The translations under genes were made by a program, and so were the position numbers. Positions 1 through 64,000 of a stretch of 64,000 nucleotides of DNA are shown piece by piece (the first letter of the stretch is position 1; each line of letters begins with the position of its first letter). Origin of the DNA: Pelagomonas calceolata (taxonomy: Eukaryota); assembly GCA_918797485.1 (NCBI GenBank), contig CAKKNE010000004.1, forward strand, positions 4,836,001-4,900,000. The letters are read 5' to 3'. Under the pieces are notes generated by a model that did not search any database, was not told the origin of the DNA, and was given only the letters and a program-made list of their open reading frames with translations.

Positions 1-3000
1 GCGTCGGGGAATTTTGAGGCCGCGTCTTTCACGGAGGGACCGAAGTCGCGCAGCCGCTCGTTGATGATCGACGAATACATGTGTTTTAACACTTCGGACG
101 TAGGGTCGGGCAGATTAAAAACACTAAATAAAGCCACAAATCTAGGGTCGACATTATTTCTCCCACCTCCGGGCGGGCCCATGGCGCCGATGTACGTCAT
201 GTCTCTAAGTACTTTTTGCGTGAGGTCCTTTTCGCGGTCGTAGATGAAGCCCCGCGAGATAAGAGTGAGTAACAGTGTTATCGGTTGCTGCGTGCCGTAG
301 GTGTCGACCTGCGCGGAGCATCGCGGAGTCTCGACTCGGTCCGAATTCACTCAAAATCAAAAAAGAAGCTACCCACGACCTCGTCTGATGGACACGAGTC
401 GCGTCGATGGCGTGAAGGCACCGCGGCACCGCGGGACGCCGAGATCGCACCTTGGGCATGTTCATATCATCGATAAAGACGACCAAATTCGTTCCTAATG
501 GAGGCCCGTAGATGTTGCCTGCGCGGGGCATCGTGTGTTGCGGCGTCTGAGATCTTCGTGCGCGTCGCGTCGACGGCGTCGGGGGGAGAGCAGGCCGTGG
601 GTGGTCTTTTCGTCGATTTTGAGCCGTCTCGGACCGCGTCGGGGCCGTCGCGTCTCGACGCGGTCCGAAACAGCTCAAAATCCAAAAAGAAACGATCCAC
701 AACATGATACGAGTCCCAGCAACCAAGTGAAGGCACCTTTACCAGTCAAAACGCCGAGGTCGCGCCCGTTCTTTTATCAACATTCACCTCGAGGTTCTTC
801 TGCACGTCCATCGACGACGTACGACTGGAGAAGCCGATCGTGAGCTTCCGGGCCGTGTCGTCACTCAAACCTTCGAGGTAGTCCATGATGATCGTTGTTT
901 TTGCCGTGCCCGAGGCGCCGACAAAAAGTACGGGTTTTCGGGGACCGAGTTCCCTCAACAAGTAGGAGAATTTCGTAGAATCGGTCGTGGGCACAATCAC
1001 TTCATAGAACTTGAAGGGAGACGGTTCGACGTACGGCTCGACGCGCGACTCCCACGTCTGCCACCTTTTACTGGAGGCGTCATAGACAGAATCGGTGAGC
1101 ATGCCGTCGGGCAGATTACTCGAGCTAATCTTCTTCACGAAGTCGTTGAACTGCTCCTGGCTACTACCAACCAACGGCGCGCCGACGGACCACGTCACAC
1201 AAAACGCGAAGACGTTTTCGAGCTCATTTATATCTGGCAGACTGTCACCGGCGACGTCGTAGACCGGTCCCAGAAACGCGTCCAGTGCGGTACATAACTG
1301 CTTGACCATGTCTATGCTGGTTACGGGCACGACCATCCTCAACTTGGCTCCCAATTCGCCATCGACGAGTCCTAGTTGGACATAATCAATACAGGGCGGC
1401 ACGTACTGGTCAAATAAACTCTGTAATTGTTCCGCTTCCTCATCCCTATCGCCCGGTATGTCCACGCCGTCGCCGCATCTTTTTCTAAGCCACCGCTCGA
1501 AGAAGGGTCGGTACCTGCGTGGCACGGACACCGTCACGAAACGTGACCGCATCGACGCCGTCGAGGCGGTGCGGTCTCATGAAGGCGCCATCGACGCAAC
1601 TTCAAGTTGAGAAATTGAAGGAAATCACACTGAGTCGGTACCCCAGATTCTTCGGGTCCGCCCAGACCATGCCACATCTCGAGATGGTGGCAGGACTGGC
1701 GTACTGCAGGTCGAAGGTCTCGCAGATCATGCAGCAGTGGGGCTGCAAGCGGATGCGCTCGCCGTTCGGCAGCGTCAACAGCCTGCGCGTGGCTCAAAAA
1801 TGAAAACGAGACCACCCACGGCCTCCTCTGATGGACACGATCTCGATCGATGGCGCCGCGACCGCGTAGCGCGCAGACGCGGCCTCGCGCCGGTTGTCGT
1901 CCATGACGCTATTCATGTTCTCGACCCAGACGGCGTCGACGTCGCCGTCGTAGATGATCCAGCGCATCTCCTTGCCCTCCTTCGCCTTCGGGAGGGGCTC
2001 GTTGAGCTCGCGGAACAGTCTCGAGAGCACGCCGTCCGTCCAGTCGCGCGTCACCGGGTCCATGACGCCGTAGAGCTCGTTCAAAGGTTGTGCTTTCGGG
2101 TTGATGACGTAGTACTTGACGACGACGCCCTCCGCTTTCAATCTAGCTGCTTTTAGGGTGTCCAATACTACTGTTTTCCCACCTCCAGTGGGTCCTACTA
2201 TCATGGTGGTATGCCTGCGCGGAGCATCGGCGGTTTGAGGTGGTCGACGCGCGTCGTGGCCATCTCACGATGACGTGGGTGGTCTCTGGTCCAAATTTGG
2301 GCCGATTCGGACCGCGTCGCGACTTCCTCTCCCGGAGACGGCGCATGCCAATGAACGGGACGCCGATACAAACCGCACGATCATCGTCTCGTACATCTGG
2401 ATGACCTTGTCGCACTGCTCCTTATGTACTAATTCATCCGAACACTTGTAGCCGTTCGCCGTCAGATGCGCCGCGACTTCAATCTTCAGGTCCTCGTAGC
2501 CGACCCTAGGAGCATCTAAACCCGGAAAGAGGTCCTTGATCAGGCCCTTGAAGAGCGGCACGTCCTCGAAGACGTATTTCGGCATGTTCGAATCTCTCAA
2601 AACTCTCATTAAAACAATATCTTCTCTGAGATCCGAGTATTGCCTTTTTAATCCACCAGCCATCACTAAGACACTCTTCAAAGATCTAAGGCCAAAGTCG
2701 TAGTGGTACTGCTTCGAGAGCTGCTCCTTCGACAGCTTGTAGAGGACCGTCATTTTGCGAGCTAACACTTTTGCTCCCTCAAATCCTTCAGAAAAGAGCA
2801 TGATCTCGCAAATCATCTGCAAATCGGGCACGATCATCGTGACCGGCCTAAATAAAGCTTTCAAATTGTCTGGGAGCTCGGTTCGGCCCGCGTAGCCCGG
2901 GTTCATCGTGATGAAAAACCCGCACGTCGCAAAACCCGCCACCCTTTTTACTCTTATATCTCCATTGCCAATATCACACGTCGGGTTGTCGTAGATCAAC

Positions 3001-6000
3001 GCGTTCTGGATGGACCGTAACTGCGCAGAGACCACGGATAAAACTTCAATGTTGATGCGGTTGAACTCGTCGAAGCAGCCCCACGCCCCGACCTGGACGA
3101 GGCCCGAGAAGATGCTCCCCATGGCCTTGTAGTCGAGACCTTCTCCACAATTAATGACGAAGCACGGCAGCGCCAAGCTTTTCGCGAGGTCCTTTACGGT
3201 TTCCGTCTTGCCGGTCCCGGCCGGTCCCGCGGGAGAACCGCCCAATTTAAATGTTAATGCTTGCGTGATGGTCATGTAGCATCGATCCGTCAACGGCGTG
3301 ATGACCAAGCGCCCATTCAGGCCCATGTACTCGTAGCCGTACCGGAAAAAACCCGTGCACTGCTTGATCACGCAGTCGTCCACATCTCTATCCCAGTAGA
3401 AGCGCAACTGACTCTCCCAGGCGAACTCCTTCGCGTTCAAGATACTCTCTCTTATAAACGAATCGACGATGTCCCGCGAATGCACATCTATTATAAGTAA
3501 AGTGTTCACTTTTTTGCGGTTTATTTTATTCAAGTCCTGGCGCACCATCGCGACCAATTCGTTCAATTGTTTCGTTAGTCTCGCTTCTAAAGTTTTCATG
3601 GCGTGCTTGTCGCCCTCCTTGACCGCTCTAAAGGCGTCCTCGACCTCCCAGGTCCACCACACGAGAGAACCTGCGTTCGTGACCATGATCATGACGTCTC
3701 GACGGCGTCGGAGGTGTGTGCGGGTCGCGTCGACGGCGTCCGGGTCGTCTCGAGGCGTCGCGGTCGCTCGACGCGGTCCGAAGCGGCTCAAAACCGAACA
3801 AGAAACCACCCACGACCTCGTCTGATGGACACGAGTCGCGCCGATGGCGTGAAGGCACCGTAGAAGACGCTGAGCACTGACCGGCGAGCGTGACCATCCC
3901 GAGGACGTCGGCATCCAGAATCCACTCGCTACGCGGAGACGACGCGTAGTTGAAGATGCCCGTCTTACTGATGACTTTCAAGCTATCTTTCATGGCCTGC
4001 TCGACGCGCGTCATCCACTCCTCGACGGGACCGTCTACCGGACTGGCGCCTTTTTCTGGCGGCGTGATGTCCTTCGTACAGAGGTCGAAGCCCTCCTTCT
4101 CGCTACTGACCATGCCCTGGATCTTCGCGGCGCCGCTCCTGTGTGGGAACGACGCCGTCGCGACACGGCCGCGTCGACGGCGTCGAGGCGGTGCGGTCTC
4201 ATGAAGACGACCACGTCAAGTTCAAGTTCAAAATCTACACTGAGTCAGCACCCGAATTTCAGTTCCTTGACGTTGTCGAAGAGCTTCAGCATGTGGACCT
4301 GGATCGACGTGGGGTCGCTCGACCCGAGCACACTGAGTAGCTCGTCGTCGGAGATGAAGTAGAAGCGCGAGAAGGCGTTTCGTTTCGTATCTAAATAATC
4401 CGTCAGCGACTTCTGGCACCTGTCGAGGCGGTCGCCCATTTCAGTGAGAGCATCAAATTCCTTCTCCGTCGCCGCGCGGACGACGACGGGCGACTCGTGC
4501 GTCGTCTTCATGATGGTCTTAAATTCCTTGTTGATCTTGTCGAATTTCTTGGCCTCCTCCGGGAGCTGCATCCTTATATCTTCGGAGCCTGCGCGGGAAC
4601 GACACACGTGTGTGATCGTGACGAGGCGCTCGCAAAAAGTTCAACTTCAACACGGAGTCCGCACCGATGAAGATCGACTCCAAATACATCCACTTCCGCT
4701 GCACGTTGTACCAGACGTCGAGCGTTTCTACCACCATATTGAGTGTTTTTTCCCACGTCCGCACCTTCTGCGCGTACCGGCCCACGAACCGACTCCCGGA
4801 CATCGTCTGGAGGTTGAGGAGGTGGTCTTCCAACTGTAGATTGATCTCCTCGGCCGCGCCGAGCACGTGGCCCCGCACCTGCCCGTCCTTCTTGTACTCG
4901 CGGACGTCGAGCTCGGTCGTCGACCAGCACTTCTCGATCGCATATATTTCTTTTTCAATTTTGAGCTCGTTGATCGCGCCTGCGTGGCACCGACGCCGTC
5001 ACGCGTAGACCCTCGTATGATCATGAAGACGCCAGCGACGCGAACTTGAAGTTCGGAAAGCGTGAGAAAAGACGCTGAGTCAGCGCAGACGACGATCTCG
5101 TCGACGTCCTCGCCGTACTGGCTGAGCTCCATGCTGAAGATTTTTCCGAGGGTTATCGTCTTGACGTCGCCTATTGCTACTCCAGTTAATTCCTCGAGCT
5201 GCTGCCAGTGGGCCTGCGTGGCACGGACATTGTCGCACGCGACGCGTCGACTCCCACGTCAAGTTCAAGTTCAAGTTCAACACTGAGTCACGGACCTGCT
5301 TGACCGCGTCGTTCTTGAGGTTCACGATGACCGGCAGCGACTCCTTGAAGTTGACGACGACGAGCTCGTAGGCCTTATATTTAGATAATTCTTTGAGATC
5401 TTTCGGAAGCTTCTTGATCTCCTTCTCGGCCCGGTCGACGCCTGCGCGGAGCATCTCCGTCAAGAACGGCCTCGAACTCGACAAAGAGACCACCCACGCC
5501 ATCGTGAGATGGACACGAGTCTCATGGACATGACGGGACGCCGCGAGCGCGCCCTCCTTCAGTACTTCAACGTCAAGCTCGCCCCACGCCGTCAGGCTCA
5601 TATCTTCCCTAAACTTCTCGAATGAACTATAAAGGTCGTAGATGACCTTCATGCGCGCCATCTCGGACTGGACCTCGACGAGCACGGGGTAGGACGTCAT
5701 CTCCATGCCTGCGCGGAGCATCTCCCGTCGAACGCGGTCCGAACGGCCTCAAACTCGACGAAAAGACCACCCCATGCCTCGTCTGATGGAGGCGAGTCGC
5801 GTCGATGGCGTATGAGCCCTACGCCATCGCCGCGACCCGTGAAGATTGCTCTCGCTCTCTCTCTCGGGAGTGCTCGCGTCGAGGCGACCGCGTCATCCGA
5901 AACAGCTCAAACTCGAAGAAGAGACCACGCGGAGATGCGCACCGAACAGGTCCTCGGCGTTCACGAGCTCGTCCTTCTTCGCGACGCACTTTTGTAAAGT

Positions 6001-9000
6001 TTCCGCGTAGTCGACCATGAGCAAGACGCCCTCCTCGAGCGACACCTTCCCGGCGATGGGGCCCTCGGCGTAGAACTGGGTCCGCAGCTCCTTGAGTTCC
6101 TCTTGAAACGCTTCGGACTGCTCCGTCGTGACCGCGCGGAAGTCTTCTTTCACTTTGGCTAGTCTCAAGTCTTTTGTCCGCGCAAAAACGTACAGCTCCC
6201 TCCATTTTTCTGCGAGACTATGTGCTAGTTGTAACTCATGTGCCTCAATAGCTACGCTATGGCGTTCCAGCGTCCGATACCGCTCCGACACGTCCGCGTA
6301 CCTGCGCGGCACGGACACCGTCGCGGACGCCCTCGTCCCAACGTTGAAGTTCAATACAGACGCCGCGTCCGCGCCGGAGCTCCATGTCCATCGACGCGTC
6401 GACCACTTTGGCTATCGTATTCAAAACGAACATGAGCGTCTCTATACTATCACATGTAGTGCCGTCGATGTCCCTCCTCCAGGCATCCCAGGAATCGACG
6501 AGTTGCGTCATCTTCTCGAACGAGACGTCCCGCAGCACCTTGCCGTACTGGTCCCTCCAGCTCAGACTTTGCTTGGCGACGCCCTTACTCACGTCATCAC
6601 AGTCGATGCGCAGGAAGTCCACGTCCGTACATCGATCTCTAGATAGAGCATCATTCGCAATACCAGCATAGGTCTCGAGTTTCGCGTCGAAGTAGACGAC
6701 GCCGCGCGGCTCGTCCGTGAGCTTATCTAGTTCTCTTGTCATATTCTCGTCCCACAAACTATCATAGACCTCCCAGGACTCCTTGTATTTTTGTAATGCG
6801 CCTGACTCGTCCGTGAGCCGCTTTACGTAACTCGTCAAGTCGTCTCTCAACTTCATAACGTGCGGGTTCTTGGAGACGTCCTGGTGGTAGGAAAACACAA
6901 AAGGCTCCTCGTCCTCGCCGACGTCGACGGGCGGACATTCGAGACACGTGCCGCGCTTCCAGCGCGGAAACGTCTTCGCCGCGTCGCTGAGTCCTCGGAT
7001 GCATTTTGTTATATATTTGTTGACGTCGGCCGCTGGGGGTGTGACGACGACGTCTCTTCCCCCCAACAGACAAGCGGCCCTACAAAAAGGTGCACAATCA
7101 GGATGCGTCAGCATCTCTCGGAACGTCGCGAGCGACGTCGACACCATGACCACAATGGCGTTGCACAGCCGCTTCTCCCAGTACCGGTAGTAGTTCGCGA
7201 GCAGCGGTGAACTGCTGGTCGCCGTCGAGGCGACGACCTCCTCGACCTTCTTCAACAGAGGTTCGATCGACTTGTACTGCTGCTGGAGATCGTTCAACCG
7301 AGCCGTGCGCGTCGCTTCCACGGTCTCGTGGAACTGGCCGACATCCACCAACACCGGTCGCTTCGTGCGGGGGTCTCTCTTGAGATCCGCCGGCTGAAAT
7401 AAGACGGTAGAATGAATCGCATCTACCACATTCGCAATCATGGCCGCGCTCTTCTGGATCTGACTGACAACGCCGGAAAACTCGTTGAGAGCCTTTTGCA
7501 CGGCCTCGATGAACGCGGGGACGCGCTGCGAGTTCCAATTTAGCGGCGTAAAACCGGACCGTAACGTCCGTTGGAGGATGGCGACTTGTCTTGTGAGTAA
7601 ATCGGACTCGACGGGTGCTATTCTGGAAATCAACGCGTCGTACTGGCTCAATTTCAGACTCAAGTCGCGGACGTAGCCGTGAAATTTGTCCTCCTGGAGC
7701 GCTATTTGCAGTGCGGTCTCGGGTATGGTAAAGCCGAGCCGGTCGAGGTACTTGGCCTCCTTGATAATTAAAGCTAATTCGGGTACGAAATTGACCTTGT
7801 ACGGGAGCGGGGGCATGCGGAACTTGCCCGGAGGTTTTTTCTTCCGCGTATCTTCCGGTACTGAATGTACAGCAGCTAGGATAGGCTGTTTTAACAACTC
7901 AGTAGCTACTTCTAACGTCGACTTCTCCCAGGACTCGTAGAGTTGCGTGATGTACGCGTCGACGGCCCGAGCGAAGACCAAGTACTTTTGTTTGGCGTCT
8001 AAACCTTCCGGCGTCTCGAGCAGCCCCTCGTGCTGCTTGAACTTGAGAATTGGTTTCTTGGCCCTATGATATAAGTCTCTAGCCCACGCGATCGCCCCGG
8101 CCACGGGAGGGTAGTTCTCGTAGATCAGCGGCCTGGCCTTGTGCGCGTCGAACAAGGCGTGAATTTGCGAAAGCTCCTTCATGTACTGCTCCATGACCTC
8201 ATCATATAAGGTCGTGAACTGGCGGTTGATCACGTCCCTCGATTCCACCTTTTTAAAATTTTCTACGAGCTCATAGGCGCTCTCCGCGGATCGCAGCTTT
8301 TGAAACGCGTCGTCAATGAAGTGGATGCTTTGCTCCTCGATGGAGGCGACGTCCGCATTAAATTCATCCATGAGACTCTGCCAGGACTCGTCGTAGCGTC
8401 GATCATACGCATTGTACGTAATGCTCGTCAGCGGTTCCTTTAAAGCTTCGACGCGTTGGACAACCTTGTCGACCTGCGTCGTGTCGTCCGTAACGGCCCG
8501 CAGCTCGGGCCCGAGGAACTGGTCGAACTGGTCGAGGACCTGTGTGTGGTAAGTACGTGAGACGACGCGATACGCCCCGAAACGGCTCAAAAATGGAAAA
8601 GAGACCCGTCAAAGCCTTCTCTGATGGAGACGACCTCGATCTATCTCTCAAAAGTGCGCTGCGACCGCGTATCGACACTGCATCGCGCCTGAGCTACGTC
8701 GTATAGATGTCCTAGTACAAACGCCATATATCTAGTACGCTCGAAGAGTCTCTTTCTGTCAAATTCCCATCTTACATGGGTACCGCTTTCTTCAATGCGT
8801 TGCCTCGTCGCCATGTACGTGGCCTCCCAGGCGTGTAAGACGGCTCGGGCCTCCGTGATTATTTGTTGCGCTTCCTTCGGCGGTAGAGATAACACGGACG
8901 CCACATTCACTTCATCGCTCACCTTCTCGGCGAGCTTGTGGGCGATGCGCTCCAGCAGAGGCACCATACGACTATCAGAATTATAATGTCTAGATATAAT

Positions 9001-9981
9001 CCACACCATGCGGACCGCGTTGAGCATCGTAGGTAAGGTATCTAGGATGGAGGCGAAACTGCCACTGGATAGGGTCTTGAAGTGCCGTTCCAACGTCGCT
9101 AAGAACTTCGTGTTGTCTTTGGCTTCGATCGCTAGTTTTTGCAGTTCTCCATATGAGGTACTATAGCCGATGATCGCGTGCGCGTCCACTCTCTTTAACG
9201 TTTGTAAGATAGCTTGGACGCGCGGGAGTTGGAGCTGTTCATAGAGAGCGGACAAAGCTCGGTGTCTTTCTCGCCAGAACTCGACTTCGGCTAGCGGGCC
9301 TGAACTACTAGGTCTTTTCGCGGCCTCCTGATCCACAACTTGTTGAATAGTGGTAGTCCAGCCCTCGACAGCATGCTCTAATTCGCCCAACGCCGTCTGG
9401 TCCTCCAAGATAGATGGCTGAGACACATCTACTTCGGGAATTTCCAGAGAGACGTCGCCGCCGATCTGGCGAGCCGCGTGCTCCAAGACACTTTTGAACG
9501 ATGCTAGATTCCGCTGGTAGGCTATTTGACCGGGAGTTAACTCATCACTCCGGGAAGCCTCAAAGGCCGGCAGGAACAGGCCCCCGAGCAGGCCCGCCGC
9601 GTCCGACAGGACGTTGGCCGTGCACGCCCCAAATTGTAAAGCGTCCATCAATTCCGTACGAGAACCTTCCATCGGGACTTTTCCGAGCTTGAGGAAGTGG
9701 ACACTACGTCGGTTGTGCCCTGCCGGGGGCATGGTGGGCGCCGCGCAATGTAACACATCTGCGGCATTTTCGTCGCCGTGGTGCGGCGCCCAGAAGAAGA
9801 ACAGGGCACCCGACGTCGTGGCATCGTCAAAAATGTGCTTCAGGGCCGCATCCCCAAACTTGAAATAGCTTTCGCTCGCGTCGACGCCCTCGTCCTCCTT
9901 GCTTTCAATGGCGTGGTCAAAAGCGGCGTCGTCGGCTTCTAAGTTGAGCTGGACTAATGATTTGATGTAGGCTACGGCCAT
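1..9981 (-). CDS. DNAH10: Axonemal dynein heavy chain, DNAH10/inner-arm I1-alpha-like; 5' part only (~2,680 codons), runs off the window start; 14 introns
   Basis: Spliced ORFs give the tail ([17 protein letters not shown]), linker ([23 protein letters not shown]), AAA1 ([30 protein letters not shown]), AAA2 (GPTGGGKT) and AAA3 ([26 protein letters not shown]). Inferred introns (donor): 8540-8688 GC, 6302-6374 GC, 5709-5942 GT, 5442-5552 GC, 5214-5295 GT, 4980-5086 GC, 4589-4664 GT, 4139-4251 GT, 3671-3881 GT, 2215-2373 GT, 1783-1890 GC, 1515-1641 GT, 519-765 GC, 309-450 GT. Together they restore one continuous frame. The paralog assignment is from recalled motifs. Confidence 0.92.
1507..1641 (-). 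mobile_element. Introner-like intron (1515-1641) in dynein with an 8-bp direct repeat
   Basis: gtcggtac at 1507-1514 and 1634-1641; carries the shared CGCCATCGACGC core. Confidence 0.7.
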
Positions 9982-10460
9982 CTTGCCTGTCGCCTACGCG
10001 CGCGGGCTGCCTCGGGCTGCCTCGCGCTGTTGTTAACTCTGCGCCTGGCTGCTTGGTCGAGGGGCAGCCTCTAGCGGCGCGGTTGCTGCTGCTGTGGCTG
10101 CGCTACGGCCCTAGTCTCGTCGAAGGGCACCCCTGCACTTCGAGTCGGCTGTGAGCTCGCACGCTAGGCCAGCGTTTTAGGGGCGGCAGCTGCGCTTTTT
10201 TGCTAGCCTGGGGGTTTCATGCCGCGAGCGCTGGCCCGTCCGATCGACTGTTCCACCGCTCTGCGGGGTGCCCGATGGCCCATCCGTCCTGTTAGGACTC
10301 GTATTTATTTTGCATCCTAGTATGTCTGTGCACGCTAGCTCGTTTGGTGCGGCGCGTTTGAGACAGGTTGTGCTGGCCACAGGAAGCGCAGAGGTGGTCT
10401 CGAGGATTCACCAGCGCTGGCTGGCGCGGAGCAGCAGCGCTCGACGCAGCAAGCGCAGCC
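9982..10460. promoter_or_regulatory. Probable divergent (bidirectional) promoter region between dynein and S1P
   Basis: 479 bp between head-to-head ATGs. No specific element was identified; this rests on position only. Confidence 0.4.
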
Positions 10461-13007
10461 ATGCGACGGCTCCTCCTATGTGCTGCCCTGGCAGCCGCGA
10501 CGCAGACCGAGCGCGTCCTCGTGCGCTTCGATGATTACGCATCTAGTGAAAAACACCGCGCGACCGTTTCCAGAAAGCTGGGTCCCGAGGGCCGGCACTG
10601 GGCATCAGCCGACCGCCGGCGGCGCCACCCCACCGATTTCCTAGCATTACATTTGACGAGGGGCGCGCGACGAGCACTTAGAACTTTCAGAGTGGATCTA
10701 GATCGGAGCACACTGAAACCCTTATGGAGGAACCTCACGCAAGCACAAGCGAGGTACAAGGTCATCGTCGCCCCCGGCAAGGAAGCTTCTGAGACATGGC
10801 ACCACGGCGAGCGGGGCCAGAATTCTACAATAGCCATCTTCGACACGGGATTGAGGAGCAACCACCCCCACTTCCCGAAGCAACCGGACGAAAGAATAAA
10901 CTGGACGTCCGAACGGACGTTGGCCGACACGTTTGGGCACGGGACGTTCATCGCCTCCGTAGTAGCTGGTATTTCTGAGGAATGTCCAGGATTCGCACCT
11001 TCATCATCGTTAAGAATCCACAAGGTCTTTACGAACCAACAGGTGTCCTACACGTCGTGGTTCCTCGACGCGTTTAATTACCTCCTATACAAGGGTGATG
11101 TCGACGTCATCAACCTGTCGGTCGGCGGGCCGGACTTCGCGGACCGGCCCTTCGGCGACAAGGTCAAAGAAATAGTAGCGTCCGGTATCACTCTTGTCTC
11201 TGCGATGGGAAACGACGGCCCGGCCTGGGGGACCTTAAATGCCCCCGGTGATGCGGTCGAGGTGATCGGTGTGGGTGCGTCGGAGGCCGATTCAGGAAGG
11301 GTCGCGGCCATCTCGTCGCGGGGCTTTCCGCTCGGCGACCGTATTCCGCGCATGAAGCCCGACTACGTCGCGCCGGGCATGGGCGTCCTCGGTGCTATTC
11401 CTGGAGGTGCTTCCTGTAGTCCGAACCACGGGACGTCGGTAGCCTCTCCTTCCGTGGCGGGTGTCGCTGCTCTTGTAGTGTCGGCAGCTCGAAGAGCGGG
11501 TACGTCGATAAAAAACCCGGCCATGGTCCGCCAGTGCCTCAATGAAGCGTCTACTTCTACCAGTGAATCGATGTGGGCCCAGGGTTTTGGCAGGATTAAT
11601 TCATTAAAAGCAGTACAATGTGCCGAGACGTATACACCGCGCGTGACCCTCGTGCCACCATCATTTCATCTAGAAAAGGACTGCCCCTACTTGTCACCGT
11701 TGTGCGACCAGCCCCTCATACGAGGGGGGCTTCCCATATCTTTTAACGTCACCGTACTGAACGGTCTGGGAGTCCTGGGCCGAGTGACGGATCTGCAGTG
11801 GGCCTCGGACTCGTCACTGGTCGTGGAGGCCCAATACCCGGTCACGCTGTGGCCCTTCGCCGGGGCCTTCGCCGTACGAATCAGAGCTTCTCCCGACGCG
11901 TCGATCGGCGTACACACCGGTAAATTGTGGGTGCGCGTTGATAGCAATGAGAAGACGTGCTCCGACGCGTCGAGTGACGGGCGGTGGGTCGCCTGGGAGA
12001 TATCGGTGGAAATCGCGGCAAAGCCCGACAAAAGGAAGCGGCTGCTCTGGGACGCGTCGCATTCCCTGACCTATCCCCCGTCGTTCTCGCCGCGAGACAA
12101 CCTCAACCAGAACGCCGACCTGCTGGACTGGAACGGTGATTTACCGTACACGAACTTTCGAGGGCTGTTTCGGAGACTGAGGAGCCGGGGTTACCATATA
12201 GATGTATGGTATGAGGATCTTAGTTGTATTAACTTGGACGAGTACGGCGCTTTGTTACTTGTGGACGCCGAGGACATCTACTCCCAAGACGAAATACAAG
12301 CCGTCCACGCCGGTGGCACTTCCCTATTCATCGTGGCGGACTGGGCCGACGCCGCTCTACGGGAGCAGGCGCGTTTTTTTGATGATAACACGCAAGTGGC
12401 CTGGGAGCCCGCGGTCGGTGGTGCGAACGTCGTGGAGCTCAACAAAGTGCTGAAACCATTTGATGTGGCTTTGGGTGGCGGCGCGTGGGAAGGGGCGCTC
12501 CCGCAGGCCTTTGGGGCTGGTTCTAGGTTTGAGTCTGGGTCGGTCATCGCGCGGGCGCCCGTTGGTAGTTATGTCGTGAAAACTAGATTAGAAAAGCGGG
12601 TGTCGCTGAAGCGCGGCGGCACGGTGAAAGTAGAGGCGCCGCAGGCGGTGCTCGCGGCCGTCTCCAGTGATAAAGGTAGAGCCGTGGTGTTCGGCGACAC
12701 GGGCTGTTTGGACGACTGGAAGCGGACGGGGCGCGCCTGCTGGGAGCTGCTCGAGGCGTCTGTTGCGTTTGCTGTAAGTGGTGTGCGGTCTCCAGCTATA
12801 TTCCCCGACGGCGCGCGCCTGCAAGAGCCGTTGGTGATTGGCGAGGTGCCTCTGGATACACCGCCGTCGCCGCTGTTGAAGAAGTACTCGCGCCACTACG
12901 ATGCATCGCCGCCGTACGTCGCGGACCCGCCTCCGAAACCACAGGTTTGTGGAGCGCGGGACATGCGTGCTGTGGAGACCCGTGACGAGGGGTGGTCTCC
13001 TGTGTAA
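10461..13007 (+). CDS. MBTPS1: Subtilisin-like site-1 protease (SKI-1/S1P, peptidase S8), intronless
   Basis: Signal peptide MRRLLLCAALAAA at ATG 10461. Catalytic Asp (FDTG), His (GHGT) and Ser (GTSVASP). S1P-typical stretches VFTNQQVSYTSWFLDAFNY, NLSVGGPDF, CPYLSPLCDQP, LLWDASHSLTYP and DLLDWNGD. Confidence 0.9.
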   Translation: MRRLLLCAALAAATQTERVLVRFDDYASSEKHRATVSRKLGPEGRHWASADRRRRHPTDFLALHLTRGARRALRTFRVDLDRSTLKPLWRNLTQAQARYKVIVAPGKEASETWHHGERGQNSTIAIFDTGLRSNHPHFPKQPDERINWTSERTLADTFGHGTFIASVVAGISEECPGFAPSSSLRIHKVFTNQQVSYTSWFLDAFNYLLYKGDVDVINLSVGGPDFADRPFGDKVKEIVASGITLVSAMGNDGPAWGTLNAPGDAVEVIGVGASEADSGRVAAISSRGFPLGDRIPRMKPDYVAPGMGVLGAIPGGASCSPNHGTSVASPSVAGVAALVVSAARRAGTSIKNPAMVRQCLNEASTSTSESMWAQGFGRINSLKAVQCAETYTPRVTLVPPSFHLEKDCPYLSPLCDQPLIRGGLPISFNVTVLNGLGVLGRVTDLQWASDSSLVVEAQYPVTLWPFAGAFAVRIRASPDASIGVHTGKLWVRVDSNEKTCSDASSDGRWVAWEISVEIAAKPDKRKRLLWDASHSLTYPPSFSPRDNLNQNADLLDWNGDLPYTNFRGLFRRLRSRGYHIDVWYEDLSCINLDEYGALLLVDAEDIYSQDEIQAVHAGGTSLFIVADWADAALREQARFFDDNTQVAWEPAVGGANVVELNKVLKPFDVALGGGAWEGALPQAFGAGSRFESGSVIARAPVGSYVVKTRLEKRVSLKRGGTVKVEAPQAVLAAVSSDKGRAVVFGDTGCLDDWKRTGRACWELLEASVAFAVSGVRSPAIFPDGARLQEPLVIGEVPLDTPPSPLLKKYSRHYDASPPYVADPPPKPQVCGARDMRAVETRDEGWSPV

Positions 13008-13148
13008 GTTATGTGTGTTCCTACGTACGCCACCGCCGCGACGAGCGTTCACCCCTTACAGACGAGTCGCTGGGCACCGCGACCGGCGCGACTCGGACTA
13101 GAAGTTGTAAATGTCCTGAACCTTAGATAGGGGTAATAGGGATAAGGG

Positions 13149-16100
13149 TCAGGCCATGTCCACGTCCTCGTCGAACTCGGGCAGCGGTCCGAGCCAGTCG
13201 AGCACCAGCTTGTCCGCCGCGCCGTCACTCCCGCGGTCGACGCGGACGCGATATAAGTCGTCTCCGGATAACTGGGGGCACTCCTTGGCGAGGGCTGCTT
13301 TGCGTGCATCCAAATCACCGACAGTCTCGGTCGCGTGCTCACTCGAAATCAACGGTTTGAGTGTATCATCAGCGGCCAGCGACCGCATCGCCTCGACCGC
13401 GGCCCGGCACATCTTGTCCAGCGCTCTGACTCTAAAAGCTTCGGTACCCACCAGCAACCGACACGCGTCGTCATAGGTCGACTTGTTGACGTCGCCGCAG
13501 AGCAGCATGGCCACGAGCTCCAAAAACCCGGCGTAGCCCCGCGACCGCAGCCGCGCCATCTCGCCGTCGGCCTCCAAGTCTTCACTATCCGAACGTACCT
13601 CCTCCTCGACCTCGCACTCGCCGTCGTCGTCGGCCCGGATGGCCTCGAGCACCTGGTGCGGCTCGGCCGCTAGTCTGTCCTGGCGCTCTTTTTCGTTTTC
13701 GCAGAGGCCCTTCGCTTCTAAGAGTCGAGAATAGATCATCTGGTGGAGCCTAGCGAAGACGTAGACCCGTTCATTCGCTAGGGCTACTCCAGTGCCACTG
13801 ACACGACTCGCTGGTCGAGGCGTGAACTTCACGTCTGGAAGGGGCTCCTCCTGACTCGTCTTCTTGCGTTTTTTGCTACCTTTCTTCTTCGTCGGCTTCT
13901 CCTCCTCGACGCTCTCGACGAAGCCCATGTCGAGGTCGTCGAGCGCGAAGACGTCGCTCGGTCTCACGAATTTGGAAGGGCCACTTTCGCCGCGCACCTC
14001 GTAGCAGGCCGTCGGTCGCGCTTCCTCGGCCCGCGCTTCGGAGGCGGCAGTGGCAGAAGCAGCGGCGGCGGCGTTCGCCTCGGCGTCGGCGTTGTCTTGC
14101 GACGACGCGATCGACGCGGCCCTCGACCGGCCGTACGTATCCGCCTCGTTGAGGGGCGCAAACACATCAGGCTCCATCTCCGTGTTCGGCGGCTGGACCG
14201 CATGAAAAGCCAACACGACGGCCTCGCCGCGCATCGTGAGCACGCGAGCCCCTCGAGGTAAAGGCTGGCGATCCCCCTCGGTCAGGACGTGGCCCCCCCG
14301 CGACAGGGACTGGGGCAGGTGCCTCGCGAGCGCTTCCGCCGGTAGTCCATATAAATCATCAACAAAGTCCCGCCACACCTCTCGGGCAATCACCTTTTGC
14401 TCCGCGAGAGGTGTCGACGAGTGTTCGAGGGCCAGCATCAGTAACGACACGACATCTCGCTGCACGCCCCGGTCCGAGACGTCATAAGTCAACTGCGCCG
14501 GCTCTACTGTACGAGTAGGCTCCGTCCCCGCCAGGTCCAGGGCCGGGTCGTCCGCGTGCGGCCGCTCCCGGATCTCCTGAACTAACCATTTGGAAGAACA
14601 GCGCTTCTTGTCGAGGGCCCGCCAGAAGTGGGCCCGATGATCTAAACTCTTCGCGAAGTGGGCCCGCACCTTCCGGCGCCACCGCCGCGCCAAACCCTTC
14701 CGCGCGAGCCGCCACTCGACATCTTTCTCCCGCAGCCTCTTCGCGAGCACGCCCGCGGCGATCTTCGGCGCTTTTCTCAGAGCTGCGAGAGCGTCCACAT
14801 CTCGATCGCCGTAGACCCGACAGAGCGATGCGACGTGGATCGGCGAGAGCCACCTCCTTTGTAGCGCTTCGGAACCCGGTTTGAGGTCATCTAACTCCGT
14901 CGCGCCCTCGAGAAATCTTTCCTGGAGCGCGGTCTGCTCGCGCTTGCGCTCCTCGCGCTCGAGCCTTTCCTTCTTTTGCGCTTCAGTTTCTTCAGCTTCA
15001 TCGGTAGGCGGGACCGGAGAAGGGCTTCTACGTTTCGGCCGCTGTTTACTCCCGACGGCCTGGCGCTTCGACGGCGGCGGACTCTCGTCGCGCTTGCGCG
15101 CCCGCTTCTTCTTGCCTGCGTGTCGAAATGACGTCATCGTGCGATGGAGGCGTAAGACGGGACGCCGCAGTCTACCTCGCTTCTTGTCGCGCTCGTCGTC
15201 GTCCATCGGGATCACCTCCACGGGGATGTCGATGGCGCCCGTCTTCCAGTCGACACTGGCCGGTTCTGGCTCCGACGCGATGGCTTCGAGAGCGGTCGCC
15301 GTCGCGGCGTTGGCGCCGACGATCATGTCGATCTCGAAGTGCTCGTCCTCGGTCTTGAAGAGCTGCTCCTCGTGGGCGTTCCTTCGTAACTGTAATTGAC
15401 TAAAATTGCCGTCCTCGCTCCCGACGGCGACGCTGACCCAGTCGTCGTTGAGCACGGAGGCATCTAGTTCACTACGATGACTACAGACGGGCCTTGGCAC
15501 ACTCTCCGGCAGTCGTCGGTAGGAGGGCGTCCGTCGCAACTCGAAGGGCGAGTCGTCGCCGAAATCTAGCTCCGACAAAGGTAACGACGTCCAATCTCCT
15601 AAAGTTTGTTGCCTACCACTTGCAACTTTCGCCGCCTTACGTAACGCCCGTTCGCCGCTGTTCAAAGATTGATCATCATCATCATCGTCGTTGGGCGGCG
15701 GCGTCCGCCGACCGCCGGCCCTTGTAGAGGGCTTCGCCGTCAATGCAGCTTGCGCGGCCACACCTCTCGTCGTCATCACGGCATCGGGTTCGTCCTCCTT
15801 GTCCTCCTCGTCGTTCGAGTCGGAGTCGTCGAGGACGTAGCGCGGCCGCCTCGCGACGCCCACGTACTGGAGAGGATCATCATCAGGATCGACCTCCACG
15901 CGACGACCGGGGTGGGCCGCCCTTCGGGCAAGGGCGTACGCGGCATCCGCCCACTCGCCTGTCGGGCCGATCCTCGCGCTCCGACGACAGAGCATGGCCA
16001 CGTCTCCTACTAAGCGAGAACCCCTAGAATGACCGCGGCCCCAGTCCACGACGCGGTCGACGACATCCGACAGGAGTTGTTCAAAGGCCTCGGACGAAAG

Positions 16101-18091
16101 GGCACCCTTGCTGACCGCATCCAAGCCTCGCAGGACACAGCGCCAGGCGTACAACCGCTCGCGCTCCATTGTTGTTGTGGGTACATCAGCTACTAAATGA
16201 GGTACGAGCTTGCTTTCCTCTTCAGACAACATAACGGGATCGGGGTATTTTAACGAAGGCATCGGCGCGTCCTTCTTCTCCATGGTACTGTTGTCCGGGG
16301 CCAGGTCCGGATCTAGCTGTGCTTTCGCGTCGGCGGCGACGGCGGCCGCGACGGCGTCGGCGGCGGGATCCGCCGGCTCCACAGGAGGAGCCGGTGTCGG
16401 CGGGTTCTCGCGAAACGCCTTCTCCGCCGCAGCCACGGCGTCCTTGCACCGCTGCACGACGTCCTCGGTCCCGCCCAACCGCTCTTCTAGTGTTTTTGGC
16501 GGGTCCCCTTCCCGCAAATGTTTATATTTACCCCTCCGCAAAAACTTGTCCATGTCGTCCTGCTCCTCTTCTTCGGTCTTGAAGTAGCCCTCCTCCTCGG
16601 CCGTGGGTAACGCATCTACTTCTTTTCGGTCCTCTTCTGTTAACGAAGCATACGTCGCGTCGACCGGGAGCGGTCTTCTCACTTTGTACCGCGGGTCGCC
16701 GAAGGAACTTCTACCGTAGGGCACCAGGGCGTCCTTCAGGGTGCCCAGCGTCTTCGCTAAGTGCGAACCGCGCTGCTTCTGCCGCGTGCCGTCCGACGCG
16801 CCGTCTCCTATCAATGCATATCTTAATCTCCGCAACACGGCAGCCTCGTCCTGGCGCTGGGACGCGGAGTTCGTGAGGCCTAAGTGGGCGAAGCGCCGTT
16901 TCTTCGCCGCGAGCAGGTCTTCTTGGGCGCATAATTGCGCGTGCTTCGCCTCATCTCGGAGCTCAGGCAACGACATGTGGCCCGCCGGTCTTACCGGATT
17001 GCGGTAGCGCCCTTGGTTTCTTGTTTGCGGTTGCCCTAGGATGCGTCGGTCTAGATTTCTATCTCCTCTCGAGGCTCCCGCAGTTGTGGCATAGGGTCGG
17101 GAATAATCACTAGATTGCGAGGCCTGGGCGGTTCTTCTGGAGCCGCGGCCGCCGCGGCCGCCTCTTGTCGAACGTGTCCCGCGCCCACCCCGCCGATAGC
17201 CGCCGGGGTTCCGCTGCTCCGCGTCGGCTGCCGCTCGTTGTAGAAATAACCGTTGCGCCGGTTCGATCGCGGCGTCCGGCAGGAAGTACGTGAACTCTCG
17301 CAACAAATCGGCGTGGTCCTTGAAGAGCTCCGCGACGCGTCGCAACACCTCCTGGATGCCCTTCTGCTCCCGCTGATACGTATGTAAAACTTCCAAGAAC
17401 GCCTTGTAGGTCTCCGGCTGGTGCTCGAAGCGCTTCTTGATGGCCGTGACGTAGGCGATGGCGTTGTCGAACTCCACCGGTTGTCGCGGCGGGTCCTCGA
17501 CGGGCGCTCTAGCCGGTCGTCGCGCGGGCGCGCGCGGCCGCGGCGCCGGCGGCGCCGGGGCCGCCTGCTGCCCTCGAGGTACGGCGTTGACCTGGCCCCG
17601 GAGCTGCTCTCGCAGGTGTTCCGGGACTTCGATCTTGTAGCCCTCCGGTAAAAAGGTGTTGAAGCCGTAAATCAGCTTGCCGTAGCCTTCAAAAAGAGTA
17701 CTCACGCGCCGGATCACGCCGGGCGTGTCGATCTGCTGGCTCTTGAAGGACTTCATGATCTCGAGGAATTCGTTGTAGATCTCGGGCTCGTCCCCAAATT
17801 CGGCCTTGACCTGGTCCAGGTAGAGCAGCGCGTCCTCGACCTGCGTGTGCGTGGGGTTTCGGCCAAAAACGTCGGCGTCGGCCCGCGCGGACGCGTATAT
17901 CTCTGGCGCCGGCCAGCGAGGGGCGCGGCGCGGGCCGTGCGGGGCGGTCTCCGGGGCAACATTCCGGCTTTGGGCGACGGTCGAGCGGGAGGGACGGGGC
18001 ACGGGCGGGAGTGGCCGCCGGGGGTCCGGGGGGTCACGGGACGCGGCCGGCGCACCTTGAGCTCCCTCATGCCTTGCGGACGGGCGGCCAT
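13149..18091 (-). CDS. SIN3: SIN3-like paired amphipathic helix corepressor scaffold (~1,575 aa; one intron, 17841-18055)
   Basis: A GT-AG intron joins [20 protein letters not shown]1 ([12 protein letters not shown]...[10 protein letters not shown]), PAH2 ([15 protein letters not shown]...EFTYFLP), HDAC-interaction region (TPSYRRLP...VLNDDWVSV...[15 protein letters not shown]) and C-terminal [14 protein letters not shown]. Start is ATG 18091 or 18070. Confidence 0.9.
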
Positions 18092-19031
18092 GGTCTGAAC
18101 TGGTGGCTCTTGCGCTTTTCTTGCGGGGTCGTCCGCGCTGCTTGAAAACACCCCTGGTGTTGGCGGGGGCTTGGCTAGGGGCCTCTGAGCGACCCAAGAT
18201 GGCTCTCGGGCACCGTCGGGGAGCTGGGCGCGCAAATCCAGGCGAACTGAAAGCGCCTCTGGTCTCGCCCCGTCTTGCGCCCGTCAGCAATTGCTAATTG
18301 CGGCGAGCGGCTTGCTGGCAGTCACAGGCCTTTTTGTGGCCCTGCCTAGCTTTACGGGCGCGTCGGTACCGCGTTGCAACCCGCAAATGGCTCGAATTTG
18401 CCGAGTCCGCAACTCGCGCCGCAACACGCACCGAATTTGACGCGGAGTTGCCAGTACCTTCAAATCGGTAAACTGAGCGAGAGCTGAAGCCGCCAGTTGC
18501 TGCGGCTTTGTGTTGCCGTAATCGCACGCTAAATTGGGCCGCCGAGTCTGCGGCTTGCTATGGGCCGTCCGGTCCGGGTCGGTAGATTTCCACCGCACGC
18601 TTCTGATGTCATGCGTGGCCGTGCGCGTTTAGAGATGGGAAGAAACTGAAAAAAATAGTAGCGGGTCACAATATGATAGGTAATATATAGTGTAACTAGG
18701 ACAACGCGAAAAAACCTAAGCGACGAAGGAAAAACGACGCCAGTGACCATCCGCCAGCCAATACGCGTCGATCCCGCGCCGAAATTCTGGGCGAAAAAAA
18801 TTCCGAGTGGGCACCGCTCCAAGTGCCGCTCCGGACGCCATGGACGCCGACGCCCCAGTCTAACGCCCCAGGACTCATCTAGAATTTTCTGCTTTAGTAG
18901 GGGATGTGATTGCCGGGTCCGGACGTAGTGTGGAACGCGCCGCCGTGTTTCGGGCGACGCCAGCAGTGTGCGAGCCGCGACACTGTCGTACGGCAGGGGG
19001 AGGGGGGGGATTTGCGTCACGAGATCGGCGA

Positions 19032-20219
19032 TTACGTTCGGCGAGGAATGTCGACGGTCCAGGTCTTGTCGAAGACGACGTCGCAGCTCGCGTCGTCGTC
19101 GGCGAGCGAATCTGTAGAAGCGGCGACGAGCTGGTCCGACGTGAGGCGCTGCCGGTCCGCGAGCCGCGCGACGACGCGCTGCTCTAGTCGATATTGAGTC
19201 TCCGTAACATGTAAAGTGGAATGGACGCGCACGGAGGCGCCCGTCGCGGCGTCCGTCGCGGCGTCGACACTCGTCGCGTGCCAGGCCGCCCTTGAAGCTA
19301 CATGGACGTGACTCCGGCCATCCTTGGCGAGCGAGATCTTCTCCCGCGTCGCCTCGCCGACCTCCAAGAGCGGCGCGGAGCCCGACGACGCCAATTTGCG
19401 GCAGCCGAAGTCGTCCTGGAGGACGACGGCCGCCGCGTCTTTTGCGGACGCCTCGGCGGCGCGGCGCGCGCGGACGCGCGTGGGGGCTCGGATGGTCCTC
19501 GCCTCGAGGCCGGCGCCGTCGGCCGGCGTTCTGAACGCAGGCGGCGGCGGCGCGTCTCGTACTTGATTTTTAGATGGGAGTTGTACCGAACCGCCCAAAA
19601 TCTCGATGGCGGCAAGGGGGTCGGCCTCTGAAGTTTTGGGCGGCGGCGGGAACGAGGGCCAGTCCCAGCGCTGTAGGACAATGCGCCAGCGGTCGCCCGG
19701 GGCCAGCTTCGCGGCGCAAAACCCCAGCTCGACCTTGATCTGAGCAGAGGTGACGTCGGCGACGCCGCTGCCCACTCTGATTGATTCGCCCGTGGCCGCG
19801 ACTCGTTGTAAACGCGCGTGGACGCGGCCCGCGTTCGCGCCGCGCAGGCGCAACGTTACCGAAGGCACGCCGAAGACAATAGGCGAAGCATCAATTGGCG
19901 CATCGAAGGCCGCACTCCAAGCCGCGGCGTCGGCGTCTCTATGATCACCCGCGAGGTCGTGGACCCGTCCCAAATGGGCGAACGCGCCGGCTCTTGATAA
20001 AGGATCGGCTCGACAAGCATCCGCGAAGGCTTGAGAACCGCCCTTGCCGACGACCGCGATTGTATGAGCGCCGTTCGGTGCTACAGGTCCAGAAAGGAGC
20101 CGTCCGTCGGCCGCTAATGAGAACGTTGCTGTATCAACGTTTGACAAAGCTCGAGTAAGGCCCTGCTGATCCGACAGCCACGCGCCGGCGTTGCGAGATG
20201 ATAATAGAGACACCAAGCA

Positions 20220-20250
<31 letters not shown>

Positions 20251-23200
20251 TTCGAGGAACTACAGTGCGCCCTAACCCAGCCTAAAGCCAACCGCGGAAA
20301 GTCCGCCCGCGGCCCGCAGTCCATCGCCGAGGCGTGCGGGAAGCCGTGCGACCAGGGCCCTATCATCGTCGCGTTATTGATGCCTCTTCTATCAAGTGAA
20401 GCACACAGCTCGGGGATGGAATCCACATAACCGCCGCCCCGCAGGCACCCGATGGAAAACACCGGTACCTTCACGTCGTCGGCCTTGGGCGAGCCGACGC
20501 GCCAGTAGTCCTTATTGGATACATCCGCCCTTAACCAAGCGGCCTCGGCGGGCTCGCCCAAGGCTTGTAACCGGGACAACCACTGGCGGCGCCAATCCTT
20601 ACCATGCAGTAAAGGCGGTCTAGCTTGCACGATCGAAAACCACGCGCCCCAGGAGTGCTGCTCCGCGAGCACGCAGCCCTGCTTCTTGTGCATATCATCT
20701 AATTCGCGTCGGTGCGTCGCGGAGCACGCGATGACCGCTTTTAGTGCGGAAGGCGGTTGCGGTAGAGCGGCAACTTGCAAGGCCACGAAGCCGGCCCAGG
20801 AGGCGCCCACTAAAACGGCGTCGCCCGAGCACCAATTTTGCGAAGCCAGTTCTTGTACGACAAAGGCAGCGTCGTTCACTTGATCATCTTCATATTCGTT
20901 GGCAGGCGGCGCTCCCTGAGAGTCGCCGATACCTCGAGGGTCCGCGCGCGCGACGGCGACGCCTCGAGCCGCGAGATAGGGCCACGTCGCCGCGTCCTGC
21001 TCCGCCGTCGCATCTGAAAATCGATAAGGCTCGAAGCAGACCACGACCGGGAACTTTCCAGCAGCGTCGGGGCGCCAGAGTCTTACTCTAAGATCGCCGA
21101 CACTCACATCGGTACACGTCCACTCGAAGAGCGGCGGGTCGTCCTCGTCCACGTCCGAATAGTCCTGGCTCTCGGCCCGCTCTCTCCGCTTCTGGCGCTT
21201 ATTGCTGGCTACCTTCGCCAAAGAAGCCAGATCTGGCGCGGCGAACAGGTCGGCCAGCTCCAATTGCACGCCGAGGAACTTGACGGAGCGTCGCGCCGCC
21301 TGCACGGCAACTAACGAATTGCCCCCAACATTCGTGAACGAGTCCAACCGCCCGACGGGCCGAGCCGGCGGTAGATCCAGCACGGCCCGCCACAGCGCCT
21401 CGACGGCTCTTTCATCATCTGTGGAAGGTGCGCCGCCCGTGGCCTCGGCTCCAAAAGTTCTTGAGGCTCGTCCGCCGCCCGCCGGCGGTGCTGGTAGAGC
21501 CTTCCGATCGACTTTGCCATTGCCCGTCATTGGTAAACGGGGAACGGCGGCGAAGCGCGCCGGCACCATGTAGCGCGGTAATGCGGCTTCTAATGAACTT
21601 CTTAGTGATGCCTCGAGTTCGGGTTCCAAGTGGGCCGCTGCAGGTGGTGCTTTCAGAGCCTCTTCACCGGCGAACTCCTCGGCGTCGCAGGCCGCTTTCC
21701 GTTCCTTGGACCGCAGGTGGTTCGTGTACGTCTCCCACGGCCTCGGGGACGCGCCGGGCGTTCTCAGTCGTTCCGCGCAGAGCTGGGCGACCGCCGGATA
21801 CCTGAGTTTCGCTTTGCCCGGTTTCTCGCCCTTCTGGCGTTTGACGAAGAGGACATCCAACGAAGCACCCGCGGCGCACGCGCCCGGCGCGGCCACGCCC
21901 GCACTTCTACAAGCGGCCACGTCGTAGCCTAGGGATTCGCCGAGCTCGTAGAGATCGTCCGGTTCCAGACCACCTTGCATTCGGGCTCGCTTCGACGCCT
22001 CCTTCGCAACGGCCTCGGCCTTCTCGAGGGACCCGCGTTGGGACGTCTCCACGCTATTCAATAATTCCCGTTCGAAGGCGAGGCGCGCGTCCGGCGCCGC
22101 CGCGATGTATAACGTTTCCGGTCCCTCTTCTAGTCTACTTCTTAACTGATCAATAGAGTGCTTCGAGGCGTCGTAGAGCTCGCAAGGCGCAACGGCCTTC
22201 ACACAGGTGGAAGGAGCACCGGGCCCCGCCTTGTACAACCACACGTCGCCCCGGAACCCGGCGAACTCCGACCGCACGCGCCCTCGTTTGATTTCGACGT
22301 CGACGCGCACGCAGTCGGGAAATTCTCCCCTTGATAGTGCGTCGACGAAGAGCCGCGGATCTAATAAAAGCTCCTTCTCGCGCGCGTAAGATCTACGAGC
22401 CAGCACATTCAGCTCCGTCACCGAGATATCTAGTGAGGGACAAGCGCAGTCGCCGCCACAAGACGTCAATTTTTGGTCCGGAGCTGCGGCTCGTCTAGCC
22501 CTTGCTAGTGCAAGAGCACAGTGGAACGGCGCCGCGACGCCACGATCCCGAAAATCCCCGAGAAAGCACACCCCACCGGGCGCGCACGCTTTCAACATGG
22601 ACTCGCAGACTCTCAGAGTATAGCGAGCGGAGGGAAAGTACATGGCCACTCCGTTGCAAACGATCGCGTCACATCTTTCGGAAGCAAATTTATGCGCGTC
22701 ATGAGCGCCGCACTTCGCTAGTTTCAATTTGTGGCCCGCATCTTTATATACCTTGAGATTTGGCGCCGTCGCGGTCGTCACGCCTCGGACGTACTCCAGA
22801 GCCGTGCCACTGAGATCCGTACCCACGTACCTCTGGCACGTGTCCTTCACGAGGCACCGCAGCAGAATCATGCCGTTGCCGCAACCTAGTTCCAGGACCC
22901 GCGTCGGTGAGAGCTGTTCCACTCTCTGAACCGTGAAGTCCGCCCACTCGTCGACCGTGTGGGGCACGTGGACGTCGCCGGGGTTGAAGGAGTCCGCATA
23001 TCCACTATAATTGAGAGCCGGGTCCTCCGTGACCGCATCAGCGGCGGCATAAGCGGAGTCGTACACCGCCCCCCACTCCTCCACAACTCCATCATCTTGA
23101 TCGTCCTCCTCCTCCTCGTCCACTTCATCGCCCCCTTCCAACTCCTCGGCGCCGTAGTCGCCGCCCCAGGCCGGTCGAGGTACTACATAGCCTACGAGTT

Positions 23201-25442
23201 CCTTCTCGCCGCCCTTGGTCGGTGTCCTCGGTGCTACCGCCGCCGCGTCGACCGACGGTAAGGCGCTTAGCGCCGCTTCCACGTCACCGAGCTCAATGCG
23301 GAAGCCCCTAATCTTCACCTGGGCGTCGAGTCTCCCTAAACACTCGATTCTGCCACAAGGCAGTCTCACGCATAAGTCGCCCGTCCGGTACAAGCGATCT
23401 CTGAGTTCAGCAGGGTGGCCTTCAGGAGCCCACTCCTCGAATCCAAAGCCCGTCGTATTCTCTACAAATCTCCCTTGCGAGAGGTCCTCCCTTCGTAAAT
23501 AGCCCGGGGAGAGACCAGCTCCACCCAAAGCCAGCTCGCCGGGCACGCCCACCGGCAGGATCCTTCCAGCACTATCGACGACGTGCGCCGTGTTGTTGCG
23601 GCACGGGCGGCCCACGCACCCGACGGGGTACGGAGAAGGAGCTTCCACTTCATGCCGCGTCGACCAGATCGTGCACTCCGTGGGGCCGTAGACGTTTAAT
23701 AGGCGTCTAACGCGGGGCCGCAATTGTCCAGCTAGATCCGCCGGTAAAGCCTCGCCCCCACACAAGGCGACGACGCGATCCGGGGCGCCCATCCACCCAT
23801 TTGCCACCAGTAAACGCCACGACGCCGGCGTCGCTTGGAGCACATCTACATCGAAGCGCCTCACTAAACCCGCTAATGCTGACGGATCTCTAGCTTCCTC
23901 GGCCGAAGCGACGACGACTCGCGCTCCACACGTCAAAGGTAAAAACAGCTCCAGCCCGCTGATGTCGAAACACACGGTCGTAACGGCTAGCAACGTGCCC
24001 TGGGACCCGGGCAACTCCTCATTTAACAAGCCGCCCGACGTCGCCCTCCGAAACGCCCGTTCCGCGCCGCCTTCGTCGAGCGTGTCCGACCCCTTCAACA
24101 GGCAAGAGGCTCTTGATCTTAACGCGACGGCGGGCCTCGCAGCGTCGCCCGGCCGTAATTCCGGCAGGTCGTCCAGAAAACTTTTTAGTAAGTTCGTAAG
24201 GGAGCCGTGTGTGATGGGCACGCCCTTAGGGCGGCCCGTAGAGCCGGACGTGAAGAGGCAGTAGGCCAGGTCGTCCCGGCCCGGTTGGATCTGGGCCAGG
24301 TCCTTGCCGAACCAGCGCTCCGTCGGAGATAAAGCATCAGCCAATACGGGAGCCTCGCCCTCGGATTGTATGGTTTCGAGGTGCAAGGCCGGCATGGAGG
24401 GGATGCGGGTGGACGTCAGAGCGGCGTTTCCAATAACACACTTCGCCCGCGAGTCCTCGAGCATGGCCTCCAATCTTGACGTCGGGTAGACGGCGTCTAA
24501 CGGGACATAGGCGGCGCCCGCGGCGTTCACTCCTAGTAACGCCGCGACTAAATCCGGTCCTCGCTCGCAGAGCACGCCGCAAAAATCGCCCTTGCCCACG
24601 TTATAATCACTGCGTAATCTTCGAGCGATGCTCCCCGCCGCCCTTAGTAGTCGACCGTAGGACCAGCTTTGATCCGCGTCGGCGACGGCCTCGGCGCGAC
24701 CGTCGCCGGCCGCGGCCGCGACGACGGCGGGCAGGCCCCGCATGTCTACCGGTGCAGGCGCCGGCTGCCAGTCCACCAGTAAGCGCTCCCGTTCCCGCGC
24801 CGGCAGGTATTCCAGAGAAGCAGATGAGCCGCCCTTCACCAAGGCGTCGAGCGCCCCGGCGAGATGGGCCGCCAATCTATCCGCCGCATCTAGGTCGCCC
24901 TTGGGGCACGCCGCGCGCGCGACCCGGACGATACCAGGTCCGAACGCGACAAGCCACTGCGCGTCTTTCGCGCGCTGCGACGCCCACTGCTTGAAACTGC
25001 GGTCGTCTATGGAACCGACCCTCAACAAAATGGCCGGCCGCGGCCTGTGCACCTCGTCGCGCACGGCGCTTGATAACGCGCTCCGGGCCGATGCGCGCCA
25101 GCTCGCGGCCGTCTCCGGGATGTCTTCGGACAGCGCGAGGGCCTCGTCATCGATCACGATCAAAACGTCGGCCCTTCCAACATAGCGCCACGTTAGATAA
25201 CTACAGGCCGCGACGGCGTCTTCCACGGAGGGCGCGCGCGCGTCGTCCCTCCGGTAGAAGCCGCAGGTCGGATTGGAATCGTTGACGCCGAGGCCGCCGG
25301 GCAGCACGTGGAGTTCGCCGTTCTTGCGGGCGCGCTCATATAAAGCGGAGCCGTCTTTCGGGCTGCCAATCATGGGCGGTGGGGGCGGCGAGCTGGGGCT
25401 CGGGGGCGCCGGCTTCGGCTTGTGGTGGCCGTTGAGGACCAT
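19032..25442 (-). CDS. Single-module NRPS-like protein: vestigial C - adenylation (Gly-type code) with embedded N-methyltransferase - T (PCP) - CocE/NonD (peptidase S15-like) hydrolase
   Basis: A-domain cores YCLFTSGSTGRPKG, FDIS, NVYGPTE, GELALGG..GY, YRTGD, GRLDAQVKIRGFRIELG, LPRYMVP and NGKVDRK. SAM motif VLELGCGNG lies between A8 and A9. Carrier motif FTNVGGNSL. Hydrolase motifs DPRGIGDSQG, GASWAG and GPWSHG. First ATG at 25442. Confidence 0.9.
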
Positions 25443-25669
25443 GGCTTGCTCTCTGTTGCGCAATTGCTTGCGCTAGAGGCTGCCCTTCACTGTAATCGAG
25501 AGCTGCAATAAAGCAGGAGAAGCGGAGAGGGAAGCTCGCACGCTCCCCCGGGTCTTAATTCCCGCAGAGGAGGACGCTAGGTCTCCGGCGAGGTTGCAAT
25601 CCAGCCCGTGATTCCTGTGGAGACGGGTCCGCAAGTTTTTTTTCGGTGCGGGTTTTCATCGCTTCGCGC

Positions 25670-25820
25670 CCCAGCCCTGGGCAGCGGCTCCGCCCACTAG
25701 TCCTAGCATCATCACAGAAACCCTTCCCCCCACTCGTCCTAGTACCAGAGCCACCGACGACGGACGCGCGGTGTTTCCCCCCCAGCCGTGGGCAGGGGCT
25801 CCGCCCACTAATCCTAGCAC
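25670..25820. repeat. Two ~40-bp imperfect direct repeats plus a partial third copy, between the PDI-like stop and the NRPS start
   Basis: cccagccctgggcagcggctccgcccactagtcctagca (~25670) versus cccagccgtgggcaggggctccgcccactaatcctagca (~25781); partial ccccactcgtcctagta (~25728). Confidence 0.7.
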
Positions 25821-25884
25821 CGTAACAACACCACGGGCGAGCGAGCAATAGATATATAAACTTACTTCGCGGAGATTTGCGCTC

Positions 25885-27348
25885 TCAGAGGTCGTACTCG
25901 TCGCCCTCCTCCTCCGCCGCCGCGGGTTCCTCCGGCTCGGCTTCAGGCCACGCCGGGAGGCCCCCGGCGAACTTGGCGAAGGACGCGCCGCCGCCGGCGA
26001 TGCTGTCGAGCAGCGCCGCGCCTCCACTCAATTCCGCGCGCGCGGCGCGCGGCCGCTTGCCCCCCTTGACGACGACGAGCGCCGGCGCCGCGACGTCGCC
26101 TCTCAGTGCATCCGCGACGGGCGCGTCGCTCGCAACGGTCGAGAAGGCGTAGCCCTCCTTCGAGTACTTTGCGGCGAGCTCCGTCAGGTCGCCCTCGGAC
26201 GCGCCGACGCCGACGACGCAGGTCTTCGCCGCCGGTAGGGCGTAGCAGTTCGCGTCCAAGTCAGCCTTGCTCGCGATGGAATGAACGGCAGTGGCGCGCT
26301 TCTTCCGCGCCGCGGCGCGCTCTTCCGCAGCTAAGACTGATTTCGGCTTGGGCACGTCAGGTAAAGCTACTGCTGAATCGCGCGGGAAATTCGCGGCCGC
26401 GTCGCGCGCGAAGGCCAGTAAAGCTGATGAATCCACGAGCTTGCCCCTCCTATCGGCCTCGACGGGGTTGTTGCCGTACGCGACCACTAGTGAATTCGCG
26501 AGGTTCTTGCGGTCCACACTCAACGCGAAGACGTGTGCGCCATTTTTCGGCGCGCCGGACGCGTTGAACGCTGTTATAGTATCGGGATCCGAACTATAAG
26601 TAGTGGAATATAAGGCTTTGCGCTTGTTGTTCCGGGCCTTCTCGGCGGCCGTCAGGGTCTCGAGCACGCCGACGATGCCCTCGCGCACCTCAGGAAGCTT
26701 GGTCGCTTTTTTTGCTTCACCTAACAGTCGTTGCGTCTCGGCCTCGGGATTTTCTCCCGTGGTTTTGGGCTTCTCCTTGAGGTCGCCGTGCAACGCTGCT
26801 AACCACTTTGGGGGCTCCTTGTCCGCACCGACGGCGAACAACACGGGCAAATCATCGAGCGCGGCCCTGCCAAAGAACGTGTAGAGCTCGGACCAGGCCT
26901 TGTGTTCTATCGGTGCCTGCAACGCACCTCCAGTCCTAACAAAGGTGTCCTTCGTCCACTGGAGGACGTCGTCGCCCTCGCGGGGCCCGTTGTAATCAAT
27001 AGACTTCTTGCCCTTCGGGTGGTTCACGTACTTGAGGGACGGGAACCCTTTGATGTCCGGGAACATGGACTGGATGGAAGGGTTCGGCTCGACGTCGACG
27101 GCGCCGATGCCGAAGCCGAGGCCCTTGGCCTTCTTGGCGGCGCCTTTGAGTTTCGGCGCGAGCTGCTTGCAGTGGCCGCACCAAGGCGCATAAAACATGA
27201 TGAAATAGGGCTGCTCGGCGAGCTTCGACGCCCAGTTCTGCTCGGTCAATTCCTCGACGTCGCAGGAGCGGCCGCGGCAGGCGAACATGTCGTTGTGGCC
27301 GGCCAAGGCGAGGGTCGGCAGCAGCAGTGCGGCCGCGAGCTTGACCAT
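25885..27348 (-). CDS. Secretory thioredoxin/PDI-family protein (single WCGHC domain)
   Basis: Signal peptide MVKLAAALLLPTLALA, FYAPWCGHCK, GFPSLK and DYNGPR; acidic C-terminus ending EYDL. Confidence 0.85.
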   Translation of the reverse strand: MVKLAAALLLPTLALAGHNDMFACRGRSCDVEELTEQNWASKLAEQPYFIMFYAPWCGHCKQLAPKLKGAAKKAKGLGFGIGAVDVEPNPSIQSMFPDIKGFPSLKYVNHPKGKKSIDYNGPREGDDVLQWTKDTFVRTGGALQAPIEHKAWSELYTFFGRAALDDLPVLFAVGADKEPPKWLAALHGDLKEKPKTTGENPEAETQRLLGEAKKATKLPEVREGIVGVLETLTAAEKARNNKRKALYSTTYSSDPDTITAFNASGAPKNGAHVFALSVDRKNLANSLVVAYGNNPVEADRRGKLVDSSALLAFARDAAANFPRDSAVALPDVPKPKSVLAAEERAAARKKRATAVHSIASKADLDANCYALPAAKTCVVGVGASEGDLTELAAKYSKEGYAFSTVASDAPVADALRGDVAAPALVVVKGGKRPRAARAELSGGAALLDSIAGGGASFAKFAGGLPAWPEAEPEEPAAAEEEGDEYDL

Positions 27349-27786
27349 GATGCAAATGCAAATGCAGCACGCGTAATGCGAGTAGCGATGTGGTCTGTTG
27401 AACCAGTTTTTTGAGCTCTTAGTTGGTCGCACAACCCAGGAGAGTGCCACCTATTTTGGCAGAGGTCTCACAAAATGTAAAATGGGCCCGAAATCGCGTC
27501 TGAGGGAACGCCTCCGCCGACGGCCGAGCAGCCATCAGAGAGGTCCTAGAAGACACCAGGGCGCAACAAACCGCAAAACGCGCCGTCGCAGCGAAACCCC
27601 AGCACCGCGCGACCCAAAAACTGCACACAGGACACCATGCGTCTGGACAGTCGCAGAACCGCGCCGTCGCCGCCGCCGCCGCGACCCCAAGAAAACAAAG
27701 TGCATACAGTATCTTTAGACACATCGGTATAAGTATGTGCAAGCTTGCACCGCCCATCAGCAGAGAGGCGGCGCCCAAGAGAAACC

Positions 27787-29067
27787 CTAGGAGACGACGC
27801 ACGCGCAGCCCTGCGCCGTTTCGGTCACCTTCAGCGCGTTCGGGTTGATGTCGACCACCAGTATTGTGGTATCATCCTTCAAACCTGAGTAGCCCCGCCG
27901 CGCCGACTCCGATTTGGCCCGTTTCAAGAGTAAGTGAGCAGCTTTTTGAGGATCATCAACGGATCGCATACATGTCGCAGCCGCATCGAACGACACGAGG
28001 TCCCACAGCCCGTCGGAGGCCAACACGACGCGGTCGAAGACGCTGGAGGTGTCCCAGGTCTTGGTCTCGGGCTCCGGGATGACTGCTCTCGAAGCATCCC
28101 AGTCCCCGATGGAACGAGTCACACAAGTCGAGGCGCCTCCTACCGTAGTACCAGGCCTCCTACCGCGCCAATTAGCCCCAACAACAACGGGCCCGCGCGG
28201 CCGCCCGTCCTCCGGCGACGTTCTACGGGTAAAATTGCTATCGTGCCTTTTCATATCAATAGTAGCGTCCATGTCCTGGCCACTGACCACTTTCCCGAAC
28301 TTCGTGACCGCCTCGAAGGATTGTTTTCTTCTCATAGTATTGACGCGGTCGCAGCGGTCATTAATTAACGTTTCGCGGCGCATCGAGTCGCGGATCAAGT
28401 TCGGTCGTAGGGGAGGCAGGTTCTGCGCTCGGAAATGATCAGCCAAGCGCTTTTCATAGGTCGTCGTAAAGGCGTCCATCGCCTCGTTGTACGCCTGGTC
28501 CTCGCCGTCCGGCGACTCATATAATAAAAACTCGCGACGAGCGCCCCACTCCGCCTTCATGCGCGCGACCTCACTGGGATTCTGGGGATTATGTTTGGGC
28601 GTCGCCCAGGCGGGTTTGGGGCTGGTCATGTCGACCACTAGAGCCGTCGAGTCTCCGACCCAGCCTAGCGTGGCTGTGCTTCTACCGATGCATAAAATGG
28701 TCGCGGTCGTGCCGGCGTCGACGTGCGCACTCCCCAAGTCTTCGTCGAGCTCCCAGCAGGCCCTCCGCAACCCTTCGCTCAAGGCGTCCGTCGCTTTTGT
28801 CGTGTCCGGTGCTCTCCTACTGATTTGATCGTGTAAAGTAGCTTGGCAGCGGTCGGCGGCGTCCTTGCCGCCGTGCCCATCAAAGATCGCGAAATACGCG
28901 AAGCGCTCGCCGCCGCACGTCACGTGCTCGCCGGCCACGGCGCGGTCCTCGTCCTTGCGCTTCGAGCCGACGCGGTACACGAGGCCGTGCCGCGGCGTTT
29001 GTTGTTCGTCGTCGACGGCGACGTCGCGCGGGCTCGCGTCTGGCGTCGGCGCCGCGCGGCCCGTCAT
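27787..29067 (-). CDS. PP2C/PPM-family protein phosphatase with an internal insert and a C-terminal CaaX-like motif
   Basis: EDR, FDGHGG, VGDS, TRSIGD, LASDGLWD and DDTT motifs; ends GCACVVS. Confidence 0.88.
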   Translation of the reverse strand: MTGRAAPTPDASPRDVAVDDEQQTPRHGLVYRVGSKRKDEDRAVAGEHVTCGGERFAYFAIFDGHGGKDAADRCQATLHDQISRRAPDTTKATDALSEGLRRACWELDEDLGSAHVDAGTTATILCIGRSTATLGWVGDSTALVVDMTSPKPAWATPKHNPQNPSEVARMKAEWGARREFLLYESPDGEDQAYNEAMDAFTTTYEKRLADHFRAQNLPPLRPNLIRDSMRRETLINDRCDRVNTMRRKQSFEAVTKFGKVVSGQDMDATIDMKRHDSNFTRRTSPEDGRPRGPVVVGANWRGRRPGTTVGGASTCVTRSIGDWDASRAVIPEPETKTWDTSSVFDRVVLASDGLWDLVSFDAAATCMRSVDDPQKAAHLLLKRAKSESARRGYSGLKDDTTILVVDINPNALKVTETAQGCACVVS

Positions 29068-29387
29068 GGGTTTTTTATCTTAGGCCGCGCGCCGCCGCGC
29101 AGCCTTCTCCCGCGCTCCCGCGCTTGGCCTGTTGTCGGGAGTGCTCCTCGCGCTAGTACTCGCTACGGATGCGGCGGCCCACTGCCAAAAGCTGCACAGG
29201 CCAGGAGTTGCAGTACAGCAATACGAAACTGCCACCTAAAATTGGCAGCGCCTACGCGACGAGGCGCTCTGGAACGCTTGTTAATTTTACAGCTGCAAGA
29301 GCTCTCTAGTGTCTTACTGCGCTAGCTAAAAACTAACCAGACACCGTGGCCGACGCGTCGGGGTCCGACAAGTCCAAAAAATAACAG

Positions 29388-31544
29388 TTAAAAATCGAGT
29401 GCCCCGAGCGCCGGCGCGAGCAGCTCATCCAAATAACGCGGGTGGAGGTGCGTGCCGTCGAGGCGCCACCGCGCGTCGAGCTTGCCCGACGCAGGATCCA
29501 AGAAGCCGCCGAAGCAGTCGACCCACGTCAGCTCCGAACACTCATCCACCAACCTCCTCAGCGTCGCGTTGTACTTCAGCACCATCCCCCGCGTCTCGTC
29601 GAGCACGGGCGGCACCGGGTGTACCAACACTTTCCACCGCTTGTGCCGCGCCAAGCGGGAAGCAACATCTACAAAAATCGACGCCGTGTGCCTAATACCT
29701 TCGTCGACGCTCTCGTACCGCAGCTTCTCGACCGCGACCAAGATGCCCTCCCTACAATCGATCTCGCCCAACAAAAAGAGCACCGTCGCGTTCGATGGGA
29801 TCGTCGGCGTCTCCACATGATCACCAAAGAGCCCCAGGGCCTTCTTCAGGGGAGACCGCGTATCTACCCCGCACACGTAGTAGAAATTCCGCTTCGGATA
29901 AAAATAACCCTCCCGTCTCAAATGCCAGTGCTTCAGGCCCGTGACCAGCGCCGGTTTCAGACGGAGGCGTTTCTGTTCCACTTGTAAAACTTTCCAGGCC
30001 GGCGCCAGCGTGTGCGAGTCGCCGCACACATAAACGTCGTCGTCATATTCACAGATGTCGCGCCGGTCCTCGCAGAGGACCTGGGCCACGCAGCAGTAGT
30101 AGGCGTGCTCGTTTCTTACGGACGTCTGGTGCAGGGGCGTGGAGGACGCTCGCCGCGCCGGCTCGAGCGCCTTCACTAGCAAACGCGCGCGCGCCAGTCC
30201 GCCGCCCAGATAGAGCACCTTGCACAGCGCGAAGGCGACGGCCAGCGCGTCTAAGGCGTCGTCGTCGTACTTTATTTTCGTCGGTTTCGGCGAGGGCGTG
30301 CCTCGGACCACAGCATGATTATCGTCCTCGGCGGCCACCCACTCTAACACAACATCATTTGTACTGGTGCAGAACGCGGCCGACCCAAACTCACCCCTTC
30401 CTTGTAAGATGGCCATAACATCTGTATACCACGCAACGCGCCCTTGTGAAAAGAAGCGCTCGCCCGCTTTCAAAGCTCCTTCGTAGTCGTTCAGGATTTC
30501 CCGCGCATGTAACAAGTTCAGCGCGTAGGACGCCGAGGACGGCACGTCGTCCGCCGCCCACTGGAGTAATTCGGCAGAAACTTCAACCCGCCCGTGGTCC
30601 TTGCAGACCGTCGCCAAAAACGCCACCGCGGCCGCCGGGCTATCGCGCGGGTCCGCGAGCTGCTTTCTTAATCTATCGAAGCCGCCCTCATCACTAATCG
30701 CTAATGCCGCGCCGCGTCTCGCATCTTTGTTCTCCTGGTCCATGACGACGGCCCGTAGTATCAGCGAGAGCTCCTCATCTTTTTTGTGGAACGCGCGCGC
30801 GACTTGGGAATAGGCCACCGTCGCGCCGCAGTGCTGCGGGTTTTTCTTTAGGACAAGCTCACAGGTAGCGCAGGCCTCCTGGCCCCGTCCTTCACTAAGT
30901 TGGGCCCGGGCCAGCTCGACACCGGCGTCCTCCATCAGCGTTTCGTCCCTCATCGCGCGTCGGAACATCTCGATGGCCAGCTGATGGCGGCCCAGCGCCG
31001 CGAGGCACCGGCCGCAGGCCAAGGCGTCTCTCTCCCTTTTATAGGTCTTCCAGAGGCCCTCGAATTGTTTCAGCGCGTCGGCGTGCGCGCCTCTTTTGAG
31101 ATCGACCGTCGCGAGGCCGCGCGTCGCGCGCTCCGTCGCGCCGGCCTGCAGCAGGGCCTCGTAGACGCCCCGAGCTGAGCGGTAGGACTTCTCCGCCGTC
31201 TGTTTCTCCGCCTGCTTCAGGAGCCGCGCGACGAGCGCCGGCGGGGCCGTTTCTTTTGGTGGTGGTGGCGGTTTTGGTTTTGGCGGCGCGGGCTTGGGTT
31301 TCGGCCGTTCCGGCGCCTTGCCTTCGGTGAGGAAGACGTCGGTCTTGGCGGGCAGGGCGCGCCACGTCGCGTCGCTCAGCGTTTGGCCGTGGTGGCGCGC
31401 CTCGAGATTTGGCGGCGCCTGGCCGTGCTTCTTGCGGTATTTTATCCGAAACTTTTCCAACGCCTCTGCTAGGCCTAACTCCGTCTTGAGCTTGCAAGTG
31501 AAGGGAGCGCTACCTTGCTCGTAGTGGAGGAAGACGGCTGCCAT
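29388..31544 (-). CDS. TPR-repeat protein with a C-terminal SGNH/GDSL-like hydrolase domain
   Basis: 718-aa ORF with TPR-like helical repeats, then YVCGDSH (block I Ser), LLGEIDCREG and DGTHLHP (DxxH). Confidence 0.7.
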   Translation of the reverse strand: MAAVFLHYEQGSAPFTCKLKTELGLAEALEKFRIKYRKKHGQAPPNLEARHHGQTLSDATWRALPAKTDVFLTEGKAPERPKPKPAPPKPKPPPPPKETAPPALVARLLKQAEKQTAEKSYRSARGVYEALLQAGATERATRGLATVDLKRGAHADALKQFEGLWKTYKRERDALACGRCLAALGRHQLAIEMFRRAMRDETLMEDAGVELARAQLSEGRGQEACATCELVLKKNPQHCGATVAYSQVARAFHKKDEELSLILRAVVMDQENKDARRGAALAISDEGGFDRLRKQLADPRDSPAAAVAFLATVCKDHGRVEVSAELLQWAADDVPSSASYALNLLHAREILNDYEGALKAGERFFSQGRVAWYTDVMAILQGRGEFGSAAFCTSTNDVVLEWVAAEDDNHAVVRGTPSPKPTKIKYDDDALDALAVAFALCKVLYLGGGLARARLLVKALEPARRASSTPLHQTSVRNEHAYYCCVAQVLCEDRRDICEYDDDVYVCGDSHTLAPAWKVLQVEQKRLRLKPALVTGLKHWHLRREGYFYPKRNFYYVCGVDTRSPLKKALGLFGDHVETPTIPSNATVLFLLGEIDCREGILVAVEKLRYESVDEGIRHTASIFVDVASRLARHKRWKVLVHPVPPVLDETRGMVLKYNATLRRLVDECSELTWVDCFGGFLDPASGKLDARWRLDGTHLHPRYLDELLAPALGALDF

Positions 31545-32175
31545 TTTATCCTCCCCCAGCCCTCCAGCAGTGCACAGAGAATTGTCGCAGAAAACCTTGA
31601 AGCACGAGATACGTTAGAACTGTGCGGCCCTCGTCCAGCCCTGGCAGCTGCTAGGAGGCTAGCTTTCGAGCTATTTTTGTCTCGGTTGGCTCGATAAACC
31701 TAGCGGCATGTAAGACACTAGACCCGTTTGCTCGGTTTAGCTGTTCGTGAGACGAAGGCGCAATTGGGTGCCTCTGAGACCTGCTCAGAGTGCTGGTAGG
31801 GGTGGTTGAGCGTTTCGGGTGCGTTTCGTCTGGTCTGTTGTCTGCGCAAGGCATTTGCTGCGGCCGTACAGTGCAGCGCTTGGGCCCTTAGAGGCTAGCG
31901 CGACGGCCTTAGAGAAACGCTTTTCGGGGTTACACACGGCGCGTACCGGCGTACGGGGCGAAAAACCGCGGTGCGCGTCGCTTGAGGCCCACTGTTAAAA
32001 CAACGACTCTGAGGCGAAACCGCGCCGACGCCGCGCACTGCGCAGTGGGCGCGCCGCCCAGCGTGACGGCGCCGCCGGCGCCGCACTCTGCGGCCGCGCT
32101 GCGCGCCCGAGAGAACCCTGCCGCAGCCCTCGCGACCGCTACCTCACCGCAGGCGACAGCCAAAAAGCAAGAAAG

Positions 32176-34682
32176 ATGCCGCTCTCCGTAAACACGCACG
32201 AGAGCGCCGCCCTCTACCAGAGCATGGCGGCGAACCTACGCAAGGCGCACGGCACGATGCGCGAGGTCCTCGAGGCGCCGGACCGCGCCGCCACGCTCCC
32301 CGGCGAGGCGCCGGACCGCGCGGCGACGCTGCCGAAGCCCTCGACGAAGGTCACGTTCGCCTCTGCGCCCGACAAGGAGAACGCGTCGCCGGCCTACCAG
32401 CCGCGCAAGGCCTCGCCGCCGCCCGCGCGCGCCGCCGCCGCGACGCCGACGACGGTAGCGTCCTTCGGCGAGGAAGGCGCCGACGCGACGCCCGACGCGC
32501 CGCCGAAGAAGACGACGCCCAAGCCAGCGCCGGCCGCGAAGGCGCCGGTCGCCGCGAAGCCGGAGAAGCCGGCGGAGCCGACCAAACCACAGCAGCCGCC
32601 GGCCGCGTGGGCCGCGGCCCTCGCCAAGAAGAAGGCGCCTCCATCAAAGAAGAACGCGAAGGCCGCGCCGGCGCCGACCGTCTACCGCAGCGGCTGGAGC
32701 GAGAGCCAGGGCAGCGACGCGCACCGCGCCGCGGGCGGCACGCAGGCGCACGGCTTCGGCGGCTCGCCCTACGCGGCCGACCCGCTGCGCTTCCTGCCCA
32801 AGGCCGCCGCCGCGCCGGCGGCGCCCCAGCGCGTCGGCAAGTTCAAATGGCCGCCGTCGCCGGAGAAGCCCTCACCACCGAAGGCCGCTCCCCAAACACC
32901 CGGCTTCGACGAGACGGCGCCCGACGTGTCGCCCGAGTTCAAGGCCAGGAAGGCGCCGGCCGCCGCGCCGGCGAGCGTCTACCGGTCGGGCTGGAGCGCG
33001 GCGCTGCCCGCGGCGGCGCCGCGCGAGGGCCCCGCGGCGTGCGCGAGCCCCGGGCCCGGGACGCCCTCTGCTAATTCGCTCGAGGCGGCCGAGCCCCTCG
33101 AGGCGGCCATGGACTCGATCTCGCCGCTGACGGACGAGGCCCGGAGCCTCGCGGAGGGCGTCGCCGCAGCGTCGCCGGCCGTCGAGTCGCCGGCCGACGC
33201 GGGCGCCGTCTACCCGGAGTCGCCCGCGGACCCGGGGGCCGTCTTCCCGGCGTCGCCGGCGGAGGACGACGGCGTTGTTGACGAGGGAGAAGAAGAGGAC
33301 GAGGTCGACGAGCTCGAGGCCGAGAAGACGTGGCCGTCGAGCGACGGGTCCAAGGCGGCCGACGAGCCGCCGGCGCCGGAGGCGGCCTGGGCGCGCGTCG
33401 CGCGGCGCCGGTCGTGCGCGCGGCGCGCGTCCGTCGAGCACGGGCGGTCGCCTCGCGCCGCCCCGGCGCCCGGCGCGGGCTGGGCCGGGGCCTGGGACGT
33501 GCTGCGCGACGCGTTGGAGCGGGGCGCGTCCGTCGGTGCCGCGGCTGAGTCGCTCGCGGCCGAGTCGTCCGTGGCTGAGCGGAAATCAAATTTCGGGCGC
33601 CCCACGCCATCGACGCGACGCGCTTCCACACAGGTCCGTGGTCCTCTCCGACGCGCAAAAAGAAGATTTTTGCGACCTCATGGCCGCGCGGGACTTCGGG
33701 TCCTGCGACGAGCACCCCGAGGACTTTCCTTCTCGTGAACTGGCGGTCGAGTTCGTCGAGGACGTCAAGGCCAAGGCCAAGATATCGGACGGCGTCGCGG
33801 CGCGCGAGTCGGGCGGCTCGACGGACCTGTCGGGCCTGTTCGCGTCGGTCGACGAGCTCGGCCCCGACCTCCAGACGGCGCTGGCCGCGGCCACGGAGGT
33901 CCCGTCGGAGGAGGTCGCGGAGGCGCCCACCAAGAAGCCCTCGGCGCGGAGTTTGAGAAGGGCCGTCGTCGCAGCGATCCGCACCGTGGCCGCCGAGCAT
34001 CTCGCGCCGCGCGTCGTTTCCTACGACGAGGCGACGGGTCTCTACGGCGTCGACTGCCGCATTACTGTGGAAGACGGTTCCGTCGTGCGCATGGCCGTCG
34101 AGCGCGACTTCACGGATTTCGTGCGGTGCCGCGCCGGGCTCGTCGAGAAGCTCGCGACGACGGCGCACGGCCGCACGCTCGTGGGCAAGTTGAACAAGGT
34201 CCCGAAGAAGCGCGTCCGGTCGCTCCTGAAGGCCAAGGCGCGCGACGCCGTCCAGGGCGGCGGCGCGGGCGAGACCAAGTGGCAGAGGAAGCAGCGGCCG
34301 CGGCTCCAGCGCTGGCTCGACTCCGCGGTGATTGTCGTGCGGGACTGCAAGCGGGCGGAGCGCTACGCGACGCAGCCCTTCGGAGCGGGCGACGCGGAGG
34401 ACATCGCGTTGGAGACCGAGGTGCGTCGGGCGTCCGATAATTCTTCACAAAGTCATTGATCGGCGACAAAGCGGCCCCGCGACTGAATCGAGCACTGAGG
34501 GACCCGGACCGTCACGCCGTCGAGCAGGCGTCGCGTCGAGCCTCGCCATCGACGCGACGATTCAGCGCGCGCCGTGAAGTTTGATATCTACACAGGACTA
34601 CTTCAAGTGCTTCCTCCTGCAGGGCGCGGTGTACCGGGGCCTGGACGCGATCGACCCCATCATCGACGTCAACGAGCTCTAG
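32176..34682 (+). CDS. Pro/Ala-rich low-complexity protein with a C-terminal PX-like domain (exons 32176-33566, 33634-34420, 34596-34682; 754 aa)
   Basis: Two GT-AG introns restore the frame to TAG 34680-34682. PX-like pattern VERDFTDF...VPKK...RPRLQRWL...YFKCFL. The N-terminus has duplicated motifs (EAPDRAATLP x2, VYRSGWS x2). Confidence 0.65.
33567..33641 (+). mobile_element. Introner-like intron (33567-33633) with a perfect 8-bp target-site duplication
   Basis: GTCCGTGG at 33567-33574 and 33634-33641. The element between them runs CTGAGCGGAA...TTCCACACAG (8/10 inverted repeat). The GT donor comes from the TSD and the AG acceptor from the element end. Confidence 0.85.
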
Positions 34683-34776
34683 AAGGGGGCCGGCCTCTAT
34701 CGGGCGACGACCAAGCGCCGCCTTCCTTACTCTAAGAATCATGCTACGTGTGCTTTGTTGCCCGGGAGTTTCGTAG

Positions 34777-34960
34777 TTACTCGGTGCGGGCGCGGAGCGC
34801 GGCTCGCGCGTCTCGCAGGTCGTGCTCAATGCCCGCTGTGCTCGGGTGCGTGCCACCGAGTACGCGCCGCGCAATCCGTGCCGTGTCCTCGAGCGTCGTC
34901 ACGGCCCCGCGGAGATCGTCGAGCGTGGTGGCGGGGTCCTCGTAGAGTGCCACCGCGTAA
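34777..34960 (-). pseudogene. Start-less fragment of a TPR-like helical repeat family (YAVALYEDPATTLDDLRGAVTTLEDTARIARRVLGGTHP...ARAALRARTE*)
   Basis: About 60 protein-like codons on the minus strand, closed upstream by an in-frame TAA near 34981, with no ATG. The RRVLGxxHP motif is typical of kinesin-light-chain-type TPRs. Confidence 0.6.
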
Positions 34961-35023
34961 GGCAGACAGTCAATCTGGCTTTATCTGGCTTTCCTTGGCT
35001 TGCACGCACCAGCGCTTAAAACC

Positions 35024-36318
35024 ATGCGCGAGCCCCAGGCGCGTACAAATGTAGTAGAGTTCCTGCATGATCTTCCTCACCGCGAGCCGAAGAACGCGGA
35101 AAACATGAAGTCGGACATGTATCTCGACGGCCTGATCACTCTCGGATGCGTCGCCGCGGGGATTGGCATTCTTATCATGATCTTGTACGCAGTGACACGC
35201 TGCTGTTGCCGCCGGAGGTGTGCCAAACGCCTCGACACCGTGAGCCGAGACCGCCTCCTCTGGCGATTAGGATTCGGACTTCTGGTGGCCGGCATTCTGG
35301 CTGTACTCGTTGGAGCGCTCGCAGGCGTGAACGCGCGGCGCCACGTGAAGCATTTCAATAATCGTGTTGGAGATCTAGAAGACGTAGTGGAATCAGCACA
35401 GCATGACATCGATTGGGGCTTTCAGGCGCTTGACGAAATAGAAGCAGCGACAAAGCAGATCAGTTGCGTCGACGACATCCAAAAAGAGCTCCTCAAAGTT
35501 GTGGGAGAAGCGAAAAAAATTCTGAAAAAAGGTGAAAAAGAAGTCAACGACATACTGTATCCAGTCAATAGGGCGCGCCGAAAGATCCATATGCTTAACC
35601 ACAACTTTATACGAGAGATGATGTCGCGTCGATGGCGTGGGGCGCCCGAAATTTGATTTCCACACAGGACTTCTGTCATCTGGGGCCGACGAATGTCATC
35701 ACAGCTATGGGCGATCGTAACGAGTACCTTGCGTACTACTTACAATGTGAGGGCGAGAACCCGATGCAAGGCACCTACGACGAGTTCAAAGCGATATATC
35801 ACGTGATGGATGCCGCCTTTAAGCGGGTCATTCCCGTAGCTGAAGAGAATGGTATCTGTACGGGTCCGCCGGATGCATTCGCGTCGATCCTAGCCGCCCT
35901 CGACGAAATCGGCTGGCTCATAGACGACGGCGGTACTCTCCTCAGCTGCGACTCCGTGCAGCCGCTTGTCCAGAAATTGACCTACGACTCTTTTTGTGAC
36001 GAAATTGTGCAGACGCTATTCCTTATCTGGCTCATCCTCGGGATTGGGGGCCTGCTGACGCTCGTGGCGCTCTGCATCGCTCCTTGCGTCACGCCCGCGC
36101 TGTTTCCCGATGATGACGACGCCGAGGACGATCCCAAGAAGTACGACGAGGATCCCGAGGAGGCGAAGGAGCGCGACAGCGTCTCGAGCGCGGGCGGCGA
36201 CGAGCGGGCGGGCGACGAGCCGGCCACGTGGCACGGGTCGTCGGTCGAGGCGGACGACCTCTGGCCTGGTACCACAGCCCCGGCGCAGGAGGTCTCTCCT
36301 CGCAGCATGGAGCTGTAG
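35024..36318 (+). CDS. Tweety/prominin-like multi-pass membrane protein; junction near 35615-35667 uncertain (possibly internally deleted)
   Basis: TM1 followed by RCCCRRR, TM2 and a helical region; after the CAG at 35667 come DFC...YYLQCEGENP...LLSC...FCDE and a final TM. The layout is recalled from Tweety-family proteins. Confidence 0.55.
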
Positions 36319-36414
36319 TTCCGTGTGTAATCTTCTCACACACTTCTACTAGATAGATAATCGCGCAAGAATCGTACTTAACGCAAGGGGTTCTACGGGG
36401 GCCAGGCGTTGCAA

Positions 36415-36764
36415 CACGTGGAAGAGAGGGCTCGAATCCTCTCCCCGCGTGCCGTGCGCCCAAGCTCAGCTATGCTAGCCGCCGCGCCGTGAACTCGTGT
36501 CGACCGGTCGTCTCGCGCAGCTCCAAGGCTCGAATCTTCGAGTGCTCAAGATGAGGTCGTAGGGGTCTTTGGTATTTCTTTGTCACGTCGTTGCCCAAGG
36601 GCTCGAATCCTTGTACAAGTCAGGTCCTTGTTGGTGCGGCTCCGTCGGCTTGTGAAGCGTCGATCCGCGTCGCTATATGTATCACGTCGTCGCCCGAGGC
36701 TCGAATCTCGTGCGAGTCTGTTGCGGCTCCGTCGGCAGTGAAACTGCGTCGATCCGCGTCGCTT
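36415..36764. repeat. Four stem-loops sharing the loop GCTCGAAT, plus a diverged ~90-bp duplication
   Basis: Loops at 36430-36437, 36528-36535, 36601-36608 and 36699-36706, each with a different but paired stem. 36582-36674 resembles 36682-36764. Confidence 0.75.
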
Positions 36765-36826
36765 TACCACTTTTTCTTTTGTTTTCGTATGTTTTTTGGG
36801 GAAGGGGGGGAATCAAGCCCACGACA

Positions 36827-39800
36827 TTACCAGCCGCCGGGCGAGCCCATGGTCGTGCGCGGCCTCGACGGACTCGGCGAGCGCGTCGGCGAGCCACCCA
36901 TCGTCGTCCGCGGGCGACCGTCCGGAGAGACATCGCGCGAGAGCTCGGCAGAGCGCCTAGCGAGTTCGATGGCGCGCGTCGACGCCGAGTACTGATCAAT
37001 ACTCCCCACAGGTAACGGGTCGTGCAGCGCGAGGCCGATGCCCCCGACCAGGCGCACGGGCGAGCCCGTGCGGTTGATGGCCAAATCAGGTAAGGGCGCG
37101 AGGCCCGACTGGCCGAACGAACCACGCATGGCCTGCGTCGCCGTGCCGGGCAGGGGCTTGGGCTTGGCCAGCGATCGTGGATCCGGGTTGTAGTAGCGGC
37201 TCTGCGCGAGCGGCGTGCGCGGCCCGGCCGGCGGCGGCAGCGGGCTCTGCATCGTGCGGCCGCGCGGCGGCGGCGGCGCGCGGCCGCGCGTCGGCGACTC
37301 GATGGGCGGCAGGCGGTCGCCGCCCTCGCCGCCGAAGCCCTCTCCTTCCACAGCGATGCGGCCGCCGGCGGGCGGGCAGATCTTGAGGCCGCCGCCGCGC
37401 GGCCGGAGCCAGGGGGCGTCGCCCTTGCGCATGCGCGCGTAGACCGGCGCCGCGAGCGCGCGCGGCGCGGAATCGCCGTCGGACTTCGTGCAGTCCGCGA
37501 AGAGGTTGCGGAGGAGCGTGACGAGGAGCGGGCCCTCGCGCGCCGGCACGGCGACCGTCGCGGCTCCATGCGGGGCTTTGCTCCCGAGGAACGCTCTGCG
37601 AGCAAAGCGCGCCGTCGTGCACACGCGATACGTGCGCGTCTTCAGCATGCCCTTGCCCTCGAAGAAGAGGCCCTCCTTGCCGATGCGGCGGCCGGGGCGC
37701 TCGTCGGGCCGGAAGATGACGCGCACGTCGTCCGAGACGTGCGGGAAGTCGTCGCTCAGGTTCGGGTAGCGCGCGAGCGCTAATTCCAAAGCGACGCGGA
37801 TCTGGAGCCCCGTCGCCTCGACGACGACGAGGCCCGGGCCGTCGCACGCCTGTTGGGCGATGCCGTCGAGCGAATCATCGACCTTGACACCATCATCATC
37901 ATCACCCTCGAAGACGTCGACGGCGCCCTCCTCGACGCGGGGCCCGTCCTTGTCGCTGTCGGCGATGGGCGCCAGCGCTAGCAAGTCGGCGGGCGTGAGC
38001 GGCTTGCGCGGCGGGAGCTCGCCGACGGACCGCAAAGCTCTGCCATCCAAAATAGCTAAGTCGCTCCGCGTCGCCGCGGCCGCGACGTCCGCCGCGAGGC
38101 CGCCGGCCGAGGCGCCCGCGCGCCGCGTCGCGAGGTGGCGGCCACCGCGTAACGATTCGGCCGAGCAGTCCAAGGTACCCTCGCAGACGGCTGCCGTCGT
38201 CGCGAGGCCGCGCGCGACGCCTCTATGCGCGACGACCGCGAGGCGGCCGACGGCGTCGACGGCGCGCGCGCCCGGCGCGATGTTCAGGGCCTCCGCCGCT
38301 AAGTGGGGCGGCGGGCCGCTGTGGGGCTCCTCCGGCAGGATGACGGACATCTTGAGGAGGCAGGCGAGTTGCGGCGGCGCGCGAACGACCCAGCAGTAGG
38401 CCTCGTCCGTCTCGTGGCGGTGCGCGCCCGACGGCGGCGCCTCGCCGCGCGGCCCGCTCACGACGATGACGTCGGCCATGCCGTTCGCCGCTTGGGCAAG
38501 CTCGCCGCCCGGCGACGACTTGCCAGTGCCCCCGCCGACGGCCGCCAAGACAATGACGACCTCGGCGCCGTTGCGTCTGAGTTCGCCACCGAGTCTACGG
38601 ACGCAGGCGTCCTCGTCCTCGACGCGCACGGGCGGCGGCGAGCCCTTCTGGCTGTCGCTACCCGTGTTGCCGGACACCACCTCTAGAGTCGCGCAGTCCC
38701 TTAGCTTCTCGGCAGCCGCGACGGCGATGATGCCTACTTTGCGGCCCTGCCATGTCACTAAGCGAGAAGCTTGTGTCCCAGCGAGGGGCTTCGACGTTCG
38801 GGCATCCGAGACATTGGAGAGCAACAAAGGGAAGTTGCAGGCGTTGGCGATGCGTTCTAAATTCGCACACCCGTAGTCCAAATCACTAGGTCCGACGCCG
38901 CCACAGTAGACGCCCATGGCGTTCGCCGTGGGGACGACGTGGTCGCCGCGCGTGACGGTGCCCTCGAAGGACGCGCCGAAGGAATTGCCCGTGAACAGCA
39001 CCAACGGCTCGTTCTCCTTGCCGCATTCTTCTCTTTCATCTTCGATGGCCGCACACAAGCGCGCCCCGGCACCGGACACCTTCTTCTTCTGCGACTTGTT
39101 GCCCTTGGCACCTCCATTGAGGTCGGCCATGTCGCCGAAAATCAGCAAAGGCAGCTCCACCCCACCACCCGTCCAGGGCGCCGGGCGGCGCCGCTTCTTG
39201 CCGCCCGTGGCGGATAGGCCCGACGCGATGGCCTCCTCCGCGCGCGCCTTGGCCCGTTCATCGAGTTTCGCTGCTAAAGCTTTCTCGATGATCGCCTCCC
39301 ATTCGAAGGCGTCGATCAGGCCATCTCCGGAAGTATCGAGGGTCTTGATCGACTTCTCGATCTTCTCGGGAATCAACAGATCCTGGAGGTTCTGGTTGCC
39401 GCAGTCCTTGACGAAGGCGATGACCTCTTGGTTCGACGTGACGCCCGTCTTGATCTCGTCGTGGTCCAACAGCCCGGACGCGTCCGTGTCGATGAGATCG
39501 AAGACCTTGCGCGCGGCGGCCATGAACTCGGCCGTGAAGGCGCCGTCTTCCGCTGCTGCCGCGCGCGCCCGCCGCTCCCGGTCCTCGGCGAGCTGTGCGA
39601 GGCGCACCTTGAGGCCGCGCTGGATCGCCTCCTCCCTGCGTGGTGCAACGACCGGTTAGCAGTCGCAGCGATGGCGTCCGGGTTGCATCTCTTTCGGACG
39701 CTGACCACGCACCACTCGTCGACGTCGACCTCGCCGTCCTGCGACGTGTCCAGCGCGTTGAGCGCCCGGTCCAATCGCTTCGGCTCCAACAAAAACTGCA

Positions 39801-42800
39801 AATTTTCCTCGCCGCAGTCCTTGAGGAAGTCGATGACCTCCTTGTCGCTCTTGACGCTCTTCTTGATCTCCTCCTTCGTCAGCGTGCCGGAGTTGTCGAC
39901 GTCGATCATCGCGAAGACGCGCCGCGCGGCGCCCAAAAACTCGGCCGAGAAGGCCGCGTTCTCGGCGGCGGCGGCCTTGGCGCGCCGCTCCTGCTCGTCC
40001 TGGAGCTGCGAGACGCGCTTCGCGAGGCCGCGCTTGATCGCTTCTTCCCCTGTGTGCGTGAATGGTGAGTGAAGCTACATGTGTCGTGACGGCGGCGTCG
40101 CGGCGACAGCGCCACCGCTCTCGCGAGGCGCGCGGACTCTCTGACGGCCGCATCGACGCCATCGACGCGACCGCGAGACGCGTATAGACTCTCCCGCGCT
40201 CACGACGACGGCGTAAAAAACAAGACGCCGCTCCCGTACATTCGTCCATGTCCAGCTCGCCGTCCTTGCTCGTGTCCAGGGCATCCAGGCTCGCTTCTAA
40301 ACGAGCGGGCACCAGCAGGAACTGCAGGTTCGGCTCGCCGCAGTTCTGCAGGAAGTCCTTGACGGACTTGTCGGAAGACACGCTGTGCACGATCTCCGTC
40401 TTCGTGAGCGTGCCCGAGTTGTCCTTGTCGATCATCAGGAAGCACTCGCGCGCCGCGTTGAGGAACTCGGCCGTGAAGGCCTCGATCTCCGCGCGGTTGG
40501 CCGACTGCGCCTGCTCGCGCTCGACGCGGCGCTGCTCGAGCTTGGCTTTCAAGGCCGTCTCGATGGCCGCCTCCCACTCCATGGCGTCGATCTCGCCCGA
40601 TCTATCGGTATCCAGCGCTTCTAGGGCTGCTTCTAAACGAGCCGGCACGAGCAAGTACTGGAGGTTCGGGTTGCCGCAGTCATTGAGGAAGGTGATGACC
40701 TCCTGCGAACGGCGCGAAGCGTGAAGCGGTCGTGCGATTCCTCACCACCACACACCAAACACACGAAAAGAGCAGTTCCGCAGATCACGGATTGAAGGTT
40801 GTAGGACGCCGCGTTCGCGCCTTGTCGTTGGCCACCGCATCCACAATCTCCTTCTTCGTGAGCGTGCCGGACTGGTCCTTGTCGATCATGTCGAAGACGG
40901 CGCGCGCCATCGTCAGGAACTCGGCGCTGAACTCCTCGTCGGCCGCGGCGGCCGCGCGCATGCGCCGCTCCTGCTCGGCCTGGAGCTGCTCGACGCGCTT
41001 GGCCAGGCCGCGGTAGATCGCCTCCTCCCCTGTGCGTGAATCAACCCGTGAGTCCGGTGCCCCCTTCTTATTTCTCGGCGACGACGCGACCGTGCTGGAA
41101 CCACCGCCACGCCGTCGAGCAGGCGTCGCGTCGATCGGATGACAAGCGAAGCTACACGTAAAAACAAGACGCCGCTCCCGTACATTCGTCGACGTCCACC
41201 TCGCCGGAATTGTCCGTGTCGAGCTGCTCGAGGGCCTTTTCTAATCTCGCCGGCTGCAGCAGGAACTGCAGGTTCTCCTCGCCGCAGTTCCGCAGGAAGT
41301 CGATGACCGGGCGGTCTTCGCGCACGGCTCTCACAATTTCCGTCTTCGACAGCGACCCCGAGTCGTCCTTGTCGATGAGCGCGAAGGCCTCGCGCGCGGC
41401 GTTCAGGAAATTCGCCGTGAATTCCTCGATCTCCTTGCGGAAGGCCTCGGCGTTCGCCTCGCGCATCGCGCGCCGCTGCTCGAGCTTCTTCTGGAGGGCC
41501 TTGGCGATGGCGTCCTCCCATTCGTTCGCATCAATTTCATCATCACCATCCTTGTCCAAGACGGACAGGGCGTGGTTCAGGCGTGACGGCACCAACAAAT
41601 ACTGCAGGTTTTCGTTGCCACAGTTCGCGAGGAACATCTTGACCTCCTTATTTTCCTTGACGGCCGTGATAATTTCCTGCTTTGTGAGCGTGCCGGAGTT
41701 GTCGACGTCGATCATCTCGAAGACCTTCCTAGCCGCAGATAGGAACTCGGCCGAGAACTCCTCGTCGGCCGCGGCCGCCGCCTTGGCGCGCCGCTCCTGC
41801 TCGGCCTTCAGGTCGGCCGTGCGCTTCTCTAAGCCTCTATAGATCGCCGCCTCCCACTCGTCGGCGTCGATCTCGCCGTCCTGCGACGTGTCCAGCACCT
41901 TCAATGCCTTCTCGAGGCGCTTCGGCTGCAGCAGGAACTGCAGGTTCGGCTCGCCGCAGCTGCCCAAAAACGAGATCACTTTTTTGTCGTGCGTCACGGC
42001 GTCCACAATTTCGGTTTTCGTCAGGCTGCCGTTGCCGTCCGCGTCGATGAGCGCGAAGACCTCCCTGGCGGCGTTCAGGAACTGCTCCTTGAAGGCTTCG
42101 AGCTCGCGCCGGTCCGCGGCGGCCTGGGCCTCGCGGGCCGCGCGGCGCTGCTCGATCTTCGCCTTGAGGGCCTGCTCGATCGCGGCTTCCCATTCGGGCG
42201 CCGTGATCTCGCCGTCCGAGTCGGTGTCGAGGCAGTTGAGCGCATGTTCTAACCGGGACGGCACGAGCAGCGACTGTAAATTCTCGTTGCCGCAGTTGCT
42301 GAGGAATTTGATCACTTCATCGTTATTCTTCACCGCATCGACGATCTCAGCCTTGGAGAGCGTCCCGCCGCCGTCCGCGTCGATCATGTCGAAGACCTGC
42401 GTTAGTTACGTTAAGTTAGTTACGTTAAGCCGAAACACCAAGAAGCAAACAAACGCGCGCGCACGGAAGGGGGTTTGATTGATTGGACGCAGGAAACGGA
42501 CCTTGCGGGCCATGTTCAGGAACTCGGCGCTGAACTCCTCGTCCGCGGCCGCCGCGGCGCGCTCGCGCCGCTCGCGCTCGTCGGCCAGCTCGTCCAAGCG
42601 CTTCGCCAGGCCGCGCTTGATGGCCGCCATCCACTCGTCCATGTCCATCTCGCCGTCCTTGGACGTGTCCAGCATGTCCAGGGCCTTGCTGAGGCGGGCC
42701 GGCTGCGTGAGGGCCACGAGGTTCGGCTCGCCGCACGTCTTGAGGAAGTCGATGACCTCCTTGTCCGACTTCACCGCAACCACAATCTCCTCCTTGGTCA

Positions 42801-45800
42801 GCGTGCCCGAGTCGTCCTTGTCGATGAGCTCGAAGCAGCGCTGCGCGGCCTCCATGAAGTGCGCGGTGAACTCCGCGATCTCGCGCTGCGCCGCCGCGGC
42901 GGCCGCCTCGCGCGCCTTCTTCTTCGCCTCGAGCTTGTTCTTGAGGGCGCTCTCGATGGCGGCCTCCCTGCGTAGGTATGAACCGGTGGGGCGCGTCGGC
43001 GGAAACGTGTGACGACGCGGCGTCCGCACCACTCCGGCAGGTCGACCTCGCCCGACCGATCCGTATCAAGCTCCGCGAGCGCAGCTTCTAAACGAGCCGG
43101 CACGAGCAAGTACTGGAGGTTCGGGTTGCCGCAGTTGACGAGGAAGTCGATAACTTCCTTGTTCGCCTTGACGGCGGTGGTGATCTCATCCTTTGTGAGC
43201 GTGCCCGAGTCGTCCTCGTCGATCATCATGAAGACCTTGCGCGCCGCGAACAAGAATTCGGCCGAAAAGGCCTCGTCCTCCGCGGCCGCGGCGCGCTCGC
43301 GGCGCTCGCGCTCGTCGGCGAGCTGCTCGAGGCGCTTCGACAGGCCCCGGCGGATCGCCTCCTCCCCTGCGCGCGAATCAACCAGTGAGATGTGTCCGTC
43401 GAGCAGGCGTCGCGTTCGGATGGCAAGTAGGACGCCGGGCAGTACACTCGTCGATGTCCACTTCTCCCGAGCCGTCCGTGTCGAGCTCGCGCAGCGCGTG
43501 GTCGAGCCGCTTCGGCTGCAGCAGGAACATCAGCGTCTCGTCGCCGCACGTCTTGAGGAAGTCCTTGACGACCTTGTCCGACTTGACCGCCGTAGTGATC
43601 TCGTCGATGGCGAGCGAACCCGAGTCGTCCTTGTCGATGAGCTCAAACACCTCGCGCGCCTTGTTCAAAAATTCTTTGGTGAAGGCCTCGTTCTCCGCGC
43701 GCGCCTTCGCCGCGGCCTCGGCGCGGTCCTTGGCCCGCTGCTCGAGCTTGTTCGCGAGGGCTTGCGCGATGGCCGCCTCCCTGCGTGGAACATCGACCGG
43801 TGAGCACGCCATCACCGCAACACGCCATCGCCGCGTAAAGTTTGAGACTCCGAAACGCACCACTCGGGCAGGTCCACCTCGCCGGACTTGTCCGTGTCGA
43901 GCTCGGCGAGCGTCTTCTCGAGCTTCGAGGGCACCATGAGGTCCGACAGGTTCTGGTTGCCGCAGGAGATGAGGAACTTCTGGACCTCGTCCTCGTTCTT
44001 GACGGCGTGCAAAATCTCCTCCTTCGTCAGCGTGCCGGAGTCGTCCTTGTCCATCATGATGAACACGTCCCGGGCGGCGTTCAGGAAGCCCGCGCTGAAC
44101 TCCTCGTCGGCGGCGGCCGCCGCGCGCTCGCGCCGCTCGCGCTCGTCGGCGAGCTGCTCGAGGCGCTTCTTGAGGCCGCGGTGGATCGCCTCCTCCCCTG
44201 TGCGCGAATCAACCGGTGAACGTCGATCGCATGACAAGTAGGACGCCGGGCCGCACATTCCTCGACGTCGACCTCGCCCGAGTTGTCCGTGTCGAGCTGC
44301 TGGAGCGCGTGGTCGAGGCGCTTCGGCTTGAGCAAAAACTGCAGGTTCTCCTCGCCGCAGTTCTGGAGGAAGTCCTTGACTTCCTCGTCGCTCTTGACAG
44401 CTTCCACAATCTCGGCCTTCGCTAAAGCACCGGAATCGTCCTTGTCGATCATCTCGAAGACCTTGCGCGCGGCGTTCAAAAACTCGGCCGTGAACGCGGC
44501 GATCTCGGCCGCCGCCTCCTTGGCCCGGCGCTCGCGGTCGGCCGCGCGCTGCGCCAGCTTCGCCTTGAGCGCCGTCTCGATGGCCGTCTCCCACTCCGGG
44601 AGCTCGATCTCGCCCGAGCCGTCAGAATCGATGGCCTTAAGGGACGCCTCGAGCTTCGACGGCATGAGCAGGTACTGGAGGTTGCGGTCGCCGCAGTCGT
44701 TGAGGAACTTCTTCACTTCCGCATTCGTCTTCACGGCGCCCAGGATCTCCTGGTGGCTCAGCGAGCCGCTGTCGTCCTTGTCCATGAGCATGAAGACCTC
44801 CCGGGCCGCGTTGAGGAACGCGGCGGAGAACGCCTCGTCCTCCGCCCGCGCCGCCCGCTCGCGGCGCTCGCGCTCCTCGCGCAGCTGCTCGAGCCGCGCC
44901 GCGAGGCCCCGGTGGATCGCCTCGTCCCTGCGCGCAGCGAGCGGTGAGCTTCGCGCGAGGCCCGTCGCGTCGATGGCGTCTCGGTGGCCCCATATCGCGA
45001 CGATCGGCTCTGAGCTTCGGAGGCGGACTGTCGCATCGATGGCGTCTCAAGTTGAAAGGTATGACCGAGTTATGTCGGTGACGGAAAGGACGCCGCCAGA
45101 CGCACCACTCCTCCTCGTCAACTTCCCCAGACTTGTCCGTGTCGAGGGCCTCGAGCGCCTTCTTCAGGCGCTTGGGCCGTAATAAAAATTGGAGGTTCGG
45201 CTCGCCGCAGTTCTCGAGGAAGTCGATGACCTCCTGGTCCTCCTTCACGGCGCGCGTGATCTCGTCGATCGCGAGGCTGCCCGAGCCGTCCTTGTCGATC
45301 ATCTCGAAGACCTTCTGGGCGGCCGCCATGAACTCGGCCGTGAAGGCCTCCATCTCCTTGCGCCACGCGCGCGCGCGCTCCTCGCGGTCCGCCGCGCGCT
45401 GCCGGAGCTTCTCCTTCAGTGCTTCGGCGATGGCCCTTTCCCATTCGGGAGCTGAAATCTCCCCGTCCAAATCCGCATCGAGCTCGTCGAGCGTCGCCTC
45501 CAACCGCGCCGGCACCAGCAGGTCCTGCAGGTACTTGTTGCCGCAGTTCACGAGGAAGGCGATCACTTCCTTGTTGCTCTTGACAGCCTTCATGATCTCG
45601 CCCCGATCCAACGACCCACTGCTATCAACGTCCATCATGTCGAAGATCTGGCGGGCCATGTTCAGGAAGGCCTCGGAGAAGGCCGCGTCCTCGGCGGCGG
45701 CGGCCTGCTCGCGCCGCGCGCGCGCCTCCTGGAGCTGCTCGACGCGCTTCTTTAATCCTCGCTGGATCGCCACTTCCCACTCATCTTCATCGATCTCGCC

Positions 45801-48800
45801 GTCCTTGCTCGTATCCAACTCCTTCATGGCCTTGTCGATGCGCTTCGGCTGTAACAAGAACTGTAAATTCCTCTCCCCACAAGTCTGGAGGAACGTGACC
45901 ACTTCCTTGTCATTTTGCACGGAGTCCACGACCTCCTGCTTGACGAGCGTCCCCGACTTGTCCTTGTCCATGAGCTTGAAGGCTTTTCTCGCAGCGTTCA
46001 GGAACTCGGCCGTGAACTCCTCGAGCTCCTTTCTAGCCGCCTCGGCGCGCGCGTCGCGCTCGGCTTGCCGCGCGGCCAGCTTCGCCTTCAGCGCCGCCTC
46101 GATGGCCGCCTGCCACTCGCTCCGGTCGATCTCGCCGTCGTCGTTCGTGTCCATGACCTTGAGGGCGTTCTGCAGACGACTCGGTACCAATAAATATTGT
46201 AAATTTTTATTCCCGCAGCCCTTGAGGAAGTCCTGGACCTTGCGGTTATGCTTCACGGCGTTCGTCAACTCGTCGTGCGTCAACGTGTCCGACTTGTCCT
46301 CGTCGATCATGTCGAAGATCTCTTCCGCGAGCTTGAGGAACTCGGCCGTGAACTGGCCGTCCGCCGCCGCGGCCGCGCGCTCGCGCCGTTCCCGATCCTC
46401 GGCCATGGCCTGGAGCCGCTTCTCGAGGCCCGCCAAGACGGCGGCTTCCCACTCTTCCAGGTCGACCTCGCCGCTCCCGTCCGTGTCGATCTCGATCAAA
46501 GCTTTTTCGAGCTTCTTGGGTTTGAGTAGCGCCGCTAAAAATTCGTTCCCGCAATTAATGAGGAACTTGACGACCTCCTCGTCCTCCTCGACGCCTCTTA
46601 TAATTTCATCTCGCGACAGGGTCCCGCCGTCGTCGACGTCGAGCATCGCGAACACCTGCCGCGCCAAGACCAAGACCTCGGCCGCGAGCTTGTCGCGCGC
46701 CTTCCGCGCCTCGGCGCGCTTCCGCGCGCGCTCCTCGGCGATCTGGGCGAGGCGCACCTGCAGGGCCTTCTCGATGGCCTCCTCCCTGCGTGTTATGAAC
46801 AGTGAGCGCGCGTCGAAAGACGAAACGGGGGACGCCGCGTACCATACCACTCCTCGATCTCGATGACCCCGCTCCCGTCCGTGTCCAGGGCCTTCATGGC
46901 CTTGTCCAACCGACTGGGAATCAATAACTCCTGCAGGAACTCGTTGCCGCAGTCCTTCAAAAAGTTCTTGACCATCGGGTTATGGGCGACGCCGCCGACG
47001 AACTCATCATGATCCAAGGACATGCTCTCGTCCGTGTCTAAGAGTCGAAACACCTCCATGGCCGCCGCCAGGAACTCCTTCGTGAAGGCCTCGTCGGCCA
47101 AGCGGTCGGCCTCGCGCTGCGCCGCCCGTTCCGCTTCGAGCTCGGCGAGCTTCTTCTCTAAAGCAGCCTGGATGGCGATCTCCCACTCAGGCTTGTCGAT
47201 CTCGCCCGAACCGTCGGCGTCGATCTCCGTCAAAGCTGCGCGTAATCGTCTCGGTACCAACATGTCCTGCAGGAACTTATTCCCACAATTAACCATGAAC
47301 CGGATGACCTCCTGGTTCTCGGTCGTCGCGTCGACCAACTCCTGGGTCGCAAGACTATTGGAATTATCGACGTCGATCAGCTCGAAGACCTGGCGCGCGG
47401 CCGCCATGAACTCGGCGATGAACCTCTCGTCTTCAGCACGAGACAGGGCCGCGCGGCGCTTCTGGTCCGCACTCAGGCGGCCGAGCTGCACCCGTAACGC
47501 CGCTTCCACGGCCTCCTCCCACTCCTGCGTCGAGATCTCGCCGTCCGAATCCGTATCTAAATCCGCGAGGGCCTTCTCGAGGCGCTTCGGATGTAACAAT
47601 TGTTTAAAAATAAGGTTGCCCGAGTTCTGGAGGAAGTCCACAATTTCATTATCGTTCTCCACCGCATCGACCATCTCCTCCTTCGTGATCGTGCCCGAGT
47701 AGTCCTTGTCGATCATCTCAAAAATCTTCCGCGCCATGGCCAAAAACTTCTGCGTGAGGGCCTCCTCTTCCGCCCGTTCCGCGGCTTCGCGCTTCGCGCG
47801 TTCCGCTCGTAGCTTCTTGAGCTTCTCGTCGAGGGCCTTCTCGACGATGGCGTCCCACTCCTCGAGGGAAATCTCGCCGTCGGAATTCTTGTCGATCTCG
47901 TGCAGCGACTTCTTGATCTCCTTGGGGTCGAGCAGATGGCCGAGCAACGGATTGCCGCAAGTAGCCAGGAAGGTCTTGACCTCCTCCTCATATCTCAGAG
48001 ATCGGACGATCTCCTCTTCGGTCAACGAGTTACTACCGTCCGTGTCGATCAAAAAGAACACTTTGCGAGCGAGCTTCTTGAACTCCTCGCGGAAGGCCGC
48101 ATCTTCCGCCTCGCCCGCGGCCTGCGACCGCGCCCGCTGGTCCGCGAAGCGCTTCAACCGGATCTCCAGCGCCAGGTCGATGGCTAACATCCACTCGTGC
48201 TTGCTAATCTCGCCGTCCTTGTCCCGATCTAATTTGGCAAAGGAGGCGGGAAAGCGCTTCTCGTCGAGCATGAGCTGCATGTCCATGTTCCCGCACGTCC
48301 AGAGGAACTTGACGACCTCGGGCTCCTCGGCGATGGACTCCTGGAGCTCCTCGGCGGTCATGCCGCCGTTGTCGTCGAGGTCGATGAGTCGGAAGGCCTT
48401 CGACGCATTATCTAAAAACTTGGCCACGAACTCAATGTCCAGCGGGTTGATCGAGACGACTTCCCCCGACGCGTTCACGCGCGTCGGCCACGGCGTGTCG
48501 TCCTTCCACGCATCCCTCGCGGCCATCAACGCCGCCAACGCGGGATCCATCTCGTCGTCGTCGAAGCCCTTGCCGCCCTTGGCGTCCCAGGGGTTCGGGC
48601 CCTTGCCCTCGCGGTCTCGCTCCGCGGCCCGCTGCGCGAGCTTCTTCTCGAGCGCGCCCTCGACGGCGCCGTCCCATTCTGCCGCTCCAATTTCTCCTTC
48701 ACACTCCAGGTCGGCCTGGGCCAGAGCCTGCCCGATGCAGTCCGGCTCGAGCACCGTCTTCAAATCGGGATTGTCGCAGCCTTCCACGATGTTCACGATC

Positions 48801-51800
48801 TCGTCCGCGACCGAGTCCTCCTCGCCGCCGACGCAGGCGACCTGCTGCGGCGGCGCCTGCGGGACGACGGACCCGTCGGCCAGCTGCTGGCCGGCCATGA
48901 CGGCGTTCGCCGGGACGACGGTCCCGTCCGCGAGCGTCGCCGTCGCGCCCGGCGGCGGCGCCGGCATCACCGAGCCGTCGGCGAGCGGCGTGCCCGGCGG
49001 CACGGCCGCCGCCGCGACCACCGTCCCGTCGGCCAGCGTCACCATGGCGCCGGGCATGGCCGGCATGACGCCGCCGTTCGCGAGCTGCGCGCCCGGCGGC
49101 ACCTTGTCCGGGTCGCAGACCGTGCCGTCCGCGAGCTTGACCTTGGCGCCCGCGCGCACGGGCATCGTGCCGCCGTTGGCGAGCTTGGCGCCCGGCGGCG
49201 CGTCCTTGGCCCGGACCACGCGCCCGTCCGCCAGCGTGACCGTGGCCTCGGGGTCGTTCGAGACGGGCATGATGCCGCCGTCGGCGAGCGCCGTCCCCGG
49301 CGGCACGTCGGCGGCCGGCACGACGGAGCCGTCCGCCAGCGTCACCATCGCGCCCGCCGCGACGGGCATGACGCCGCCGCCCGCCAGGGCCGTGCCCACC
49401 GGCACCTGGTCCGCCGCGACGACGGTCCCGTCCGCGAGCGTCACGGTCGCGCCCGCCGCCGTCGGCATGACCGTCCCGCCCTTGAGGCGCGCGCCGGGCG
49501 GCACCTGGTCCGCGTCGACGACCGTCCCGTCGTGGAGCGTGACCTTCTGGCCCGGCGCCGCGGGCATCGTGCCGCCGCCGGCGAGCTTCGTGCCCGGGGG
49601 CACCTTGTCCGCGTCGACGACGGTCCCGTCGGCGAGCGTGACCTTGCCGCCCGGGGCGATGGGCATGACGCCGCCGTCCGCCAGCGGCGCGCCCGGCGGC
49701 ACCTCCGACGCCGGGACGCAGCGGCCGTCGGCGAGCTTCACCATCGCGCCGGGCGCCGCGGGCATGACGCCGCCGCCCGCGAGCTTGGCGCCGGGCGGCA
49801 CCGAGGCCGCGTCGCAGACCGTCCCGTCGGCGAGCGTGACCATCTGGCCCGCGCGCGGCGCCATGACCTGGCCGTCCGCGAGCGGCGTGCCCGGCGCGAC
49901 GTCCTTGGCCAGCACGACCGTGCCGTCGGCGAGCGTGACCGTCGCCGTCTCGTCGACGGCCATGGACCCGCCCCCCGCCAGGGCCGCGCCGGGCGGCGCG
50001 TCCTTCTTCGCGACGATCGTGCCGTCGGCGAGCATGACCGTCTCGCCGCGCGGCATCTTCGCGCCGCCCGCCAGCTCCGTCCCCGGCGGGACCTTGTCCA
50101 TGGGCATGACGCGGCCGTCGGCCAGCGTGACCATCGGGACGGGCGCGGGCATCGTCGCGCCGCCGGCGAGCGGCGTCCCCGCCGGCACCTCCGACGCGAG
50201 GACGACGCTCCCGTCGGCGAGCGTCACGACGGCGGCGCCCGGCGGGACGGCCGGCATCTTGCCGCCGCCGGCGAGCTTCGTGCCCGGGGGCACCTCGGAC
50301 GCCTTCATCTTCGTCCCGTCGGCCAGCGTCACGAACTCGTCGCCCTCGGCGGGCTTGGGCATGACGACGCCGCCGGCTAATTTGGTGCCGGGCTTGACCT
50401 TGGACGCGGGCATGACCGTCCCGTCCGCGAGCGTGACCATCTTCTCCTTGGGCGCGGGCATCGCCCCGCCGCCCGCGAGCGGCGTGCCGGGCTTGACGTC
50501 CTTGGCCGCCACGACCGTGCCGTCGGCGAGCGTGACCGTCTCGGACGCGCTCACGACGCTGCCGTCCGCCAACGTAATGACGGCGCCGCCCTGGACCGCC
50601 GGCATCGTCGCGCCGCCCTGGAGCGGCGTGCCCGGCTTCACGCTCGACGCGGGGACGACGCTCCCGTCGGCCAGCGTGACGACGGCCTCGCCTTGCTTAA
50701 CCTCGGGCATCGCCGCGCCGCCCTGGAGCGGCGTGCCGGGCTTCACCTCCGACGCCGCAACCCGAGTCCCGTCGGCCAGCGTCACCATGGGCACGGCGGC
50801 CTTCGACTTCACGCCGAACCCGATGAGCATCTTGGACTTGGCCTTGAGGGCCGCCCACTTGCTCATCTTGGGCTTGCCGCCTATTTTAATCTTGGGCGCC
50901 GGCTTGACGGTCTTGCCGTCGGGCATCGTCACCGTGCCGTCCTTGGCCGCCTCGGGCATCGTCGCGCCCCCCTGGAGCTTCGTCCCGGGCGGGACTGAGG
51001 AAGCGGGCACGACGCGGCCGTCGGCGAGGGTCACCGTGCCGCTCTCCTTGGCGTCGAATTTGGCCTTCGTCGCGGACATGGCGTTGTCGCAGACGCTCTT
51101 GTCGATGATGCCCTCGCCATCTTTATCCATGGTGTCGAAGACCTGGCGCGCGGCCATGAGGAAGCCCAGGGCGAACTCCTCGTCGGCCTTGGCCGCCGCT
51201 CGTTCTCTTCTATCCCTATCCTCGGCCAGATCTTCCAAACGCTTCGCGAGGCCGCGGTAGATGGCCTCCTCCCTGCGTGCGTTTGGAGTTAATCATTGAA
51301 AATGTAAAAAAGACGCGGCGTGACGCGCCATTCATCAATGTCGATCTCGCCGTCGCCGCTCACGTCGAGCACGCGCAGCGCCCGTCGGATGGTCTTCGGC
51401 CTTACTAAAAACTGCAGGTTCGGCTCGCCGCAGGTCTCGAGGAACTTGATGACCTTCTTGTTTCCTTTCTTGGGGTCCACGGCCTTCACGATCTCATCAA
51501 CGACGAGCGTGCCCGAGTCGTCTTCGTCCATGAGCTCGAAGACCTCGCGGGCGGCGGACAGGAACTCGGCCGTGAACTCGGCGATCTCCTTGCGCGCCGC
51601 GGCCGAGGACTTGGCGCGCCGCTCGGCCCGCGCGGCGAGCTTGGCCCGGAGCGCGACCTCGATGGCCTCCTCCCTGCGTCGTTATAGACCGGTGAGCCGC
51701 GAAAGCGACGGCGTACTTCTCCGCCACCAGCACGCCGCCGCCGCGTCGAAGGCGCCCCAAAATTTCAGACTCGGAAACGCGCCACTCGATCGCCGTGATC

Positions 51801-54800
51801 TCTCCATCACTATCCGTGTCGATGGCGGCCATGGCCGCGTCGAGGCGCGCGGGCACGAGCAGGTACTGCAAGTTCTCGTTGCCGCAGTTAATGAGGAATA
51901 AAACGACCGGGTTCGACTGCTCGCTCACGGCCTCGACGCTGCGGGGGGATCGCGCGGTAAGCACCGTGTCGCGTCGATGGCGTGTGAGCCGCGACGCGCG
52001 CGGGTTGAAGGACGGACGCTGCGCGCGGACATCTCCGCCTTGACGAGCGTGCCCGAGTTGTCCTTGTCGATCATCTGGAAGACCTGGCGGGCCATGCTCA
52101 GGAACTCGGCGCTGAACTCCTCGTCCTCGGCCGCCGCGGCGCGCGCCGCGCGCGCGCGCTCCTCGGACATCTGCTGCAGGCGCTTCGCGAGGCCGCGGTT
52201 GATCGCCTCCTCCCCTGTGCGCACATCAAAGAGTGAACCGGGTGTTCAGAGAACCGCACCGCCACGCCGCCGAGCGGGCGTCGCGTCGATCGGACGAGAA
52301 GTAAGACGCCGGAAGCAGTACATTCGTCGACGTCCACCTCGCCGTCGTTCGACGTGTCGAGGACCTTGAGCGCGCGCTCGAGGCGCTTCGGCTGGAGCAG
52401 GAACTGGAGGTTCGGCTCGCCGCACGTCCGCAGGAAGGAGACGACGGTTTCATTCGTCTGGACGGCCTCGACAATTTCAACCTTGGTCAGGGTCCCGCTG
52501 CAGTCGACGTCGATGAGGTCGAAGCACTTGCGGGCGGCGTTGAGGAACTCGTTGCTGAATTCTTCGATCTCCTTGGCCGCCCGCGCGGCCTCGAGCTCGC
52601 GCTTGGCCGCGCGGTCCGCGAGCTTGTTCGCGAGCGCGGTCTCGATGGCCTCCTCCCTGCGCGGAACGCCGACCGGTGAGCCTCGCGAGACGCGTTGACG
52701 CTCTCGCTGCCGTGGCGATGGCATACGTCTACGCCACCAGCACGCCATCACCGCAACACGTCATCGCCGCGTCGAAGGCACCCCAAATTTTAGAACTCCG
52801 AAGCGCACCACTCGACCATGTCGATGTGCCCGTCCCTATCGGTATCGAGCGTGGCGAGCGCCGACTCGAGGCGCGCCGGGATCAACAAGTACTGCAAGTT
52901 TTTGTTGCCGCAGTTAACAAGGAACTTGATCACTTTTTGGTTATTCTTCACCTGTGACCATCGACCGGTGAGTTACCGCTCGTTTCCGCCGCGAGTCGAA
53001 GGCACCTTCACGACGGACGCGGGAGACGGACGGCGTCGACAATCTCCGCCTTCTCCAGGTCGCCCGACTCGTCCACGTCGATCATTATGAATACCTATGG
53101 GGAGGGCGCGTTAAGGTCGACACGCGACATGACACCAAAGCAACAACGCGCGCGCGGGGAAGTGGGTTTGATTGGACGCGGCGAGCGGACCTCTCGCGCG
53201 GCGTTCAAGAATTCGGTCGTGAACTCCTCGTCGGCGGCCATCGCCGCCCGGTCGCGGCGCTCGCGCTCGATGGCCAGCTGCTCCAGGCGCTTCGCGAGGC
53301 CGCGCTGGATCGCGAGCTCCCTGCGTGCGTCCGGAGTTATGCCTCCACGCGGCGGCGACGACGCGTCGATGGCGTCGAGGCAACGTCAGGCGACGTCGAC
53401 GCGAGTCTCAGAGTCACCCCATGTAACAAGCGACATGAAACCATGGAGGACGCCGCGCGACGCGCCATTCATGAATATCAATCTCGCCCGAGCCGTCCTC
53501 GTCGAGCACTTCCAGCGCCTTCTTGAGGCGCGCGGGCCGCGTGAGGAACTGGAGGTTCGGCTCGCCGCACGTCTCGAGGAACTTGATCACTTCCTTGTCT
53601 TCCTTGACGGCAGTCACGATCTCGTCCGTGCTCAGCGTGCCGCCGCCGTCCTTGTCGATCAATTCGAAGCAGCGCCGGGCCGCCGAGAGGAACTGGCCCG
53701 TGAATTCTGCGATTTCTTTTTGAGCGCGCTTGGCGTCGGCCTCGCGCTTCGCTGCGCGCGCGGCGAGCTTGTTGTTCAGCGCGATTTCGATGCACTCCTC
53801 CCACTCGTCGGCGTCGATGTGCCCATCTCTATCGGTATCCATCGCGTTCAGCGCCGCGTCGAGGCGCGACGGCACGAGCAGGTACTGGAGGTTCTTGTTG
53901 CCGCAGTTCGTGAGGAAATTAATGACTTCCTTGTCCGCCCGGACGGCCTGCACGATCTCGGGCTTCTCTAGGGTCCCGGACCCGTCCTTGTCGATCAGGT
54001 CGAAGCACTTGCGCGCCATCGAGAGGAACTCGGCGCTGAACTCGGCGTCCGCCTTGGCCGCCGCGCGCTCCCGCCGCTCGCGCTCCGCGGCCAGCTGGGC
54101 GAGCCGCTTCGAGAGGCCGCGCTGGATCGCTTGCTCCCTGCGCGCGACCGGCGTTATGTTTGTACGCGTCGATGGCGTCGATGGCGTGTGAACCGTGAAG
54201 GACGCCGCGTAACGCACCACTCCTCGACGTCGATCTCTCCCGAGCCGTCCTCGTCGAGGACCTCGAGGGCCTTCTTGAGGCGCGCGGGCTGCAGCAGGAA
54301 CTGCAGGTTCTCCTCGCCGCAGTTCCTGAGGAATGTAATGACTTCCTCATCCGTCTTCACGGCGTTTACGATCTCAGCAGTAGACAGCGTGCCGCCGCCG
54401 TCCTTGTCGATGAGCTCGAAGCACTTCCGAGCCGCGTTCAAGAAATCGCCCGTGAATTCCGCAATCTCGCGCTGCGCCGCAAGGGCGTCGAGCTCCCGCT
54501 TCGCCGCGCGCTCGGCCAGCTTGTTTTTAAGCGCGATCTCGATACACTCCTCCCACTCATCGATGTCGATGTGGCCGTCGCGGTCCGTGTCCATCTCGTT
54601 AAGCGCCTTGTCGAGGCGCGACGGGACCAACAAGTACTGCAAGTTTTTGTTGCCGCAGTTGACGAGAAATTTGATCACTTTTTGGTTCCTGCGTCGTGTG
54701 CGTGTGAGTCTTCTCTCGTCTCGCGACGGCGCGTCACTTCTCCATGCAATGGTCTCGCGCGAGCACGGCATATTCTCCGCGCGCAAGTTGAAAACAGAGA

Positions 54801-57800
54801 GGACGCTGTGCCAATCACCCTTGAATTGCCTCAACAATCTCAGGCTTCTCGAGCGTGCCCGACTCGTCATCGTCGATCATCGTAAATACCTCTCTGGCCG
54901 CGTTCAAAAACTCGAGACTGAACTCTTCATCGGCTTTCTCGGCCGCGCGCTGGCGGCGCTCGCGCTCCTCGGCGAGCTGCGCGAGGCGTTTCTTCAGGCC
55001 GCGCTGGATGGCCGACTCCCTGTGTGCGTACGATGTCATGTCGATACGTAGCGGCAACGACGTCGATGGCGTCGAAGCGACGTCATGCGCCGTCGACGCG
55101 GCCGCGAGAGAGTCTATATGTGATCACGGACGCCGCAAGACGCGCCATTCCTCAATGTCAATTTCCCCCGAGCCGTCCTCGTCAAGCACCTCCAACGCCT
55201 TCTTGAGGCGCGGCGGGTGGAGGAGGAACTGCAGATTTTCCTCGCCGCAGGTCCTGAGGAATGTGATGACTTCCTGCGCGTGGAAAGGAAGTGGTGACGA
55301 CTGGGCCGATCGCAGAGTCCCCGCAAGCCTCGCAAGTTGAAGGGCGCGCGGTCGTAGGACGCCGCGTTCGCGCCGCATCTTCCTTCACCGCCTTCACGAT
55401 CTCAGCAGTAGACAGCGTGCCGCCGCCGTCCTTGTCGATCATTTCAAAGCAATGCCGCGCCGCGTTGAGGAACTCGCCCGTAAATTCCGCAATCTCCTTC
55501 GCCGCCGCCTTGCGCTGCGCCTCGCGCGCGGCGGCCCGCTGCGCCAGCTTGTTGGACAGCGCGGTCTCGATCGCGTCCTCCCACTCGGAGAGCGAGAACT
55601 CCCCGTCCCTATCAGTATCCATCTGGGCCAGCGCCGAGTCGAGGCGCGCGGGCACCAGGAGATACTGGAGGTTCTTGTTGCCGCAGTTCGTGAGGAAGTC
55701 GATCACTTTCTTGTCAGCCCTGACGGACTTCACGATCTCCTCGCGGTCGAGCGACCCGGAGTCGTCCTTGTCGATCATCAGGAACACTTCCCGGGCGGCG
55801 TTGAGGAACTCGGCGCTGAACTCAGCGTCGGCCTTCTCCGCCGCGCGCGCCGCGCGGGCGCGCTCGTCGGCCATCTGCTCCAGCCGCTTCGCGAGGCCCC
55901 GGTTGATCGCGGCCTCCCTGCGCGCGTCCGGAGTCGTGCCTCTACGCGGCGGCGACGACGCGTCGATGGCGTCGAGGCGACGTCAGAAGAACGGCCTGAA
56001 GCCATGGGGGACGCCGCGCGACGCGCCACTCGTCGACGTCGAGCTCGCCGGAGCCGTCCGTGTCGAGGTAGTCCAGCGACTTCTTGAGGCGCGCGGGCAC
56101 GAGCAAAAACTGCAAGTTCTCCTCGCCGCACGTCTTCAGGAAGTGGATCACGTCCTGCGAACGGCGCGAAGTGTGACGCCGTCGTTCGGTTGTTCCCGCA
56201 CCACCACACACGAAGTTGAAGGGCGCGCGGTCGTAGGACGCCGCGTTCGCGACCTTGTCCTCCTTCACGGCAGTCACGATCTCGTCCGTGCTCAGCGTGC
56301 CGCCGCCGTCCTTGTCGATCATCTGGAAGCACTTGCGCGCGGCGTTCTTGAAATCGTTCGTAAATTCCTCGATCTCCTTGTTGGCCTGCTTGGCCTCGAG
56401 CTCGCGCTTGGCCGCCCTTTCCGCGAGCTTGTTCGCGAGGGCGACCTCGATGCACTCTTCCCATTCGTCGATGTCCACGTGGCCGTCGTTGTCCGTGTCC
56501 ATCGCCGCGAGGGCGGCCTCGAGGCGCGACGGGACCAGCAGGTACTGAAGATTTTTATTGCCGCAGTTGATCAAAAATTTGATAACTTTTTGGTTCGACT
56601 GGACAGCTGTGACGCTGCGGGGGAATCGGGCGGTGAGTAAGGCGTCGCGTCGATGGCGTATGAGCGGCCCCAGACTCTACGGACGGCTAGAGCGGCCGCC
56701 GACCTCGCGCCATCGCCGCGACGCGCGCGGGCTGAAGGATGGACGCTGCGCGCGGACATCTCGGCCTTCTCGAGCGTGCCGGACTGGTCGTCGTCGATCA
56801 TCTCGAAGCACTTGCGCGCCGCGTTGAGGAACTCATTGCTGAACTCGGCGTCGGCCTTCTCCGCCGCGCGCTCGCGCCGCTCGCGCTCGGCGGCGAGCTG
56901 CTCGAGGCGCTTCGCGAGGCCGCGGGAGATGGCTTCGTCCCTGCGCGCAGCGACCGGTGAGCTTCGGACGAGGACCGTCGCGTCGATGGCGTCGCAGGTT
57001 GGAAGGTATGACCGCGTGATGCCGGTGATGGAAAGGACGCCGCCAGACGCACCACTCCTCCTTGTCAATCTCGCCGCTCTGGTCCGTGTCGAGGAAGTGC
57101 AGGGCCTTCTTGAGGCGCGGCGGGTGGAGCAGGAACATCAGGTTGTCGTCTCCGCAGTTGCTGATGAATTTAATCACTTCGGCGTTATTCTTCACGGCAT
57201 CGACCTGTGTGGAAATCAACCAGTCAGTCCAGTCCCGTGCCCGCGGCCGTGCTGAATCGATCGGTTGATTGATGCACAGGCCTAGACGATCTCGTCGATC
57301 GAGAGCGATCCGCCGCCGTCCTTGTCGATGAGCTCGAAGCAACGCTGGGCGGCGGAGAGGAACTCGCCAGTGAACTCGGCGATTTCTTTCATCGCGGCCT
57401 TGCTCTGTGCCTCGCGCGCGGCGGCGCGCTGCTCGAGCTTGTTCGCGAGCGCCTTCTCGATGCACTCCTCCCTGCGCGGAACATCGACCGGTGAGCCGGG
57501 AGACGCGTCGACGCGCTCTTGCGGCCGCGGCGACGGCGTACTTCTACGCCACAAGCACGACATCGCCGCGTCGAAGGCACCCCCAAGTTGCAGACTCCGA
57601 AACGCACCACTCGTCCGCGTCGATGGTGCCGTCGTGATCCGTGTCCATCTGCGCGAGCGCAGACTCGAGGCGCGACGGGACCAACAGGTGCTGGAGATTC
57701 TTGTTGCCGCAGTCGGTCAAAAACTTGATCACCTCCCTGTTCGCCCGGACGGCGGTCACAATCTCAGCCTTCTCGAGCGTGCCGGAGTCGTCGTCGTCGA

Positions 57801-60800
57801 TCATCTGGAAGACCTTGCGCGCCGCGGTCAGGAACTCGGCGCTGAACTCCTCGTCAGCCGCCGCCGCCGCGCGCTCGCGCCGCTCGCGCTCCTTCGCCAT
57901 CTGCTCCAGGCGCTTCGCGAGGCCGCGGTTGATCGCTGTCTCCCCTGTGCGCAAATCAACCAGTGAGTCGGGTGTGCCCGATCAGAAAACCGCATCGCCA
58001 CACCGTCGAGCAGGCGTCGCGTCGATGGCGTCAGGTCACGATTCAAGACGCCGGGGCAGTACATTCGTCAACATCTACTTCTCCGGAACCGTCCGTGTCC
58101 AGGACCTCGAGCGCCTTCTTGAGGCGCGGCGGGTGCAGCAGGAACATCAGGTTCTCCTCGCCGCACGTCTTGAGGAAGGATATCACTTCCTGGTCCGACT
58201 TTACGGCTTCAACGATTTCCGTGATTGAAAGCGTGCCGCCGCCGTCCTTGTCGATCAACTCAAAGCAGCGCCGCGCGGCGTTTTTGAAGTCGAGCGTGAA
58301 CTCTTCGATCTCCTTTTGCGCCGCCTTGGCCTGCATCTCGCGCTTGGCCGCGCGGTCCGCGAGCTTGTTCGACAGCGCGACCTCGATGGCCTCCTCCCTG
58401 CGTTGTTATAGACCGGTGAGCCGCGTCGACGCCATCGCCGCGTCGAAGGCGCCCCAAAGTTTCAGGCTCCGAAACGCACCACTCGCCCTCGTCGATGTGG
58501 CCGTCGCGATCCGTGTCCATCTGCACGAGCGCCGACTCGAGGCGCGCCGGGACGAGGAGGTATTGGAGGTTCGGGTTGCCGCAGTTGACGAGGAACTTGA
58601 TGACGCGTTGGTTGCACTTGACGGCCGTGACGATCTCCTGTTTCTCGAGCGTGCCACTGCCGTCGTCGTCGATCATTTGGAAAACTTTACGAGCCGCGTT
58701 CAGGAACTCCGTGCTGAACTCGGCGTCCGCGCGGAGGGCCGCCCTTTCCCTCCGCTCGCGCTCCATTGCCAGCTGCTCCAAGCGCTTCGAGAGGCCGCGC
58801 TGGATGGCCTCGTCCCTGCGCGCAGCGACCGGTGAGCTTCGGACGAGAACCGTCGCGTCGATGGCGTCCCAGGTTGGAAAGTATGACCGCGTGTAGCCGG
58901 TGATAGAAAGGACGCCGCCAGACGCACCACTCCTTCTCGTCGACCTCGCCGGAGTTGTCCGTGTCCAGGATTTCGAGCGCCTTCTGCAACCGCGGCGGGT
59001 GGAGGAGGAACTGCAAATTTTCCTCGCCGCACGTCGTCAGGAACCTGATGACTTCCTGGTCGGTCTTGACCTGTGTTTCGTCGACCGGTGAGTGACCGTT
59101 CGGGAGTGCGCGCCCGGCCGGGCCCGCGTCGATGGCGTACAGGTGGCGATCAGTCGAAGGCACCTTCACGGCGAACGCGGACCACGCACGGCCTCCACGA
59201 TCTCCTGCTTGGACAGCGAACCGCCGCAGTCCTTGTCGATGAGCTGGAAGCACTGCCGGGCGGCGGAAAGGAACTCGCCGGTAAATTCTGCGATTTCTTT
59301 CTGTGCCGCCTTCGCCTGCGCTTCGCGGGCCGCGGCCCTCTGCTCGAGCTTGTTCTGCAGCGCGATCTCGATGCACGTCTCCCATTCACACAAATCAATA
59401 TGCCCATCGTGATCCGTGTCCATCGCCGCGAGGGCGGCCTGGAGGCGGTTCGGCACGAGCAGATACTGCAGGTTCTTATTGCCGCAGTTGACGAGGAAAT
59501 TAATCACTTCCTGATCCGCCCTCACGGCACGCACCTGTGCGTAAACAAATCAGTGAGTCCAACGCACGAAGGCCACGATTAAGCCGTGCACTGGCGCGCA
59601 CGATCTCCTCCTTCTCGAGCGTGCCGGACTCGTCCTTATCGATCATCTCGAAGCATCGGCGAGCCGCGTTAAGGAACTCAGTGCTGAATTCGGCATCGTC
59701 CCTTAAGGCTGCCCGTTCCCTCCGCTCGCGCTCGATGGCGAGCTGCTCCAGGCGCTTCGCCAGGCCCTTGTTGATGGCCGTCTCCCACTCCTCGACGTCG
59801 ATTTCGCCCGACCCGTCGGCGTCCAGGGCCTCCAGCGCCTTCTTGAGGCGCGGCGGGTGCAGCAGGAACATTAGATTCTCCTCGCCGCACGTCTTGAGGA
59901 AAGAAATGACTTCCTGGTCCGACTTTACGGCTTCTACAATCTCCGAGTGGCTCAGGGTCCCGCCGCCGTCCTTGTCGATGAGCTGGAAGCAGCGCCGGGC
60001 GGCCGACTTGAACTCCGCAGTGAATTCTTCGATTTCCTTTTGCGCGGCCTTGGCCTGCAGCTCGCGCCTCGCCGCGCGCTCGGCCAGCTTGTTCGCCAGC
60101 GCCGATTCGATGCAGGCCTCCCTGCGCGGAACATCAACCGGTAAGCATCGGCACGCCATCGCCGCATCGAAGGCACCCCAAAGTTGCAGACTCCGAAACG
60201 CGCCACTCGACCGCGTCGATGTGGCCGTCCCGATCGGTGTCGAGCACCGCGAGCGTGGCCTCGAGGCGCGAGGGCACGAGCAGGTTCTGCAGGTTCGGCT
60301 CGCCGCAGTTGACGAGGAACTTGATCACTTTCTGCGATGGAAACGACGTGTGAAGCGGTCGTTGGATGATCCCGCACCACCACACACCAAACACACGAAA
60401 ACAGCAGTTCCGCAGACCACGGAGTCCTCGCAAGTTGAAGTTCGCGCGGTCGTAGGACGCCGCGTTCGCGACCTGGTTCGACTTGACTGCCACGACAATT
60501 TCTTGTTTTTCGAGGTCGCCGCTCTCGTCGACGTCGATCATGTTGAATACCGCCCGCGCCGCGCTCAAGAACTCGGCAGTGAATTCGGCGTCGGCCGCCA
60601 GAGCCGCGCGCTCGCGGCGCTCGCGCTCGTCGGCCAGCTGCTGCAGCCGCTTCGCGAGGCCGCGGTTGATGGCTTCCTCCCACTCTTCGCGATCCACTTC
60701 GCCCGATTTGTCGGTGTCCAAGATTTCGAGCGCCTTCTGCAGGCGCGGCGGGTGCAGCAAGAACTGCAAGTTCTCCTCGCCGCAGTTGGACAGGAAGTGG

Positions 60801-63800
60801 ATGACTTCCTGGTCCGAGGCGCAGGCGGTGACGATCTCACTCTTTGACAAGGACCCGCCGCCGTCCTTGTCGATGAGGTCGAAGCAGCGCGCCGCGGCCG
60901 TGAGGAACGAGTCGGTGAACTCCTCGATCTCCTTCTGTGCCGCCTTCGCCTGCACGGCGCGGGCCGCGGCGCGGGCCTCGAGCTTGGCCGCGAGGGCGGA
61001 CTCGATCGCTTCTTGCCTGCGCGGAACGTCGACCGGTGAGCCGCGAAGTACTTCTACGCCACCAGCACGCCATCGCCGCGTCCACCGCAAAGTTTCAGAC
61101 TCCGAAACGCACCACTCCTCCTCGTCGATGTGGCCGTCGCGGTCCGTGTCGAGCACGAGCAGCGCGGCCTCGAGGCGCGACGGCACCAGCAAGTACTGGA
61201 GGTTCTGGTTGCCGCAGTTGTTGAGGAAGTCGATGACCTCCTTGTCAGCGCGCACGGCGCGAACAATCTCAGCCTTCTCGAGCGTCCCGCTCCCGTCCCT
61301 GTCGATGAGGCGGAAGGCCTTGCGAGCCGCGTTGAGGAACTCCTCGGAGAATTCGCTGTCGGCCGCGGCCGCGGCCCGCGCCCGCCGCTCCTGCTCGGCC
61401 TTGAGCTGCTCGATGCGCTTCGCGAGGCCCCGGTTGATGGCCTCCTCCCTGCGCGCGGAGCGACGTCAGACGAACGACACGAAACGAGGGAGGACGCCGC
61501 GCGACGCGCCACTCGTCGGCGTCGACCTCTCCACTCTTATCCGTGTCCAGGATCTCCAAGGCCTTCTGCAGCCGCGGCGGGTGGAGCAAAAATTGCAGGT
61601 TCTCCTCGCCGCACGTCTTGAGGAACTTGATGACTTTCTGCGAACGGCGCGAAGTGTGACGCGGTCGTTCGGTTGTTCCTTTGTGTGTGTGTGTTCGTAG
61701 TTGCTACTGTCGTCCGATTCTGCACCACCACACACCAAACACACGAAAACAGCAGTTCCGCAGATCACGGAGTCCTCGCAAGTTGAAGTTCGCGCGGTCG
61801 TAGGACGCCGCGTTCGCGCCTCGATACCCGTCTTGGGGTGGACGGCGTTGACGATCTCCTCCTTTGACAGCGAGCCGCCCTTGTCGACGTCGATCAGCTC
61901 GAAGCAGTGCCGCGCCGCGTTCTTGAACTCGTTCGTGAACTCCTCGAGCTCCTTGGCCGCCTGGCGGGCCATCATCTCCTGCGCGCGGCGCTGCGCCGCG
62001 CGGGCCTGGAGCTTGGCCTTCAACGCGTTCTCGATCGCGTCCTCCCTGCGTGGCGAGCGACCGGTGAGTCGCGCAGACACACGGTACCGCGTCGCGTCGA
62101 CGGCGTAGAAGGAAGGACGCAAGGACACCGGGTCAGCACCACTCGCTTGCGTCGATCTGGCCGTCGCGATCCGTGTCGAGCACGGCGAGCGCCTGCTGGA
62201 GCCGCGCCGGCTCGAGGAGGTACATCAAGTTCTGGTTGCCGCAGGTCTGGAGGAAGTTGATCACCTTCTTGTTCGCCTTGACGGCGTCGATAATTTCGTC
62301 CTTGTCCAGGTACCCCGACTCGTCCACATCTATCATATCGAAGACCTGGCGAGCCATGGTCAGGAACTCCGCCGAAAAGTCCTCGTCGGCGGCGGCCGCG
62401 GCGCGCGCGCGGCGCTCCCGCTCCTCGGAGAGCTGCTCGAGGCGGCGCTTGAGGCCGCGCTGGATCGCCTCCTCCCTGCGCGCGACCGGCGTTATGCCTC
62501 TACGTGGCGACGACGCGTCGATGGCGTGTGAACCGTGGAGGACGCCGCGTACCGCACCACTCCTCGACGTCGATCTCGCCCGAGCCGTCGGTGTCGAGGG
62601 CCTTGAGCGCCTTCTTGAGGCGCGCGGGCTGCAGCAGGAACTGCAAGTTCTCCTCGCCGCAGTTCTGCAGAAACGAGATGACTTCTTGATCCGTCTTCAC
62701 GGCCTGGACGATCTCGTCGATCTCGAGCGTGCCCGACATGTCCTTGTCGATGAGGTTGAAGCACTTGCGCGCGGCGTTCAGGAAATCCGAGGTAAAGGCC
62801 GCGATCTCCTTCGCCGCGTTCTTGGCGTCGAGCTCGCGCTTCGCCGCGCGCGCGGCGAGCTTGTTCTGCAGCGCGATCTCGATGCACTGCTCCCACTCGT
62901 CCGCGTCGATGGTGCCGTCGCGATCGGTGTCCATCTCCGCGAGCGCCTTGTCGAGGCGCGACGGCACCAGCAAGTACTGCAAGTTTTGGTTGCCGCAGTT
63001 GCAGAGGAATTTTATCACTTTTTTGTCGTTCTTCACGGCATCCACAATCTCAGCTTTATCGAGCGTTCCCGAGTCGTCCTTGTCGATCATTTGGAAGACC
63101 TCGCGGGCCGCGTTCAAAAATTCTAGCGTGAATTCGGCGTCGGCCCGCTCCGCGGCGCGCTGGCGGCGCTCGCGCTCGTCGGCCAGCTGCTCCAGGCGCT
63201 TCGCGAGGCCGCGGTTGATGGCGGCTTCCCCTGCGTAGCAGACAAACGGTCAAAAGAGCGCATCTCGCGGACACAAAAAGACGCCGGGCAGTACACTCTT
63301 CGATGTCGAGCTCCCCGGACTTGTCGGTATCCAGGGCATCGAGAGCTTTGTCGAGGCGCGGCGGGTGCAGCAGGAATTGCAAGTTTTCTTCGCCGCAGTT
63401 TTTGAGGAAGTCGATCACTTTTTTGTCCTCCTTCACGGCCTTGACGATCTCGGGCTTTTCGAGCGTGCCAGAGTTGTCCTTGTCGATCATAATAAAGCAT
63501 TGCCGGGCAGCCTGCGCGCGGGACCGTCGGTTACATACGCGAAGGCTTCGGACGCCGGGGGCCGTGCGTTCAGGAACTCGCTCGTGAATTTGGCGATCTC
63601 CTTCGCGGCGGCCTTGGCCTGGGCCTCGCGCGCCTTGGCGCGCTGCGCGAGCTTGTTCCGCAGCGCCGTCTCGATCGCGTCCTCCCTGCGCGGAACGTCG
63701 ACGGTCAGCCGCGTCGACGCCGTCGCCGCGTAGAAGCCCCCCCCCCCCAGCTTCGGACTCCGAAACGCACCACTCGTTGCAGTCGATCTCGCCGTCGCGG

Positions 63801-64000
63801 TCCGAGTCCAGCTGCGCGAGCGCCGCCTCGAGGCGCGAGGGGACCAGCAGGTACTGCAGATTCTTATTGCCGCAGTTCGTGAGGAAGTCAATCACTTCTT
63901 TATCTGCTCTGACGGCCGTAACGATCTCTTCCTTGTCGAGGAAGCCCGAGTCGTCCTTGTCGATCATTAGGAAAACTGCACGGGCCGCGCTGAGGAACTC
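36827..64000 (-). CDS. Giant poly-EF-hand protein (>7,500 aa; 5' end lies beyond the window) with a nested 33-aa repeat array and a C-terminal degenerate 5'-nucleotidase; 44 introns
   Basis: Inferred introns: 39636-39712, 40050-40239, 40703-40820, 41030-41183, 42397-42501, 42968-43029, 43367-43445, 43781-43860, 44198-44256, 44928-45105, 46786-46847, 51273-51328, 51674-51782, 51939-52030, 52215-52321, 52657-52808, 52952-53031, 53095-53190, 53321-53465, 54138-54217, 54689-54818, 55020-55145, 55274-55373, 55918-56026, 56155-56253, 56615-56757, 56941-57052, 57205-57287, 57472-57607, 57945-58062, 58398-58479, 58816-58927, 59071-59189, 59535-59601, 60122-60203, 60332-60472, 61017-61112, 61449-61509, 61638-61819, 62046-62139, 62476-62557, 63231-63294, 63512-63567, 63686-63770. 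Removing these 4,560 nt leaves 22,614 nt = 7,538 codons, in frame from 64000 (EFLSAARAVF) to the stop at 36827. Confidence 0.85.
48845..51040 (-). repeat. Coding array of ~21 units of ~33 aa (VTLADGTVVxAxxVPPGTxLAGGGxMP)
   Basis: Visible directly in the 46793..51238 ORF translation; intron-free. Confidence 0.92.
57197..57287 (-). mobile_element. Introner-like intron (57205-57287) with TIRs and a diverged 8-bp TSD
   Basis: The intron starts GTCTAGGC and the next exon starts GTCGATGC (6/8). CTGTGCATCAATCAACC follows, an imperfect inverted repeat of the 3' end GGTTGATTTCCACACAG. Same terminal family as the elements at 33575 and 35667. Confidence 0.8.
59527..59601 (-). mobile_element. Introner-like intron (59535-59601) with a 7/8 TSD
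   Basis: Intron start GTGCGCGC versus downstream exon start GTGCGTGC; the element termini are CAGTGC...GCACAG. Confidence 0.75.

What the first reader, a model, noticed from the sequence alone, without database searches (positions are those of the whole stretch)
19032..25442. Stand-alone eukaryotic NRPS-like enzyme: Gly-type A domain + embedded N-methyltransferase + T + CocE/NonD hydrolase
Seen: a complete A domain is interrupted between A8 and A9 by a SAM-dependent methyltransferase (VLELGCGNG; CNGVAMYFPS resembles the NSVxQYFP motif of NRPS N-methyltransferases). A carrier Ser (GGNSL) follows. Where a TE or R domain normally sits there is a full CocE/NonD-type hydrolase (GASWAG, GPWSHG). 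The specificity residues, read by eye from FDISGL, LQATP, LCGG, NVYG and TIW, give DILQLGVIWK. Established: DILQLGLIWK is the glycine code, and the CocE/NonD family includes amino-acid ester hydrolases/acyltransferases. Inference: the enzyme loads Gly, N-methylates it while tethered, then either hydrolyses it (sarcosine, dimethylglycine or glycine betaine, an osmolyte route) or transfers the sarcosyl group to an acceptor without a C domain. I do not know a characterised enzyme with this architecture.
Basis: partly seen in the sequence, partly recalled or inferred. Interest (0 to 1): 0.88.

Follow-up and report, generated by a model that had tools for sequence, protein, structure and literature searches.

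The report
Algal assembly-line enzyme for methylated glycine
This alga transcribes one large gene, shared with several common marine microalgae, that fuses a peptide-synthetase module to an esterase-type domain; the enzyme likely loads glycine, methylates it while tethered and releases it, probably as the salt-protectant glycine betaine, which would be an unrecognised route to that compound.

Summary
Window 19032-25442(-) is one intronless, transcribed ORF of 2136 aa: a remnant half condensation domain, an A domain with the glycine code DILQLGVIWK, an inserted TioS-type methyltransferase, a T domain and a whole CocE/NonD hydrolase. It belongs to a family: 17 full-length representatives, with named members in Aureococcus, Micromonas commoda, Pycnococcus, Tetraselmis, Picocystis and Pyramimonas. 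No bacterial copy of the fusion was found. In all three domain trees the pelagophyte copies sit beside Pycnococcus, which suggests transfer from green algae. Best reading (0.45): tether glycine, methylate it, hydrolyse it off, most likely as glycine betaine. Close rival (0.33): transfer of the N-methylglycyl group to an acceptor. No activity or product has been shown. Ten literature searches of the open library found no description of it.

The parts
19032..25442 (-). NRPS-like gene, 2136 aa, no intron (half-C remnant / A[MT] / T / CocE-NonD)
18880..25490 (-). Transcript extent: polyA loose end at 18880 (3 reads, one run); 5 molecules end at 25490 (one run); one contig spans 18900-25525
24753..25442 (-). 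N-terminal region aa 1-230: degenerate C-terminal half of a condensation domain, no HHxxxD
   Evidence: (weak here, E 0.02; Pyramimonas homologue E 5e-21)
23163..24752 (-). Adenylation core aa 231-760, code DILQLGVIWK, with an insert of about 55 aa after A3 seen in the pelagophyte copies
21723..23105 (-). Inserted SAM-dependent methyltransferase aa ~780-1240, TioS type-I fold with altered motifs i, iv and vi
21483..21635 (-). A-subdomain A9-A10 with catalytic Lys1310
21213..21407 (-). Carrier (T) domain aa 1346-1410, Ser1376 at 21315-21317
19035..21152 (-). CocE/NonD hydrolase aa 1431-2136: Tyr1473, Ser1548 (20799-20801), His1699 (20346-20348); Gly1670 where the family has the triad Asp; jelly-roll and an extra C-terminal beta domain

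Best explanation
This is a transcribed, single-chain NRPS-like enzyme, conserved in marine algae, that likely activates glycine with ATP, likely N-methylates it while it is tethered on its carrier domain, and likely hydrolyses the product off with its CocE-type domain, most probably as glycine betaine. Shown: domain order, one transcript, conserved residues, purifying selection, family range. Inferred: (1) Gly-AMP formation and loading on Ser1376, from the code; (2) methylation on the tether, from type-I interrupted A domains; (3) more than one methyl, from four family-wide changes in the methyltransferase that bacterial-type glycine modules lack; (4) release through a Ser-His dyad, which would be slow on Gly-S-T and faster on the more electrophilic betainyl thioester (speculative). 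Split of the 0.45: betaine about 0.33, sarcosine or dimethylglycine about 0.12.
For: Gly code in 16 of 16 aligned members; DILQLGMIWK is listed for Gly domains in PMC12283262 (passages). The top 3 of 171 bacterial-type A-MT modules have Gly codes, 449-468 bits against 383 or less for the rest. Methyltransferase: W>Y, S>G, Q>M, L/M>F in 17 of 17 algal proteins; W in 171 of 171, S+Q in 168 of 171 and F in 0 of 171 other modules, the 15 Gly-code modules included; long MT stem (0.79+0.18) against a short A stem (0.056). Hydrolase Ser, His, Tyr kept in 16 of 16; dN/dS 0.04-0.07 in A, MT, T and hydrolase core against two syntenic relatives. No HHxxxD upstream of A in 17 of 17 (P0004, P0018 and P0027 have little or no N-terminal region). 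All named carriers are marine or saline algae (habitats recalled). A P. calceolata gene with the same four Pfam domains (Pca_4p26300) falls 4.5-fold at 50 uM nitrate in one strain (PMC12054182 supplement). M. commoda has no GSMT, GSDMT, BADH, betA or codA in PMC7240134 Table S2. Tether-modify-release has a precedent in Thr1 chlorothreonine (named in PMC10510592; mechanism recalled).
Against: No activity or product was measured. The route spends ATP to AMP where GSMT/SDMT need none. RNA depth is of the same order as the flanking Sin3 and PDI genes, and baseMean is 35 in the nitrate table, modest for a bulk osmolyte enzyme. The nitrate response is a single row in that file: one strain, one condition; the gene was matched by domains, not by sequence. 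Aureococcus also has codA (4), SDMT (2) and GSDMT (1) hits, and Bathycoccus and Ostreococcus lack a full known route as M. commoda does, yet no hit in my searches was named from them. The passages read on R. pomeroyi grown with M. commoda list TMAO, not betaine, as the nitrogen osmolyte sensed (PMC9870897). Bacterial relatives of the hydrolase sit beside an ATP-grasp ligase in 44 of 80 GTDB loci but beside MttB in only 6 of 80, all close to the seed sequence, and CaiD in 0 of 80. I found no paper showing N,N,N-trimethylation by a type-I inserted methyltransferase.
Confidence: 0.45

Rival explanations
1. A condensation-free ligase. Glycine is loaded and methylated as above, but the CocE domain would act as an acyltransferase and hand the sarcosyl, dimethylglycyl or betainyl group to an alcohol or amine (lipid, sugar, polyamine, protein or a second N-methylglycine).
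For: ATP use is then productive. The fold family includes alpha-amino acid ester hydrolases (1mpx, Z 23.1; their transferase activity is recalled). Loss of the triad acid in 17 of 17 and an algal-specific Trp1601 in 15 of 17 show a changed active site. The bacterial subfamily is paired with an ATP-grasp ligase in 44 of 80 GTDB loci and fused to it in 6 proteins. Modest expression suits a specialised product.
Against: No acceptor, partner gene or cluster: neighbours are Sin3, a PDI, a PP2C, a TPR protein, dynein and EF-hand proteins. I recall no N-methylglycyl conjugate from these algae. Loss of the acid does not by itself favour transfer.
Confidence: 0.33
2. Last module of a split assembly line. 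The half C domain would dock a partner that supplies the missing half and an acyl or peptidyl donor, giving an N-acyl-sarcosine or peptide that the CocE domain releases like a thioesterase.
For: The C-terminal half of a C domain is kept, clearly so in Pyramimonas and Tetraselmis copies, under weak purifying selection (dN/dS 0.18-0.20). A similar hydrolase fold serves as a thioesterase in DcsB (7d78, Z 22.6).
Against: The remnant is barely detectable in the window, Micromonas and P0012 copies (E 0.02-0.8) and has no HHxxxD. No partner in the window. Such C-domain tails commonly stay as structural supports of A domains (recalled).
Confidence: 0.12
3. The A domain activates something other than glycine (for example betaine itself, as ATRR does), or one of the MT and hydrolase domains is a dead scaffold.
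For: Codes predict imperfectly in eukaryotes (recalled). Both the MT and the hydrolase depart from their family motifs.
Against: Asp235 and the whole Gly code are kept. The SAM-binding motifs and the SAM-contacting Asn are kept. Ser, His and Tyr are invariant and dN/dS is 0.04-0.07. There are no reductase domains.
Confidence: 0.1

Closest known systems
TioS-type (family 1, type-I Mb a8-a9) interrupted A domains; bacterial Gly-code N-methylating modules
   Same: Insert position, fold, motifs ii, iii and v (PMC8341866 table); nearest modules share the Gly code.
   Different: Stand-alone, with no working C domain; motifs i, iv and vi changed in all 17 algal proteins; ends in a CocE domain.
NRPS-like A-T-X enzymes: ATRR (A-T-R-R glycine betaine reductase), CAR, Ebony
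   Same: One module, no peptide, a dedicated C-terminal domain decides the product (PMC10510592 section 1.4 passages).
   Different: X is a CocE/NonD hydrolase, which that review never mentions (0 hits for CocE). ATRR consumes betaine; this enzyme would make it.
Cocaine esterase CocE and alpha-amino acid ester hydrolase (Peptidase S15)
   Same: Three-part fold (Foldseek E 6e-26; Z 24.6, rmsd 2.9 over 474 residues), Ser, His and oxyanion Tyr.
   Different: 16-18% identity, Trp after the nucleophile, no Asp at the D259 position, an extra C-terminal beta domain of about 170 aa, fused behind a T domain.
Uncharacterised bacterial ~665-aa CocE/NonD subfamily (beside ATP-grasp ligases or Opp-type transporters)
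   Same: Homologous over the whole domain, 25-30% identity.
   Different: Keeps the Asp (78 of 79); never found fused to an A-T module.
GSMT/SDMT/GSDMT glycine methylation route to betaine
   Same: Same proposed net chemistry, Gly + SAM to N-methylglycines.
   Different: Those act on free substrate without ATP or a carrier (recalled); this MT matches GNMT only at fold level (E 4e-7 against 6.5e-27 for TioS).

Membership tests
NRPS-like stand-alone module (A-T-X) | Complete A domain (A3, A4 Asp, A10 Lys) | tested here: met
NRPS-like stand-alone module (A-T-X) | Carrier domain with phosphopantetheine Ser | tested here: met
   PF00550 above cut-off; GG[NHQ]SL in 16 of 16
NRPS-like stand-alone module (A-T-X) | No catalytic C domain, all on one chain | tested here: met
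   no HHxxxD; one transcript
NRPS-like stand-alone module (A-T-X) | PPTase-dependent loading and turnover | not testable with these tools
   needs assay; no genome held to look for the PPTase
Gly-specific A domain | DILQ[LM]G[LVM][IV]WK code | tested here: met
Gly-specific A domain | Gly-dependent adenylation | not testable with these tools
   needs assay
Type-I (Mb, a8-a9) interrupting methyltransferase | Position a8-a9, about 390 aa, TioS fold | tested here: met
Type-I (Mb, a8-a9) interrupting methyltransferase | Motifs ii (ExGxGxG), iii (TDxS), v (EL..DP..F) | tested here: met
Type-I (Mb, a8-a9) interrupting methyltransferase | Motifs i (GWxS), iv (NSVxQYFP), vi (NE[LM]xxxRY) | tested here: not met
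   W>Y, S>G, Q>M, L/M>F in 17 of 17; a divergent offshoot
CocE/NonD (Peptidase S15) hydrolase | Alpha/beta hydrolase, cap and jelly-roll fold | tested here: met
   model pLDDT 89
CocE/NonD (Peptidase S15) hydrolase | Nucleophile Ser, His and oxyanion Tyr | tested here: met
CocE/NonD (Peptidase S15) hydrolase | Triad Asp after strand beta7 (CocE D259, role recalled) | tested here: not met
   Gly in 17 of 17 algal, Asp in 78 of 79 bacterial
CocE/NonD (Peptidase S15) hydrolase | A substitute acid reaching the His in three dimensions | not testable with these tools
   model coordinates are not returned
Alpha-amino acid ester hydrolase | Carboxylate cluster binding the alpha-amino group | not tested
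   no residue-level alignment with 1mpx was printed
ATRR glycine betaine reductase | Two C-terminal reductase domains | tested here: not met

The most novel reading that the evidence does not exclude
A third, ATP-driven, carrier-tethered route to glycine betaine (or to a betainyl conjugate) in a single enzyme: an NRPS methyltransferase rebuilt for trimethylation and a CocE domain rebuilt as a Ser-His release gate, assembled once in marine green algae and passed sideways to pelagophytes, so that it runs in some of the most abundant ocean picoeukaryotes.
Probability: 0.35. Interest if true: 0.9.

Novelty: new variant of a known kind. Interest (0 to 1): 0.76.

Why it matters
Glycine betaine is a major marine nitrogen osmolyte, and gene surveys count only the choline oxidation and GSMT/SDMT routes (PMC7240134). 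If this enzyme makes it, producers such as Micromonas commoda and pelagophytes are being missed or misread, and one marker gene would track them. Whatever the product, this is a new C-terminal domain for NRPS-like enzymes, with two active sites rebuilt the same way across distant algae. One recombinant protein and LC-MS can settle it. It also adds a case of transfer from green algae to pelagophytes.

Tried and rejected
No genome is held for the window, so PPTase, GSMT/SDMT paralogues and copy number were not checked. Viral contigs gave 0 loci. PDB search of the hydrolase by single sequence gave nothing under E 0.1; a profile was needed. Longer fusions (3456-5000 aa): none among 3348 candidates, weak evidence. 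ESM Atlas: best hit 0.89, generic NRPS clusters, uninformative. Earlier findings of the scan: none. A betaine-specific bacterial hydrolase subfamily was suggested by the plasmid hits (CaiD in 2 of 11, MttB in 1, TauD in 1) and dropped after the GTDB count. A split gene or hidden intron was rejected. One in-frame 354-nt skip (20950-21305) appears in 4 reads from 2 starts in 1 of 4 runs with non-canonical ends, and I take it for an artefact. Contamination was rejected: GC 0.64 and GC3 0.71 are within the neighbours' range, and the gene keeps its PDI neighbour in L001 and L002, and Sin3 in L002. Homarine synthesis was considered from recalled Gly/sarcosine labelling in shrimp and set aside: PMC8269262 reports homarine in Synechococcus, diatoms and E. 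huxleyi only. The mixture-model tree of 96 hydrolases timed out, so FastTree was used. Small-share environmental runs were not used as habitat evidence. Two wanted papers are not held. No complex prediction was run.
Full report
1. Observation. The ORF is real: 19032-25442 on the minus strand, 2136 aa. The pocket residues read DILQLGVIWK (GrsA spacing recalled, alignment to LgrA). The insert matches TioS by sequence and by predicted fold. Four polyA runs of one sample cover every bin of the gene on the sense strand, from a polyA end near 18880 to about 25490, with no intron; the Sin3 neighbour's intron is detected in the same data. One assembled contig spans 18900-25525 and a second, from another study, bridges the T-hydrolase junction; both runs are only guessed to be RNA. 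The host is a eukaryote, most likely a Pelagomonas-type pelagophyte. This is inferred from the Aureococcus homologue (59-60% identity) and from a P. calceolata gene with the same domains.

2. A family. A search with the hydrolase region among proteins of 1174-3738 aa gave 4 hits among 7989 scored candidates, all with the same fusion (P0005 has no Pfam MT hit but aligns through the MT). The 50%-cluster search listed the best 150 of 84,364 hits; 6 of them carry the hydrolase. A third search gave 16 hits among 7986: 10 A-MT-T-CocE and 6 ATP-grasp-CocE fusions. In total there are 17 full-length or nearly full-length representatives with the window protein; P0001 and P0002 share a 90% cluster, P0004 is cut short and P0018 starts inside the A domain. 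Named members: Aureococcus anophagefferens, Pycnococcus provasolii, Pseudoscourfieldia marina, Pyramimonas, Tetraselmis striata, Tetraselmis GSL018, Picocystis salinarum and Micromonas commoda XP_002502208. The rest are unnamed. No hit with this fusion carried a bacterial name, and none was found among longer proteins (weak). The gene lies beside the PDI gene in two metagenome contigs and beside Sin3 in the one that reaches that far. It is under purifying selection in every domain, dN/dS 0.04-0.07 in A, MT, T and hydrolase core and 0.13-0.20 in the flanking parts. The window holds no metabolic cluster around it.

3. Origin. The algal proteins form one group against the bacterial rows in the hydrolase tree (FastTree 100, 17 against 79), the MT tree (SH-aLRT 100) and the A tree (only 80). 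The A domains lie among modules with Gly codes, and the three best of 171 A-MT modules from large, unnamed, presumably bacterial NRPSs have Gly codes. The A(MT) part therefore probably came from a sarcosine-type module. The four pelagophyte-type rows group with Pycnococcus in all three trees (100, 99, 97) and in a mixture-model tree of A plus MT (100/99). Holding the 11 green rows together is rejected, p-AU 0.0008. Caveats: 5 of the 11 green labels come from tree position, P0018 and P0027 were left out of that test, branches are long and composition is uneven. Shared motifs in the hydrolase (THRR, GYxDS) agree with the tree. I read this as transfer from a green alga to pelagophytes; the direction is inferred from nesting.

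4. What has been rebuilt. Methyltransferase: motifs ii, iii and v of type-I domains (PMC8341866, table and passages) are met. At four positions all 17 algal proteins differ from the other modules: Y for W (W in 171 of 171), G and M for S and Q (168 of 171), F for L/M/V/I (F in 0 of 171). The 15 Gly-code modules keep the standard residues, so the change is not about glycine size. Hydrolase: the model is confident (pLDDT 89) and matches cocaine esterase and amino acid ester hydrolases. Ser, His and the oxyanion Tyr are kept in 16 of 16. The bacterial GW-x-D motif aligns with CocE GWYD, Asp259 by my count (its catalytic role is recalled). That column is Asp in 78 of 79 bacterial rows and Gly in 17 of 17 algal rows, with a one-residue insertion before it; Trp1601 is new in 15 of 17. 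Whether another acid takes over could not be checked. N-terminus: a profile built from 120 C domains finds the C-terminal half of a C domain, strong in Pyramimonas (E 5e-21) and weak here (0.02), and no HHxxxD.

5. Bacterial relatives of the hydrolase. On plasmids 227 records match, mostly rhizobial. I read 11 neighbourhoods (one without annotation): 10 of 11 have an Opp-type ABC permease, 2 a carnitinyl-CoA dehydratase, 1 MttB and 1 TauD. Among the best 80 of 597 GTDB loci, ranked by likeness to the MttB-linked seed, 44 have an ATP-grasp gene, 12 an Opp-type permease, 6 MttB, 6 cyanophycin synthetase and none CaiD (many loci are short). A betaine link is therefore weak. The recurring partner is a carboxylate-activating ligase, as in the algal fusion.

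6. Mechanism. Most likely Gly is adenylated and loaded on Ser1376, methylated on the tether (type-I domains need the loaded T domain, PMC9056781 passages) and released through Ser1548. I favour free glycine betaine for four reasons: no C domain captures the monomethyl amine, the MT is rebuilt relative to monomethylating modules, the named carriers are salt-water algae, and the matching P. calceolata gene falls at low nitrate (log2FC -2.17, padj 7e-5, strain RCC697 only, baseMean 35). Betaine is higher in nitrogen-replete phytoplankton (PMC7240134 passage). Against it: the ATP cost, modest expression, existing betaine-route homologues in Aureococcus and the same gaps in Bathycoccus and Ostreococcus as in M. 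commoda, and no betaine signal in the passages read on an M. commoda co-culture. Acyl transfer to an unknown acceptor is nearly as likely. None of the chemistry is shown.

7. Literature. Ten searches of CC-licensed PMC and bioRxiv: CocE+adenylation+methyltransferase+NRPS 0; homarine+biosynthesis+nonribosomal peptide 0; NRPS/Aureococcus/Pelagomonas/adenylation 6; code strings 1; CocE+betaine+carnitine 1, off topic by its listing; ATP-grasp+CocE 0; four further searches on algal betaine and interrupted A domains, of which I saw the listings. None of the listings or passages describes this enzyme. I read term-matched passages, not whole texts, of PMC10366177, PMC4661987, PMC12283262, PMC9321204, PMC10510592, PMC9056781, PMC8341866, PMC12054182, PMC8269262, PMC7240134, PMC13547399, PMC11306096, PMC8949500 and PMC9870897. 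I saw supplement rows of PMC12054182, PMC7240134 (part 1 of 2 of Table S2) and PMC8269262 (3 files unreadable). The algal survey PMC4661987 counted only NRPSs with a C domain, so it would miss this gene. The antiSMASH table of PMC10366177 (nine Chrysophaeum NRPS genes) was not opened and may list such a gene. Subscription journals were not searched.

8. Verdict. A real, expressed and conserved NRPS-like family with a C-terminal domain I could not find described for such enzymes, two rebuilt active sites, and a testable product. New variant of a known kind, interest 0.76.

Noticed in passing
L021-L093 (for example L033:5637-8959) and P0196, P0198-P0202: A two-gene cassette of ATP-grasp ligase plus CocE/NonD hydrolase in 44 of 80 GTDB loci across many phyla, many from genera I recall as halophilic, fused in 6 proteins; 6 loci also carry cyanophycin synthetase. 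No paper held both terms.
   Followed up: partly
window ~24000-24175 (aa ~424-480): An insert of about 55 aa in the A domain of the pelagophyte copies, highly conserved among P0001-P0003 and partly in Aureococcus, with a basic-basic-x-T/A-S stretch that could be a kinase site. It is transcribed, not an intron.
   Followed up: no
P0018, P0027: Two unnamed family members form their own branch in all three trees; their host lineage is unknown and could be a second transfer.
   Followed up: no
window 17838-18054: A 215-nt GT-AG intron in the Sin3 gene, whose true start lies upstream of the ATG at 17756.
   Followed up: no
window 25793-25828: Reads on the opposite strand with loose ends match a short stretch between the PDI and NRPS genes, probably a dispersed repeat of about 35 nt.
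   Followed up: no
window 36827-51157 and 63056-63967: A run of ORFs rich in EF-hand repeats, one joined to a 5'-nucleotidase C-terminal domain; possibly one very large multi-exon calcium-binding protein.
   Followed up: no
L002:1487-3027: Two extra ORFs on the opposite strand, one with a MYND-like cysteine pattern read by eye, lie between the PDI and NRPS genes in this relative but not in the window.
   Followed up: no
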